Shown: piece after piece, positions 1-64,000 of the stretch
How the letters are laid out: each line of letters starts with the position of its first letter
Position numbering within the stretch: position 1 is the first letter of the stretch
NCBI GenBank assembly: GCA_964016885.1
Contig: OZ024740.1
Coordinates: 366,172,001 to 366,236,000, forward strand
Direction of reading: 5' to 3'
DNA: 64,000 bases
Source of the DNA: Eledone cirrhosa
Lineage: Eukaryota
Notes under the pieces: model-generated
What the model was told of the DNA's origin: nothing
The model's database searches: none
The model's input: only the letters and a program-made list of their open reading frames with translations
Program-made: the position numbers and the translations under genes

Positions 1-438
1 TCAGCCGACCCTCATAGATGAAAATCGAAAGCTAGTTGAGGAATCTTCAAAATGTCTCCCGAATCCACGGTGTTTGGATTAATAGCTTTGTAATTTTTTC
101 CCCGTAATAATTTCTTATGTAATGGATTCTTTTCAATACTTTTCAAAACAAACATTTGCGTGTTATTCTGATACAAGGTATTTATTTGTTTGACTTAGCA
201 TTCATGAAAACATACACAAAGAAAAAAGTGCAGACACCATGTTGTTATTTTCTTTGTAATTAACGTTAGATCATTTGTGCATGGTATTTTTGTTCTACGT
301 AATATTGTTACGTTAATCTGATGTAGTGTAAATAAAAAGAGACCTTTTTTTTTATTTGAAGGCAGTTTTCCTTGCTTGTTATTTAATAGACTGTTTTTAG
401 CTTTCTTTTTTTTATTTTCGCATACTTGCACTACACGT

Positions 439-439
<1 letters not shown>

Positions 440-519
<80 letters not shown>

Positions 520-538
520 ACACACACACACACACACA
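440..538. repeat. (CA)n microsatellite
   Basis: Near-perfect CA dinucleotide run; one of many (also ~3013-3105, 10961-11091, 13278-13347, 61724-61798, 62056-62140). Confidence 0.98.
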
Positions 539-879
539 TTATTCTGCTGCGGCTTACATATGTAACCTTAAAGAATACTTGTTGAAAGGTTTTCGGTAAA
601 GTCCTCGTCACTTTTACAAATATGACGCAGAAGAAAGAGAGTGTGAGGAGAGAAGGCTACGGTTCCAGATTACGATCTATATTGAGTTATAGATTATTGA
701 AAATTTAAATATAGTTCAAAATACATGTCGACCCAGAAGTAACGACTGATTTTAATCCGTGAAAACTAATAAAAAAGCTTTACGTTTGGGATACCTTGTA
801 GTGTTAAAACGGTAGTGGAAAGCAGAGTTAGTAAATCTATGAACATAATGTCTGACTTTGGGGCATTTTATTAAATGAT

Positions 880-1008
880 TCTACATTCTGAGTTCAAATC
901 CTGTCGCGGTTGAATTTACACTCCATCTTTTCGTGGTCGATTTAACAAGTTCTGAGGTCTATTTAATCAGCCAAAATTTCTAGTTTTGCACCTATATAAG
1001 AAATCATT
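880..1008 (+). mobile_element. Degenerate tRNA-derived SINE (Meta-domain type)
   Basis: B-box gagttcaaatcc followed by a degenerate 'ccatcttttcgtggtcgat' core and an 'agaaatcatt' tail like the cleaner copies at 19515 and 51503. Further fragments at ~1070-1128 and ~4230-4295. Confidence 0.6.
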
Positions 1009-1335
1009 GAAAGAATCATGAGAGCATGGGACACAATGCATTGCAGTTGTAAGTTAGAAACCTTTATGTGTTCAGCTCAAATTTCGCCGAGGTTCAATTT
1101 GCCTTTCATTCTTCTGGGAGTCCATAAAGCCCGTACCCTGAGGCGTATCTAGAGTATAGCAAGCATGGCACGTGCCATGGGCACCATTTGAAAGGAGGCG
1201 CTACCTGGACTAGGAGCACTTTTTATTAAAGTCAGATAAGCTATTGTCAGAGAATGAAAAAAGAAACTTCCTTAGATGTATGATCTGTCTTTGATTATCA
1301 TGGGTGAGAAATGCTCCAAACGTGCTGTGTACTTC

Positions 1336-1479
1336 ATTAGAAGTTTATCATCATCTGATTCAGCTTGCTCGGACATTCATGAGCCTAGCACGCCATCCAT
1401 AAGAGTTAGGAAGTTAAGGGCACTGAAAAACTGAACTTTGGACATACAAACGATTTTTTTCCGTTCTTTTTTGTTACAA
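1336..1479. repeat. Dispersed repeat, second copy at 4393-4556 (probable DNA-transposon relic)
   Basis: cattagaagtttatcat...gagcctagca...aagggcactgaaaaactgaactttggacatac...gttacaa occurs twice in direct orientation. Confidence 0.7.
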
Positions 1480-2027
1480 TGTCCTCACCTTATATTTTCA
1501 AGTAACCTTGTATGGATATTAGAAATTATTTTTAAAATCTTTTTTTTCTTTTTCTTTTTAATTTTTACCGTAATAGATAGAATGACTGACTAATCAACGT
1601 GAAATAGATGTCGAAATACAAACATTTTATCTTCACTTCCTCAACGTTTTCTTTCAAAACACAACCAACTCATGTTATCTTTATCTCTGTTTAACTACTT
1701 CAGTTGTCATTCCTTTCTTCTCCCCACTTCCTCTGTTTTGTCGTAGTTGTCGTCGTTGTCGGTGGTGGCGCTATTCTTCGTCTTTATTGTTGTTATTGTT
1801 GCTACTCTTATATTTCACCTTCAACTGCCCCCCCCCCCACCAGCTTGTTTTAGTCCGCCATCATCACTCACTGTCCTCGTTCTTGTTCCTCTTCTTTTTC
1901 ATTCCACGTTTCCATTGTTCATCATCATCATTCTCTCTCTCTCCCCCCTTCTCTCTCTCGCACTCTCGCTCTCTCTGTATATATATCCAGGGAGTGTAAC
2001 GACGAGTTACTGTAGGTGGACGTGTGT

Positions 2028-2120
<93 letters not shown>

Positions 2121-2137
2121 CGTGCGTGGTGCGTGTA

Positions 2138-2185
<48 letters not shown>

Positions 2186-2190
<5 letters not shown>

Positions 2191-2363
2191 AAAATGTTAA
2201 ACCCAGACGGCAGAGCTCAAGCCGTTTCAAGAAATAGCCGTCGAAACGGCTTGAGCTCTGCCGACGGGATTTAACATTTTCCTATTACCCACTCTACTAC
2301 CCTAAGTATTGAGTACTTTGGTGCGTTATGGTTCAGCTGGTTCCTTACCACACTTCCTTCGTT
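2186..2363 (+). mobile_element. Penelope-like pseudo-LTR tail with 5' inversion (hairpin) carrying the 3' half of a hammerhead ribozyme
   Basis: Arms 2186-2228 and 2243-2285 are inverted; contains gaaa-cggc-ttgagctct-gccg; adjoins (TA)n; a homolog in opposite orientation lies at 4891-5092. Confidence 0.65.
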
Positions 2364-2364
2364 C

Positions 2365-2959
2365 ACCTACCACCCCATGATCCTACCAATCCGGCGACAT
2401 ATCCTCCGCCGTTCCTTCCGTAACCTCACTTCTGACCCCGTCACTTCTCGCTTTTTTCTAAAACCACCCATTACTGCTTTTAAGCTCGCCCGAAACCTCC
2501 GCGACCTCCTGGTTCGCAGTTCTTTTTCGTCCTCTCCCACGACTCCACCCGGCTCTCATCCTTGTTCCCGTTCCCGCTGCAACACTTGTCCCTTTATTTT
2601 CACCCTCACCACTCTTACAGGTCCTAACGGGTTTTTTCGTATCCGCCATTCCTTCACCTGCACACCCACCTACGTTGTCTATGCCCTCCGGTATTCCCTT
2701 TGCGGGTCTTTATATATCGGACAAACGGGACGCCGAATAGGGTCTTGTCGAACATTTGAGGGACATACGACTCGGTTTGGATACTCCTGTCGCCCATCAT
2801 TTCTGTTCTCCTGGTCATTCTTCCCTACATGTTTCAGTCCTGGGTGTCCTTTTACATCATGGATCACAGGCCTCGCGCACCAGGACTGAACAAAGTCTGA
2901 TTCACCGTCTTGGGTCCTATTCCCCTCTTGGACTCAACTCACCTTCCCAATTTCTCTAA
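2365..2959 (+). pseudogene. Penelope-like element (Neptune-like) C-terminal GIY-YIG endonuclease, frameshifted
   Basis: PCSRSRCNTCPFI Cys linker, FTC..YVVY..CGSLYIGQTGR, then in another frame DIR..TPVAHHF..GH..E..LIHRL....PLGLN; stop at 2957-2959. Confidence 0.88.
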
Positions 2960-3009
2960 TACCCCGTCCATTATCACACTCCTTGATTCCTATCGCTTTC
3001 TCTGATCAT

Positions 3010-3063
<54 letters not shown>

Positions 3064-3070
3064 ACACCCA

Positions 3071-3108
<38 letters not shown>

Positions 3109-3110
3109 CT

Positions 3111-3395
3111 CATGCTTACGCACGTGCTTACGTATAGCTCTTTTTACAAAACGTTTTTTTTTTCCATTTCAGGTAGACGCCTGCCATTGAATGGACCTGT
3201 TATTTTTTATCTAAAGACATTTTTTCTAATTCCAACCCGCCGTCTCCTCAATCTATTTTATTTCTCATTCTTTCTTCTGATGAAGGAATAGCGTCCGAAA
3301 CGTTATGACCCTCTTCCTGCTATATCAAGCGTTAACCTAATATATACCTTCCATATACTGTACCGATTGTGTTCTTATTTCTGTTTACCTTTTAC
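3111..3395 (+). mobile_element. Pseudo-LTR/3' region of the Penelope-like element; solo copy at 21141-21463
   Basis: Follows the GIY-YIG ORF; near-identical sequence recurs at 21141-21463; contains a minimal hammerhead. Confidence 0.75.
3271..3308 (+). ncRNA. Minimal type I hammerhead ribozyme
   Basis: CTGATGA (3277-3283), stem II gga-atagcg-tcc, GAAA, palindromic stem III aacgtt, UA. Stem I is weak here; the 21.4 kb copy has tct/aga pairing but a damaged core. Confidence 0.65.
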
Positions 3396-3419
3396 TTACA
3401 TACATATATATATCACCTT

Positions 3420-3600
3420 GATCACCTTGACCGACCAGTCTGTCGGACGCCAAACGGCGCCGCTGGTCACAGCACGTCGTGCTCTTTTAACCATGAGATA
3501 ACGCCATCCCACTGGCTGGGCGGGCAGGCCGGTACTCATTTCTACAGCTGAGTAAACTGGAGCAACGTGAAATAAAGTGTCTTGCTCAAGGAAACAACAC
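3420..3600 (-). mobile_element. CORE-type SINE fragment
   Basis: Reverse strand reads gtttccttgagcaagacactttatttcacgttgctccagtttactcagctgtagaaatgagt; the same core occurs at 5308-5347 (-) and ~61302-61350 (+). Confidence 0.7.
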
Positions 3601-3608
3601 ATCACACA

Positions 3609-3686
<78 letters not shown>

Positions 3687-4741
3687 ATGCTTTGGGAGGG
3701 TCATGTTGCCAATATATATATACTAAACACACACACGTCCACGCATGCCTTATCTGTTGTAGATAACTTTATATTTGAATTTGATTCATTTTACCTCAGT
3801 ATATAAACATTTATGGAGATATGATATGGTAAAACCATGTTTGTATAATATAGCAACATGTTTATATAAATGAATGCATGAATAAAGCGTACATATCTAC
3901 ATATATACATACACATACTTTCTTTGTTACGTGCAAAAAAACATGTCGTTTAATATAGGTATATATACAGCCATACAAAATGTATGGTGGACTCACCCGC
4001 CGTATATCGACATATGAGGGTTCAAGTCTTCTCACTCGGAATTTTCATGATTATATCTTAAAGGGCTCTTTATTCCAGCTGCTGATTTACACATCAAGCC
4101 GCATTTAGTGCAGATGTCAGAATTTTGAGCGGAGCAGGATGGAATATTTGATCTGATCTTAGATCACGAGATCAAGGTTTTTCATAGTTCCTTATGCCTT
4201 CATGGCAGATAGTTTTCCATTTTTCACAGTCTGAATTCAAATCCCAACGAGGTCAACTTTGTCTTTAATCCTTTTGAGATCGATTAATAAAGTACTAATA
4301 CTGTGATGGGCTCTCTTTCCCCCTCTCGCTTCACCAGATTCAAAATAATGCCCAAAACGTGCCGTGTACCAGAACGGCCCTCCTACGACTCCATTAGAAG
4401 TTTATCATAATCTGGTTGAGCTTGCTTGGACATTCATGAGCCTAGCATGCCATCCATCACGATCAAGCATAAGTGTTGGGAAATTAAGGGCACTGAAAAA
4501 CTGAACTTTGGACATACATACGGAATTTTCCGTTCTTTTTTTGTTTTTGTTACAAAAGAAGTGAGAAGTGAGAAGTATGTACAGAGTGAGTGCAGAGAGC
4601 TGGAAGGAATAGGGCAAAACATTCTATTCAATGCTCTATCATATCGCCGCCTTGTATATACATGCTTACAAATGTGTACGTACGTGCACACACACACATA
4701 CATATAGATGCACTATCTATCTATCTTTGTTTCTATTTACC

Positions 4742-4879
<138 letters not shown>

Positions 4880-4890
4880 TATATATATAT

Positions 4891-5092
4891 AACGAAGGAA
4901 GTGTGGTTGGTAAGGAACCAGGTGGACCATAACGCACCAGAGTACTTCATACTTTGGGTAGTAGAGTGGGTAATAGGAAAGTAGTCAGAATCCCGACGGC
5001 AGAGCTCAAGCCGTTTCGACAACTATTTCTGGACTGAAATAGCTGTCGAAACGGCTTGAGCTCTGCCGTCGGGGTTCTGACTATTTTCCTAT
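4891..5092 (-). mobile_element. Penelope-like pseudo-LTR tail with ~57-bp-arm hairpin (4973-5092)
   Basis: Reverse-complement homolog of 2186-2363; both arms carry GAAA-CGGC..GCCG-TC; flanked by (TA)n on both sides. Confidence 0.7.
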
Positions 5093-5110
5093 ATATATAT
5101 ATATATATAT

Positions 5111-5347
5111 AGGGTAAAGACCCCCTTCAGTCACGAGTGACCATGGGATTTGCACCTAGAAAGTTTCCCTCCGAGGCACAAGTCCGGGTAAGGTTGTTTG
5201 TGGAAGACTAACAGTCACCCATGTATACCAGCCTCCCCTCTCCACGCCACCGATGTTGTCCAAGGGAAAGGCAATGGCTGATACAGCTTGGCACCAGTGA
5301 CGTCGCAACTCATTTCTACAGCTGAGTAAACTGGAGCAACGTGAAAT
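5111..5347 (-). mobile_element. CORE-type SINE 3' portion
   Basis: Shares the core with 3420-3600 but has a different long tail; truncated or interrupted by the SINE starting at 5354. Confidence 0.65.
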
Positions 5348-5353
5348 ATATAA

Positions 5354-5749
5354 GGATTTCTACGATAGGCACAAAGCCAGCAATGCGGAGCGAGGGGAAA
5401 GTTTCTTAAATCAACCCAGTGCATTACTGGTACTTTATTTTATCAACCCCCGTAACGATGAAAGGCAAAGTTAACAGTGGCAGGATTTGAACTCAGAGCG
5501 TAAAGGGCCGTAACTCTATGCTGCAATACTTGGTGTCCGACGCTCTACCGATACTGCCAATCAGTCGCCTTTATAATAATAATTGTTTCTACTTTTGGCA
5601 CAAGGCTAGCAATTACCCAGTGCATTACTGGTACTCTATTTTATCGACCCCGTAAGGATGAAAGGCAAAGTGATCCTCGGCGGGATTTGAACTCAGACCA
5701 TAAAGGGACGTAACTATGCTGGAAAGCATGGCGTCCGACTCTCTACCGA
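5354..5749 (-). mobile_element. Two tandem tRNA-derived SINEs (5354-5570; 5575-5749)
   Basis: Reverse strand: A-box tggcagtatcgg, B-box gagttcaaatcc, core tttgcctttcatc...ggggt.gataaaata.agtaccag, tail ccttgtgcc..agaaacaattatt. Confidence 0.85.
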
Positions 5750-5774
5750 AAATAATAATAATAATAATAATAAT

Positions 5775-8700
5775 GATTTCTTTATTAACCACAAGGGTTT
5801 ACATAAAGTAGACATTAAGGACAGTGCAGGACAATACAGGACGGTACAAATTGGCATTTCTGCGTGTAAAAAACAAAAACAGAGGATGTAACAAAAAAAA
5901 TAACAATGAAAAATTCCCCAATAGGGGGGAGACTTCGGAGGGACATTTGTGGAGAAAGCCCATTAAAAGGCCACAGTGACCCTGACCACCAGGGCAAGTG
6001 CGCTCTCCCAGTTTTCCACCTTTAATTTACAGACACATACTCAGAGTAGGCCCATTCACTAGGGCCATTCTTGCTTCTCTCACCTATCTTTCAACAAAAT
6101 GCTGGGAAGAGAGCACTTCCCTCTCTACTCTGATTTTCCTTTTCAAATGAAATTTGAAAAAGTCAATCAGGGCATCACCGAAGAGGTAAGTGCTCGTCTT
6201 CAGCCCTTTCAAACGTGTCCACCATACTATCTCTTTTGCCATGGCCACCAGACAGATAAAAACTGCCTGCCCTTCCCGGCTAAAGGAAGAGGGCAGGGCA
6301 ATCCTCACGATGGACTCAACTGATAACCGGATCCGTCCTACACGCGACGGCAGGTGTTCGACATAAACCCACAAGGCAGCAATTCTCGGACACTGGACGA
6401 GTGCGTGCAGGACGGTTTCGTCGCCCTGCGCGCATCTCGGACATGCCCGGCTGACGGCACATCCATGCCTGTAGAGTTTATCCCGAACTGGCAAGGCTCC
6501 TCGGTAGCACTGCCAGGCCAGGGATTTCTGGAAGTTGTCCATAGGCCCCGGCCAGAAAGTTCTTCCGATGAGATTGGCTATTTGATTTTCGTCGACGCCT
6601 AGAGTTTCTCCAAGTACGTCTTCCCTCTTCCCCTCCACTAATCCTCTATAGAACGCCAAGGTGGAGTTTCCACCGATCACATTGCCCGATTGGTCGAGGG
6701 AAGTGAGCGCCTGAAGACATTCCAGTCTCCAAGCGCCCCTTCTCGGTCTTCGCTTGACCCAGGACTGCAGCTCCGTCAAGGAGACGAGCTGGGGAAAGAC
6801 GCGTCTAGCAAACGGCGACCACACCTGATCACCGTCGAGGAAGAGGTGGAGATGTCGTAGCCTGAGCGCGTGTCTGCGCATCATCAGCTACGGCATTCCC
6901 AGCCCTCCACGTAGCGGGTGTTGACAGCAGATGGGCCGCCTGACCGCGTCCCTTCCACAAAAAGCGAAAGAGCAAACGCTCCAGCGCAGTCAGGCGGGGC
7001 TTAGGACAAGGTACGACGGTCAGGCGGTAGTAGATGACGGGCGCGATATACGCGTTAGCCACCTTCGCTCGACCTTTCTGGGATAGCTTCCTCTCCGCCC
7101 ATTTCTGTGTGAGAGAAGCCACCCTGCTCGTCACCTCGTCCCAGTTTTTGTCCGTCTGGAGGTCCGGACCGAACCAGACCCCGAACAATTTAACCGGTCC
7201 GTCCGTCCAGCGCCCGACGACGCTGTTGGACGGCATGGACCTGCCTCTCCAGGTGCCGAGCTGCAGGCCCACTGACTTTTCCTGGTTGATCATTGCTCCT
7301 GTCACCGCTTCGTATTCTCTTAGTGTAGTGCCGATCGCCTCGATGTGTTTGGCGTTCGACACCACTACGGTGACATCGTCCGCATATGCTGACACGGATC
7401 TTAGGCATCCTAGTTCGTGCGGGACGCCCCTCAACGTCTCCAGTTTGTGCAGTAATGGCTCGAGAGTCAATACGTACAAGAGGGACGAGAGGGGACATCC
7501 TTGGCGGACCGAGCGCATGATGTTGAACGGTTCCGAAAGGTAACCGTTCACTCTCACCACAGAGCAGATGTCGCCGTGCATGGCAGCGATCCAGCCTCTG
7601 AAGACGGGCCCAAAGCTAGTCGCCCTCAGAACTGCCGCTAGGTAACGATGGTCGACTCTATCGAAAGCTTTCGATTGATCTAAATTGATCAAGGACCCAC
7701 CCGTGCCAGGTTCCCTAGCTACCCTCTCTACGATGTATCGCATGAGGTGGAGGTTGTCGTGGATGGATCTGTCGGGAATGGCGCATGACTGCGCCTCTCC
7801 CACCAGACCACCAACGACAAGCGCCAAACTCTTTGCTAGCACCTTGGCCAAAATCTTGAACTCTGTGTTTAGCAGAGTTATGGGCCTGAAATTATCTATG
7901 TTATCCCCCTTGTTCGGATCCTTTCTCAGCAGCGCCACTGCTCCTCGGCTCACAGAGCTGGGAATTCTCCCGTTCTGTTGCCAGTTGCAGCAGACGTCTG
8001 CCAAGAGGCCTCCGAACAAGTCTGGTATTTGCTAAACGCCTCGTCTAATTTTCTAACTAGTTCTCCCTCTGCTGTATTTTTCTCTATAGCTAAAGCCTTA
8101 CTAAACCTAATGGACTCTATTCTAATCGCTCTTTTCAGAGTCAACGACCGCTTAACTAGTTCGCTAATCAGGTCTCTGTAGGCCTTGCGCGCTGGTAAAG
8201 ACGCGTTTAGCTTCCAGTAGCCGGGTCCTTGTCTATGAAGCCTATCTAAGTCAACCACACAGATCACGAATTTGTGGTCCGTGTAGCTGACTATCTTGAA
8301 TTGTGGACAACTTCTACTAGCCTTATCTATTTCCCTACAAAATACTCTATCTAGATATGATCTGGATGACCCTATTCGATTTGTCCAAGTCCACATTGGC
8401 ACATTCGGGAAATCCAATCGGTACCTGTCAGACAGTTCAAAACGCCTGAGCAGGTTGTTGAGCTTCTTGCACTCTCCTCCCCTATCCGCTAATCCCACAC
8501 AGTCCCAGCGTGCATCTAAGATCCCGTTCCAGTCGCCCACTAACACTAAAGAGCGGGACGTTCCAAGAAAGGTTTCCAGACGCCGGAAGAAATCAGGCCG
8601 TCCTGCCTCTGTTGGGGCGTAGACGGCTACTAGCCTGAAAGCATTGCCTTCGCTGCCGGTCACGTCCAGCACCACCGACTTACCTTCTGCGTCTAGGAAG

Positions 8701-10243
8701 ATGGCCCGTATGGCGAGATCCACGCCTCTCCGAAAAAGGACGGCACCCCCCCCCCCCCCCGATCCTGGAAGGCTGGGAGATGCGTATACATCGTATCCGC
8801 CGAAGATCGGTTCGAAGGTTTGTGCTTCGGAGATTCTTGTCTCACTGATGGCCACCACATCTATGTTTAGTGACCTGAGGTCGTTGAGCAGGTGACCCTG
8901 CTTCCAAGATGACCCCAGGCCACGTGCATTTATACTGCCTATTCTGAGTACGGCCATGTCGGATGAGAAACGGGGCAAGTGAGAAAGGGTCACTTACCTT
9001 GATCGTGTGGTGAAGGGACAGTAGAACCGTCCCTTTGGCTGGTCATGGGTGTTTCCAAGAGGATGTCAGTGTATATCCTCTTGGTAACCGACCCTCTGAA
9101 GTCTCCAACTGCGTTGGGAATTTTTGTTTTAAAGATTTGTACTGTTCTATTGAGATTTCAATGATGCTTATGTTTGCCGGGAGAGTTCTTGGTGTTGGTG
9201 GGGTGTAGTAGTTTTTTTTCGGTGATGGCTGTGTGCTGCTTTATATATTGTATGAGTTCTTTTTTTGCCATGTTTATGGCTGTGTACTTTTGGGGGAGAG
9301 GGGTGATTTTATTGCTGTTTTCTTCTTGTTGCTGTTTGGTGTGTGTGTTTTGTTTTGTTTGCGTTGTTGGTGTTTTTGGTGATGCTGGTGGCGGTGTGGT
9401 TGTTGTTGGTAGTGGTGCTTGTGGTGGTGATGGTGATTATGGTAGTGTTGCTGCAAGTTTCCTTGCTGCCTTTACCCCTCTTTGTGTGCCTTCGCTTTGG
9501 AGGGTGAATCTAAGGGTTTTTTTGTTTTTTGTTTTTTTGTGGCAGACCGTTTGCCACTTCACTCCCGCCTCAAACTCCATGTCGGATTCCGTGGCGTCTG
9601 GGAGGGGTATGTGCTCCACGGCTATTGCTGGTGGTAGTGGAGCCCTCTTCTGCAATTTTATTGCTGGTGTAGCTACTTCAAATGTAGCTATTGGTGTGCC
9701 GCCACTGATGCTGCTGCTTTAGTTGTCAGTGGCCTTGGTACGGGTGTCACGGACGTTGCCCTCCTACTCACCGTGGAAGGGGCTTCTGCGTTTGTTGCCT
9801 GCCCTGCTCTTGGTAGCAGCGGACCAGATATTGGAAGGAGTGGGGCCTTCTTCTTCGCTGTCTTCTGCGGGCAAAAAGCCCTGAGGTGACCCTTCGACCC
9901 ACAGAGATAACATTTTCGCCGTCTTCCTTCTACGCTTATAGGGAGTTGGAGTCCTTCCTCGATGTCTATGATATCGGGGATAGCGTCGATACATTCCTGG
10001 TCAGTTTGTATAAGCATTTGCATGCCTATACCTGACCAGTTCTCTCTTCCTATTTTCTCTACTTGCAGCATAGTCATCCTGTCCTCGATTCCAGCAAGGA
10101 CTGACGCGGCCAGCCAAGGTATGGGCACGTCGGGTGGGACCTGGGTCACTTTGACCCTCACAATTTTCTGCCCGCAGTAGGAGGGCACCAAGACTATCTC
10201 CTCACTCTTTAGGGTTTCCAAAGTGTGAGACTTTACTTCCTGT
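5775..10243 (-). mobile_element. Tx1-type LINE, 5'-truncated and internally deleted, with divergent ORF1
   Basis: ORF1 remnant with CYLCGSKGHLRAFC knuckle (9688-10257), APE (7950-8957), RT with QGCPLS/YADD (6829-8019), C-terminal CPRC..H..C (6084-6884), 3' UTR with aataaa and (ATT)n tail at 5751-5774. Confidence 0.95.
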
Positions 10244-10430
10244 TGAACCATTGGCAAAGGTTAGAAGCACAAGTATTTCAGCAAATGTGAGGAGCCCACT
10301 TCTTATCCTGGTCACCAATCTTGCATCCAAAATATAGGTGATAGTTATACGGTACTTCTGTGATGCAAAGGTCACCTCACCACTAATGTAATAGTATTTG
10401 TCTGCCTTATTCACAGAAGTGCGAGGTATC
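10240..10430 (-). pseudogene. N-terminus of a DNA transposase (tentatively Tc1/mariner m44-like), disrupted
   Basis: Reads PRTSVNKADKYYYISGEVTFASQK, frameshift, then LYFGCKIGDQDKKWAPHIC*NTCASNLCQW, matching a recurrent invertebrate transposase motif (CYICGE..YFG.K.GDQDK.WAPH.CC..C). Superfamily assignment is from memory. Confidence 0.7.
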
Positions 10431-10957
10431 TGTAAGAAGAAAGCAACAAACAATTAGAAGATAAACAGAAAATTCATTCATAAATTCATCATTATAATAC
10501 AGAGCATGCCAGCCTAGCAGAAATATCTATAACATTTAGTAGGAAAATAAAATTAATATAAAATGCCTCACATGCATATCAATAGCTTGCTCAATGAATA
10601 TTTATTATAAGTTTCAAAAGAGTTTGATTAGGAAAATCACCTCAATATATAAGCCTCAATATATTTCATATATATAAGCTTGCACAGAAAAATTACCTCC
10701 TATGACTACTGGAACAATACTGAAGGGCAGTGGGTCTATGAGTGTGGCAAGAAACACACTACTACAATCCTGTTGGAGCCTGCTGTGACACGTAAGTGTA
10801 TGTTGAAAAGTAGAGCTAACAAACAGTTTTAACCATGATATTCATTATCAGTGACCTAAAATTAGTTGGAAATTGCTACTTTGGTCTCAGAAGCCATTTG
10901 GATGTTTACCAGTGTTATTGGAGTATTGCAAACGCAACCTCAGTTAGTAAACATTTT

Positions 10958-11094
<137 letters not shown>

Positions 11095-11720
11095 TAAAAA
11101 CAATCTATTTTCTGCACCGTTGAGCGATAGAAGGTTTTGGGATTTGAAAGTTAAAAGCGGCGTCAACGTTGGACATATAAAATCTGAAGACGGAAAAAAA
11201 TCTGTACAGCTCAAACATAGACACTCGCATACATCCATACGTACATAAACTATTTTTGAAGAACTCAAACAATTACACAAACACACATATATATACATAT
11301 ATACACATAGACGCACACACCGGAAGCATTCCCTTACACCAGTATCTCTACATGATACATCAATTATAGCAACAGAAATTAACTGATACCAATAATTAAG
11401 TCATCAACTAAACAGCAAAGTTAATTACTTCAATAGGATGATACGAAATTAAAGGGAATTATAGAATTACCTGAAATTATATGAAAACATTTTAGTCTTC
11501 CTGAAAGTAATTTTGCGGTCAAAATCTTGCACGAGAAAAAAAGAGGTAGAGAAGGTGTATTCGTAACACACACACACACACACGCTCTCTCTCTCTCACA
11601 CACACACGCACGTACGCACGCACATACGCACGCGCGCGCATACACACACACATATATATTATAGTATATTATATCATATTACATTATATAATTATATATA
11701 AGTATGTGTATGTATGTATA

Positions 11721-11798
<78 letters not shown>

Positions 11799-12096
11799 GT
11801 ATTTATATATATATGCTTATATATACATGTGTGTGTGTGTGTGAGTGTGTGAGAGAGCTAAAACTAATGAAACAAAGCTTTGTTATTTTAACATATTGAG
11901 ATCTCACCAATTTCGTTGCACCCTCCCTCTTTCGATTCCAGCAGCTGTGATTTCGACTTAATGTAGGGAAGGTAATTTTTTCTTACTGTTTTTGTTTCAA
12001 CGTGAAATATATATATGTTATTTCCGGGATGTTTTAACACTGGCACGAGTGGGCGCGCGCACACACACACACAACTATGTATGTATGTATGTATGT

Positions 12097-12518
12097 ATCC
12101 AAAATCACCGGGAGAGATGACCCCTTAGCCTTTGTCAAGGCAGAATTCTAGGAGAAGGAAAACTCTGATATAACACCTGCAACCCTGATGGTATCCAATG
12201 ATGTTGACTTGTTCTTCTTTTTGGTAAATATCATCTTGGTTAAGAGAGTGGGACTGGCTTTGTGCAATGCCTTTGCTCACTATAAAAGCTTCACGGCACA
12301 GGCATTGCTTTATATCTGGAGATCTCTCTGCACTTGTCATCACATGTTACCATGGGCCCAGCACTGTGTGTCAATAATTGTCACAGGTGTAGTGTTTGTA
12401 CCAGAGTTTTCAAGTCGTTGGCTGGACTAAAAAGTCACACTCGTCCAGCGCATCGGTAGAGGTTCTCCTACATGGATATAAAGTAGTGGCCGTACTCGAA
12501 AACGAGTTGGCAGCCACC
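12097..12518 (+). mobile_element. Non-autonomous RTE-derived element, copy 1 (5'-truncated)
   Basis: High identity to three other copies; common 3' end gtggccgtactcgaaaacgagttggcagccacc followed by (ATGT)n. Confidence 0.85.
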
Positions 12519-12536
12519 ATGTATGTATGTATGTAT

Positions 12537-13273
12537 GACATCAGTGATATCGAGATTGTGGAAAGCTATCTGTGTGACAGTATAGAAGCTATTGTGCTTA
12601 AGCAAAGACTCCGATGGAGTGGTCACCTTGCCAGAATGAAGGATTCTAGAATACCGAAACAACTCTTGTATGGAGAGTTAGTTAAAGGAAGACGACTTCC
12701 ACATAAACCAAAAAAGAGGTATAAGGATTCGTTGAAAGCCTCTTTGAAAGACGCTAACATCTCTGCTGATTCATAGGAAAGCGTAGCTGCTGATCGTAAT
12801 AAATGGAGAAAGACTGTACATGAGGGGAAAGTTGCCTTTGAGACATCTCAAATCGCATACGAGAAAGTAAAACGGGATGTGAGGAAGGGTATTGCTGTTG
12901 TATTTCCAGGCAGCGAAGGTCCTCCTATGGTGCTGACATGCAGCGTCTGTGCGAGACTCTGCCTCAGCAAAGTTGGACTCGAAAGTCATCTTCGCAGTCA
13001 TAAAGTGAGACCAGTGGTTGACTACCAGGCTGCTGTTGGAGATGCTACTCATCATGCTTGCCAAGCATGTGAAAGAGAGTGTAGATCAGCAGGAGGGATC
13101 AAACGACATGCAAAAGTATATGAACTCCAACCACAGGCGGCTACTGCCAGTGAATGTTTTGGTTGATAACTCTGTGCAAGACATTTTAGATCATTGGCTG
13201 GGCTAAAAAGCCACATTCGATCGAAACACTGTTAATTGTTATGCATATGTATGTGTATATGTATATATAGATA

Positions 13274-13349
<76 letters not shown>

Positions 13350-13424
13350 ATTTTGTTATTATTATTATTGACATTATTGTTATTATTATTTTTTTATGTG
13401 TAATGGCCATACTCGATAACGAGT
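12537..13424 (+). pseudogene. RTE-clade LINE 3' fragment with three C2H2-like fingers
   Basis: RLRWSGHLARMKDSRIPKQLLYGEL..G.R...PKKRYKD, CSVCARLCLSKVGLESHLRSH; in-frame stop at 12774; 3' end tggccatactcgataacgagt then (ATGT)n. Confidence 0.9.
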
Positions 13425-13476
13425 CATGTATGTATGTATCATGTATGTATGTATGTATGTATGTATGTATGTATGT

Positions 13477-13879
13477 AGAGATGACACCTTAGCCTTTGTC
13501 AAGGCAGAATTCTAGAAGGAAAACTCTGATATAACACCTGCAACTCTGATGGTATCCAATGATGTTGACTTGTTCTTCTTTTTGGTAAATATCATCTTGG
13601 TTAAGAGAGTGGGATTGGCTTTGTGCAGTGCCTTTGCTCACTATAAAAGCTTCACGGCACAGGCATTGCTTTATATCTGGAGATCTCTCTGCACTTGTCA
13701 TCACAGGGTACAATGGGCCCAGCACTATGTGTCAGTAATTGTCACAAGTGTAGTGTTTGTACCAAAGTTTTCAAGTCGCTGGCTGGACTAAAAAGTCACA
13801 CTCGTCCAGCGCATCGGTAGAGGTTCTCCTACATGGATATAAAGTAGTGGCCGTACTCGAAAACGAGTTGGCAGCCACC
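13477..13879 (+). mobile_element. Non-autonomous RTE-derived element, copy 2
   Basis: Same sequence as copy 1; (TATG)n on both sides. Confidence 0.85.
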
Positions 13880-13898
13880 ATGTATGTATGTATGTATG

Positions 13899-16201
13899 TG
13901 TAGCGTTCTCTAGACAGGAAGTAGCTGGAGTTACTTCCCCTTGAGGTGGCAGAACCTTCTTTGTGACTTCCGTCCAGGGACCCTATAAAGGAGAGAGCTG
14001 AAAGCTATCTCCCTCTCTTTTAACCTGCCTGGCCCTTCAGCCAGGTTAGTTCCGCCGAGGGTATACTCTCTCGCAACCTGAACATGGTAATGTAAAGACC
14101 TCCTGGTCTCTTGTGTGCTGACTTCAAAAAGGTAAACAACTAACTTTCTTTCATCGTGAAATCACTAGCCAACATGTAACACAACAACTTAACCACGGCC
14201 TGGCAACACATTTCCGCCAGTAGACCGTGTCCTTTGAATTCTTTAATTCATTGTTTCATCTCTCTTGGCATGTCAGCTATTCAGCTTTACTCAGCTCAAT
14301 CTCCGTAAATAAATATTGTACATACAACCTAGTGTCCCTGTTATAATTGGTGACCCCGAGAAAAAAATAATAGGACCTGGTGTTGTGTGAATATGGAAAA
14401 AAGAAAATTAATTAGCAGTATTTCAAAAAAATTAAAAATTCCTCTAACAACATTCCACATGGATTTTTTCTCCGAAACTGTCTACAACGAAAAATATAAG
14501 TAATCTTTTTCTCAGCAGCAAACAAACAAGAAAAAAAATTGTTCTTCACCTCACGTGTTTACATCGTTTAAATGTGTTTCACTCACTGGATGTATCCTTC
14601 GTCCTTCTCACAACGAACATTCAAAAAGACTCGGACTCCTGTATTCTTATATTCAACATGTCAGTTTTGATGAACATCACAGCTCGCTTACTCATTCAAC
14701 TAAGCCTTCATCGCTACTTTTTCATCACTTTCACAAAAAAAAAAAATTGAACCCTCGCCATATTTGTTATACAAAGTGAATATAGCCTTTCCTTCTTTTT
14801 CATCATATTATCACGTTCACACACAAACTTTTCAAAATGGCTGCCAACGATCTGTTGCACTATCATTTTCGCGCCATTTTCTCGCGCATAGAAATTTTTT
14901 TTTTTCAACTTGACTTTAACCTTGTTTTGGCACGTGTAGGAGCACACATCTCGACTCACTGAGATAACATACGCCATAGATAATGTTTCTTGCCAAGGAT
15001 TCTCCAGCCTTAAGCTATATTCTCCTATTTGCCGGTTTAAAAATTTACCACGTAAATTTGCCGTTGAAAACTGCGTATTTATTCAGAATGCTTATTTCTA
15101 TGGTCGCTGGCCTCTTGGCTCTTCCAGCTCAACGCGTTCTCAACGTCGACCACCAACTTTGGCTGTTATTTCTAGCACTTTGCGCAACTCATTTTTTCTG
15201 GGAAACTTTTTACTGTGATTGAAACAACATCGAATAGGCTCACTCCGCGAGACAACAACAACACAGTTTCATCTTTGCTTTATCAACAACCAAAACCAGC
15301 AGAACAAAACACAGAGAATTTATTTTTGCAGCACTCTTCCTGTGAGAAAATCCCACCGCCTTCGGAGGTTAGGAATTTCACGTTGTACCACAGTCCAGAA
15401 ACCACCTGCATACATTCTCTGGAACACACTCTCTTTCCTGATGTCATGTTAACTTTATGTTTGAACATTTGAACTTTTTTTAATAACTATGTTCGAGCAC
15501 GTTTCTTTGCTCCTTTGACCTCTTCTTTTAGGTTGATTGCATTGTGTCTTTGTGTGATGGATAGTTAGATGTCCAGTCGTTCTCTGGCCAAGAGCGGTTG
15601 GCTACCTTGATATCTATCATTAATTTTTGCATACTCATTTTGCTATTTGCTTGCTCATGTTTTGTTCATTCATGTTCTTGTACCTTTTGCCTTGCTCTTC
15701 GTGTTCTCGCTACAATGATTTCATTTGGTCATTCGACTTCTCGTCTGGGAGGGGAGTCCTGTAGTGCTCTCTAGACAGGAAGTAGCTGGAGTTACTTCCC
15801 GTTGAGGTGGTAGAACCTTCTTTGTGACTTCCGTCCAGGGACCCTATAAAGGAGAGAGCTGAAAGCTATCTCCCTCTCTTTTAACCTGCCTGGCCCTTCG
15901 GCCAGGCTAGTTCCGCCGAGGGTATACTCTCTCGCAACCTGAACATGGTAATGTAAAGACCTCCTGGTCTCTTGTGCGCTGACTTCAAAAAGGTAAACAA
16001 CTAACTTTCTTTCATCGTGAAATCACTAGCCAACATGTAACACGACAACTTAACCACGGCCTGGCAACACATTTCCGCCAGTAGACCGTGTCCTTTGAAT
16101 TCTTTAATTCATTGTTTCATCTCTCTTGGCATGTCAGCTATTCAGATCTACTCAGCTCAATCTTCGTAAATAAATATTGTACATACAACCCAGTGTCTTG
16201 T

Positions 16202-16205
<4 letters not shown>
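13899..16205 (+). mobile_element. Non-autonomous LTR retrotransposon (Gypsy-like signals)
   Basis: LTRs 13899-14345 and 15760-16205 (TG...TA ends, TATAAA and AATAAA inside), PBS tggtgaccccga 14348-14359, PPT gggaggggag 15747-15756, 4-bp TSD TATG; 1.4-kb interior without gag/pol ORF. Confidence 0.92.
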
Positions 16206-16235
<30 letters not shown>

Positions 16236-16314
16236 TGTATGTATGTATGTATGTATGTATGTATGTATGTATGTATGTATGTATGTATGTATGTATGTAT
16301 GTATGTATGTATGT

Positions 16315-16692
16315 AGGCAGAATTCTAGGAGAAGGAAAACTCTGATATAACACCTGCAACCCTGATGGTATCCAATGATGTTGACTTGTTCTTCTTTTTG
16401 GTAAATATTATTTTGGTTAAGAGAGTGGGACTGGCTTTGTGCAGTGCCTTTGCTCACTATAAAAGCTTCACGGCACTGGCATTGCTTTATATCTGGAGAT
16501 CTCTCTGTACTTGTCGTCACATGGTACCATGGACCCAGCACTGTGTCAATAATTGTCACAAGTGTAGTGTTTGTACCAGAGTTTTCAAGTCGCTGGCTGG
16601 ACTAAAAAGTCACACTCGTCAGCGCATCGGTAGGCGTTCTCCTACATGGATATAAAGTAGTGGCCGTACTCGAAAACGAGTTGGCAGCCACC
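16315..16692 (+). mobile_element. Non-autonomous RTE-derived element, copy 3
   Basis: Same family; retains finger remnant CSVCTRVFKSLAGLKSHTR. Confidence 0.85.
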
Positions 16693-16760
16693 ATGTATGT
16701 ATGTATGTATGTATGTATGTATGTATGTATGTATGTATGTATGTATGTATGTATGTATGT

Positions 16761-17366
16761 CAGGTCACCAGTTGGTGCTACTGGTAACATGTATCCCAGT
16801 ACAACCTGTCTCATGGTCGGGCCGTTGGCGACTAAACTGGCAACCCCACCAAGGTTTCTTGGTGAGGAGGGTGACTTTGGACATCCTGCAGGACTAAAAA
16901 CAAAACCTGTCAAAGGGCAAAGGAGCTCTTAAGAGTCAATGGCCATCCAAAATCACCGGGAGAGATGACCCCTTAGCCTTTGTCAAGGCAGAATTCTAGG
17001 AGAAGGAAAACTCTGATATAACACCTGCAACTCTGATGGTATCCAATGATGTTGACTTGTTCTTCTTTTTGGTAAATATTATCTTGGTTAAGAGAGTGGG
17101 ACTGGCTGTGTGCAGTGCCTTTGCTCACTATAAAAGCTTCACGGCACAGGCATTGCTTTATATCTGGAGATCTCTCTGCACTTGTCGTCACATGGTACCA
17201 TGGGCCCAGCACTATGTGTCAATAATTATCACAGGTGTAGTGTTTGTACCAGAGTTTTCAAGTCGCTGGCTGGACTAAAAAGTCACACTCGTTCAGCGCA
17301 TCGGAAAGGGTTCTCCTACATGGATATAAAGTAGTGGCTGTACTCGAAAACGAGTTGGCAGCCACC
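16761..17366 (+). mobile_element. Non-autonomous RTE-derived element, copy 4 (longest)
   Basis: Extra ~185 bp at the 5' end; RTE-type 5' UTR motif ggagaaggaaaactctga; (TATG)n flanks. Confidence 0.85.
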
Positions 17367-18624
17367 ATGTATGTATGTATGTATGTATGTATGTATGTAT
17401 GTATGTATGTATGTATGTATGTATGTATGTATGTATGTATGTATGTATGTATGTATGTATGCGCAGGCTTAATTCATGAACGGCAACATTACTTAACAAA
17501 ACAAACATAATTTCGAGGCCAATAAAAAAAAAGACCGGTCCAGTACTGAGGTCGATTCTTTCTAAATATCTCCTTTTTACACCCCATGTTTCTGCCCTTC
17601 TCTAGAAGAAATCAGTTGTGTTCAGACTTGTTGAGGTAATAGGCTCCGCCAGATTTCAAATGTCCAAAACAGGCCATTCGTCACTGCCGTACCTCTGTAG
17701 CGAAAGAAATGTTTCCTCACGGTGTATTCTTTTCCCTTACAGACCTGACCTCGAAGTAAATGACCTGCGACCTCGCAGAGAAGACAATAGATACATTTTC
17801 CTGGTGGGTAAGATTTACGTCACCAGTTGTATGAAGGAGAACATATTCTAGGGCCATCTGTTATTTATCAATAAAATAACTAGCGGTCATTATAAATAGG
17901 CTGTCCTGTTGTCTTAACTCACTCAGTCCTCTGCCTCTTCGTCTAGACAACACAGCCTGGATATATAACGGTTTACTATTACTACCAGCCAGCCAACCAG
18001 CCACACACTGTCAACTCAACTTGTCACTTATCTTTTAAGGGAACATTCCATGGTAAATAAAAGATTCATGCTCAACATTGAGGCTTTACTGAACACTGTA
18101 TTCATTTATGAACACTGTAATCAAACATTATATTTACAATTCGAAGTAATCATTTTTTTTTTCTTTTTGCTGAAGTGAAGTAAAGATATACATTAAACCA
18201 TTTCTCCCACAACAAATTAAACTTCGTTTCACCTCTCCGATTCCACTATGAGTTACAAGACTTTGCATAAAGCATAGAACCAGGGATAATTTCAAGGGGG
18301 TTCGTATCAAGAGGGTTAAGAAGTACAATGATATGGCTTGTATTGTAAATTTATTGTAAAATGGAAAGTCATTTTGTGTTGTAGTTGTATAGAAGAGAAG
18401 TAGAATCGTGTGAATTTATCTTAATATGTCACCGGATGTAATACAGAAAGGAATCTGAACTGAATACAATGAAGTACCGAATGATAAAGTGTCTATGTCA
18501 ATTATCTAACCTTGTGTCATCTCTACACCTCTAACTGAAAATAAACTATAATATTAATATATAATCGTAACAAGTACTAAATTTACAAGTAGAAACCTTG
18601 CTAGCAGAGAAACGGATGTTAAAT

Positions 18625-18732
18625 GGTGGTGATGATGGTGATTATGATGGTGATGATAGTGACTATGATGATGGTGATTATGATGGCGATGATGATGGTG
18701 TTGATGATGATGGTGGTGGTGATGACGATGAT
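18625..18732. repeat. Degenerate (GAT/GGT)n microsatellite
   Basis: Direct inspection. Confidence 0.9.
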
Positions 18733-18878
18733 AAAATCAATGTCACACTGGTTGTATCTTTTATTGTTTGTTTTAACTGGCGAAAGCACAGATAAGTTAA
18801 TCGATATTCTATTGAGCGACCCACAGAGATGTCAACGGTTCGATTAGTCCAGCTGATGTAAATATTTAAAATAGATAT

Positions 18879-19461
18879 TGTCCGAGATGCGTGCAAGGCG
18901 ACGAAACTGTTATGCACGCACTCATCGAGTGTCAGAGTATTGCTGACCTGTGGGTTTATGTCGAGCACCTGCTGTCACGTGTGGGACGGAACCGACTATC
19001 AACTGAGTCTATTGTGAAGAACACTCCGCCGTCTTCCTTTAGATGGGAGGGACAGGCAGTTTTTATCTGCCTGGTGACCATGGCGAAAGAGGTTTCATTC
19101 AAAGAGAAAAATCAGGGTGGAGAGGGAAATATTGCCTTCCAACCAGTTTGTTGAAAGGCGTGCGAGAAGGGCTATCATGATCCGAGTGAATGGGCTTGCT
19201 CTGAGTATGCGCCTGTAAATTGGATGAGAACATCTGAGACTAGCGGTCAAAGTTAAATTGTTTTTTTTTATGTGGGCTTTCTCCATGAGTGACGCTCGGA
19301 AATATCCCCACTTTTGGGGAATTTGTTATGTTTTGATTTTTTTAAATGTTTATTTTTTTAGTCTTCTTTATACCTCCCCCTCTCCACATACACACACTGT
19401 ACCGACCTGTCCCCTCCTTATTGTCCTCATATGTAAGTCCTGTGTGGCTAATAAAGAAACC
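18879..19461 (+). mobile_element. Older, diverged Tx1 subfamily 3' fragment
   Basis: CPR..QGDETVMHALIECQSIADLWVYVEHLL; 3' UTR ends gtggctaataaagaaacc then degenerate (ATT)n. Confidence 0.88.
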
Positions 19462-19514
19462 ACTATTGTCATTATTATTATCATTATTATTATCATTATT
19501 ATTAATAGTAGTTA

Positions 19515-19700
19515 GGCGGTGGATTGGCAGTATCGGTAGAGGGTCGGACGCCATGCTTTCCAGCATAGTTACGTCCCTTTACGATCTGAGTTCAAATCCC
19601 GCCGAGGTTGACTTTGCCTTTCATCCTTACGGGGTTGATAAAATAAAGTACCAGTAATGCACTGGGTAATTGCTGGCCTTGTGCCTAAAGTAGAAACAAT
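19515..19700 (+). mobile_element. Full-length tRNA-derived SINE (Meta-domain type)
   Basis: A/B boxes, core, (ATT)n tail; nearly identical to 51503-51690. Confidence 0.88.
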
Positions 19701-19731
19701 TATTATTAGTAGTAGGAATAGTAGTAGTAGT

Positions 19732-19787
<56 letters not shown>

Positions 19788-20475
19788 GCACTAAACTGTA
19801 TTGGTGAAATTGAGGCGGTGTATATTCAGTTTGATTACTTGTAGGTCAATATTTGCTGCAAAAGCGTGACCGGGGAGGGAATTCCAGTGGAGTTGTTGTT
19901 TTGGGAAAATAAGAATTAAGTGAAATGTTTAGTGTGAATATCTGAGGTGTGAAACAGAATGGTGACGGGAAACGGAGAAACGGGTGTGTTAGGATGATGG
20001 TGATGGTGATGAGAAACGGCTGGGTGGTATTGGCCTGAGTAGAAAGGGTTTGCAGCTATTTATTTTAGAAAACAAATGATTATTGTAGTAGCGAAAGTAA
20101 AAGCAAAGAGAGGAAATCACGGCTAAAATAAAAACAAAACAAAACAAAATAAAACAACAGAATCTAAGGAGATTGGTGGTTGTCTGCGTTGAAAGAAAAC
20201 TGCATATAATAATAAAGAAGTAAAATTACTTTAGTTGGTATGATGTTGTGATGGAGAGTTTCTGATGTTTCGGACAAAATCTTTCCTCGAAGAAAGTGTA
20301 ATATTTTGGAGTGTCTTTCTGAAAGACAGACAGTACCAAAGTGAAACCACTCATCTTTGCGTCAGTGATACCAAATTTCGTTTGGAAAAATGTGGGTTCA
20401 GCCAAGCTCACCTATTTTAGATATAATATATGAAGGCGAAGTCTTTAGTAATGTCCCTATGACACTAGCGATTAA

Positions 20476-20990
20476 TCTATATATATAAAACTGTGGTTGT
20501 CTGTCTGTCTATCGATTTTTGGCACACATCTCCTCTTAGAATCTCTCACGGAATTGCACCGAAATTGCTATACTTGTACATTGAGCCCTAGCGAAGACAT
20601 CGGAAAAAAAAATTTCAAATTGACCCACCCTATGTGACGAAATCGAATATAATGTATCGATTTTTGAGCGTAAGTGATCAGTTATTTCCCTTTGTTCTGT
20701 TTACATTGAGCGTCTTACGTAAAAAATTACGCTGGCTTTCTCAGTCTTTGTTAATAAATAACCAGTGCAGTTTTTATCCCCAGCATCCTCTTTTGTTATA
20801 ACATTCGGGTTATCGTTATGTTTTCTTAACTTCATAAGGCATATTGCTGGTTGAGGGAATATTAATCAAAAACACCACATGCAAGTCTGCACAGTAGACA
20901 CTACAGTTTTTAAGCCAAAAAAAAAACTTAACATTGTAACTTTAACACAGCTACTGAGCGACCCCGAGCAACGCCGGGCTTTACTGCTAG
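20476..20990 (+). mobile_element. Non-autonomous Helitron
   Basis: 5' TCTATATATATAAAA after A; subterminal hairpin cccg-agcaacgc-cggg; 3' CTAG followed by T; no TSD. Confidence 0.85.
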
Positions 20991-21140
20991 TACGTAATAT
21001 ACCTATTACGAAAATTGTCAATTTAAATTTATAACAAATAACAAATAACAAAGAAATAGTCAGTGCTCTTCAGCATCATTTGCGGAAAGATTTATTCTTT
21101 AAACTCTTCGTACGGACGTATAATAACACACACACACACA

Positions 21141-21561
<421 letters not shown>

Positions 21562-21775
21562 TATATTGGGTCTAAAAATATTTGTTGCTAGGAGATGAAA
21601 GGGGCCCACCTACATATAGAATGCAATCATTTAATTTTTATAACGAATAAATAACATTTTCGAAAAATACATAACTGGAAACAAAACAGTGCAATCAAAT
21701 TCTTGCGGAAAAATATCTTACCTTCTCCAATAAAAAAAAATATTACGTATTTTGCGAAATCCAAAGACTTTCAAT

Positions 21776-22236
21776 AATGACCAGAAGTCGACCCTAAATA
21801 TTACTAATAGCTCTAGGAAAGCCATTAACGACACCACGTCTTTTTAACTTTGATTTTGAAAGTACGTTTATAATTATCAATTTTCATGATACTCTTATAG
21901 CTGTCTGTGTGGCCTAGTTGGAGGAATCATAGACGGTGGTGATCCTGGTCTGAAGTTCGATCCTGGTCGGTAGCAGGGTTCACGCTAAACCCTTTGAGTT
22001 TTTTCTATTAGTTGTAACATAAAAACTGAAAAAGGTTACATGTACCTCTTGACCAGGATTGAACCGAAGGCCAGGATCTCCAGTACCTACCGCTGGGCCA
22101 CAGAGACAACTACGTAAATCTTATGAAAATTCATACTTATAAACTTACTTTCAAAATTTCAAAACAAAGTGTTGTGGTGTCGTTCATGTATTTCTTAATG
22201 TTATTGCTCCTATTTAAGGTCGACTTCTAAATCATT
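21776..22236. repeat. Foldback/MITE-like imperfect inverted repeat with tRNA-like arms
   Basis: Arms ~21776-21970 and ~22050-22236 (agaagtcgacc/ggtcgacttct, aacgacaccac/gtggtgtcgtt, ttgaaagta/tactttcaa, gatcctgg/ccaggatc). Confidence 0.75.
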
Positions 22237-22675
22237 TGGGTGTTCCATAAACTACAACCTCGTTTTGTTTCACATCTATCTAGACTATATTTTAACCTGT
22301 AATCTATGTTTCATTTCTGTCGCATCTCCCCCCTCTGTGTCTATATATGTATGTTTGCATGCATAAATGAATACACTCAGCTTTTGATTTAGTAGAATGT
22401 ACAACCACTGATTCCAGCTATTTGCATTAACGTATATTTTGGTTTGTAGTAATTCCCTGGGGAATTGGTTGACCAACTGATTTGCTTAATTGTTTTATTT
22501 ATTAAAAAAAAAATTTATTGTCTCTTAGATTTCAAATATTTTTTGAAAGCAAAGCATTGGTCCCTAAAATACTACAGTGGGCCCTGCAATACTACTGTGG
22601 GTTCTTGCAATGCTACCGTGGGCCCCCTGGGGTTCACTTGACATTGGGAAACCTGGCAACCTGGCCAGTCCGCGG

Positions 22676-22753
<78 letters not shown>

Positions 22754-23046
22754 TATAAATTATGTCCTTAGAATCATTTGATAAGATATATACTCAATTT
22801 CCTCTCACAATTAGCATAATCAACCACACAAAAAACCAATTAAACCAGGCTCTAAGATTAAAAGGCACCTGTGAAAAAATAATAGATAAATAAACGATAG
22901 CCATTTATTCGCGATCAACAGCCATAGAATATTTACCCATCATTTCAATAGCACGTGAAAATCGATTAAATATATCGTCAACCATACACAATTAGGTATA
23001 CAATTAAAGTTAGAAGAAAAAATGCATATACACATACCAGGATTAC

Positions 23047-23127
23047 ATTTCTACGTTTAGGGTTTCGTTCGCTTTCGGAAATATCCTATCACGGATAAAT
23101 TCTCGAGCTTCGAACTCATCAGGAAAC
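23047..23127 (-). ncRNA. Type I hammerhead ribozyme
   Basis: gtttc-CTGATGA-gttcg[large loop]cgaac-GAAA-c..g-TA-gaaat on the reverse strand. Confidence 0.75.
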
Positions 23128-23944
23128 AAACTCACTTGGACAATATATATACGTATATATATATATATATATTGTTTCGGATCTGGTGTTCGTCTAAAGT
23201 TAATAGTGTATTAATTTTCTCTCCTTTTCAATCATGATAAGATGCAGGTGGTTTGATATATAAACTGTTATTCCAATGCCAGCTGCTTCACTACCGTTAT
23301 TCCAATTACAATCAACTTTGTCTCAGCTATGATTGAATAATTTGTTAGGTTTCTGTTTCGCATAGTTCTTGGAAATACAGAATATTGCTCCATGTGCAGT
23401 TCCCACTGTAGTCTACTGACTCGACTCAGCGGGTCTTATCCATTGACATTCGTAGACTGATCTGCATAACGAACATATAGACCATTGCTGCAATCAAGTT
23501 CTGTTTTGATACACCAATGACTAAATACGACATCTTGTTGACAATGTCTTGAGTAAAAGCCGAATGTACTTTTAGTAACGAAGTTGTATCTCATTAGTGA
23601 GGTCTGTTAGTATAGTAGAAGTGAAACATATTTTAGAGTACCTGAATTAGGTGCTTTAATGACATTACTAAGTCATACTAAATTGGTATTTATCTTGCTA
23701 TTTCACTAAGAATGTTTTTATATACAAATGATAAATTATCCTTAAAAGAAGTGGGGAAAACAAACAAACGTAAATTATAAGATTTTTCCATTTGTCATAA
23801 AAATATTTCATAAACTCAATCTGTATTGATATTTCCTTACGGTACTAATTACAGCACCGAGTTCAAATACCTAGGAAGGTTAACTTTACATTTCATTCGT
23901 CCGTAAATTAATTTTAAAAAAAATGGTTAAATACTGGGTCGATA

Positions 23945-24277
<333 letters not shown>

Positions 24278-26891
24278 CCTTGAATCTCAGTCATTGATGT
24301 TGGTTAACTGGAAAGTCCGTTGGATTGAATATCAAGCCACTACCTGCAGCCTCAGATATTCAGGACGTATCGGAGGGTTCTTGCCGTTCCAAGCAAGCAT
24401 GCCTTTTGAAGCGTTCCAAAAAGCGTGAAGGGGCCGATTTTCTTTAACCATCCCTGGAAACCTTTGGAGATAGTCCCCAGTGCGCCTATGACAATCGGGA
24501 TCACTTTGACTTCATGGCAGTTCCAAATCCTTTTCACCTCCCACTTTAGGTCCTGGTATCGGTTAATTTTCTCCCTCTCCTTCTCTTGTACTCTCGTGTC
24601 GAACGGGCAGGCCACATCCACAATCAGGCACGATCTTTTTTCTTTGTCCACAACCACCAGGTCAGGTCTATTGTGTTCCAGTTTTTTGTCCGTCTGTATC
24701 CTAAAATCCCACAGCACCTTCACCTGACTGTTCTCCATCACCGCCTCTGGCCTATGCTCATACCATTTCTCAGAATGTGGTAGATTGTTTACTTTGCACA
24801 GGTGCCAGTGGATCACCCTGCCCATCACATCGTGTCTCCAGCCCTTATAGTGGGTCTGGGCTAGGTGTTTACACTCGGACACAATGTGAGCCACAGTCTC
24901 CTCTCTCTCTCCACAGATCCTGCACAGTGGGCTAGCCTCCTCCTTGTAGATATGGTGCTTCAACCACTTCGTTTTGAGGGCCTGCTCCTGCGCAGCCATT
25001 AGCATTCCTTCTGTAGCCTTTTTGAGGTCTCCTCTTCTCAACCAGTTCCATGTCTGTGGATCTCTAAATTCAGTTTTCTCAAAGAAGGTACTATGAAGGG
25101 ATTTTCCCTTAAGGCTGCTCTTCCTCCTTGATGTTATTTCCTCCTTGGGTATCCCCTGGCCTACTGTCCCCTCCTTCAGTACAGCTCTGAGCATTGGCTC
25201 CTTACTATAGGTCACGTATTTGTATAGGTTGTTTTTCTCCATCTGAACACAGTCCTCTATGCTGATAAGACCTCTTCCACCCTCAGATCTCCTTAGGTAG
25301 AGTCTATCGACATCACTCCTCTTGTGGAACATGTTGTAGATAGTCAATAGCTTCCTAGTCTTCCTATCCATTTCTTTTTGTTCAGCAACATTCCATCTCA
25401 GAATTCCCGCACTGTACCTAATAATAGACACAGCTCGGGAATTTACTGCGCTTATGGCATTTCTGCTGTTCAGATGTGACTTCAATACGCTCCTTACTCT
25501 CCGAATGTATTCAGTTCTTAACAATTCCTTCATTTTTTTGTTCTTTATGCCATCAGCCTCCAGAACGCCCAAATACTTGTATCCTTCCTTAGAGTCAATT
25601 TCCTTTATCATCTCACCTGTTGGTATCTGGATCCCGTTACTTCTGCTCAATCTACCCCTCCTCATCACAATGACTCCACATTTACCAATACCAAACTGCA
25701 TACATATATCACTGCTGAAAATACGGACAGTGTCAACAAGCACATCCAACTCCTTCTCACTTTTCCCGAAGAGCTTAAGATCGTCCATGAAGAGGAGGTG
25801 ATTGATGGTAAGCTCTCCCCTTCCCAACTTGTATCCTGCTCTCACTTTTCGCAGCATAATGGTCAAGGGCATCAGGGCAAGGACAAACAACAGAGGGGAC
25901 AGGCTATCTCCCTGGAAGATACCTCTCTTGATCTTCACGCTTCCCAAGGATACTCCAGTTGATGTCAACTCTGTCTCCCAGGACCCCATACTCCTGCCCA
26001 GCAACTGTCTGATGTTATCTGCCACCCTGAAGATCTCCAGGCTTTTGGTGATCCAGGAATGAGGCACCATGTCAAATGCCTTTCTGTAGTCTATCCATCC
26101 CATGGCAAGATCAGTGTGTCTCCTCCTGCAATTCCCCATTACCATCTTATCAATAAGCAACTGGTCCTTTGTACCACGTGACTTCTTTCGGCATCCTTTC
26201 TGTTCGTCCGGCAACAAGTTGTTTGTGTGGAGGTGATGGTAGATTTCCTCAGACACAATGCTCGTCAACAGTTTCCACATTACGGGCAGACATGTGATAG
26301 GTCTATAGTTGGTAACATCATTACCCTTGATTCGGTCTTTCATTATCAGAACTGTGGTACCTTTTGTCAACCACTCTGGCACCTCACCCGACACCAAGCA
26401 GTCATTGAACATGGCCGTCAGCTTCGGGTGGAGGGATGTTAAATGTTTAATCCAATACCCCTGCACACCATCTGGGCCTGGTGATTTCCAGTTGGTTAGT
26501 TTTTTGGCTTGCCCCTTAAGAGTTTCAACTGTGATACTCAAATCAGTCTGTTGCTGTGCCTGCTCACCGATCTCCCTCTGTACTGTCTCAATCCACCCTG
26601 CCTGGGCATTGTGTCTAACATCCTGCTCCCATATTCCTCTCCAGAATGTTTTAGCTTGTTCCGCCCCAGGGATCAAGTCGTTGCCTCTTTCTTTCCCCTC
26701 AAGCTGTCCAAACAGCATCTTCTGGTTGTTGTCGAACATGCGGTTCTGTTTATACTGACTGACTCTGTTCTCGTATCGCCTGATTTTGGCACTCTTTGCT
26801 ACAATGCGTTGCTTCAATTCCTCTATGATAATATTTAGCTTTTTACTCCTAGTTTTGTATTTTATTTCCAGTCTATTTTTAGTGCCTATGT
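24278..26891 (-). mobile_element. Dong/R4-clade non-LTR retrotransposon family A, 5'-truncated
   Basis: RT + CCHC + restriction-like endonuclease; (TAA)n at both ends. Confidence 0.95.
24352..26817 (-). CDS. Dong/R4 family A RT-zinc knuckle-RLE protein (N-terminally truncated, frame open)
   Basis: NYRPITCL, DYRKAFD, QGDSLSP, FMDD, CRICGEREETVAHIVSEC, RHD, RPDLVVVD, KINRYQDL. Confidence 0.93.
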   Translation of the reverse strand: MKQRIVAKSAKIRRYENRVSQYKQNRMFDNNQKMLFGQLEGKERGNDLIPGAEQAKTFWRGIWEQDVRHNAQAGWIETVQREIGEQAQQQTDLSITVETLKGQAKKLTNWKSPGPDGVQGYWIKHLTSLHPKLTAMFNDCLVSGEVPEWLTKGTTVLIMKDRIKGNDVTNYRPITCLPVMWKLLTSIVSEEIYHHLHTNNLLPDEQKGCRKKSRGTKDQLLIDKMVMGNCRRRHTDLAMGWIDYRKAFDMVPHSWITKSLEIFRVADNIRQLLGRSMGSWETELTSTGVSLGSVKIKRGIFQGDSLSPLLFVLALMPLTIMLRKVRAGYKLGRGELTINHLLFMDDLKLFGKSEKELDVLVDTVRIFSSDICMQFGIGKCGVIVMRRGRLSRSNGIQIPTGEMIKEIDSKEGYKYLGVLEADGIKNKKMKELLRTEYIRRVRSVLKSHLNSRNAISAVNSRAVSIIRYSAGILRWNVAEQKEMDRKTRKLLTIYNMFHKRSDVDRLYLRRSEGGRGLISIEDCVQMEKNNLYKYVTYSKEPMLRAVLKEGTVGQGIPKEEITSRRKSSLKGKSLHSTFFEKTEFRDPQTWNWLRRGDLKKATEGMLMAAQEQALKTKWLKHHIYKEEASPLCRICGEREETVAHIVSECKHLAQTHYKGWRHDVMGRVIHWHLCKVNNLPHSEKWYEHRPEAVMENSQVKVLWDFRIQTDKKLEHNRPDLVVVDKEKRSCLIVDVACPFDTRVQEKEREKINRYQDLKWEVKRIWNCHEVKVIPIVIGALGTISKGFQGWLKKIGPFTLFGTLQKACLLGTARTLRYVLNI

Positions 26892-26918
26892 TTTATTATT
26901 ATTATTATTAGTGCCTAT

Positions 26919-26971
<53 letters not shown>

Positions 26972-27184
26972 GAATGCCATGGTTGACGGAGGCTCGGCTC
27001 TGTAAGGTATAGTAATTTTTAACCGTTAAAACAATTGTAAATTGTTTAAAACTTGAACCAAATTGTTGATAAAGACACCCTCCTCCTCGTGAGAGGGGTC
27101 TTTCTGTCCATTATTTGGCCCTTCGGGGTTAAATAACCAGTTATTGGGGTTTTGTACCCAAAATTTCATTTTAAACAAAAAAAC

Positions 27185-29281
27185 ATGGCTACCAAAAAGA
27201 AATTTCATACGTCACTCCCACTCATTCCGTCTTCTTCTTCCTCAATCATCACTACAGCAGAGAGAAGATTGTCTCTCTCCCTCCCTTCTTTAAATGTGTC
27301 TCTCTCCCTCCCTTCTCTTTCGCAAGCGACGAAAGAAAAGAAAAGTCTCGTGCAAAGCGTGCAAGGTTTCTCCACGACGACGACGACAGCGACGAAACAG
27401 GTGTGCGGGAAACACGAAAACCCAGTTCATTCGTCTGACGTCAGGAATAATAGCAGTAGCAGCCGTAATAACAACAGCAACAGTGACAATGAAAACAACA
27501 GTAGCAGCCGCAACAGCATCACCAGCAGCATAAACAACAACAGCATTAGCAGCAGCAACACCAACAACAACCACAGCAACAGCGGCGGAGGCAGTAGTCG
27601 TAGTACCTGCAGCAACAACAAAAGTACCAGCAGCTCTGACGACAACAACAACAGCAGAGAAAAACCAATCTCATTTGCAGGTATTGCGAAAAATTTGGAA
27701 ACAATCCTCATAACAAATGAGGAATTAGAGGAAGCGAAGAAGATGGTGACAAAGAACGGACACCGAGCAATCTGCAAGGCAGCGAAAAGTTTTTTCGAAA
27801 CCCAAGAGCACTGTACGGTCACGTACCGTACAGTAAGTACAAAATCCCGTAGGGTGGAAAGAGCCACAGAGGCCCAAATACAAAAAGCCTTGGGGTCTGT
27901 GTGGCAGAGGAAAACGCACATCACCCGAGGCAAAAAATACGCCACCGTAGACGTACTTTTTGCCACACCCCAGGAGGCAAAGGCCCAATCAGTAGTGACC
28001 CTAAGGAGCGAGGAAATGGTGTTGGTGCCCTCCTACTGCGGGCAAAAAATTGTGAGGGTCAAACTGACCCACGTCCCCCCCGGAATGACCCCTTCTTGGC
28101 TGGCCGCGTCTGTCCTCGTCGGAATCGAGGACAAAACAACTGTACTGCAAGTACAGAAAAAAGTAAGAGAAGATTGGGTCGGCTCCTCCATTGAGATGCT
28201 AATCCAAACCAACCAGGAGTGCATCGAAGCTATCCCGGATGTGATAGACTTCGATAACGGCACTCAACTGCCCATAAGTGTTGAGGGCAAACGCCCGAAA
28301 TGCTTTCGCTGTGGATCGAAGACTCACCTCAGGGCCTTCTGCAACGAGAAGACCCTGAGAAAGGATAAAACCCCCCTCCTTCCGAATCCGGCTCCACGGC
28401 TACCAGCAACAGGACAAGCGGCAACCAGGAACGATAGGTCCGTGGCACCCATACCCACTCCACGGAAATCAAAGACAGCAGCAGCAGTGGAAATATTAAC
28501 AACAACAACAGCAATACCAAATGCAGCTGCAACAGAGACTCCAGTGCAAACATCACCAACAACAACAAGTGAAAGAGTGGAGCTGGTACCCCTCCCCGAC
28601 CTTACAGAATCAGACATGGAGTGTGAGGTGGGAGAGGGATGGCAAAAGGTCGCAAGAAGGCACAAACGCAGAAGCAGCGCATCGTCGCCTTTGAAAAGGG
28701 AGGAAAGAAATGAGAAAAGGGTAAAGTCTACTGCAAAGAGACCCACAGCAGCAACACCACCAACACCATCACCACCCACACCAGCACCACCATCACCACC
28801 GGCGACAACCCCACCGCCAACAACACCTTCAACACCACCACCACAAGCACCAACATCGCAAACACAACAACAAAACACACACACCCAGCAACAACGACAA
28901 GAAAATAGCAGAACCACACCCCACCCCCAGAAAAACAAATGCACGGCAATAAACACACACAACAAGAAACTAATGACTTACATAATTGAACACACAGACA
29001 TTTCACAACAGGACTACATAATACCAGCACCAATCAAAACGCCAACTAACATAAGACTGCTAAAAATAGCACAGAAACAATACACAAACATTAAAACGAA
29101 ATTCCCCAACGCAGTTGGTGATTTCAGGGACCTAGGAGGAACCATCAATCGAAGAGTATATTCAGACATTCTCTTAGAAGAGCCGACGACCAGCCGAAGG
29201 GACGATTCAACGGTCCCTTCACCAGACGATCAAGTGAAAAGGGATGTAAAAACCATCCCTCCTCTACCAAAAGTACGGTAA
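27185..29281 (+). CDS. Tx1 ORF1 (gag-like nucleic-acid chaperone)
   Basis: ATG at 27185; CX2CX4HX4C knuckle CFRCGSKTHLRAFC; Ser/Asn-rich and Pro/Thr-rich tracts. Confidence 0.9.
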   Translation: MATKKKFHTSLPLIPSSSSSIITTAERRLSLSLPSLNVSLSLPSLSQATKEKKSLVQSVQGFSTTTTTATKQVCGKHENPVHSSDVRNNSSSSRNNNSNSDNENNSSSRNSITSSINNNSISSSNTNNNHSNSGGGSSRSTCSNNKSTSSSDDNNNSREKPISFAGIAKNLETILITNEELEEAKKMVTKNGHRAICKAAKSFFETQEHCTVTYRTVSTKSRRVERATEAQIQKALGSVWQRKTHITRGKKYATVDVLFATPQEAKAQSVVTLRSEEMVLVPSYCGQKIVRVKLTHVPPGMTPSWLAASVLVGIEDKTTVLQVQKKVREDWVGSSIEMLIQTNQECIEAIPDVIDFDNGTQLPISVEGKRPKCFRCGSKTHLRAFCNEKTLRKDKTPLLPNPAPRLPATGQAATRNDRSVAPIPTPRKSKTAAAVEILTTTTAIPNAAATETPVQTSPTTTSERVELVPLPDLTESDMECEVGEGWQKVARRHKRRSSASSPLKREERNEKRVKSTAKRPTAATPPTPSPPTPAPPSPPATTPPPTTPSTPPPQAPTSQTQQQNTHTQQQRQENSRTTPHPQKNKCTAINTHNKKLMTYIIEHTDISQQDYIIPAPIKTPTNIRLLKIAQKQYTNIKTKFPNAVGDFRDLGGTINRRVYSDILLEEPTTSRRDDSTVPSPDDQVKRDVKTIPPLPKVR

Positions 29282-29316
29282 GTGGTCTTTCCCATCTTTT
29301 CCACTCTATTTTAAAC

Positions 29317-32300
29317 ATGACCTCACTCAGAATAGGCAGCATAAATGCGCGTGGCTTGGGGTCGTCATGGAAGCAGGGTCACCTGCTCAACGACCTCAGG
29401 TCACTAAACATAGATGTAGTGGCCATCAGCGAGACCAGAATCTCCGAAGCACGGGCCTTCGCACCGATCTTCGGCGGCTACGATGTGTACGCATCTCCCA
29501 GCCGTCCTGGATCGGGTGGAGGAGTTGCTGTGCTTTTTCGGAGAGGTTTGGATCTCGCCATACGGGCCATCTTCCTGGACCCAGAGGGTAAGCTGGTGGT
29601 GCTGGACGTGACCAGCGGAGACGGGCAAGCTTTCAGGCTAGTGGCCGTCTATGCCCCGACAGGAGCAGGGCGGCCTGATTTCTTCCGGCGTCTGGAGACC
29701 TTTCTTGGAACGTCCCGCTCTTTAGTGTTAGTGGGCGACTGGAACGGGATCTTAGATGCACGCTGGGACTGTGTGGGATTAGCGGATAGGGGTGGAGGGT
29801 GCAAGAGCCTCACCAACCTGCTCAGGCGTTTTGAACTGTCTGACAGGTACCGATTGGATTTCCCGAATGTGCCAATGTGGACTTGGACAAACCGCATAGG
29901 GTCATCCAGATCATATCTAGATAGAGTATTTTGTAGGGAAATAGATAGGTCTAGCATAGGCTGTCCACAATTCAAGATAGTCAGCTACACGGACCACAAA
30001 TTTGTGATCTGTGTGCTTGACTTAGATAGGCTTCATAGACGAGGACCCGGCTACTGGAAGCTAAACGCGTCCTTACCAGCGCGCAAGGCCTACAGAGACC
30101 GGATTAGCGAACTAGTTAAGCGGGCGTTGACGGGGGCCATCGTCAACAACAAGTGGTGGTTTGCTCTGAAAAGAGCGATTAGAATAGAATCGATTAGGTT
30201 TAGTAAGGCTTTAGCAATAGAGAAAAATAGAGCAGAGGGAGAACTAGTTAGAAAATTAGACGAGGCGCTTAGCAAAGGCATTGCGACCGACGTGCTTGCG
30301 GCGAAATTGGCCCTTGACCAATTCTTCAATGCAAAGCACGAAGGCTGCGTTGTCAGAGCTAGGGTGCGTGCTCTCAGACACGAGGGGACGAAAGCCGTTC
30401 AATGGGCCCGAGTGGCGGAGGCGCGTCGTGGCAACAAAGCCACGATCCGGTCTTTGGTGGACCACGACGGGCGCATGCTACTCGATCCCGGGCAAATGTG
30501 TGAAGCTTTTCAGCAACACTTCGCTCAGCTGTTCGGGGGCAGCGGGGGGCCGGGTAGAGGGATGGACTTTAGTGTCTACCTCGACGGACTGCCGCGGCTC
30601 TCGGCCACTGAGGCGAAGTGTTGCGAAAAGCCGATAACAGCCGCTGAAGTAAGGGAGGCGATGACTGGCTGCACAAGGGGCAAATCGCCTGGTTTGGATG
30701 GTCTGCCCTATGAACTTTACGTACAGATGCCAGACTTGTTCGGAGGCCTCTTGGCGGACGTCTACTGCAACTGGCAACAGAACGGGAGAATTCCCAGTTC
30801 TGTGAGCCGAGGAGCGGTGGCACTGCTGAGAAAGGATCCGAACAAGGGGGATAACATAGACAATTTCCGGCCCATAACTCTGCTAAACACAGAGTTTAAG
30901 ATTTTGGCCAAGGTGCTAGCAAAGAGGTTGGCGCTTGTCGTTGGTGGTCTGGTGGGAGAGGCGCAGACATGCGCCATTCCCGACAGATCCATCCACGACA
31001 ACCTCCACCTCATGCGATACATCGTAGAGAGGGTAGCTAGGGAACCTGGCACGGGTGGGTCCTTGATCAATTTAGATCAGTCGAAAGCTTTCGATAGGGT
31101 CGACCATCGTTACCTAGCGGCAGTCCTGAGGGCGGCTGGCTTTGGGCCCGTCTTCAGAGGCTGGATCGCTGCCATGCACAGCGACATCTGCTCTGTGGTG
31201 AGAGTGAACGGTCACCTGTCGGAACCGTTCAACATCATGCGCTCGGTCCGCCAAGGATGTCCCCTCTCGTCCCTCTTGTACGTATTGACTCTCGAGCCAT
31301 TACTGCACAAACTGGAGACGTTGAGGGGAGTCCCGCGCGAACTAGGATGCGGAAGATCCGTGTCAGCATATGCGGACGATGTCACCGTAGTGGTGTCGAA
31401 CGCCAAACACATCGAGGCGATCGGCACTACACTAAGAGAATACGAAGCGGTGACAGGAGCAATGATCAACCAGGAAAAGTCAGTGGGCCTGCAGCTCGGC
31501 ACCTGGAGAGGCAGGTCCATGCCGTCCAACAGCGTCGTCGGGCGCTGGACGGACGGACCGGTTAAATTGCTAGGGGTCTGGTTCGGTCCGGACCTCCAGA
31601 CGGACAAAAACTGGGACGAGGTGACGAGCAGGGTGGCTTCTCTCACCCAGAAATGGGCGGAGAGGAAGCTATCCCTGAAAGGTCGAGCGGAGGTGGCTAA
31701 CGCGTACATCGCGTCTGTCATCTGCTACCGCCTAACCGTCGTACCTTGTCCTAAGCCTCGCCTGACTGCGCTGGAGCGTTTGCTCTTTCGCTTTTTGTGG
31801 AAGGGACGTGCTCCGATGGTCAGGCGGTCCATCTGTTGTCAACACCCGCTACGTGGAGGGCTGGGCATGCCGTGGCTGATGATGCGCAGGCACGCGCTCA
31901 GGCTACGACATCTCCACCTCTTCCTCGACGGTGATCAGGTGTGGTCGCCGTTTGCTAGACGCGTTTTTCCCCAGCTCGTTTCCTTGACGGAGCTGCAGTC
32001 CTGGGTCAAGCGAAGACCGAGAGGGAGCGCCTGGAGACTGGAATGTCTTCAGGCGCTCACAGCCCTCGACCAATCGGGCAATGTGATCGGTGGAAACTCC
32101 ACCTCGGCGTTCTATAGAGGATTAGTGGAGGGGAAGAGCGACGACGTACTTGGGGAAACTCTAGGCGTCGACGAAAATCAACTAGCCAATCTCTTCGGAA
32201 GAACTTTCGGGCCAGGGCCTATGGACAACTTCCAGAAATCTCTGGCCTGGCAGTGCTACCGAGGAGCCTTGCCAGTTCGGGATAAACTCTACAGGCATGG

Positions 32301-32736
32301 AGGTGCCGTCAGCCGGGCATGTCCGAGATGCGCGCAGGGCGACGAAACCGTCCTGCACGCACTCGTCCAGTGTCCGAAAATTGCTGACTTGTGGGTTTAT
32401 GTCGAACACCTGCTGTCGCGTTTAGGACGGATCCAGCTATCATCTGAGTCTATCGTGAGGATTGCCCCGCCCTCCTCCTTTAGCCGGGAAGGGCAGGCAG
32501 TTTTTATCTGTCTGGTGGCCATGGCGAAAGAGATAGTATGGTGGACACGTTTGAAAGGGCTGAAGACGAGCACTTACCTCTTCGGTGATGCTCTGATTGA
32601 CTTTTTCAAATTTCATTTGAAAAGGAAAATCAGAGTAGAGAAGGAAGTGCTCTCTTCCCAGCATTTTGTTGAAAGATGGGTGAGAGAAGCAAGAATGGCC
32701 CGAGTGAATGGGCCGACTCTGAGTATATATCTGTAA
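29317..32736 (+). CDS. Tx1 ORF2: APE endonuclease + reverse transcriptase + C-terminal Zn finger, 1139 aa
   Basis: SINARGL, SET, GDWN, LDR, TDH; NFRPITLLN, LDQSKAFD, QGCPLS, YADD; CPRC..ETVLHALVQC. Confidence 0.97.
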   Translation: MTSLRIGSINARGLGSSWKQGHLLNDLRSLNIDVVAISETRISEARAFAPIFGGYDVYASPSRPGSGGGVAVLFRRGLDLAIRAIFLDPEGKLVVLDVTSGDGQAFRLVAVYAPTGAGRPDFFRRLETFLGTSRSLVLVGDWNGILDARWDCVGLADRGGGCKSLTNLLRRFELSDRYRLDFPNVPMWTWTNRIGSSRSYLDRVFCREIDRSSIGCPQFKIVSYTDHKFVICVLDLDRLHRRGPGYWKLNASLPARKAYRDRISELVKRALTGAIVNNKWWFALKRAIRIESIRFSKALAIEKNRAEGELVRKLDEALSKGIATDVLAAKLALDQFFNAKHEGCVVRARVRALRHEGTKAVQWARVAEARRGNKATIRSLVDHDGRMLLDPGQMCEAFQQHFAQLFGGSGGPGRGMDFSVYLDGLPRLSATEAKCCEKPITAAEVREAMTGCTRGKSPGLDGLPYELYVQMPDLFGGLLADVYCNWQQNGRIPSSVSRGAVALLRKDPNKGDNIDNFRPITLLNTEFKILAKVLAKRLALVVGGLVGEAQTCAIPDRSIHDNLHLMRYIVERVAREPGTGGSLINLDQSKAFDRVDHRYLAAVLRAAGFGPVFRGWIAAMHSDICSVVRVNGHLSEPFNIMRSVRQGCPLSSLLYVLTLEPLLHKLETLRGVPRELGCGRSVSAYADDVTVVVSNAKHIEAIGTTLREYEAVTGAMINQEKSVGLQLGTWRGRSMPSNSVVGRWTDGPVKLLGVWFGPDLQTDKNWDEVTSRVASLTQKWAERKLSLKGRAEVANAYIASVICYRLTVVPCPKPRLTALERLLFRFLWKGRAPMVRRSICCQHPLRGGLGMPWLMMRRHALRLRHLHLFLDGDQVWSPFARRVFPQLVSLTELQSWVKRRPRGSAWRLECLQALTALDQSGNVIGGNSTSAFYRGLVEGKSDDVLGETLGVDENQLANLFGRTFGPGPMDNFQKSLAWQCYRGALPVRDKLYRHGGAVSRACPRCAQGDETVLHALVQCPKIADLWVYVEHLLSRLGRIQLSSESIVRIAPPSSFSREGQAVFICLVAMAKEIVWWTRLKGLKTSTYLFGDALIDFFKFHLKRKIRVEKEVLSSQHFVERWVREARMARVNGPTLSIYL

Positions 32737-32996
32737 ACTAAAGGTGGAAAACTGGGAGAGGGCACTTGCCTTGGTGGTCAGGGTCATTGTGGCTTTTTAC
32801 TGGGCTTTCTCCACAAATGTCCCTCCGAAGTCTCCCCCCTATTGGGGAATTTTTCATTGTTATTTTCATTGTTATTTTTGTTACATCCTCTGTTTTTGTT
32901 TTTTTACACGCAGAAATGCCCATTTGTACCGTCCTGCATTGTCCTGCACTGTCCTTAATGTCTACTTTATGTAAACCCTTGTGGTTAATAAAGAAA

Positions 32997-33052
<56 letters not shown>

Positions 33053-33065
33053 GTTGTTATTACTC

Positions 33066-33246
33066 TTTGAGTCTCAGTCATTGATGTTAGTTAACTGGAA
33101 AGTTTGTTGAAATGAATATCAAGCCACTACCTGCAGCCTCAGATATTCAGGACGTATCGGAGGGTTCTTGCTGTTCCCAGCAAGCATGCCTTTTGAAGCG
33201 TTCCAAAAAGCGTGAAGGGGCCAATTTTCTTTAACCATCCCTGGAA
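33066..33246 (-). mobile_element. Dong/R4 family A, short 3' fragment
   Basis: 3' UTR plus last codons; (ATT)n on both sides. Confidence 0.9.
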
Positions 33247-33275
33247 TATTATTATTATTATTATTATTATTACTA

Positions 33276-34614
33276 TTTGAGTCTCAGTCATTGATGTTAG
33301 TTAACTGGAAAGTTTGTTGAAATGAATATCAAGCCACTACCTGCAGCCTCAGATATTCAGGACGTATCGGAGGGTTCTTGCTGTTCCCAGCAAGCATGCC
33401 TTTTGAAGCGTTCCAAACAGCGTGAAGGGGCCAATTTTCTTTAACCATCCCTAGAAACCTTTTGAGATAGTCCCTAGTGCGCCTATGACAATCGGGATCA
33501 CTTTGACTTCATGGCAGTTCCAAATTCTTTTTACCTCCCACTTTAAGTCCTGGTAACGGTTAATTTTCTTCCTCTCCTTCTCTTGCACTCTCGTGTCGAA
33601 TGGGCAGGCCACATCCACAATCAGGCACGATCTTTTTTCTTTGTCCACAACCACGAGGTCAGGTCTATTGTGTTCCAGTTTCTTGTCCGTCTGTATCCTA
33701 AAATCCCACAGCACCTTCACCTGATCGTTTTCTATCACCGACTCTGGCTTATGCTCATACCACTTCTCAGAATGTGGTAAATTGTTTACTTTGCATAGGT
33801 GCCAGTGGATCACCCTGCCCATCACATCATGTCTCCAGCCCTTACAGTGAGTCTGGGCTAGGTGTTTACACTCGGATACAATGTGAGCCACAGTCTCCTC
33901 TCTCTCTCCACAGATCCTGCACAGTGGGCTAGCCTCCTCCTTGTAAATATGGTGTTTCAACCACTTCGTTTTGAGGGCCTGCTCCTGCGCAGCCATTAAC
34001 ATTCCTTCTGTAGCCTTTTTAAGGTCTCCTCTTTTTAACCAGTTCCATGTCTGTGGATCTCTAAATTCAGTTTTCTCAAAGAAGGTACTATGAAGGGATT
34101 TTTCCTGAAGGCTGCTCTTTCTCCTTGATGTTATTTCCTCGTTGGACATCCCTGGCCTATTGTCTCCTCCTTCAGTACAGTTCTGAGCATTGGCTCCTTA
34201 CTATCAGTCACGTATTTGTGTAGGTTGTTTTTCTCCATCTGAACACAGTCCTCTATGCTGATAAGACCTCTTCCACCTTCAGATCTCCTTAAGTAAAGTC
34301 TATCGACATCACTCCTCTTGTGGAACATGTTGTAGATAGTCAATAGCTTCCTAGTCTTCCTATCCATTTCTTTTTGTTCAGCAACATTCCATCTCAGAAT
34401 TCCCGCACTGTACCTAATAATAGACACAGCTCGGGAATTTACTGCACTTATGGCATTCCTACTGTTCAGATGTGACTTTAATACGCTCCTTACTCTCCGA
34501 ATGTATTCAGTTCTTATCAATTCCTTCATTTTTTTGTTCTTGATGTCATCAGCCTCCAGAACACCCAAATACTTGTATCCCTCTTCAGAGTCAATTTCCT
34601 TTATCATCTCACCT
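33276..34614 (-). mobile_element. Dong/R4 family A, 1.3-kb 3' fragment (frameshift, stop)
   Basis: ORF pieces 33451-34149 and 34131-34607 closely match 24352-26817. Confidence 0.93.
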
Positions 34615-34639
34615 TATTATTATTATTATTATTACAGTT

Positions 34640-35286
34640 GCATTTATCTTGCTTTATGTTCATACGAGTTATCACCAAGTCACAACCAGTGACCTCAAGA
34701 GACAACAAGGTCCGCCATGTTCAAGAAAGAACATACATACTCACACATGCATCTTTAGTGTTTAGACTTGTGATGTACTTATATTGACAGAATCTTCCTT
34801 AGTATATGGGCAGTTCCCATTAGTACTATCTTTTGTATTTCTCCTATACACGGGTTACCTGGGATTTGCGATAAGTAATCATTAGACCCCTTAGGTATCA
34901 TTCCCAGAGCGCCTACAACCACTGGTATTGTTTTAGTTCTCAATTTCCACATTTTTCCAATTTCTATCTCCAGGTCCTTATACTTGCTCAATTTTTCAAA
35001 TGTTTTTATAGATACATTCTTGTCTATTGGAACAGACATATCAATTAGCAGGCATACCCGCTTTTTAAAGTCCTTCAATATTATATCAGGTCTATTTGCA
35101 TCTATTTTTCGGTCTGTTTGGATGCTAAAGTTCCACAAGATTGAGATGTGATCTTTTTCAAGTATGGGAGGTGGTTGATGCTCCCACCAATTCTTTTGAT
35201 GGGGCAGGTCAAAATGCTTACACATTATCCAATGTATGTATTGTGCAGCTCTGTCATGCCTGTTTAGGTATTCGGTTGGAGCTATA
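34640..35286 (-). mobile_element. Dong/R4 family B 3' fragment
   Basis: RLE domain nearly identical to 40784-41428. Confidence 0.93.
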
Positions 35287-38200
35287 GGGTTTTTGTACCC
35301 AATATTTATTTTAAACAAAAAAAAAAAACAACATGGCTACGAAAAAGAAATTTCATAGGTCACTCCCACTCATTCCGTCTTCTTCTTCCTCAATCATCAC
35401 TACAGCAGAGAGAAGATTGTCTCTCTCCCTCCCTTCTTTAAATGTGTCTCTCTCCCTCCCTTCTCTTTCGCAAGCGACGAAAGAAAAGAAAAGTCTCGTG
35501 CAAAACGTGCAAGGTTTCTCCACGACGACGACGACAGCGACGAAACAGGTGTGCGGGAAATACGAAAACCCAGTTCATTCGTCTGACGTCAGGAATAATA
35601 GCAGTAGCAGCCGTAATAACAACAGCAACAGTGACAATGAAAACAACAGTAGCAGCCGCAACAGCATCACCAGCAGCATAAACAACAACAGCATTAGCAG
35701 CAGCAACACCAACAACAACCACAGCAACAGCGGCGGAGGCAGTAGTCGTAGTACCTGCAGCAACAACAAAAGTAACAGCATCTCTGACGACAACAACAAC
35801 AACAGCAGCAAAGAAAAACCAATCTCATTTGCAGGTATTGCGAAAAACTTGGAAACAATCCTCATAACAAATGAGGAATTAGCGAAAGCGAAGAAGATGG
35901 TGACAAAGAATGGACACCGAGCAATCTGCAAGGCAGCGGAAACATTTTTCGAAGCCCAAGAGCACTGTACGGTCACGTACCGTACAGTAAGTACAAAATC
36001 CCGTAGGGTGGAAAGAGCCACAGAGGCCCAAATACAAAAAGCCTTGGGGTCTGTGTGGCAGCGGAAAACGCACATCACCCGAGGCAAAAAATATGCCACC
36101 GTAGACGTACTTTTTGCCACACCCCAGGAGGCAAAGGCCCAATCCGTAGTGACCCTAAGGAGCGAGGAAATGGTGTTGGTGCCCTCCTACTGCGGGCAAA
36201 AAATTGTGAGGGTCAAACTGACCCACGTCCCCCCCCCCGGAATGACCCCTTCTTGGCTGGCCGCGTCTGTCCTCGTTGGAATCGAGGACAAAACAACTGT
36301 ACTGCAAGTACAGAAAGAAGTAAGCTTCTTCAGAAAAAAGTCGGCTCCTCCATTGAGATGCTAATCCAAACCAACCAGGAGTGCATCGAAGCTATCCCGG
36401 ATGTGATAGACTTCGATAACGGCACTCAACTGCCCATAAGTGTTGAGGGCAAACGCCCGAAATGCTTTCGCTGTGGATCGAAGACTCACCTCAGGGCCTT
36501 CTGCAACGAGAAGACCCTGAGAAAGGAGAAAACCCCCCTCCTTCCGAATCCGGCTCCACGGCTACCAGCAACAGGACAAGCGGCAACCAGGAACGATAGG
36601 TCCGTGGCACCCATACCCACGCCACGGAAATCAAAAACAGCAGCAGCAGTGGAAATATTAACAACAACAACAGCAATACCAAATGCAGCTGCAACAGAGA
36701 CTCCAGTGCAAACATCACCAACAACAACAAGTGAAAGAGTGGAGCTGGTACCCCTCCCCGACCTCACAGAATCAGACATGGAGTGTGAGGTGGGAGAGGG
36801 ATGGCAAAAGGTCGCAAGAAGGCACAAACGCAGAAGCAGCGCATCGTCGCCTTTGAAAAGGGAGGAAAGAAATGAGAAAAGGGTAAAGTCTACTGCAAAG
36901 AGACCCACAGCAGCAACACCACCAACACCATCACCACCCACACCAGCACCACCATCACCACCGGCGACAACCCCACCGCCAACAACACCTTCAACACCAC
37001 CACCACAAGCACCAACATCGCAAACACAACAACAAAACACACACACCCAGCAACAACGACAAGAAAATAGCAGAACCACACCCCACCCCCAGAAAAACAA
37101 ATGCACGGCAATAAACACACACAACAAGAAACTAATGACTTACATAATTGAACACACAGACATTTCACAACAGGACTACATAATACCAGCACCAATCAAA
37201 ACGCCAACTAACATAAGACTGCTAAAAATAGCACAGAAACAATACACAAACATTAAAACGAAATTCCCCAACGCAGTTGGTGATTTCAGGGACCTAGGAG
37301 GAACCATCAATCGAAGAGTATATTCAGACATTCTCTTAGAAGAGCCGACGACCAGCCGAAGGGACGATTCAACGGTCCCTTCACCAGACGATCAAGTGAA
37401 AAGGGATGTAAAAACCATCCCTCCTCTACCAAAAGTACGGTAAGTGGTCTTTCCCATCTTTTCCACTCTATTTTAAACATGACCTCACTCAGAATAGGCA
37501 GCATAAATGCGCGTGGCTTGGGGTCGTCATGGAAGCAGGGTCACCTGCTCAACGACCTCAGGTCACTAAACATAGATGTAGTGGCCATCAGCGAGACCAG
37601 AATCTCCGAAGCACGGGCCTTCGCACCGATCTTTGGCGGCTACGATGTGTACGCATCTCCCAGCCGTCCTGGATCGGGGGGAGGAGTTGCTGTGTTTTTT
37701 CGGAGAGGTTTGGATCTCGCCATACGGGCCATCTTCCTGGACCCAGAGGGTAAGCTGGTGGTGCTGGACGTAACCAGCGGAGACGGGCAAGCTTTCAGGC
37801 TAGTGGCCGTCTATGCCCCGACAGGAGCAGGGCGGCCTGATTTTTTCCGGCGTCTGGAGACCTTTCTTAGAACGTCCCGCTCTTTAGTGTTAGTGGGCGA
37901 TTGGAACGGGATCTTAGATGCACGCTGGGACTGTGTGGGATTAGCGGATAGGGGTGGAGGGTACAAGAGCCTCACCAACCTGCTCAGGCGTTTTGAACTG
38001 TCTGACAGGTACCGATTGGATTTCCCGAATGTGCCAATGTGGACTTGGACAAATCGCATAGGGTCATCCAGATCATTTCTAGATAGAGTATTTTGTAGGG
38101 AAATAGATAGGTCTAGCATAGGCTGTCCACAATTCAAGATAGTCAGCTACACGGACCACAAATTCGTGATCTGTGTGCTTGACTTAGATAGGCTTCATAG

Positions 38201-40756
38201 ACGAGGACCCGGCTACTGGAAGCTAAACGCGTCCTTACCAGCGCGCAAGGCCTACAGAGACCGGATTAGCGAACTAGTTAAGCGGGCGTTGACGGGGGCC
38301 ATCGTCAACAACAAGTGGTGGTTTGCTCTGAAAAGAGCGATTAGAATAGAATCCATTAGGTTTAGTAAGGCTTTAGCAATAGAGAAAAATAGAGCAGAGG
38401 GAGAACTAGTTAGAAAATTAGACGAGGCGCTTAGCAAAGGCATTGCGACCGACGTGCTTGCGGCGAAATTGGCCCTTGACCAATTCTTCAATGCAAAGCA
38501 CGAAGGCTGCGTTGTCAGAGCAAGGGTGCGTGCTCTCAGACACGAGGGGACGAAAGCCGTTCAATGGGCCCGAGTGGCGGAGGCGCGTTGTGGCAACAAA
38601 GCCACGATCCGGTCTTTGGTGGACCACGACGGGCACATGGTACTCGATCCCGGGCAAATATGTGAAGCTTTTCAGCGACACTTCACTCAGCTGTTCGGGG
38701 GCAGCGGTGGGCCGGGTCGAGGGATGGACTTTAGTGTCTACCTCGACGGACTGCCGCGGCTCTCGGCCACTGAGGCGAGGTGTTGCGAAAAGCCGATGAC
38801 AGCCGCTGAAGTAAGGGAGGCAATGACTGACTGCACAAGGGGTAAATCGCCTGGTTTGAATGGTCTGCCCTATGAACTTTACGTACAGATGCCAGACTTG
38901 TTCGGAGGCCTCTTGGCGGACGTCTACTGCAACTGGCAACAGAACGGGAGAATTCCCAGTTCTGTGAGCCGAGGAGCGGTGGCACTGCTGAGAAAGGATC
39001 CGAACAAGAGGAATAACATAGATAATTTCCGGCCCATAACTCTGCTAAACACAGAGTTCAAGATTTTGGCCAAGGTGCTAGCAAAGAGGTTGGCGCTTGT
39101 CGTTGGTGGTCTGGTGGGAGAGGCGCAGACATGCGCCATTCCCGACAGATCCATCCACGACAACCTCCACCTCATGCGATACATCGTAGAGAGGGTAGCT
39201 AGGGAACCTGGCACGGGTGGGTCCTTGATCAATTTAGATCAGTCGAAAGCTTTCGATAGGGTCGACCATCGTTACCACGCAGCAGTCCTGAGGGCGGCTG
39301 GCTTTGGGCCCGTCTTCAGAGGCTGGATCGCTGCCATGCACAGCGACATCTGCTCTGTGGTGAGAGTGAACCGTTCAACATCATGCGCTCGGTCCGCCAA
39401 GGATGTCCCCTCTCGTCCCTCTTGTACGTATTGACTCTCGAGCCATTACTGCACAAACTGGAAGCGGTGACAGGAGCAATGATCAACCAGGAAAAGTCAG
39501 TGGGCTTGCAGCTCGGCACCTGGAGAGGCAGGTCCATGCCGTCCAACAGCGTCGTCGGACGCTGGACGGACGGAGCGGTTAAATTGCTAGGGGTCTGGTT
39601 CGGTCCGGACCTCCAGACGGACAAAAACTGGGACGAGGTGACGAGCAGGGTGGCTTCTCTTACCCAGAAATGGGCGGAGAGGAAGATATCCCTGAAAGGT
39701 CGAGCGGAGGTGGCTAACGCGTACATCGCGTTTGTCATCTGCTACCGCCTGACCGTCGTACCTTGTCCTAAGCCTCGCCTGACTGCGCTGGAGCGTTTGC
39801 TCTTTCGCTTTTTGTGGAAGGGACGCGCTCCGATGGTCAGGCGGTCCATCTGTTGTCAACACCCGCTACGTGGAGGGCTGGGAATGCCGTGGCTGATGAT
39901 GCGCAGGCACGCGCTCAGGCTACGACATCTCCACCTCTTCCTCGACGGTGATCAGGTGTGGTCGCCGTTTGCTAGACACGTATTTCCCCAGCTCGTTTCC
40001 TTGACGGAGCTGCAGTCCTGGGTCAAGCGAAGACCGAGAGGGAGCGCCTGGAGACTGGAATGTCTTCAGGCGCTCACAGCCCTCGACCAATCGGGAAATG
40101 TGATCGGTGGACGAAACCATCCTGCACGCACTCGTCCAGTGTCCGAGCATTGCTGACTTGTGGGTTTATGTCGAACACCTGCTGTCATGTGTAGGACGGA
40201 TCGGGCTATCATCTGAGTTCATCGTGAGGATTGCCCCGCCCTCTTCCTTTAGCCGGGAAGGGCAGGCAGTTTTTATCTGTCTGGTGGCCATGGCGAAAGA
40301 GATAGTATGGTGGACACGTTTGAAAGGGCTGAAGACGAGCGCTTACCTCTTCGGTGATGCCCTGATTAACTTTTTCAAATTTCATTTGAAAAGGAAAATC
40401 AGCGTAGAGAGGGAAGTGCTCTCTTCCCAGCATTTTGTTGAAAGATGGGTGAGAGAAGCAAGTATGGCCCGAATGAATGGGCCTACTCTGAGTACGTATC
40501 TGTAAATTAAAGGTGGAAAACTGGGAGAGGGCACTTGCCTTGGTGGTCAGGCTCACTGTGGCCTTTTGCTGGGCTTTCTCCACAAATGTCCCTCCGAAGT
40601 CTCCCCCCTATTGGGGAATTTTTCATTGTTATTATTTTGTTACATCCTCTGTTTTTGTTTTTTACGCGCAGAAATGCCCATTTGTACCGTCCTGTATTTT
40701 CCTGTACTGTCCTTAATGTCTACTTTATGTAAACCCTTGTGGTTAATAAAGAAAAC
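35287..40756 (+). mobile_element. Tx1-type LINE copy 2 (5' UTR clipped, frameshifts, internal deletions)
   Basis: ORF1 split (35333-36364, 36055-37443); ORF2 split (37479-39434, 39383-40156, 40107-40505). Confidence 0.96.
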
Positions 40757-40783
40757 ATTATCATTATTATTACTATTATTATT

Positions 40784-43700
40784 GCATTTATCTTGCTTTA
40801 TGTTCATACAAGTTATCACCAAGTCACAACCAGTGACCTCAAGAGACAACAAGGTCCGCCATGTTCAAGAAAGAACATACATATTCACACATGCATCTTT
40901 AGTGTTTAGACTTGTGATGTACTTATATTGACAGAATCTTCCTTAGTATATGGGCAGTTCCCATTAGTACTATCTTTTGTATTTCTCCTATACGCGGGTT
41001 TCCTGGGATTTGCGATATGTAATCATTAGACCCCTTAGGTATCATTCCCAGAGCGCCTACAACCACTGGTATTGTTTTAGTTCTCAATTTCCACTTTTTT
41101 CCAATTTCTATCTCCAGGTCCTTATACTTGCTCAATTTTTCAAATGTTTTTATAGATACATTCTTGTCTATTGGAACAGACATATCAATTAGCAGGCATA
41201 CCCTCTTTTGAAAGTCCTTCAATATTATATCAGGTCTATTTGCATCTATTTTTCGGTCTGTTTGGATGCTAAAGTTCCACAAGATTGAGATGTGATCTTT
41301 TTCAAGTATGGGAGGTGGTTGATGCTCCCACCAATTCTTTTGATGGGGCAGGTCAAAATGCTTACACATTATCCAATGTATGTATTGTGCAGCTCTGTCA
41401 TGCCTGTTTAGGTATTCGGTTGGAGATACAGGACTGCACATTGAAATTATATGGTCACTTTTCTCTGGTTGTTTTTTGCATACACGGCATAATGGGCTGC
41501 ACCCATTTTTTATTATGTTGGCTTGGTAATTTTTTGTTGGCAGACACTGATCTTGTGCTGATATAATCAGTCCTTCAGTCTCCGATTTCAGTCCAGAGGA
41601 TGCCAACCACTGATGGGTTAAAGTTTTGTCAACATCAGGATTGTTAGCTCGCTCTGGGTATTTTCCATACAGAGGCTTTTCTTGCCATTTCTTAGCCAGT
41701 TTCTGTAGCAGTTCTTTCTTTGCAGTTACTTTTACCTGCTTTGCTTTTTCTGTGTTTTCCATTTCAGCAGTAAATGGGACTTCTGAAATTTGTAGTCCAT
41801 TACTGTATCTTTGTGCATCTTTTGTAATGGAATATGATCTTTTGATGCTTTCGTGTTTCAAAACGAGTTTGATCATCCAATCATGTGATTCCCTTAGATA
41901 TGTAGATAATCCAATTGTTGCAGTTTTCAACGCAATGTCTAACTGGATTAACCCACGTCCTCCTTCTTTCCTAGGGAGATATATTCTATCTATATCTGCC
42001 TTAGGGTGATGCATTCTGTGCATGGTTAAGAATTTTCGAATTTTTGTATCGAGCCTACGGATCTCTGTGCTTGACCAGTTGATGACATTGTAACTGTAGG
42101 TTACTACTGGTATGGCAAGCGTGTTTATGGCATCGATCCTATTCCTTGCATTCAATTCCGTTCTCAAGATTGCTCTTACTCTGCGGTAACATTCCTTCCT
42201 TATCCTTTCCCTCATTGTCGAGTGCTTGATTCCGTCTCCTTCACAAACACCTAGATATTTGTAAGTTTTTTCTTGATCAAGTTCTCTTATCACGTTCCCC
42301 CGATCAAGATTAATGTCTGAACTCTTCAGCAGCTTTCCTCTGGTGAACGTTGCTTTGGCGCATTTATCTAGTCCAAACTCCATTTTAATGTCATCACTGA
42401 ACTGCTCCACAGTGGATAATAGCCCTTGCAATTGTTCATCATTTTTTGCAAATAGTTTCAGGTCATCCATGTAGAACAGGTGATTAATGGTTTTGTCATA
42501 GACTTTATATCCATGTTTTGTTTCATTGAGCATTTTACTTAATGGTATAAGTGCGATGCAGAATAAAAGCGGTGATAAAGAGTCACCCTGAAAAATTCCA
42601 CAATTAATATTAACTTCTCCAGCTTCCAGTGATTTTGTTTCACTATTCAAAAGGAGTGTCGTTTTCCATGTCTTCATACTGAATGACAAAAACCTCCTGA
42701 CAACGGGGGATATTTTGAAAATCTCTAAACATTTTTCAATCCAACTGTGTGGCAAACTATCGAATGCTTTTTTATAATCTATCCAAGCAATTGATAGATT
42801 ATTGTGTCTATTATGACAATCTTCCAGTATCATTTTGTTAACCAGAAGCTGATCCTTACAGCCATATGAGCCTCGTTTACACCCTTTCTGCTCAATGGGA
42901 AATAGGTCATTTGTTATCAGGTGGTCATATGTGTATTCAGTTAGGACTGATGTTAAAATTTTATACATTGTGGTCAAGCAAGTTATCGGTCTGTAATTTT
43001 TGGGACTGTTTGTCTCATCATTCTTCGGAAGCAGGAATGTAATGCCGTTAACTAGCCATGATGGTATCTTTTCTGGCTCCTTAACTATTTCATTGTAAAG
43101 TTGGGCTAACAGCTCATGAGACTCTGTGAAGGCATTTATCCAAAAGTTTTGTATTTTGTCTTTTCCTGGGGATTTCCATTTGCTGGTTTTTCTTAGAGCC
43201 AAGCGCAACTGTTCAACTGTTATATTTTCCCATATTTGTTCCTCAAGGTGAGCTGTATCTTTCATTTGTCTGTCTATCCATGGGGCATGTATGTTATGAA
43301 CTTTTTCTTCGGCCCAGATCTTTTCCCAGAATTCTTGCACTTCCTCCTTGGGTGGTATTGATTTAGCAGTTATTGTTGACTTACCAATTTTTCTGTAGAA
43401 GTTTCTTTGGTTGTTTTTGAACATATTATTGTCCTTATAGAATCTAGATCGTTTTTCAAAGCGCCTTATACGAGCAGCTTTGGCCGACACTTTTTGCTTG
43501 ATTATTTCTATCAGCATGTCTATGTCACATGTTGATTTTATACTGTACTTTTTTCTCAATTTTCTAAGTTTAGTTTGTTTAACATGTTCACCTACTTTAT
43601 AGTTTGTTAAAATTTCTATGTCAGATCGGAGAAGGTTTATTTGGCGATTGATGTTCTCTTGCCAAGTAGATTTATTGTGGGAATTCCTTTGTTTTTTCAT

Positions 43701-44735
43701 CTTCACTCCACATAAGTGAGTGGTGACTTTAGCCGATGCATAATAGAGATAATTTAAATCAGTAATGTTTAGTTTGTTTGTGATGATAATGTTTTTGAGA
43801 ATTATGTTAGTCTTGTGTATTATCTTTTGGTTCTGTTTGGAGTTCTGGATCTTAGGGAGGGTGTCTCGTTGCCCCATGTCAGATTCTTTCATTTTCATCC
43901 ATTCGATCATAATTTCATCCTTCAAGTTGGCAAGTTCATTCTCATTCATTTCTTTATCATTTACGATCTCATTATTTTCATTTGGAGTTTCATCCTGAGC
44001 ATGCACTCCCTCCACTTTTTCGATCCTTTCTTTAATTTGTTCTGTTGCCAGTGATTCCGCCCCCACTCTGGGATTCGAAGTGTTACAGTTTACCTCGTTT
44101 TCACTGACACATGTTTCATTTTCCCACCGCTGACTTTGTGCTAATAGCTTGATCTGATCAATTTCTATATCAGTTAGTAACTTTTTTCTTACAATATTTC
44201 TTCGTATATTGGCTAGTTTGTTACTGTCAATATAGCCTCTGTTTTCGGGATGTTTCTTTTTCCAGTTGATATATGTCTGTTCTGTATTCGATGTATTTGA
44301 TGGGTAGTACATGGCAGTGTAGAAAGCCTCAAGGACTTCTTTATTATCTTCCCTTGACCATTTTTCTCTCTTTTTCTTTGGATTTCTTGGCGGTGAGCAT
44401 GGAGGGCCAACAGTAGGAGTATTCCGGTTATGGGAGGTCTCCAGCTCCGAAGTGATGGGAAGGTTTGAACCATTAGCTGATTTTTCGACCCCAGTCTGGT
44501 TCCTCTCTGAAGGACGCGGCCCTTTTTTACCCGGGTGACGGCCGATCCGGTATGAGATTTTATCATTAGACATTTACTTTATGTTGTCGCGTTTTATCCT
44601 TATCCGCCAAGGGGTAATCATTTCGTGTTACCACTTCTAGAACGAGTGTCAACCAAGACTAAAGAGGTCGTTCTCCCCTAGAGACACGGCTATTCCCCGC
44701 CGGCCGCCATCCCGGTATTTCTTGGTCACGGGGTT
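40784..44735 (-). mobile_element. Apparently full-length Dong/R4 family B element
   Basis: ~160-nt structured 5' UTR, single long ORF, 3' UTR and (TAA)n tail. Confidence 0.95.
40923..44573 (-). CDS. Dong/R4 family B protein: Myb-like N-terminus, RT, CCHC, RLE; 1216 aa
   Basis: KWSREDN..Y..W..HP..LAN.RR.I..K.LL..EI; DYKKAFD; QGDSLSP; YMDD; CRVCKKQPEKSDHIISMC; RHD; RPDIILKD; KLSKYKDL. Confidence 0.96.
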   Translation of the reverse strand: MSNDKISYRIGRHPGKKGPRPSERNQTGVEKSANGSNLPITSELETSHNRNTPTVGPPCSPPRNPKKKREKWSREDNKEVLEAFYTAMYYPSNTSNTEQTYINWKKKHPENRGYIDSNKLANIRRNIVRKKLLTDIEIDQIKLLAQSQRWENETCVSENEVNCNTSNPRVGAESLATEQIKERIEKVEGVHAQDETPNENNEIVNDKEMNENELANLKDEIMIEWMKMKESDMGQRDTLPKIQNSKQNQKIIHKTNIILKNIIITNKLNITDLNYLYYASAKVTTHLCGVKMKKQRNSHNKSTWQENINRQINLLRSDIEILTNYKVGEHVKQTKLRKLRKKYSIKSTCDIDMLIEIIKQKVSAKAARIRRFEKRSRFYKDNNMFKNNQRNFYRKIGKSTITAKSIPPKEEVQEFWEKIWAEEKVHNIHAPWIDRQMKDTAHLEEQIWENITVEQLRLALRKTSKWKSPGKDKIQNFWINAFTESHELLAQLYNEIVKEPEKIPSWLVNGITFLLPKNDETNSPKNYRPITCLTTMYKILTSVLTEYTYDHLITNDLFPIEQKGCKRGSYGCKDQLLVNKMILEDCHNRHNNLSIAWIDYKKAFDSLPHSWIEKCLEIFKISPVVRRFLSFSMKTWKTTLLLNSETKSLEAGEVNINCGIFQGDSLSPLLFCIALIPLSKMLNETKHGYKVYDKTINHLFYMDDLKLFAKNDEQLQGLLSTVEQFSDDIKMEFGLDKCAKATFTRGKLLKSSDINLDRGNVIRELDQEKTYKYLGVCEGDGIKHSTMRERIRKECYRRVRAILRTELNARNRIDAINTLAIPVVTYSYNVINWSSTEIRRLDTKIRKFLTMHRMHHPKADIDRIYLPRKEGGRGLIQLDIALKTATIGLSTYLRESHDWMIKLVLKHESIKRSYSITKDAQRYSNGLQISEVPFTAEMENTEKAKQVKVTAKKELLQKLAKKWQEKPLYGKYPERANNPDVDKTLTHQWLASSGLKSETEGLIISAQDQCLPTKNYQANIIKNGCSPLCRVCKKQPEKSDHIISMCSPVSPTEYLNRHDRAAQYIHWIMCKHFDLPHQKNWWEHQPPPILEKDHISILWNFSIQTDRKIDANRPDIILKDFQKRVCLLIDMSVPIDKNVSIKTFEKLSKYKDLEIEIGKKWKLRTKTIPVVVGALGMIPKGSNDYISQIPGNPRIGEIQKIVLMGTAHILRKILSI

Positions 44736-45747
44736 TTCTTTTTGTTTTTTTTTTTAAATTGTTATTATCATGAGTGGTTCCTTAATGTGAGCATTGCGTG
44801 GCTTAAGAATGAAATTATTAATAACTGTCTCCACTCCAGGCACAAGGCCAGCAATCACCCAGTGCATTACAATAATATAATATACTTTTTGTTGTAGTTG
44901 GCTGTTATTGTTGTTGGCTATGTCGGTGGTGGTGCCGGGGCTTTTTATATTGTTGGTGAGGAAGGGGTGAGCCAGCAGTCCCATAGTTGTTGATGTTGAC
45001 GTTTGGCCGGTGGCCAGGTCACTAAGTCAATCTATTTATATCTTTTGCTAGCCTCTCCCTTGTCTAGTGATACCGCCACCTTCCCCTTTCTCTCTCAAGT
45101 TAACAGGGGAATAGTGGTGGTAGCAATGAAGGAGTGGTGGCGGCGGCGATGGGATAGTGGTAGCAGTGATGGATGGGGTGGGGTGGTGGCAGCGGTGGCG
45201 TTGTGGTTACTGATATGTAGTATCTATGAGTTTGTGTTCGTATGTTTAATATATATTTTTATTATATATTGTGTTGACATATTCCCGTAAAATTGGAATT
45301 AAACATTTTGTGAAAATTTGAGACAATAATAATAGTAATTATTATTATGATGCTGGGATTGATGGTGGTGGTGGTGAAATTGCCGTTATCTGGCTGTTAT
45401 ATTTAGTGTGATGGGATAGGTGGTGTATCAAGTTTCTGGTGTTGGTGAAATTGCTGTTATTTGGCTGTTCTATATAGTGTAGACAGAGGGTGTTTTCTTC
45501 CATTTATAACCATTTTCTTTTTTTGAATACAAAATATATAATACAAAATTGAATATTTGAGCGATACAACAATATAATATGGATCCGAAACTTTATGGGA
45601 CCTCATTCGGTGGTTTATGCAACATTTGTACTAAGAATTGTTATTTCACAATTGATTTAAATATGTTAAAAATCAAAAACTTATTATTATTATTAAAATC
45701 AAAAACTTATTATTATTATTAAAAATCAAAAATCAAAAATCAAAAAC

Positions 45748-45800
<53 letters not shown>

Positions 45801-48800
45801 GAATGCCATGGTTGACGGAGGCTCGGCTCTGTAAGGTATTGTAAACTTTGACCGCTATAACAATTGTAAATTGTTTAAAACTGTAATCAAATTGTAGACA
45901 AAAACACCCTCCTCCTCGTGAGAGGGGTCTTTCTGCCCGTTATTTGGCCCTTCGGAGTCAAATAACCGCTTATTGGGGTTTTGTGCCCAATATTTATTTT
46001 AAACAAAAAAATAAACAAGGCCACTAAAAAGAATTTTCATAGGTCACTCCCACTCATTCCGTCTTCTTCTTCCTCAATCGTCACTACAGCAGAGAGAAGA
46101 TTGTCTCTCTCCCTCCCTTCTCTAAATGTGTATCTCTCCCTCCCTTCTCTTTCGCAAGCGACGCCAGTCAAGAAAAATCACGTGAAAATCATGGAACATT
46201 TCTCCACGACGACGACAATGACGAAAAAGGTGTGCGGTAAATACGAAAGCCCATTTCATTCGTCTGACGTCATGAATAATAGCAGTAGCAGCCGTAATAA
46301 CAGCAGCAGCAGCAACAGTGACAAGGAAAACAACAGTAGCAGCCGAAACAGCATCAGCAGCAGCATAAACAACAACAGCATTAGCAGAAACAGCAACAAC
46401 AACAACAGCAGCAGCAACAACAACAACAACCACAGCAACAGCAACAGCGGCGGAGGCAGTAGTCGTAGTACCTGCAGCAACAACAAAAGTAACAGCAGCT
46501 CTGACGACAACAACAACAACAGCAGCAAATAAAAACCAATCTCGTTTGCAGGTATCGCAAAGAACCTGGAAACCATCCTCATAACAAATGAGGAATTACA
46601 GGAAGCGAAGAAGATGGTGACGAAAATCGGACACCGAGCAATCTGCAAGGTAGCCGAAACATTTTTCGAAACCCAACAGCACTGTACGGTCAAGGTACCG
46701 TACAGTAAGCACAAAATCCCGTAGGGTTGAAAGAGCCACAGAGGCTCAAATACAAAAAGCCTTAGGGTCTGTGTGGCAGCGGAAAACGCATATCACCCGA
46801 AGCAAGAAATATGCCGCCGTAGACGTGCGTTTTGCCACACCCCAGGAGGCAAAGGCTCAATCCTTAGTGACCCTAAGGAGCGAGGAAATGGTGTTGGTGC
46901 CCTCCTACTGCGGGCAAAAAATTGTGAGGGTCAAACTGACCCACGTCTCCCCCGGGATGGCCCCTTCTTGGCTGGCCGCGTCTGTCCTCGTCGGAATCGA
47001 GGACAAAACAACTGTACTGCAAGTACAGAAAAAAGTAAGAGAAGATTGGGTCGGCACCTCCATTGAGATGTTAATCCAAACCAACCAGGAGTGCATCGAA
47101 GCTATCCCGGATGTGATAGACTTCGATAACGGCACTCAACTGCCCATAAGTGTTGAGGGCAAACGCCCGAAATGCTTTCGCTGTGGATCGAAGACTCACC
47201 TCAGGGCCTTCTGCAACGAGAAGACCCTGAGAAAGGAGAAAACCCCCCTCCTTCCGAAACCGGCTCCACGGCTACCAGCAACAGGACAAGCGGCAGCCAG
47301 GAACGATAGGTCCGTGGCACCCATACCCACGCCACGGAAATCAAGAACAGCAGCAGCAGTGGTATTATTAACAACAACAACAGTAATACGAAATGCAGCT
47401 GCAACAGAGACTCCAGTGCAAACATCACCAACAACAACAAGTGAAAGAGTGGAGCTGGTACCCCTCCCCGACCTCACAGAATCAGACATGGAGTGTGAGG
47501 TGGGAGAGGGATGGTAAAAGGTCGTAAGAAGGCACAAGCGCAGAAGCAGCGCATCGTCGCCTTCGAAAAGGGAGGAAAGAAATGAAAAAAGGGTAAAGGC
47601 TACTGCAAAGAGACTCACAGCAGCAACACCACCAACACCACCAACACCACCCACACTAGAACCACCATCACCACCGGCGACAACCCCGCCGCCAACAACA
47701 ACAACACCTTCAACACCACCACCACAAGCACCAACATCGCAAACACAACAACAAAACACACACACCCAGCAACAACGACAAGAAAATAGCAGAACCACAC
47801 CCCACCCCCAGAAAAACAAATGCACGGCAATAAATACACACAACAAGAAACTAATAACTTACATAATTGAACACACAGACATTTCACAGCACGACTACAT
47901 AATACCAGCACCAATCAAAACGCCAACGAAGATAAGACTGGTAAAATAGCACAGAAACAATACACAAACATTAAAACGATATTCCCCAACGCAGTTGGTG
48001 ATTTCAGAAACCTAGGAGGGACTCTCAACCGGAGAGTATATTCGGACATACTTATAGAAGAGCCGACGACCAGCCGAAGGGACGATTCAACGGTCCCTTC
48101 ACCAGACGATCAAGTGAAAAGGGATGGAGAAACCATCCTTCCTCTACGAAAAGTACGGTAATAGTCTTTCCCATCTTTTCCACTCCATTTTAAACATGAC
48201 CTCACCCAGAATAGGCAGCATAAATGCGCGTGGCTTGGGGTCGTCATGGAAGCAGGGTCACTTGCTCAACGACCTCAGGTCACTAAACATAGATGTAGTG
48301 GCCATCAGCGAGACCAGCATCTCCGAAGCACGGGCCTTCGCACCGATCTTTGGCGGCTACGATGTGTACGCATCTCCCAGCCGTCCTGGATCGGGGGGAG
48401 GAGTTACTGTGCTATTTCGGAGAGTTTTGGATCTTGCCATACGGGCCATCTTCCTGGACCCAGAAGGTCATCCAGATCATATCTACATAGAGTATTTTGT
48501 AGGGAAATAGATAGGTCTAGCATAGGCTGTCCACAATTCAAGATAGTCAGCTACACGGACCACAAATTCGTGATCTGTGTGCTTGACTTAGATAAGCTTC
48601 ATAGACGAGGACCCGGCTACTGGAAGCTAAACGAGTCCTTACCAGCGCTCAAGGCCTACAGAGACCGGATTAGCGAACTAGTTAAGCGGGCGTTGACGGG
48701 GGCCATCGTCAACAACAAGAGGTGGTTTGCTCTGAAAAGAGCGATTAGAATAGAATCCATTAGGTTTAGTAAGGATTTGGCAATAGAGAAAAATAGAGCA

Positions 48801-51461
48801 GAGGGAGAACTAGTTAGAAAATTAGACGAGGCGCTTAGCAAAGGCATCGCGACCGACGTGCTTGCGGCGAAATTGGCCCTTGACCAATTCTTCAATGCAA
48901 AGCACGAAGGCTGCGTTGTCAGAGCTAGGGTGCGTTCTCTCAGACACGAGGGGACGAAAGCCGTTCAATGGGCCCGAGTGGCGGAGGCGCGTCGTGGAAA
49001 CAAAGCCACGATCCGGTTTTTGGTGGACCACGACGGGCGCATGCTACTCGATCCCGGGCAAATGTGTGAAGCTCTTCAGCGACACTTCGCTCAGCTGTTC
49101 GGGGGCAGCGGTGGGCCGGGTCGAGGGATGGACTTTAGTGTCTACCTCAACGGACTGCCGCGGCTCTCGGCCACTGAGGCGGAGTGTTGCGAAAAGCCGA
49201 TAACGGCCGCTGAAGTACGGGAGGCAATGACTGGCTGCACAAGGGGTAAATCGCCTGGTTTGGATGGTCTGCCCTATGAACTTTACGTACAGATGCCAGA
49301 CTTGTTCGGAGGCCTCTTGGCGGAGGTCTACTGCAACTGGCAACAGAACGGGAGAATTCCCAGCTCTGTGAGCCGAGGAGCGGTGGCACTGCTGAGAAAG
49401 GATCCGAACAAGGGGGATAACATAGATAATTTCAGGCCCATAATTCTGCTAATCACAGAGTTCAAGGTTTTGCCAAGGTGCTAGCAAAGAGGTTGGCGCT
49501 TGTCGTTGGTAGTCTGGTGGGAGAGGCGCAGACATGCGCCATTCCCGACAGATCCATCCACGACAACCTCCACCTCATGCGATACTTCGTAGAGAGGGTA
49601 GCTAGGGAACCTGGCACGGGTGGGTCCTTGATCAATTTAGATCAGTCGAAAGCTTTCGATAGGGTCGACCATCGTTACCTAGCGGCAGTCCTGAGGGCGG
49701 CTGGCTTTGGGCCCGTTTTCAGAGGCTGGATCGCTGCCATGCACAGCGACATCTGCTCTGTGGTGAGAGTGAACGGTCACCTGTCGGAACCGTTCAACAT
49801 CATGCGCTCGGTGCGCCAAGGATGTCTCCTCTCGTCCTTCTTGTACGTATTGACTCTCGAGCCATTACTGCACAAACTGGAGACGTTGAGGGGCGTCCCA
49901 CGCGAACTAGGATGCGGAAGATCCGTGTCAGCATATGCGGACGATGTCACCGTAGTGGTGTCGAATGCCATACACATCGAGGCGATCAGCACTAAGAGAA
50001 TACGAAGCGGTAACATGAGCAATGATCAACCAGGAAAAGTCAGTGGGCCTGCAGCCATGCCGCCCAACAGCGTCGTCGGACGCTGGACGGACGGAGCGGT
50101 TAAATTGCTCGGGGTCTGGTTCGGTCCGGACCTCCAGACGGACAAAAACTGGGACGAGGTGACGAGCAGGGTGGCTTCTCTCACCCAGAAATGGGCGGAG
50201 AGGAAGCTATCCCTGAAAGGTCGAGCGGAGGTGGCTAACGCGTACATCGCGTCTGTCATCTGCTACCGCCTGACCGTCGTACCTTGTCCTAAGCCCCGCC
50301 TGACTGCGCTGGAGCGTTTGCTCTTTCGCTTTTTGTGGAAGGGTCGCTACGTGGAGGGCTGGGCATGCCGTGGCTGATGATGCGCAGACACGCGCTCAGA
50401 CTACGACATCTCCACCTCTTCCTCGACGGTGATCAGGTGTGGTCGTCGTTTGCTAGACACGTCTTTCCCCAGCTCGTCTCCTTGACAGAGCTGCAGTCCT
50501 GGGTCAAGCGAAGACCGAGAGGGAGCGCTTGGAGACTGGAATGTCTTCAGGCGCTCACTTCCCTCGACCAATCGGGCAATGTGATCGGTGGAAACTCCAC
50601 CTTGGCGTTCTATAGAGGATTAGTGGAGAAGAGCGACGACGCACTTGGAGAAACTCTAGGCGTCGACGAAAATCAACTAGCCATTCTCTTCGGAAGAACT
50701 TTCGGGCCGGGACCTATGGACAACTTCCAGAAATCTCTGGCCTGGCAGTGCTACCGAGCAGTTCGGGATAAACTCTACAGGCATGGAGGTGCCGTCAGCC
50801 GGGCATGTCCGAGATGCGCGCAGGCCGACGAAACCGTCCTGCACGCACTCGTCCAGTGTCCGAAAATTGCTGACTTGTGGGTTTATGTCGAACACCTGCT
50901 GTCGCGTGTAGGACGGATCCGGCTATCATCGTGAGGATGCCCGCCCTCTTCCTTTAGCTGGGAAGGGCAGGCAGTTTTTATCTGTCTGGTGGCCATGGCG
51001 AAAGATATAGTATGGTGGACACGTTTGAAAGGGCTGAAGACGAGCACTTACCTCTTCGGTGATGCCCTGATTAACTTTTTCAAATTTCATTTAAAAAGGA
51101 AAATCAGAGTAGAGAGGGAAGTGCTCTCTTCCCAGCATTTTGTTGAAAGATTGGTGAGAGAAGCAAGAATGGCCCGAGTGAATGGGCCTACTCTGAGTAC
51201 GTATCTGTAAATTAAAGGTGGAAAACTGGGAGAGGGCACTTGCCTTGGTGGTCAGGCTCACTGTGGCCTTTTGCTGGGCTTTCTCCACAAATGTCCCTCC
51301 GAAGTCTCCCCCCTATTGGGGAATTTTTCATTGTTATTATTTTGTTACATCCTCTGTTTTTGTTTTTTACACGCAGAAATGCCCATTTGTACCGTCCTGT
51401 ATTGTCCTGCACTGTCCTTAATGTCTACTTTATGTAAACCCTTGTGGTTAATAAAGAAATC
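45801..51461 (+). mobile_element. Tx1-type LINE copy 3, complete ends but degenerate
   Basis: Same 5' start as copy 1; multiple stops, frameshifts and deletions; (ATT)n on both sides. Confidence 0.96.
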
Positions 51462-51502
51462 ATTATTATTATCATTATTATTGTTATTATTATTATTATT
51501 AG

Positions 51503-51690
51503 GGCGGTGGATTGGCAGTATCGGTAGAGAGTCGGACGCCATGCTTTCCAGCATAGTTACGTCCCTTTACGATCTGAGTTCAAATCCCGCCGAGGTTAAC
51601 TTTGCCTTTCATCCTTACGGGGTCGATAAAATAAAGTACCAGTAATGCACTGAGTAATTGCTGGCCTTGTGCCTAAAGTAGAAACAATTA
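51503..51690 (+). mobile_element. Full-length tRNA-derived SINE
   Basis: A/B boxes; (ATT)n on both sides. Confidence 0.88.
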
Positions 51691-51704
51691 TTATTATTAT
51701 TCCT

Positions 51705-52472
51705 TGGAGGGTCGTGTGGGTTGGTTTTGCTCGTAAAATCTGTCCAGCAATTTATTCCTGAAGCATTCGAACCAAATGTCCGTAATATCGGAGCGGTGAT
51801 CTCTTAATTCGAAGATGTAGTACCACGTCATCCGCAAATTTCAGCCGACTAATCCTACACCCGCCAGTCTCGATACCACTTCCTACCCGGTTGCGCATGT
51901 CAATCCTGTCTATGAAGATTATGAACACGAGAAGTGACAGTGCGCGCCCTGGGCGGAGTCCGACATTGAATGGTTTCGACTTAGCACAATTTATCCCAAC
52001 ACAAATACTCGAGCATTCGAGGGCAACAAGAAGCTGTCCATCGATCCCAAACTCCTGCAGAACCTTCTACAAAAGATCCCGTGGAACGCAGTCTTATGCC
52101 TTTTCGAGGTCAACAAAAAAGCATATACTTCTTGACAATATTCCCACAATTTCTCATAGACCGCAGTGTGAATATTTGGTCGGCTGTGTTGCGTCCGGGT
52201 GAAAACCACCCTGTTCGTCTGTTAGCTTGAACTTGACAATCTCCCATCTTTCTGTCAGACACAGCAAAGACTTTATCGGGGAGGTTAACAAGGATATCCC
52301 TCTATAATTGGAGCAATCTCTCTTGCTCCCTTTTTAAGAATTGGATTATCACTCCCGATTGTCATGGTTTAGGTGCCTTTCCAGAGAAGTAGGCCACTCA
52401 GCACTCACAAGTTTAATGCTTTTAACATCTCGGACCGAATTTCATCCTCCTCAGCAGCCTTGCCACATTTGA
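51705..52472 (-). pseudogene. Degenerate RTE-like reverse transcriptase fragment
   Basis: Reverse strand: GKAA..DEI..EMLK, FVDLEKA*D.VPR, EFGIDGQLL, GLR.G..LS, FADDVVL, with frameshifts. Confidence 0.78.
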
Positions 52473-52880
52473 GAAATTTAATTAATTATAATTAATTGCT
52501 ACTCGTGAACTTGAACTTATTTCAAAAAGGAAATAGAATATTTTGAGTTGTCTCCCCCACTCACTTGTCTTTAGTTGAGTTATCCATTGTTTAACAATGT
52601 TTCCCTCTCTTTGACACAGGTATAGTCTCGATTAAATTAAGTTACTGTGCTCTCCTCATTAAGTATGTTACAGCTTCACTATAATTTGATACATGTTGCT
52701 ACAAAAGAACGTGGCAAATAACGCGAGCACTATATAAGTACTCCGTACGTTTTTGCTACTGACTTGAGATAACTTCGCGAATGTTATAGACCTGCCAACC
52801 TCTAAAAACCCAAACGGGGAATACCAGGAAATAAAGGGCCCCAAAACGGGGAGAAATGAAGCAAAATGGGGAGATTTTAC

Positions 52881-53067
52881 ATAATTGTTTCTACTTTTGG
52901 CACAAGGCCAGCAATTACCCAGTGCATTGCTGGTACTTTATTTTATCGACCCCGTAAGGATGAAAGGCAAAGTTAACCTCGGCGGGATTTGAACTCAGAA
53001 TGGCAAGGGCCGTAACTCTATGCGTCAAAGCATGGCGTCCGACCCTCTACCGATACTGTCAATCCAC
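52881..53067 (-). mobile_element. tRNA-derived SINE
   Basis: Reverse complement of the 51503 family. Confidence 0.85.
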
Positions 53068-54483
53068 AATGAGAGCTATACCCATTTTCACAAGAGAAGA
53101 TATCTCTCACCCACCCCAAAGTGGGTGGGTGATCGCCCCGTTGGACGAGTCTGGTGTTAGGGATGGACATGTTTTGCTAGACTGACACTTTCCAGATGTA
53201 TAGAACTGGAAATGATAATGTGTAATGTAATAACAAATGGGTCAAAAATTAAATGTGTAGGAACCCCTGTTGAACAATTCATACTCAAATGGTAACTCTT
53301 TCATAAACATTAGAAGACTATACATCCACTATTCGTGAAATAAAACTTCTCCAATTTTCAACAGTGAGTGAAAGTAAAACTCTGTTTCTGACACTAATAC
53401 AAACTCATGTCACTCGAGCTGCTAACTAAATAGCTTAGCCATTCAACAACAACACATACAAACTGCTCGCTCAAACCCTCAAATCATTCATCAATTATCA
53501 ATCAATTTATTTCTCAGCACTTATTCTCATCGCACCATAATTCATTCAAGAATTGTTCTTGAAATCTATGTAGAAAGTAACACAAATTTAGTCTTCCGGC
53601 GTTGTAGATAACTAATTTGCTTGTTCCTATTGTTTTACATATTGTTATCTGAGGACAATCCCAAAGTTCCAGTCTGTCTGTCTCCCTTCAGTATCGACTT
53701 TATGCTTCTTGGAGCTAAAACTGGTTAATTATTCCCAAATTTCTGCAACAGACATATGGTAAATATTTCAGTTCTCATTTATAACATTACAGAAGAGGTT
53801 GGTTTTGAAAAGTTTATCTCTTTACTTTATGAGACTCATAGAAAAAAAAAATCAAACGCAAAAATAACTGCAAATACAGTCGACTATTATAAATACTAGC
53901 TTAGAAAATTGGGTAAAATACCCCTATCAACGGAAAAAAATCTATTTCATTACTTCTTATTGTCAATTGTTTTATTTCATTACTACTTCCTTGTTAATAT
54001 AATTCTTCTGTTTCATCACTATTTCGTTGTTGATTCTTATTGTTGTTCTTATGTCCTGGAAGCTATATATTATAAGAATCTCGTTGTCATTTGCATCATT
54101 AATCTTCAGATAACAACAATACAAACAAAGCAATTTGAAATCCATTCCTCTTTTCCTGAGCTGACAATCACTATCCCCACGTCCCCGTATTTTCGAAATA
54201 TTTACAATGAACGTGAATCTAATCTATAATTATGAGCAAGTGTGTAGTTCAGTCGCGCATAGATGGAAGCAATGTGCAGCAGTTTTCCTGTGCATATTTG
54301 AAAGAGGTTAATTTTTATATAATTCATAATGTATTTATATGCATTTCAAATTAGAAAAAACCATATCTTTCTTGAGAATTATGTGTTCCCAGCAATGTGT
54401 TATATGTATACGTATGTATATATATATATATGTTATATGTATATGTATGTATGTATGTATGTATGTATTCCTATATTTATGTT

Positions 54484-54573
<90 letters not shown>

Positions 54574-54576
54574 AAA

Positions 54577-54625
54577 GCTTCTACAGGACTAGAACTGTTT
54601 CATTCGTGAGAAATCATCAGGAAGC
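54577..54625 (-). ncRNA. Type I hammerhead ribozyme (left arm of palindrome)
   Basis: Mirror image of 54624-54672 with one loop substitution. Confidence 0.85.
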
Positions 54626-54672
54626 TTCCTGATGATTTCTCACGAATGAAACAGTTCTAGTTCTGTAGAAGC
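54624..54672 (+). ncRNA. Type I hammerhead ribozyme (right arm of palindrome)
   Basis: gcttc-CTGATGA-t.ttc-tcac-gaa.t-GAAA-cag-ttctagtt-ctg-TA-gaagc; all three stems pair. Confidence 0.88.
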
Positions 54673-54743
54673 TTTTCTATATTAAACATTTATACTCTGC
54701 ACTGTATTGAGTACCTTACTTACTGTGGTTACTCCCGATAACT

Positions 54744-54797
<54 letters not shown>

Positions 54798-54799
54798 GG

Positions 54800-54849
<50 letters not shown>

Positions 54850-55043
54850 GGTTATATATATATATATTCGGTTATTTGTCGGAGATTCCTTCATAGAAGC
54901 CTCATTCTTATAGCCTGGTCTATTCGATGTTTTATATAGTTAATTATGCTAATTGGGAGAGGAAATAGTATATATTTTATCTTGTGATTCTATAGACATG
55001 TTTTATGATATATATATTTATGTATATATATATATATATATAT

Positions 55044-55085
<42 letters not shown>

Positions 55086-55888
55086 GATGAAATCGAAAAT
55101 GCAACTGGAGTCTTATTTTTTTAAAAATATATATATTTATTTGGTTCCTTTACCGGTTTCGCAGTTCTGTAAACATAAGTTCTGTGAAATCGTAGACGAG
55201 AGAGAGAAAAAATTCCGAGCAGCTTGGCCGAGCGTGCGAGAGAAAAGAATTACACACAGGTCAAACGGGAAGAAAGAGGAGGAGGAGAGTTAGTGACAGA
55301 GAATGATTGAGTGAAGGGTGAGGAAGAGGCTAACAGAGAGAGAGAGACTGCTAGAAAGGGTAAAGATACATAGAACGAAAAAGACGCGTAGCAGCAGAGG
55401 AAAAAATATGTGTAAATATGATAATAAGGGCGCTGCGGAGTTGCAAATGGGTTACATATAAAAAAAAGTTTGTCCTTCATCAGTGATCTTCCAACCATCA
55501 TAGGCATTTAAAGCGGAATTTTTTCTCTCTCTCGTCTACGATTTCACAGAACTTATGTTTACCGAATTCGCAGACCAGACCCCTTCTTCCTCCCGTTAGA
55601 CCTGTGCGAAATTCCTTCCTTGCTCACATTTCAACCAGGTTTGATGGTCTTTATTCTCTCGTTCACGATTTCACCGAATTTAAATTCATAGAAATTTGGG
55701 ACTTGTCTCCTTCTTCCTCACTTTCTGTTGTTTCACCATTTTGTTTGTTTACCCTCGCGTCCCCTTTATTTACGTGTCCCAACGACTTTTTTTAGCCGTT
55801 GCTCGCACCAACCGGAGGTATATGGTCTTTAAAGCGATGAAATGTCTATGATGGTTGGAAGATCACTGATGAAGGACACACTTTTTTC

Positions 55889-55919
<31 letters not shown>

Positions 55920-55930
55920 TAACAGATCAA

Positions 55931-55981
55931 AGTTTAAGCAAAGAATCGCTGCTTTCACCTTTAACGGGATCTTCTGAAACT
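55931..55981 (-). ncRNA. Type I hammerhead, U4A variant (inverted pLTR copy)
   Basis: Reverse-complement homolog of 58869-58919; one mismatch in stem II. Confidence 0.65.
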
Positions 55982-56125
55982 AAAAGAATCAATCTGTGAA
56001 CGCAGAAGTAAATATTTCGAAAAACGTTGCAACCGAAGGAAGACAGGAAGACGATACGTTGGTTCGTGGAAACGTTCCCTGGCAAAGAACGGAAAAAAAA
56101 ACGAAGATAATACGTCATTATTTAG

Positions 56126-57625
56126 GATTTTAGATAGAATTATACCTGAAATTAGAAGTTTGGCCCCTCTTGCACTGTGGAACAATTCTTTCGCGGTGAT
56201 TGATTGGTTCAACGGCATATGCAACAAGGAACATTGCCGTTTTATCCAATCCGACATCAATAATTACTACTCCTCCATCACTTTACCACTCCTTAGAGCT
56301 ATCAATTTCGCTAAAACACTCACAGTGGTTAAGGATTTCGAAGTTGATGTCATCCTCAAGGCCCGTAAGTCGGTGATTAATTTCGACGACTCTATTTGGA
56401 TTAAAAAATCTAATAGTACCCCATTCGACGTGAGTATGGGCGCCAGCGATTCTGCGGAGCTTACTGATCTTATCGGCCTGTTCGTTCTTTTCTCTATCAA
56501 GGAAGAATTCCCCAACGTGGGCGGTGGTTTGTACCGTGATGACGGTCTTTTGACCATGACAAAGTGCGGCCCTCGTGCTTGCGACAGGTTCAGAAAAGAA
56601 CTCACAGCCTTCTTTAAAGGCTTCAACCTCTCTATACAGGTTGAGGCCAACCTCTCGGTCGTTAATTACCTCGAGGTTACCCTCAATTTGTCGAATGGCT
56701 TGCACTACCCGTATAGAAAGCCGAATGATACGCTTAATTACATAAGTAAGCATTCTAACCATCCTGCCAGCATAACCAAGAACCTGGTAAGAAACGTTTC
56801 TTTGAGACTTTCCCGTCTATCTACAAACGAACATATTTTCACCGACCATTCCACATATTACAATGAAGCTCTTGCTCGGAGTGGATTTGTCGATTAGGTA
56901 GTATATACAGAGTATGAGAATAGACCTAGGGAAAATAGATCCCGACGCATTATATGGTATAACCCACCATATAATATGGAGGTGGCCACACCATTAGCTA
57001 AGATCTTTCTCTCCTTTATTATGAAGCATTTCCCCCCAGCACATAAATATAGTAAAATTTTTAATAGAAATACCATTAAAATGTCTTACTCTACGACTCC
57101 TAACCTTGCACATAACATCACAGCTTCAAATTTAGCTAAATTATCTAGTCGTAGGAACACGTGCAACCCTGTAGCTAGTACTAACTGTAATTGTAGGAAT
57201 CGGTTGACTGCCCCCTATCCAGGAAATGCCTCCCTAGTAACATTGTCTACAAATGTAAGGTTGAAACACCCACGCTCCGTAGGGCCTACATAGGGTTAAC
57301 CGCCAATAGATTCAAGCAGCGTCTTTACATGCATACCCATTCTTTTCTTAACCCTTTAAGAAGGAATATGACGTCACTTTCAGCTTATATCTGGAGTCTA
57401 AAAGACAACCACACCCAATATAAGTTACACTGGGAGATCCTAGCTAGGGCTAGATCGTATAACGGAAATAAAAGACCATGTGACCTCTGCGACGCTGAAG
57501 CTTTGGAAATACTCTACGCCAAAGACCACATCTTAAACAACAAATCTGAGGCAATTTCGACTTGTAAACATAAATTGCACAAAACTTTCCTGTATTACAG
57601 CCCCACATTATACCCTAACGGATAG
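56126..57625 (+). pseudogene. PLE reverse transcriptase + GIY-YIG endonuclease, disrupted
   Basis: DI.NYYSSI, MGA, GGLYRDDGL, PYRKPN, SNHP, IIWYNPPY, CNCRN, NIVYKC..AYIGLT, LSAYIWSLK, CDLC..E..IL, LN..SE..CKH. Confidence 0.9.
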
Positions 57626-58002
57626 TACGAACTATACGCGGATATTTTACGTCTTGTTGTGGTAGCTAAGTATATGTTATGTTTATACCATTACTTATTT
57701 GTATAGGTAAGTATATATTACCTGTATGTTTTGTGAAGGTATGTATACTTTCTCGTACGTATATTTGCTTGTATATGTTATAGGCGAATATATTATATTA
57801 TATATACTGGTACATGTGCATATGGTTATGTGTATACGTGAGTTTTGCGTCTGTGTGAGTATGCGGGTTCGTACGTATGTAGGGTGTGTGTGTGTGTATA
57901 TGTGTACTTTGTGTTTTGGTTGACGTACGTTTAGCGAACATATGTGTATTTACTTGTAGTTATGTGTGTGCGCGAGTTATATACGTATTTATATGTGTAT
58001 AT

Positions 58003-58409
58003 TTATATACGTTTATTTAATTATATATATACACGCACACACACACACATATATATATATATTTTATATATATTTTTATGTGTATTTCGTGTATACGTTC
58101 GTATGAGTGCGGGTACAGGCGTTGCGTGGGTTCTGTATGTGCGTGCGTGTTTTTTTGTGTACGTGCATGTATTTACATACCCATGGCGGGTGTTTTCGCG
58201 TGTGTGTATAGTTATATACGTTTATATAATTATATGTATACACGCACACACACACACATATATATATATATTTTTATATATATTTTTGTGTATTTGGTGT
58301 ATACGTTCGTATGTGTGCGGGTACAGGCGTTGCGTGGGTTCTGTATGTGCGTGCGTTTCTTTTGTGTACGGGCTTGTATTTGCATACCCATGATGGGTAT
58401 TTTCGCGTA
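58003..58409. repeat. ~210-bp tandem duplication in the PLE 3' region
   Basis: gtatacgttcgtatg.gtgcgggtacaggcgttgcgtgggttctgtatgtgcgtgcgt occurs twice. Confidence 0.85.
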
Positions 58410-58868
58410 TGCATGTGTATGTACGTATATGGATGCGTGCATGTATATTTAATTTTTGTTGATTTCAATTACCTCTGTAATTTATTTACATTATTCTTAA
58501 CTCTGAAGCCGAGAATCATTCGGTTTCCTAAATAGAATTTAAGTCTACGACTTCAGTTATACCATAAACGTCGTTTTGTCTTTGCGTGTAGTTGTTCTCA
58601 CCACTCCACATAATGACGTATTATCTTCGTTTTTTCCGTTCATTGCTAGAGAACGTCTCCACGAACCACCTAATAAAATATTAGTCTCCGACTTCATTTA
58701 TAACATAAACATTGTTTTTCAGCGCTCCAAATAATGACGTAATATCTTCGTTTTTTTCCATTCTTTGCTAGGGAACGTTTCCACGAACCAAAGTATCGTC
58801 TACCTGTCTTCCTTCGGTTGCAACGTTTTTCGAAATATTTACTTTTGCGTTCACAGATTGATTTTTTT

Positions 58869-58919
58869 AGTTTCAGAAGATCCCGTTAAGGGTGAAAGCA
58901 GCGATTCTTTGCTTAAACT
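58869..58919 (+). ncRNA. Type I hammerhead, U4A variant
   Basis: agttt-CAGAAGA-t.ccc-gttaa-ggg.t-GAAA-gca..tgc-TT-aaact. Confidence 0.72.
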
Positions 58920-59026
58920 TGAATCTGTTATTTTAATAAATATTTGCTCTACGGTTCTTATATATTTGATATATATTTATCCTTCTGGAGCTCTCTTTGG
59001 ATTTTAGTCTTCAAATTTATTATTAT

Positions 59027-59069
<43 letters not shown>

Positions 59070-59107
59070 ATATTAACAAATGGAAACTATATTTTTAAAA
59101 CCATATT

Positions 59108-59173
59108 TATTTTATTATATATATTTCAAGGGCCACCAAGGCAAATTATGGTGCGCTTTCATCAGATAAAATA
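59108..59173 (-). ncRNA. Type I hammerhead ribozyme with palindromic stem III
   Basis: tattttat-CTGATGA-aag..cacca[loop]tggtg..ctt-GAAA-tatata-TA-ataaaata. Confidence 0.75.
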
Positions 59174-59373
59174 TAATACAGATTAGTTTTATAAATAAAT
59201 ATTGACATACCCTGAAAAAAAGACAACCTTAACGGTTGGAGCTTCCTGGTTAGTGGAGATAGTACATTTATTGATGGTGATATAAAGTTATCCACTGTTC
59301 GGTTGAGTGCTTTATATCAGTTATAAAAAAAAATTTTAAGCTTGTTGAATCCCAACAAATTAAATATAACCTC

Positions 59374-59437
<64 letters not shown>

Positions 59438-59668
59438 TTAGAAACACACAGATACATGCGGACACACACATATATATGAATGCATCCGCACCCAACCGTG
59501 AGATAAGGGTGCCAACTTCACCGATGTTGCTCAATGAATGACTGGGACAGACCAATCCGGTTGAACTAGACTGAACCAGTATCAGAGTTAAAAATACATT
59601 ATGAAGAGAGAAGAAACATTTAGATATAATTAGTAATAAAATGTATCATACCTAAACTGCTCCTAGAT

Positions 59669-59758
59669 TCATCGACTACGTAGTTTCGTGGCATAAACAA
59701 AAACAATACATCATAAAGATATAGAGTCCTTGCGAGGTCTGCCGACTTATCAAGAGGA
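59669..59758 (-). ncRNA. Type I hammerhead with U3-A8 core, copy 1
   Basis: As 60262-60351 with one stem I mismatch. Confidence 0.62.
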
Positions 59759-60261
59759 TACCTCATTTTACTAGTCTCAAGAACGCGTATACACGACGTG
59801 AGAAAGAATCCCAAAAGGCGGAGGGGGAGATAGTCACGCGATATAACGGTCGAGAAACAGAGCTAAGCCTCTTATAACCCCGAAGAAAATACCACGGAGG
59901 CGGAGGGGGTATTTATATCGAAGCCGTAGAAGAGGTGGTGAAGGAGGCGAGAAGTATGAGTAATGGAAGCTTTCCAGCAGTCCCCACACCTCAAAGATTG
60001 CTCGACCAGAGGGAGTTATTAACAATATATTTAGAAACACACAGATACATGCGGACACACACATATACATGAATGCATCCGCACCCAACCGTGAGTTAAG
60101 GGTGCCAACTTCACCGATGTTGCTCAATGAATGACTGGAACAGACCAATCCGGTTGAACTAGACTGAACCAGTATCAGAGTTAAAAATACATTATGAAGA
60201 GAGAAGAAACATTTAGATATAATTAGTAATAAAATGTATCATACCTAAACTGCTCTTAGAT

Positions 60262-60351
60262 TCCTCGACTACGTAGTTTCGTGGCATAAACAAAAACAAT
60301 ACATCATAAAGATATAGAGTCCCTGCGAGGTCTGCCGACTTATCAAGAGGA
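60262..60351 (-). ncRNA. Type I hammerhead with U3-A8 core, copy 2
   Basis: tcctc-TTGATAA-gt(c)ggca[loop]tgccac-GAAA-ctacgtag-TC-gagga. Confidence 0.72.
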
Positions 60352-60452
60352 TACCTCATTTTACTAGTCTCAAGAACGCGTCTACATGACGTGAGAAAGA
60401 ATCCCAAAAGGCGGAGGGGGAGATAGTCACGCGATATAATTAATACTATTAA

Positions 60453-60542
<90 letters not shown>

Positions 60543-60643
60543 TAAAAAAGACGAACATAGAGATACAACAATAATCTTATATTATTCATGTAAAGAAACG
60601 TTGGTTTCGAATTTATGTATACATCCTTTGTTTATTATATAAT

Positions 60644-60714
60644 CCTGTTATGCGCATTTCAAAGACACCAAAGTGATTACATCATAATCCTTTGATGTGT
60701 TGTCATCAGACAGG
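60644..60714 (-). ncRNA. Type I hammerhead ribozyme with extended stem II
   Basis: cctgt-CTGATGA-..acatcaaag-gatta-tgatg-taatc-a-ctttggtgt..-GAAA-tgcgca-TA-acagg. Confidence 0.8.
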
Positions 60715-61719
60715 TGTGAAGGTGTAATATTTTTTTTTAAATGATTCACTCGGGCGTTTTCTTTCAGCCCTATTTTCTTGAAATCTTTTTCTTCAAGCAG
60801 GTGCCTTGATATCACCCACCATGTGTTTAAAAATCGAGAAATGACTCACCGACGGACCTTCGATGTTTTCTAAACAACAGCGAATTACTCCTGATCATAT
60901 TAAGACTGCTATGAATTTAATCATTCACCCGTACAGTTAGTGGCACTCTTTCATGCAGTCGTTAATAAATCTCGAGTGACTAGCGACCCTGTGATGACTA
61001 TCGAATGCATACTACCTGTACTAAACCTGATATATAACTATATACTATATGTTTCAATGTTCATTAATCTGTCATCAGTTAGTTCCTAGCGAATACAAAG
61101 ATGAAAATGAAAAGCATCTTGACATCCTTTTTTAAACGTCGTTTACAAAATGGTGTCATAATTACCCCAGTAAATGTTACTACTTTATAATTTCTGATAA
61201 ATGCAATTCACCGCCTTAGAGATAAGTTTCAATCAATCATCATTGAATCATGAGTTTGATTCCCCGACAAAGGTGGCACGTTTGGGCCCATAAGCTAAAT
61301 ACTTTATTTTCACGCTGCTCCAGTTAACACAGCTGGCAAAAATGAGTTGTTCCTGTACACACTGTGTCACGTTGAATCTCATTGGGAACAATATTAAGTG
61401 TGCACGTGTCTGTGAAATAATTAGCCATTTGCATGTTAATATCACTAGCAGGCAGTTCCGTTGATTGAATGAAGTAGAGAGCACTCGTCGTTTGAAACGA
61501 CGGAGGTCTAACAATACTTCATTGAAGAAATTAGGAGAGTTTCTCAGCTTGATCAGTTTTTATAATTGTCATTACATGCACACATACGTATGTATGTTCT
61601 TTTGGTTTTATATTTTTTTCATTAATTTCTCAATAATAAAGAGGGATCCGGTTTGTAACACAGAGACAAGGCTCTTCAATTGGAATTTAGACAAAATCAA
61701 CAAGGCAATTATGTACGTC

Positions 61720-61802
<83 letters not shown>

Positions 61803-62071
61803 AAGTATGGATGTCATTGCATTCGTGGAGCTGTATGTTGTGAGGTATAACTGCACATATACACATTTCTATATCTATACGTGTGTATATACAGTTATTA
61901 CATGCTAAATTTCTGGAATGTATGTATGCATGCAAATTCCATTCCACATAGTTTCTGCCTACCAAATTTCACCTACAAGTCTTTGGAAACGCCAAAGTTA
62001 TGCTAAAAGCCACTTATCGAAGGTCCTGTGCAATTTTAAGTTTCATACATTTAAACACACACACACTCACA

Positions 62072-62146
<75 letters not shown>

Positions 62147-62149
62147 GTA

Positions 62150-62323
62150 TGAGGGTCGACTGAAAAGTTCATATGCTGACCAAATGAGATTTCTTTTTCA
62201 ACAGTCTCTGGAAAGAAATAATGTAGTTATTAATAAGAAAACATGAAATTAATGCATGCAAGATTCTACAGCTCTAGCATCACGCCTTCATAGTCAGCCT
62301 ATAAACTTTTCCGACAACCCTCA
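62150..62323. mobile_element. Tc1/mariner MITE
   Basis: ~31-bp imperfect TIRs tgagggtcgactgaaaagttcatatgctgac / gtcagcctataaacttttccgacaaccctca; TA on both sides. Confidence 0.85.
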
Positions 62324-62907
62324 TATATACCAACATACAGATACATTCTGGTTTTTTTTTGGGGGGGGGGGGGGGGGGGTAAATACAGTCTGTTTGCTTT
62401 TTACGCGAAGATGCGTTCGTGAACGCAGCGCGTAAAACAAATTCGCGTAATTCAAGTCTAAATTTTTGATAAAAAACTTTAAAAACCATACACATTATAG
62501 TGCGTTATTAGTGTTTTTGTATAACTAACAGTAGTGCAATTTGTTTTAGCTAAAACAAGAAAATGCCTGTCTGTTGGACCATTTGAATCTATGAAATAAG
62601 GATGGCAAAGAGCGCCACAACCAATTAACCCTTTACCAGTTCATGTACTACTTAGCATAGAATTCATTCGAATTTGCAGGCCAAATTACGCTAAATTATA
62701 ATTTTTGATGCTGAAACAGAGGAAATGAAGGAATTATCCCGATAATAGATTAATTTCCTGCATGTTAGCTAAAAATACCAGAGCTTTTGGAACAAGTTAC
62801 AACACAGATAACTTGTGATAGACACTCTAAAAATTAACTTAAACAATCTTTAAGCATATAGTATTGAGTGTCTTACGCATACATATTTGTACCCCACCTC
62901 TCTCTCA

Positions 62908-63186
<279 letters not shown>

Positions 63187-64000
63187 ACACATACACTTAT
63201 ATGTGTGTGTATTTATTTGTGTGTGTGTGTGTGGTTGTGCATGTCTGTATGTGCTTGTATTTCAATGGTCACAGTTAATTATTGCAGATGTTTTTGTGTC
63301 GAAATCTTACAATTTAAAATCAGATTTATGAAGTCGAATTGAAGTTTCAAACACTTCTACATATTCTAAACTCCTGATAAATAAGAGTATATACAAAATA
63401 GAAGCCCAGCATAAATACAGAAGTGACGGAACTAACTTTCCAACACAAAAGAGGAAACTACGTAAACAGGTGCGCTATATACAAACCCTATATCATTCTT
63501 AAGAACCAGAAGCCCAATTGCTGCTCCAGTTCCAAATGCATGGTAATTCAACCGCTCTAAAAGTGTATGGGTAATTGTTAGCAAGCGCATTTTGGACGTA
63601 ATGAACCTGAAATTGATTAACACCACGAGACTAAAACAATGGAGCTGCAGCGCCACCACTACTGCGTGGCTTCATGGTATCAAACCATCCTAGTAATTTA
63701 CTAAATTTTATATAGTGAACTTTATCCATCTATCTCCAAAATCCCTTCTGAAAGCCCTGGAGAACGAGAGAAAATTTACATGCTTAGAGCCAGAATATAC
63801 TTCCGCCCCAAACAACAACCAATGCCCTACAAAGTTCAAGCGACCTACACTGAAATACTAATTCTACAATTGGAAAGTTTTCTCACATATAAAACCCCCA
63901 AATAATCCGGCTGTTTGACAAGAGCTTTGTTACGAATACTCTCCAACGTCTAACACGGAGCCGTTGTCTCTATACCCTGTCTTATCTACCACCATTACAA

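Follow-up and report, generated by a model that had tools for sequence, protein, structure and literature searches.

A SINE and a Tx1-like LINE of the L1 group end in the same predicted 3' hairpin and (ATT)n tail and are likely a stringent-type pair

Eel UnaSINE/UnaL2 and zebrafish ZfL2-1/-2 present well described stringent-type pairs with a stem-loop at the 3' end (PMC4176376; for this and all other papers cited here, our statements extend to the accessible parts of the source). The elements described below resemble them in that LINE and SINE both carry a short 3' stem-loop with conserved loop, exchangeable stem and short-repeat tail. Unlike the partners in those pairs, which belong to the L2 clade (PMC4176376), the present likely partner is of the L1 group, and binding by its ORF2 protein is putative. 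SINEs with the tail of an L1 element include ZmSINE2 and ZmSINE3, paired with LINE1-1_ZM in a plant, and SINEX-3_CR, paired with L1-1_CR in a green alga (PMC3472496, PMC3747384); a survey of 2012 gives, in its accessible part, just three L1-tail SINEs among 58 pairs, none of them animal (PMC3472496). With these the present pair shares an L1-group LINE and a conserved 3' hairpin whose compensatory stem is common to the SINE (PMC3472496), whereas the plant and algal matches, as far as the available text describes them, are longer (45-80 nt) and involve no microsatellite target (PMC3472496, PMC3747384).

Crocodilian SINEU and Tx1-Mar are similar in another respect: there, too, a SINE is linked to a Tx1 LINE, the two have a common target preference, and tandem insertion beside the LINE takes place (PMC4494074). 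Their link, however, consists in the shared target and heads, their tails are poly(A) and the 3' half of SINEU-1 matched no LINE, whereas the present pair is linked by a shared 3' hairpin and its SINE has a tRNA-type head (PMC4494074). Several Tx1 families target microsatellites, namely Kibi (TC)n, Koshi (TTC)n and crocodilian families (TTCC)n/(TTTC)n, and Dong targets (TAA)n (PMC4494074, PMC3812793). The LINE of the present study likewise sits in fixed orientation within a simple repeat; its (ATT)n is absent from the targets named for these Tx1 families in the parts available and is Dong's repeat on the other strand. In the literature within our coverage, outside which lie most subscription papers, Repbase, Dfam and SINEBase, we found no published SINE sharing its 3' end with a Tx1 element and no published partner LINE for an octopus SINE. 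Stringent-type SINE/LINE pairs as such are already known, and the animal L1-group partner, none having been found in print, is likely the new aspect. Octopus tRNA-derived SINEs were reportedly described by Ohshima and Okada in 1994; they likely come from the same host group, and the SINE described here may be one of these families.

The window, i.e. the whole stretch of 64,000 nucleotides analysed, is repeat-rich animal DNA. Its single match to a named animal protein is with Octopus sinensis and spans 5% of the query, which makes an octopod host likely. It contains five 3' ends of a Tx1-like LINE, four of subfamily A (5775 on the minus strand, 32998, 40756 and 51461) and one of subfamily B (19461), which is 28% diverged from A. 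Subfamily A comprises a copy with ORF1 and ORF2 open and (ATT)n at either side (26972-32998, +), a copy without SINE (35315-40756, +), behind whose end lie an ATT tract and then an R4/Dong-like LINE in antisense, a near full-length copy with both ORFs broken and (ATT)17 directly before its 5' end (45801-51461, +), and a 5'-truncated copy (5775-10278, -) with its ATT tract at 5751-5774. The last two, and the 3' fragment of subfamily B (18870-19461, +), were delimited by tblastn and self-blast; the tail of the subfamily B fragment differs from the LINE end quoted in a preliminary description of this DNA. In the intact copy, ORF1 (27185-29281, 698 aa) carries a CCHC knuckle, and ORF2 (29317-32736, 1139 aa) contains, according to Pfam, an AP endonuclease (PF03372), a reverse transcriptase (RT, PF00078) and zf-RVT (PF13966). 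The element thus has the domain set of the L1 group: a separate ORF1, and an ORF2 with AP endonuclease, RT and C-terminal zinc knuckle. Compared with solved structures, ORF2 matches human L1 ORF2 best (E 1.5e-52) and also R2 (E 1.3e-21), and matches come from these two clades only. Judged from its sequence, the LINE is a member of the L1 group, its RT being nearer to L1 than to R2 and its domain set fitting. In a quick tree that includes no named Tx1 protein, the ORF2 of the window and unnamed distant relatives form a clade with 100% support that is not joined to the LINE of locus L043; as this tree leaves the clade unsettled, the element is called Tx1-like. No Tx1 names occur in the protein clusters matching ORF2, and no relatives of the LINE were found in viral contigs. 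Target-specific insertion, common in the Tx1 clade, is present in this small sample: (ATT)17 immediately precedes both full-length 5' ends of subfamily A, and (ATT)n follows each of the five 3' ends.

Two smaller features of the LINE may be mentioned. The 5' UTR of subfamily A has a short stem round a CTCGT loop (at 27083 and 45912, +), and RAD reads cover the last 90 nt of the LINE (51372-51433) at roughly double the depth of the remaining 3' UTR, which may reflect either very short truncated LINE copies or SINEs of a subfamily whose tail is longer and of the LINE A type.

The SINE is 184 nt long and is represented by 10 copies or fragments in the window. It shows the traits of its class, being short, non-coding and dispersed, with 5'-truncated copies and a simple-repeat tail. 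In the full-length copy of the short subfamily at 51503-51686 (+), the head carries Pol III boxes: a B box at 51578-51586 and, read by eye, an A-box-like stretch at 51513-51524 that agrees at 11 of 12 positions with what we take to be the consensus. Neither ARAGORN nor Rfam gave a tRNA match for this head; undetectable tRNA homology is usual for SINE heads. An Rfam match to U2 over the SINE (E 3.3) was taken as chance. The (ATT)5 tail of this copy (51687-51701, +) adjoins a decayed RTE-like RT fragment on the minus strand (51702-52400), which has an internal deletion and ends at the tail. A second full-length copy (19515-19698, +), 2.2% different from the first, lies behind the subfamily B tail. 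A copy without the first 18 nt (5584-5749, -) lies directly behind the ATT tract of the LINE at 5775, and head to tail behind its own ATT tail follows an older SINE of a long form (5355-5566, -), distinguished by a C-rich tract before the hairpin and also seen as loose ends in the reads of all four runs. A further copy (52886-53067, -) is situated away from LINE ends and has one ATT at its 5' junction, and a 5'-truncated copy consisting of the tail only (44824-44870, -) lies behind an ATT-like run. Head-to-tail succession of SINEs occurs twice in the window and at many joints in public contigs. The SINE is very deep in the reads of all four runs, and no tail variants occur among the read matches listed.

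Outside this host, the SINE core pattern has no match in viral contigs and genome contigs and two loci in metagenomes, one of which is inserted in the DNA of another animal and differs in its tail. In the latter (L001:1501-1860), a 31-nt core is exactly as in the SINE of the window, body and tail differ and the element ends in (ATT)n; this core could be a domain conserved among SINEs. A SINE search of two assemblies (uncultured Arenicella, G001, and G002) gave weak matches only, the best with E 0.13, and one locus from it (L048) proved a chance match on reading. By eye, the SINE is unlike the bivalve MetaSINE rows in the part of PMC4824008 available to us (supplement file 2; 66-bp Meta domain after the head).

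The preliminary description held that the SINE and Tx1 ends are alike and identically spaced. Both ends are indeed present as described, and the pattern CCTTGTG-N8-AGAAA, with at most one mismatch, has 10 matches in the window against 0.51 expected, nine of them LINE or SINE 3' ends. When the comparison is anchored at the final base ahead of the ATT run, so that the ends are in register before (ATT)n, the last 22 nt of the SINE share 15 of 22 positions with every one of the five LINE ends (shuffle p 6.5e-5). Upstream of these 22 nt the four successive 22-nt blocks match at only 7, 3, 4 and 2 of 22 positions, which makes the common segment short; SINE and LINE of the window thus agree over just 22 nt at 68%, although LINE and SINE families are both young. 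Unanchored local alignment of the SINE tail is not significant with the last 760 nt of LINE A (p 0.17; 0.074 for the R4/Dong-like R4b) and modest with three distant relatives (p 0.012-0.016); a degraded long-form SINE copy gave p 0.04-0.19 with these three relatives. Four R4/Dong-like ends agree with the 22 nt of the SINE at 5-6 positions in register and at 7-11 at the best offset. A LINE fitting the SINE tail better was named earlier as the finding that would speak against a Tx1 partner. Comparison of tail and motif within the window excluded its R4/Dong-like, RTE-like and Penelope-like regions as better matches.

The letters shared by the two ends form the loop (CUNGU) and the closing C-G pair of a predicted 3' hairpin. 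In LINE A (51428-51461, +), according to the minimum-energy fold and pair counts, the inner stem (51437-51440/51446-51449) encloses the loop at 51441-51445 and is followed by AATAAAGAAA; in the SINE (51663-51686, +), GGC (51663-51665) and GCC (51671-51673) enclose the loop at 51666-51670, with AGAAA following at 51680-51684. LINE A thus reads AACC-CUUGU-GGUU and the SINE GGC-CUUGU-GCC, the stems differing by compensatory swaps. Across 11 distinct rows, 91% of the cells of the four-pair stem pair and three of the four pairs change at both sides. The covariation score is 0.48, against 0.17 for shuffled and at most 0.18 for slid stems; it was reached in none of 500 shuffles, a count that is no probability, since the structure was read off the same related sequences. 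The hairpin is part of the minimum-energy fold in six of nine short sequence windows and absent from the folds of the SINE at 5749, LINE B and the relative L016, and no folding z-score is significant. Conserved loop and compensatory stem are those of a stringent-type pair, with a short stem and unremarkable energies.

Relatives of ORF2 were fetched after the hairpin had been defined, to test the motif as a feature of the lineage. They comprise tandem arrays of a related LINE, with ORF2 41% identical to that of the window, in one bacterial metagenome-assembled genome, and evidently represent host DNA. Of 39 full-length loci, 36 were scored and three dropped for their short 3' regions. The SINE 12-mer is matched at 12 of 12 positions in 19 loci and at 11 or more in 35 of the 36, all tandem copies from one assembly, against 7-9 of 12 in 12 control regions; for the motif pattern this assembly has 59 exact matches, and one for the reversed control. 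The 12-mer always lies 704-726 nt downstream of ORF2, with AATAAA a further 25-40 nt on; the latter marks the apparent 3' end of these elements, because beyond it the sequence diverges and truncated next copies join there. Where a locus departs from the 12-mer, it is usually in the middle base of the loop (T, C or A); the stem stays the same. Both here and in the long SINE form the hairpin has a C-rich tract upstream of it, and the stem of the SINE is closer to that of these relatives than to that of LINE A; the relatives have no (ATT)n tail and carry a second hairpin before AATAAA. A shared 3' end, as known from stringent-type pairs, is found both as the anchored 15 of 22 positions and as the SINE 12-mer in distant relatives. 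More distant LINEs (L040, L041, L043, L046 and L047) are without the motif (7-9 of 12), so the hairpin motif appears lineage-specific. Because distant relatives carry the SINE's version of the hairpin near their apparent 3' ends, the modelled tail structure is likely a recognition signal of the Tx1 lineage.

The genome labelled uncultured Arenicella (G001; CAXXMW01 contigs, L003-L039, L042, L044, L045) contains a Tx1-like LINE in head-to-tail arrays on contigs of up to 94 kb, with a period of 6.4-6.8 kb, several subfamilies and a second covarying hairpin before AATAAA; this is host contamination of unusual tandem organisation. In a bacterial assembly entry, L043:2726-2844, a poly(A)-tailed L1-group LINE abuts a 5S rRNA gene and resembles the 5S-targeting Tx1 family that we take to be Mutsu.

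We propose that the partner of the SINE is a LINE of the Tx1 lineage whose ORF2 protein copies the SINE in trans, which the sequences make probable. The SINE likely borrows the copying enzyme of the LINE, because both end in the same predicted hairpin and ATT tail, and together with an L1-group, microsatellite-targeting LINE it would likely constitute a stringent-type pair. Subfamily A itself has about an even chance of being the driver; a different Tx1-lineage family, with a stem nearer to that of the SINE, may be the mobiliser instead. By analogy with L2-clade LINEs (PMC4176376, accessible part), Pol III would make the SINE RNA, ORF2 protein would bind its hairpin stem and loop, the LINE endonuclease would nick the AAT strand of an (ATT)n tract, and the (AUU)n tail would pair with the nick and prime reverse transcription. 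Each LINE or SINE insertion would leave a fresh ATT tract for the next one, so that later SINEs would land behind earlier LINEs or SINEs as separate events. The earlier suggestion that Tx1 mobilises the SINE and confers ATT targeting is thereby upheld indirectly, through the covarying hairpin, tail polarity, the motif of the relatives and overlapping ages; the adjacency of the elements does not count as support.

In broader terms, we lean slightly towards the view that stringent-type LINEs exist within the L1 group of animals, in a Tx1 lineage that reads a conserved CUNGU hairpin, drives a dominant SINE family and hands over its (ATT)n targeting. If this is true, (ATT)n tracts would be self-renewing landing pads, used by Tx1 and the SINE on one strand and by R4/Dong on the other. 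It would also mean that SINEs with an L1-group tail occur in animals too, speak for stringent recognition as the ancestral state of L1 and, provided that the host is an octopod, as the match to a named protein suggests, identify what drives SINEs in animals of which one, Octopus vulgaris, reportedly has 11.6% SINEs in its genome (PMC13282606, accessible part). The hairpin, which LINEs of 41% protein identity have in common and a high-copy SINE carries too, is a defined 13-nt element; with a copy at hand in which both ORFs are open, stringent recognition in animal L1-group elements is therefore directly testable.

The exact hairpin with its upstream C-rich tract in the Tx1-like lineage's own relatives argues against the main rival to a Tx1-lineage partner, which we regard as unlikely: that the SINE is moved by some unseen LINE from a different clade (CR1, L2, I or Nimb) which also has an (ATT)n tail, the Tx1-like end being left over from a previous partner or due to convergence and the ATT preference arising from pairing between tail and target. 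Recently active CR1, in 13 families, is described from Octopus vulgaris (PMC13282606), a bivalve L2-type SINE ends in ATT repeats (PMC4824008), both according to the available parts, and the match of the SINE to LINE A is short. The ATT tail, moreover, is not clade-specific, the unrelated L001 SINE combining the same core with another tail and (ATT)n; yet this other tail is without the motif (8 of 12).

The preliminary description placed a SINE, in the same sense, behind the ATT tract of three LINE copies, those ending at 5775, 19461 and 51461. The three joints are real, on the minus strand at 5775 and on the plus strand at the other two; 19461 belongs to the other subfamily, the first 18 nt are missing from the SINE behind 5775, and two of the five LINE ends are without SINE. 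At 51461, the (ATT)n tract (51462-51500, +) is the tail of the LINE A copy and likely the landing site of the SINE; RAD reads are cut at this tract (51454-51511). Adjacency at three of five ends departs strongly from uniform placement (p 2e-7). If SINEs choose among ATT tracts, p becomes 0.12 for 9 tracts or 0.06 for 11, the tracts having been defined post hoc, so that in the window adjacency does not exceed SINE density at ATT tracts. Because it is within what insertion into ATT tracts predicts, adjacency is no evidence for a partnership of LINE and SINE, and the SINE probably lies behind the Tx1-like LINE merely since both land in ATT repeats.

It is very improbable that the SINE is a passenger on LINE transcripts reading through the ATT tract (3' transduction), as also suggested earlier, or that LINE-SINE blocks were duplicated. 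It is true that the SINEs behind three of the five LINE ends are all members of a single young subfamily, and that the pair behind LINE A has the same minor allele at 51530, where most reads have the other base. But at the junction behind 5775 the SINE is 5'-truncated, the three joints differ in spacer and in downstream flank, the two most similar SINEs (2.2%) sit behind LINEs that diverge by 28%, and the LINE copy most similar to that at 51461 (40756, 3.0%) is without SINE. The SINE is, in addition, about 38 times as deep as the LINE 3' UTR in RAD reads and 6 times on the most cautious bins, a biased measure that is not a copy number.

A similarly slight probability attaches to a resemblance of the 22 nt by chance, with a hairpin that has no role: the match is short and AT-rich and the folding energies are unremarkable, but at the fixed anchor p is 6.5e-5, the stem shows compensatory changes and the hairpin prediction was confirmed in relatives fetched later.

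Insertion at ATT repeats is general in the window. All nine tracts of at least 27 nt abut a retroelement end. ATT lies within 8 nt of five of the six young SINE 5' junctions, including all three not behind a LINE (background 12%), and the sixth is 11 nt from a tract. Age profiles, whose comparison had been proposed earlier, overlap within the window, with pairwise divergences of 3.0-5.1% for LINE A and 2.2-5.4% for young SINEs. The same tracts are used by two further LINE families with RT and without AP endonuclease, which from their motifs we take to be R4/Dong-like; their 3' ends follow, in antisense, the LINE ends at 32998 and 40756. LINE and SINE carry (ATT)n in sense and R4/Dong-like elements (AAT)n. 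Although two of the five Tx1-like ends abut R4/Dong-like LINEs at shared tracts, Dong targets TAA repeats (PMC3812793) and Dong-R4 is active in octopus (PMC13282606, both in accessible part), mobilisation of the SINE by these LINEs is very improbable: their tails have the reverse polarity, agree with the SINE in register at just 5-6 of 22 positions and contain no hairpin motif (7-8 of 12).

Several other repeats were observed. At 24194-45800, Tx1-like and both R4/Dong-like families are nested in a stack, with ATT/AAT tracts of opposite polarity as joints; R4a (40923-44573, -) contains an open frame of 1216 codons, and a 210-bp duplication is located at 33037-33456. Penelope-like RT and GIY-YIG fragments, assigned from their motifs, lie at 55965-57625, the first of them without Pfam match, and 2275-2889. 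Direct repeats of 447 bp, 97% identical (13899-14345 and 15760-16205), surround 1.4 kb without a frame of 125 codons and resemble an LTR-like remnant. Finally, four copies of a 400-460 bp repeat (12076-12537, 13448-13898, 16315-16711 and 16945-17385) each end in (ATGT)n; several are situated within or beside (ATGT)n tracts, and the repeat, which has a short zinc-finger-like frame, presents a parallel case of a microsatellite-linked element.
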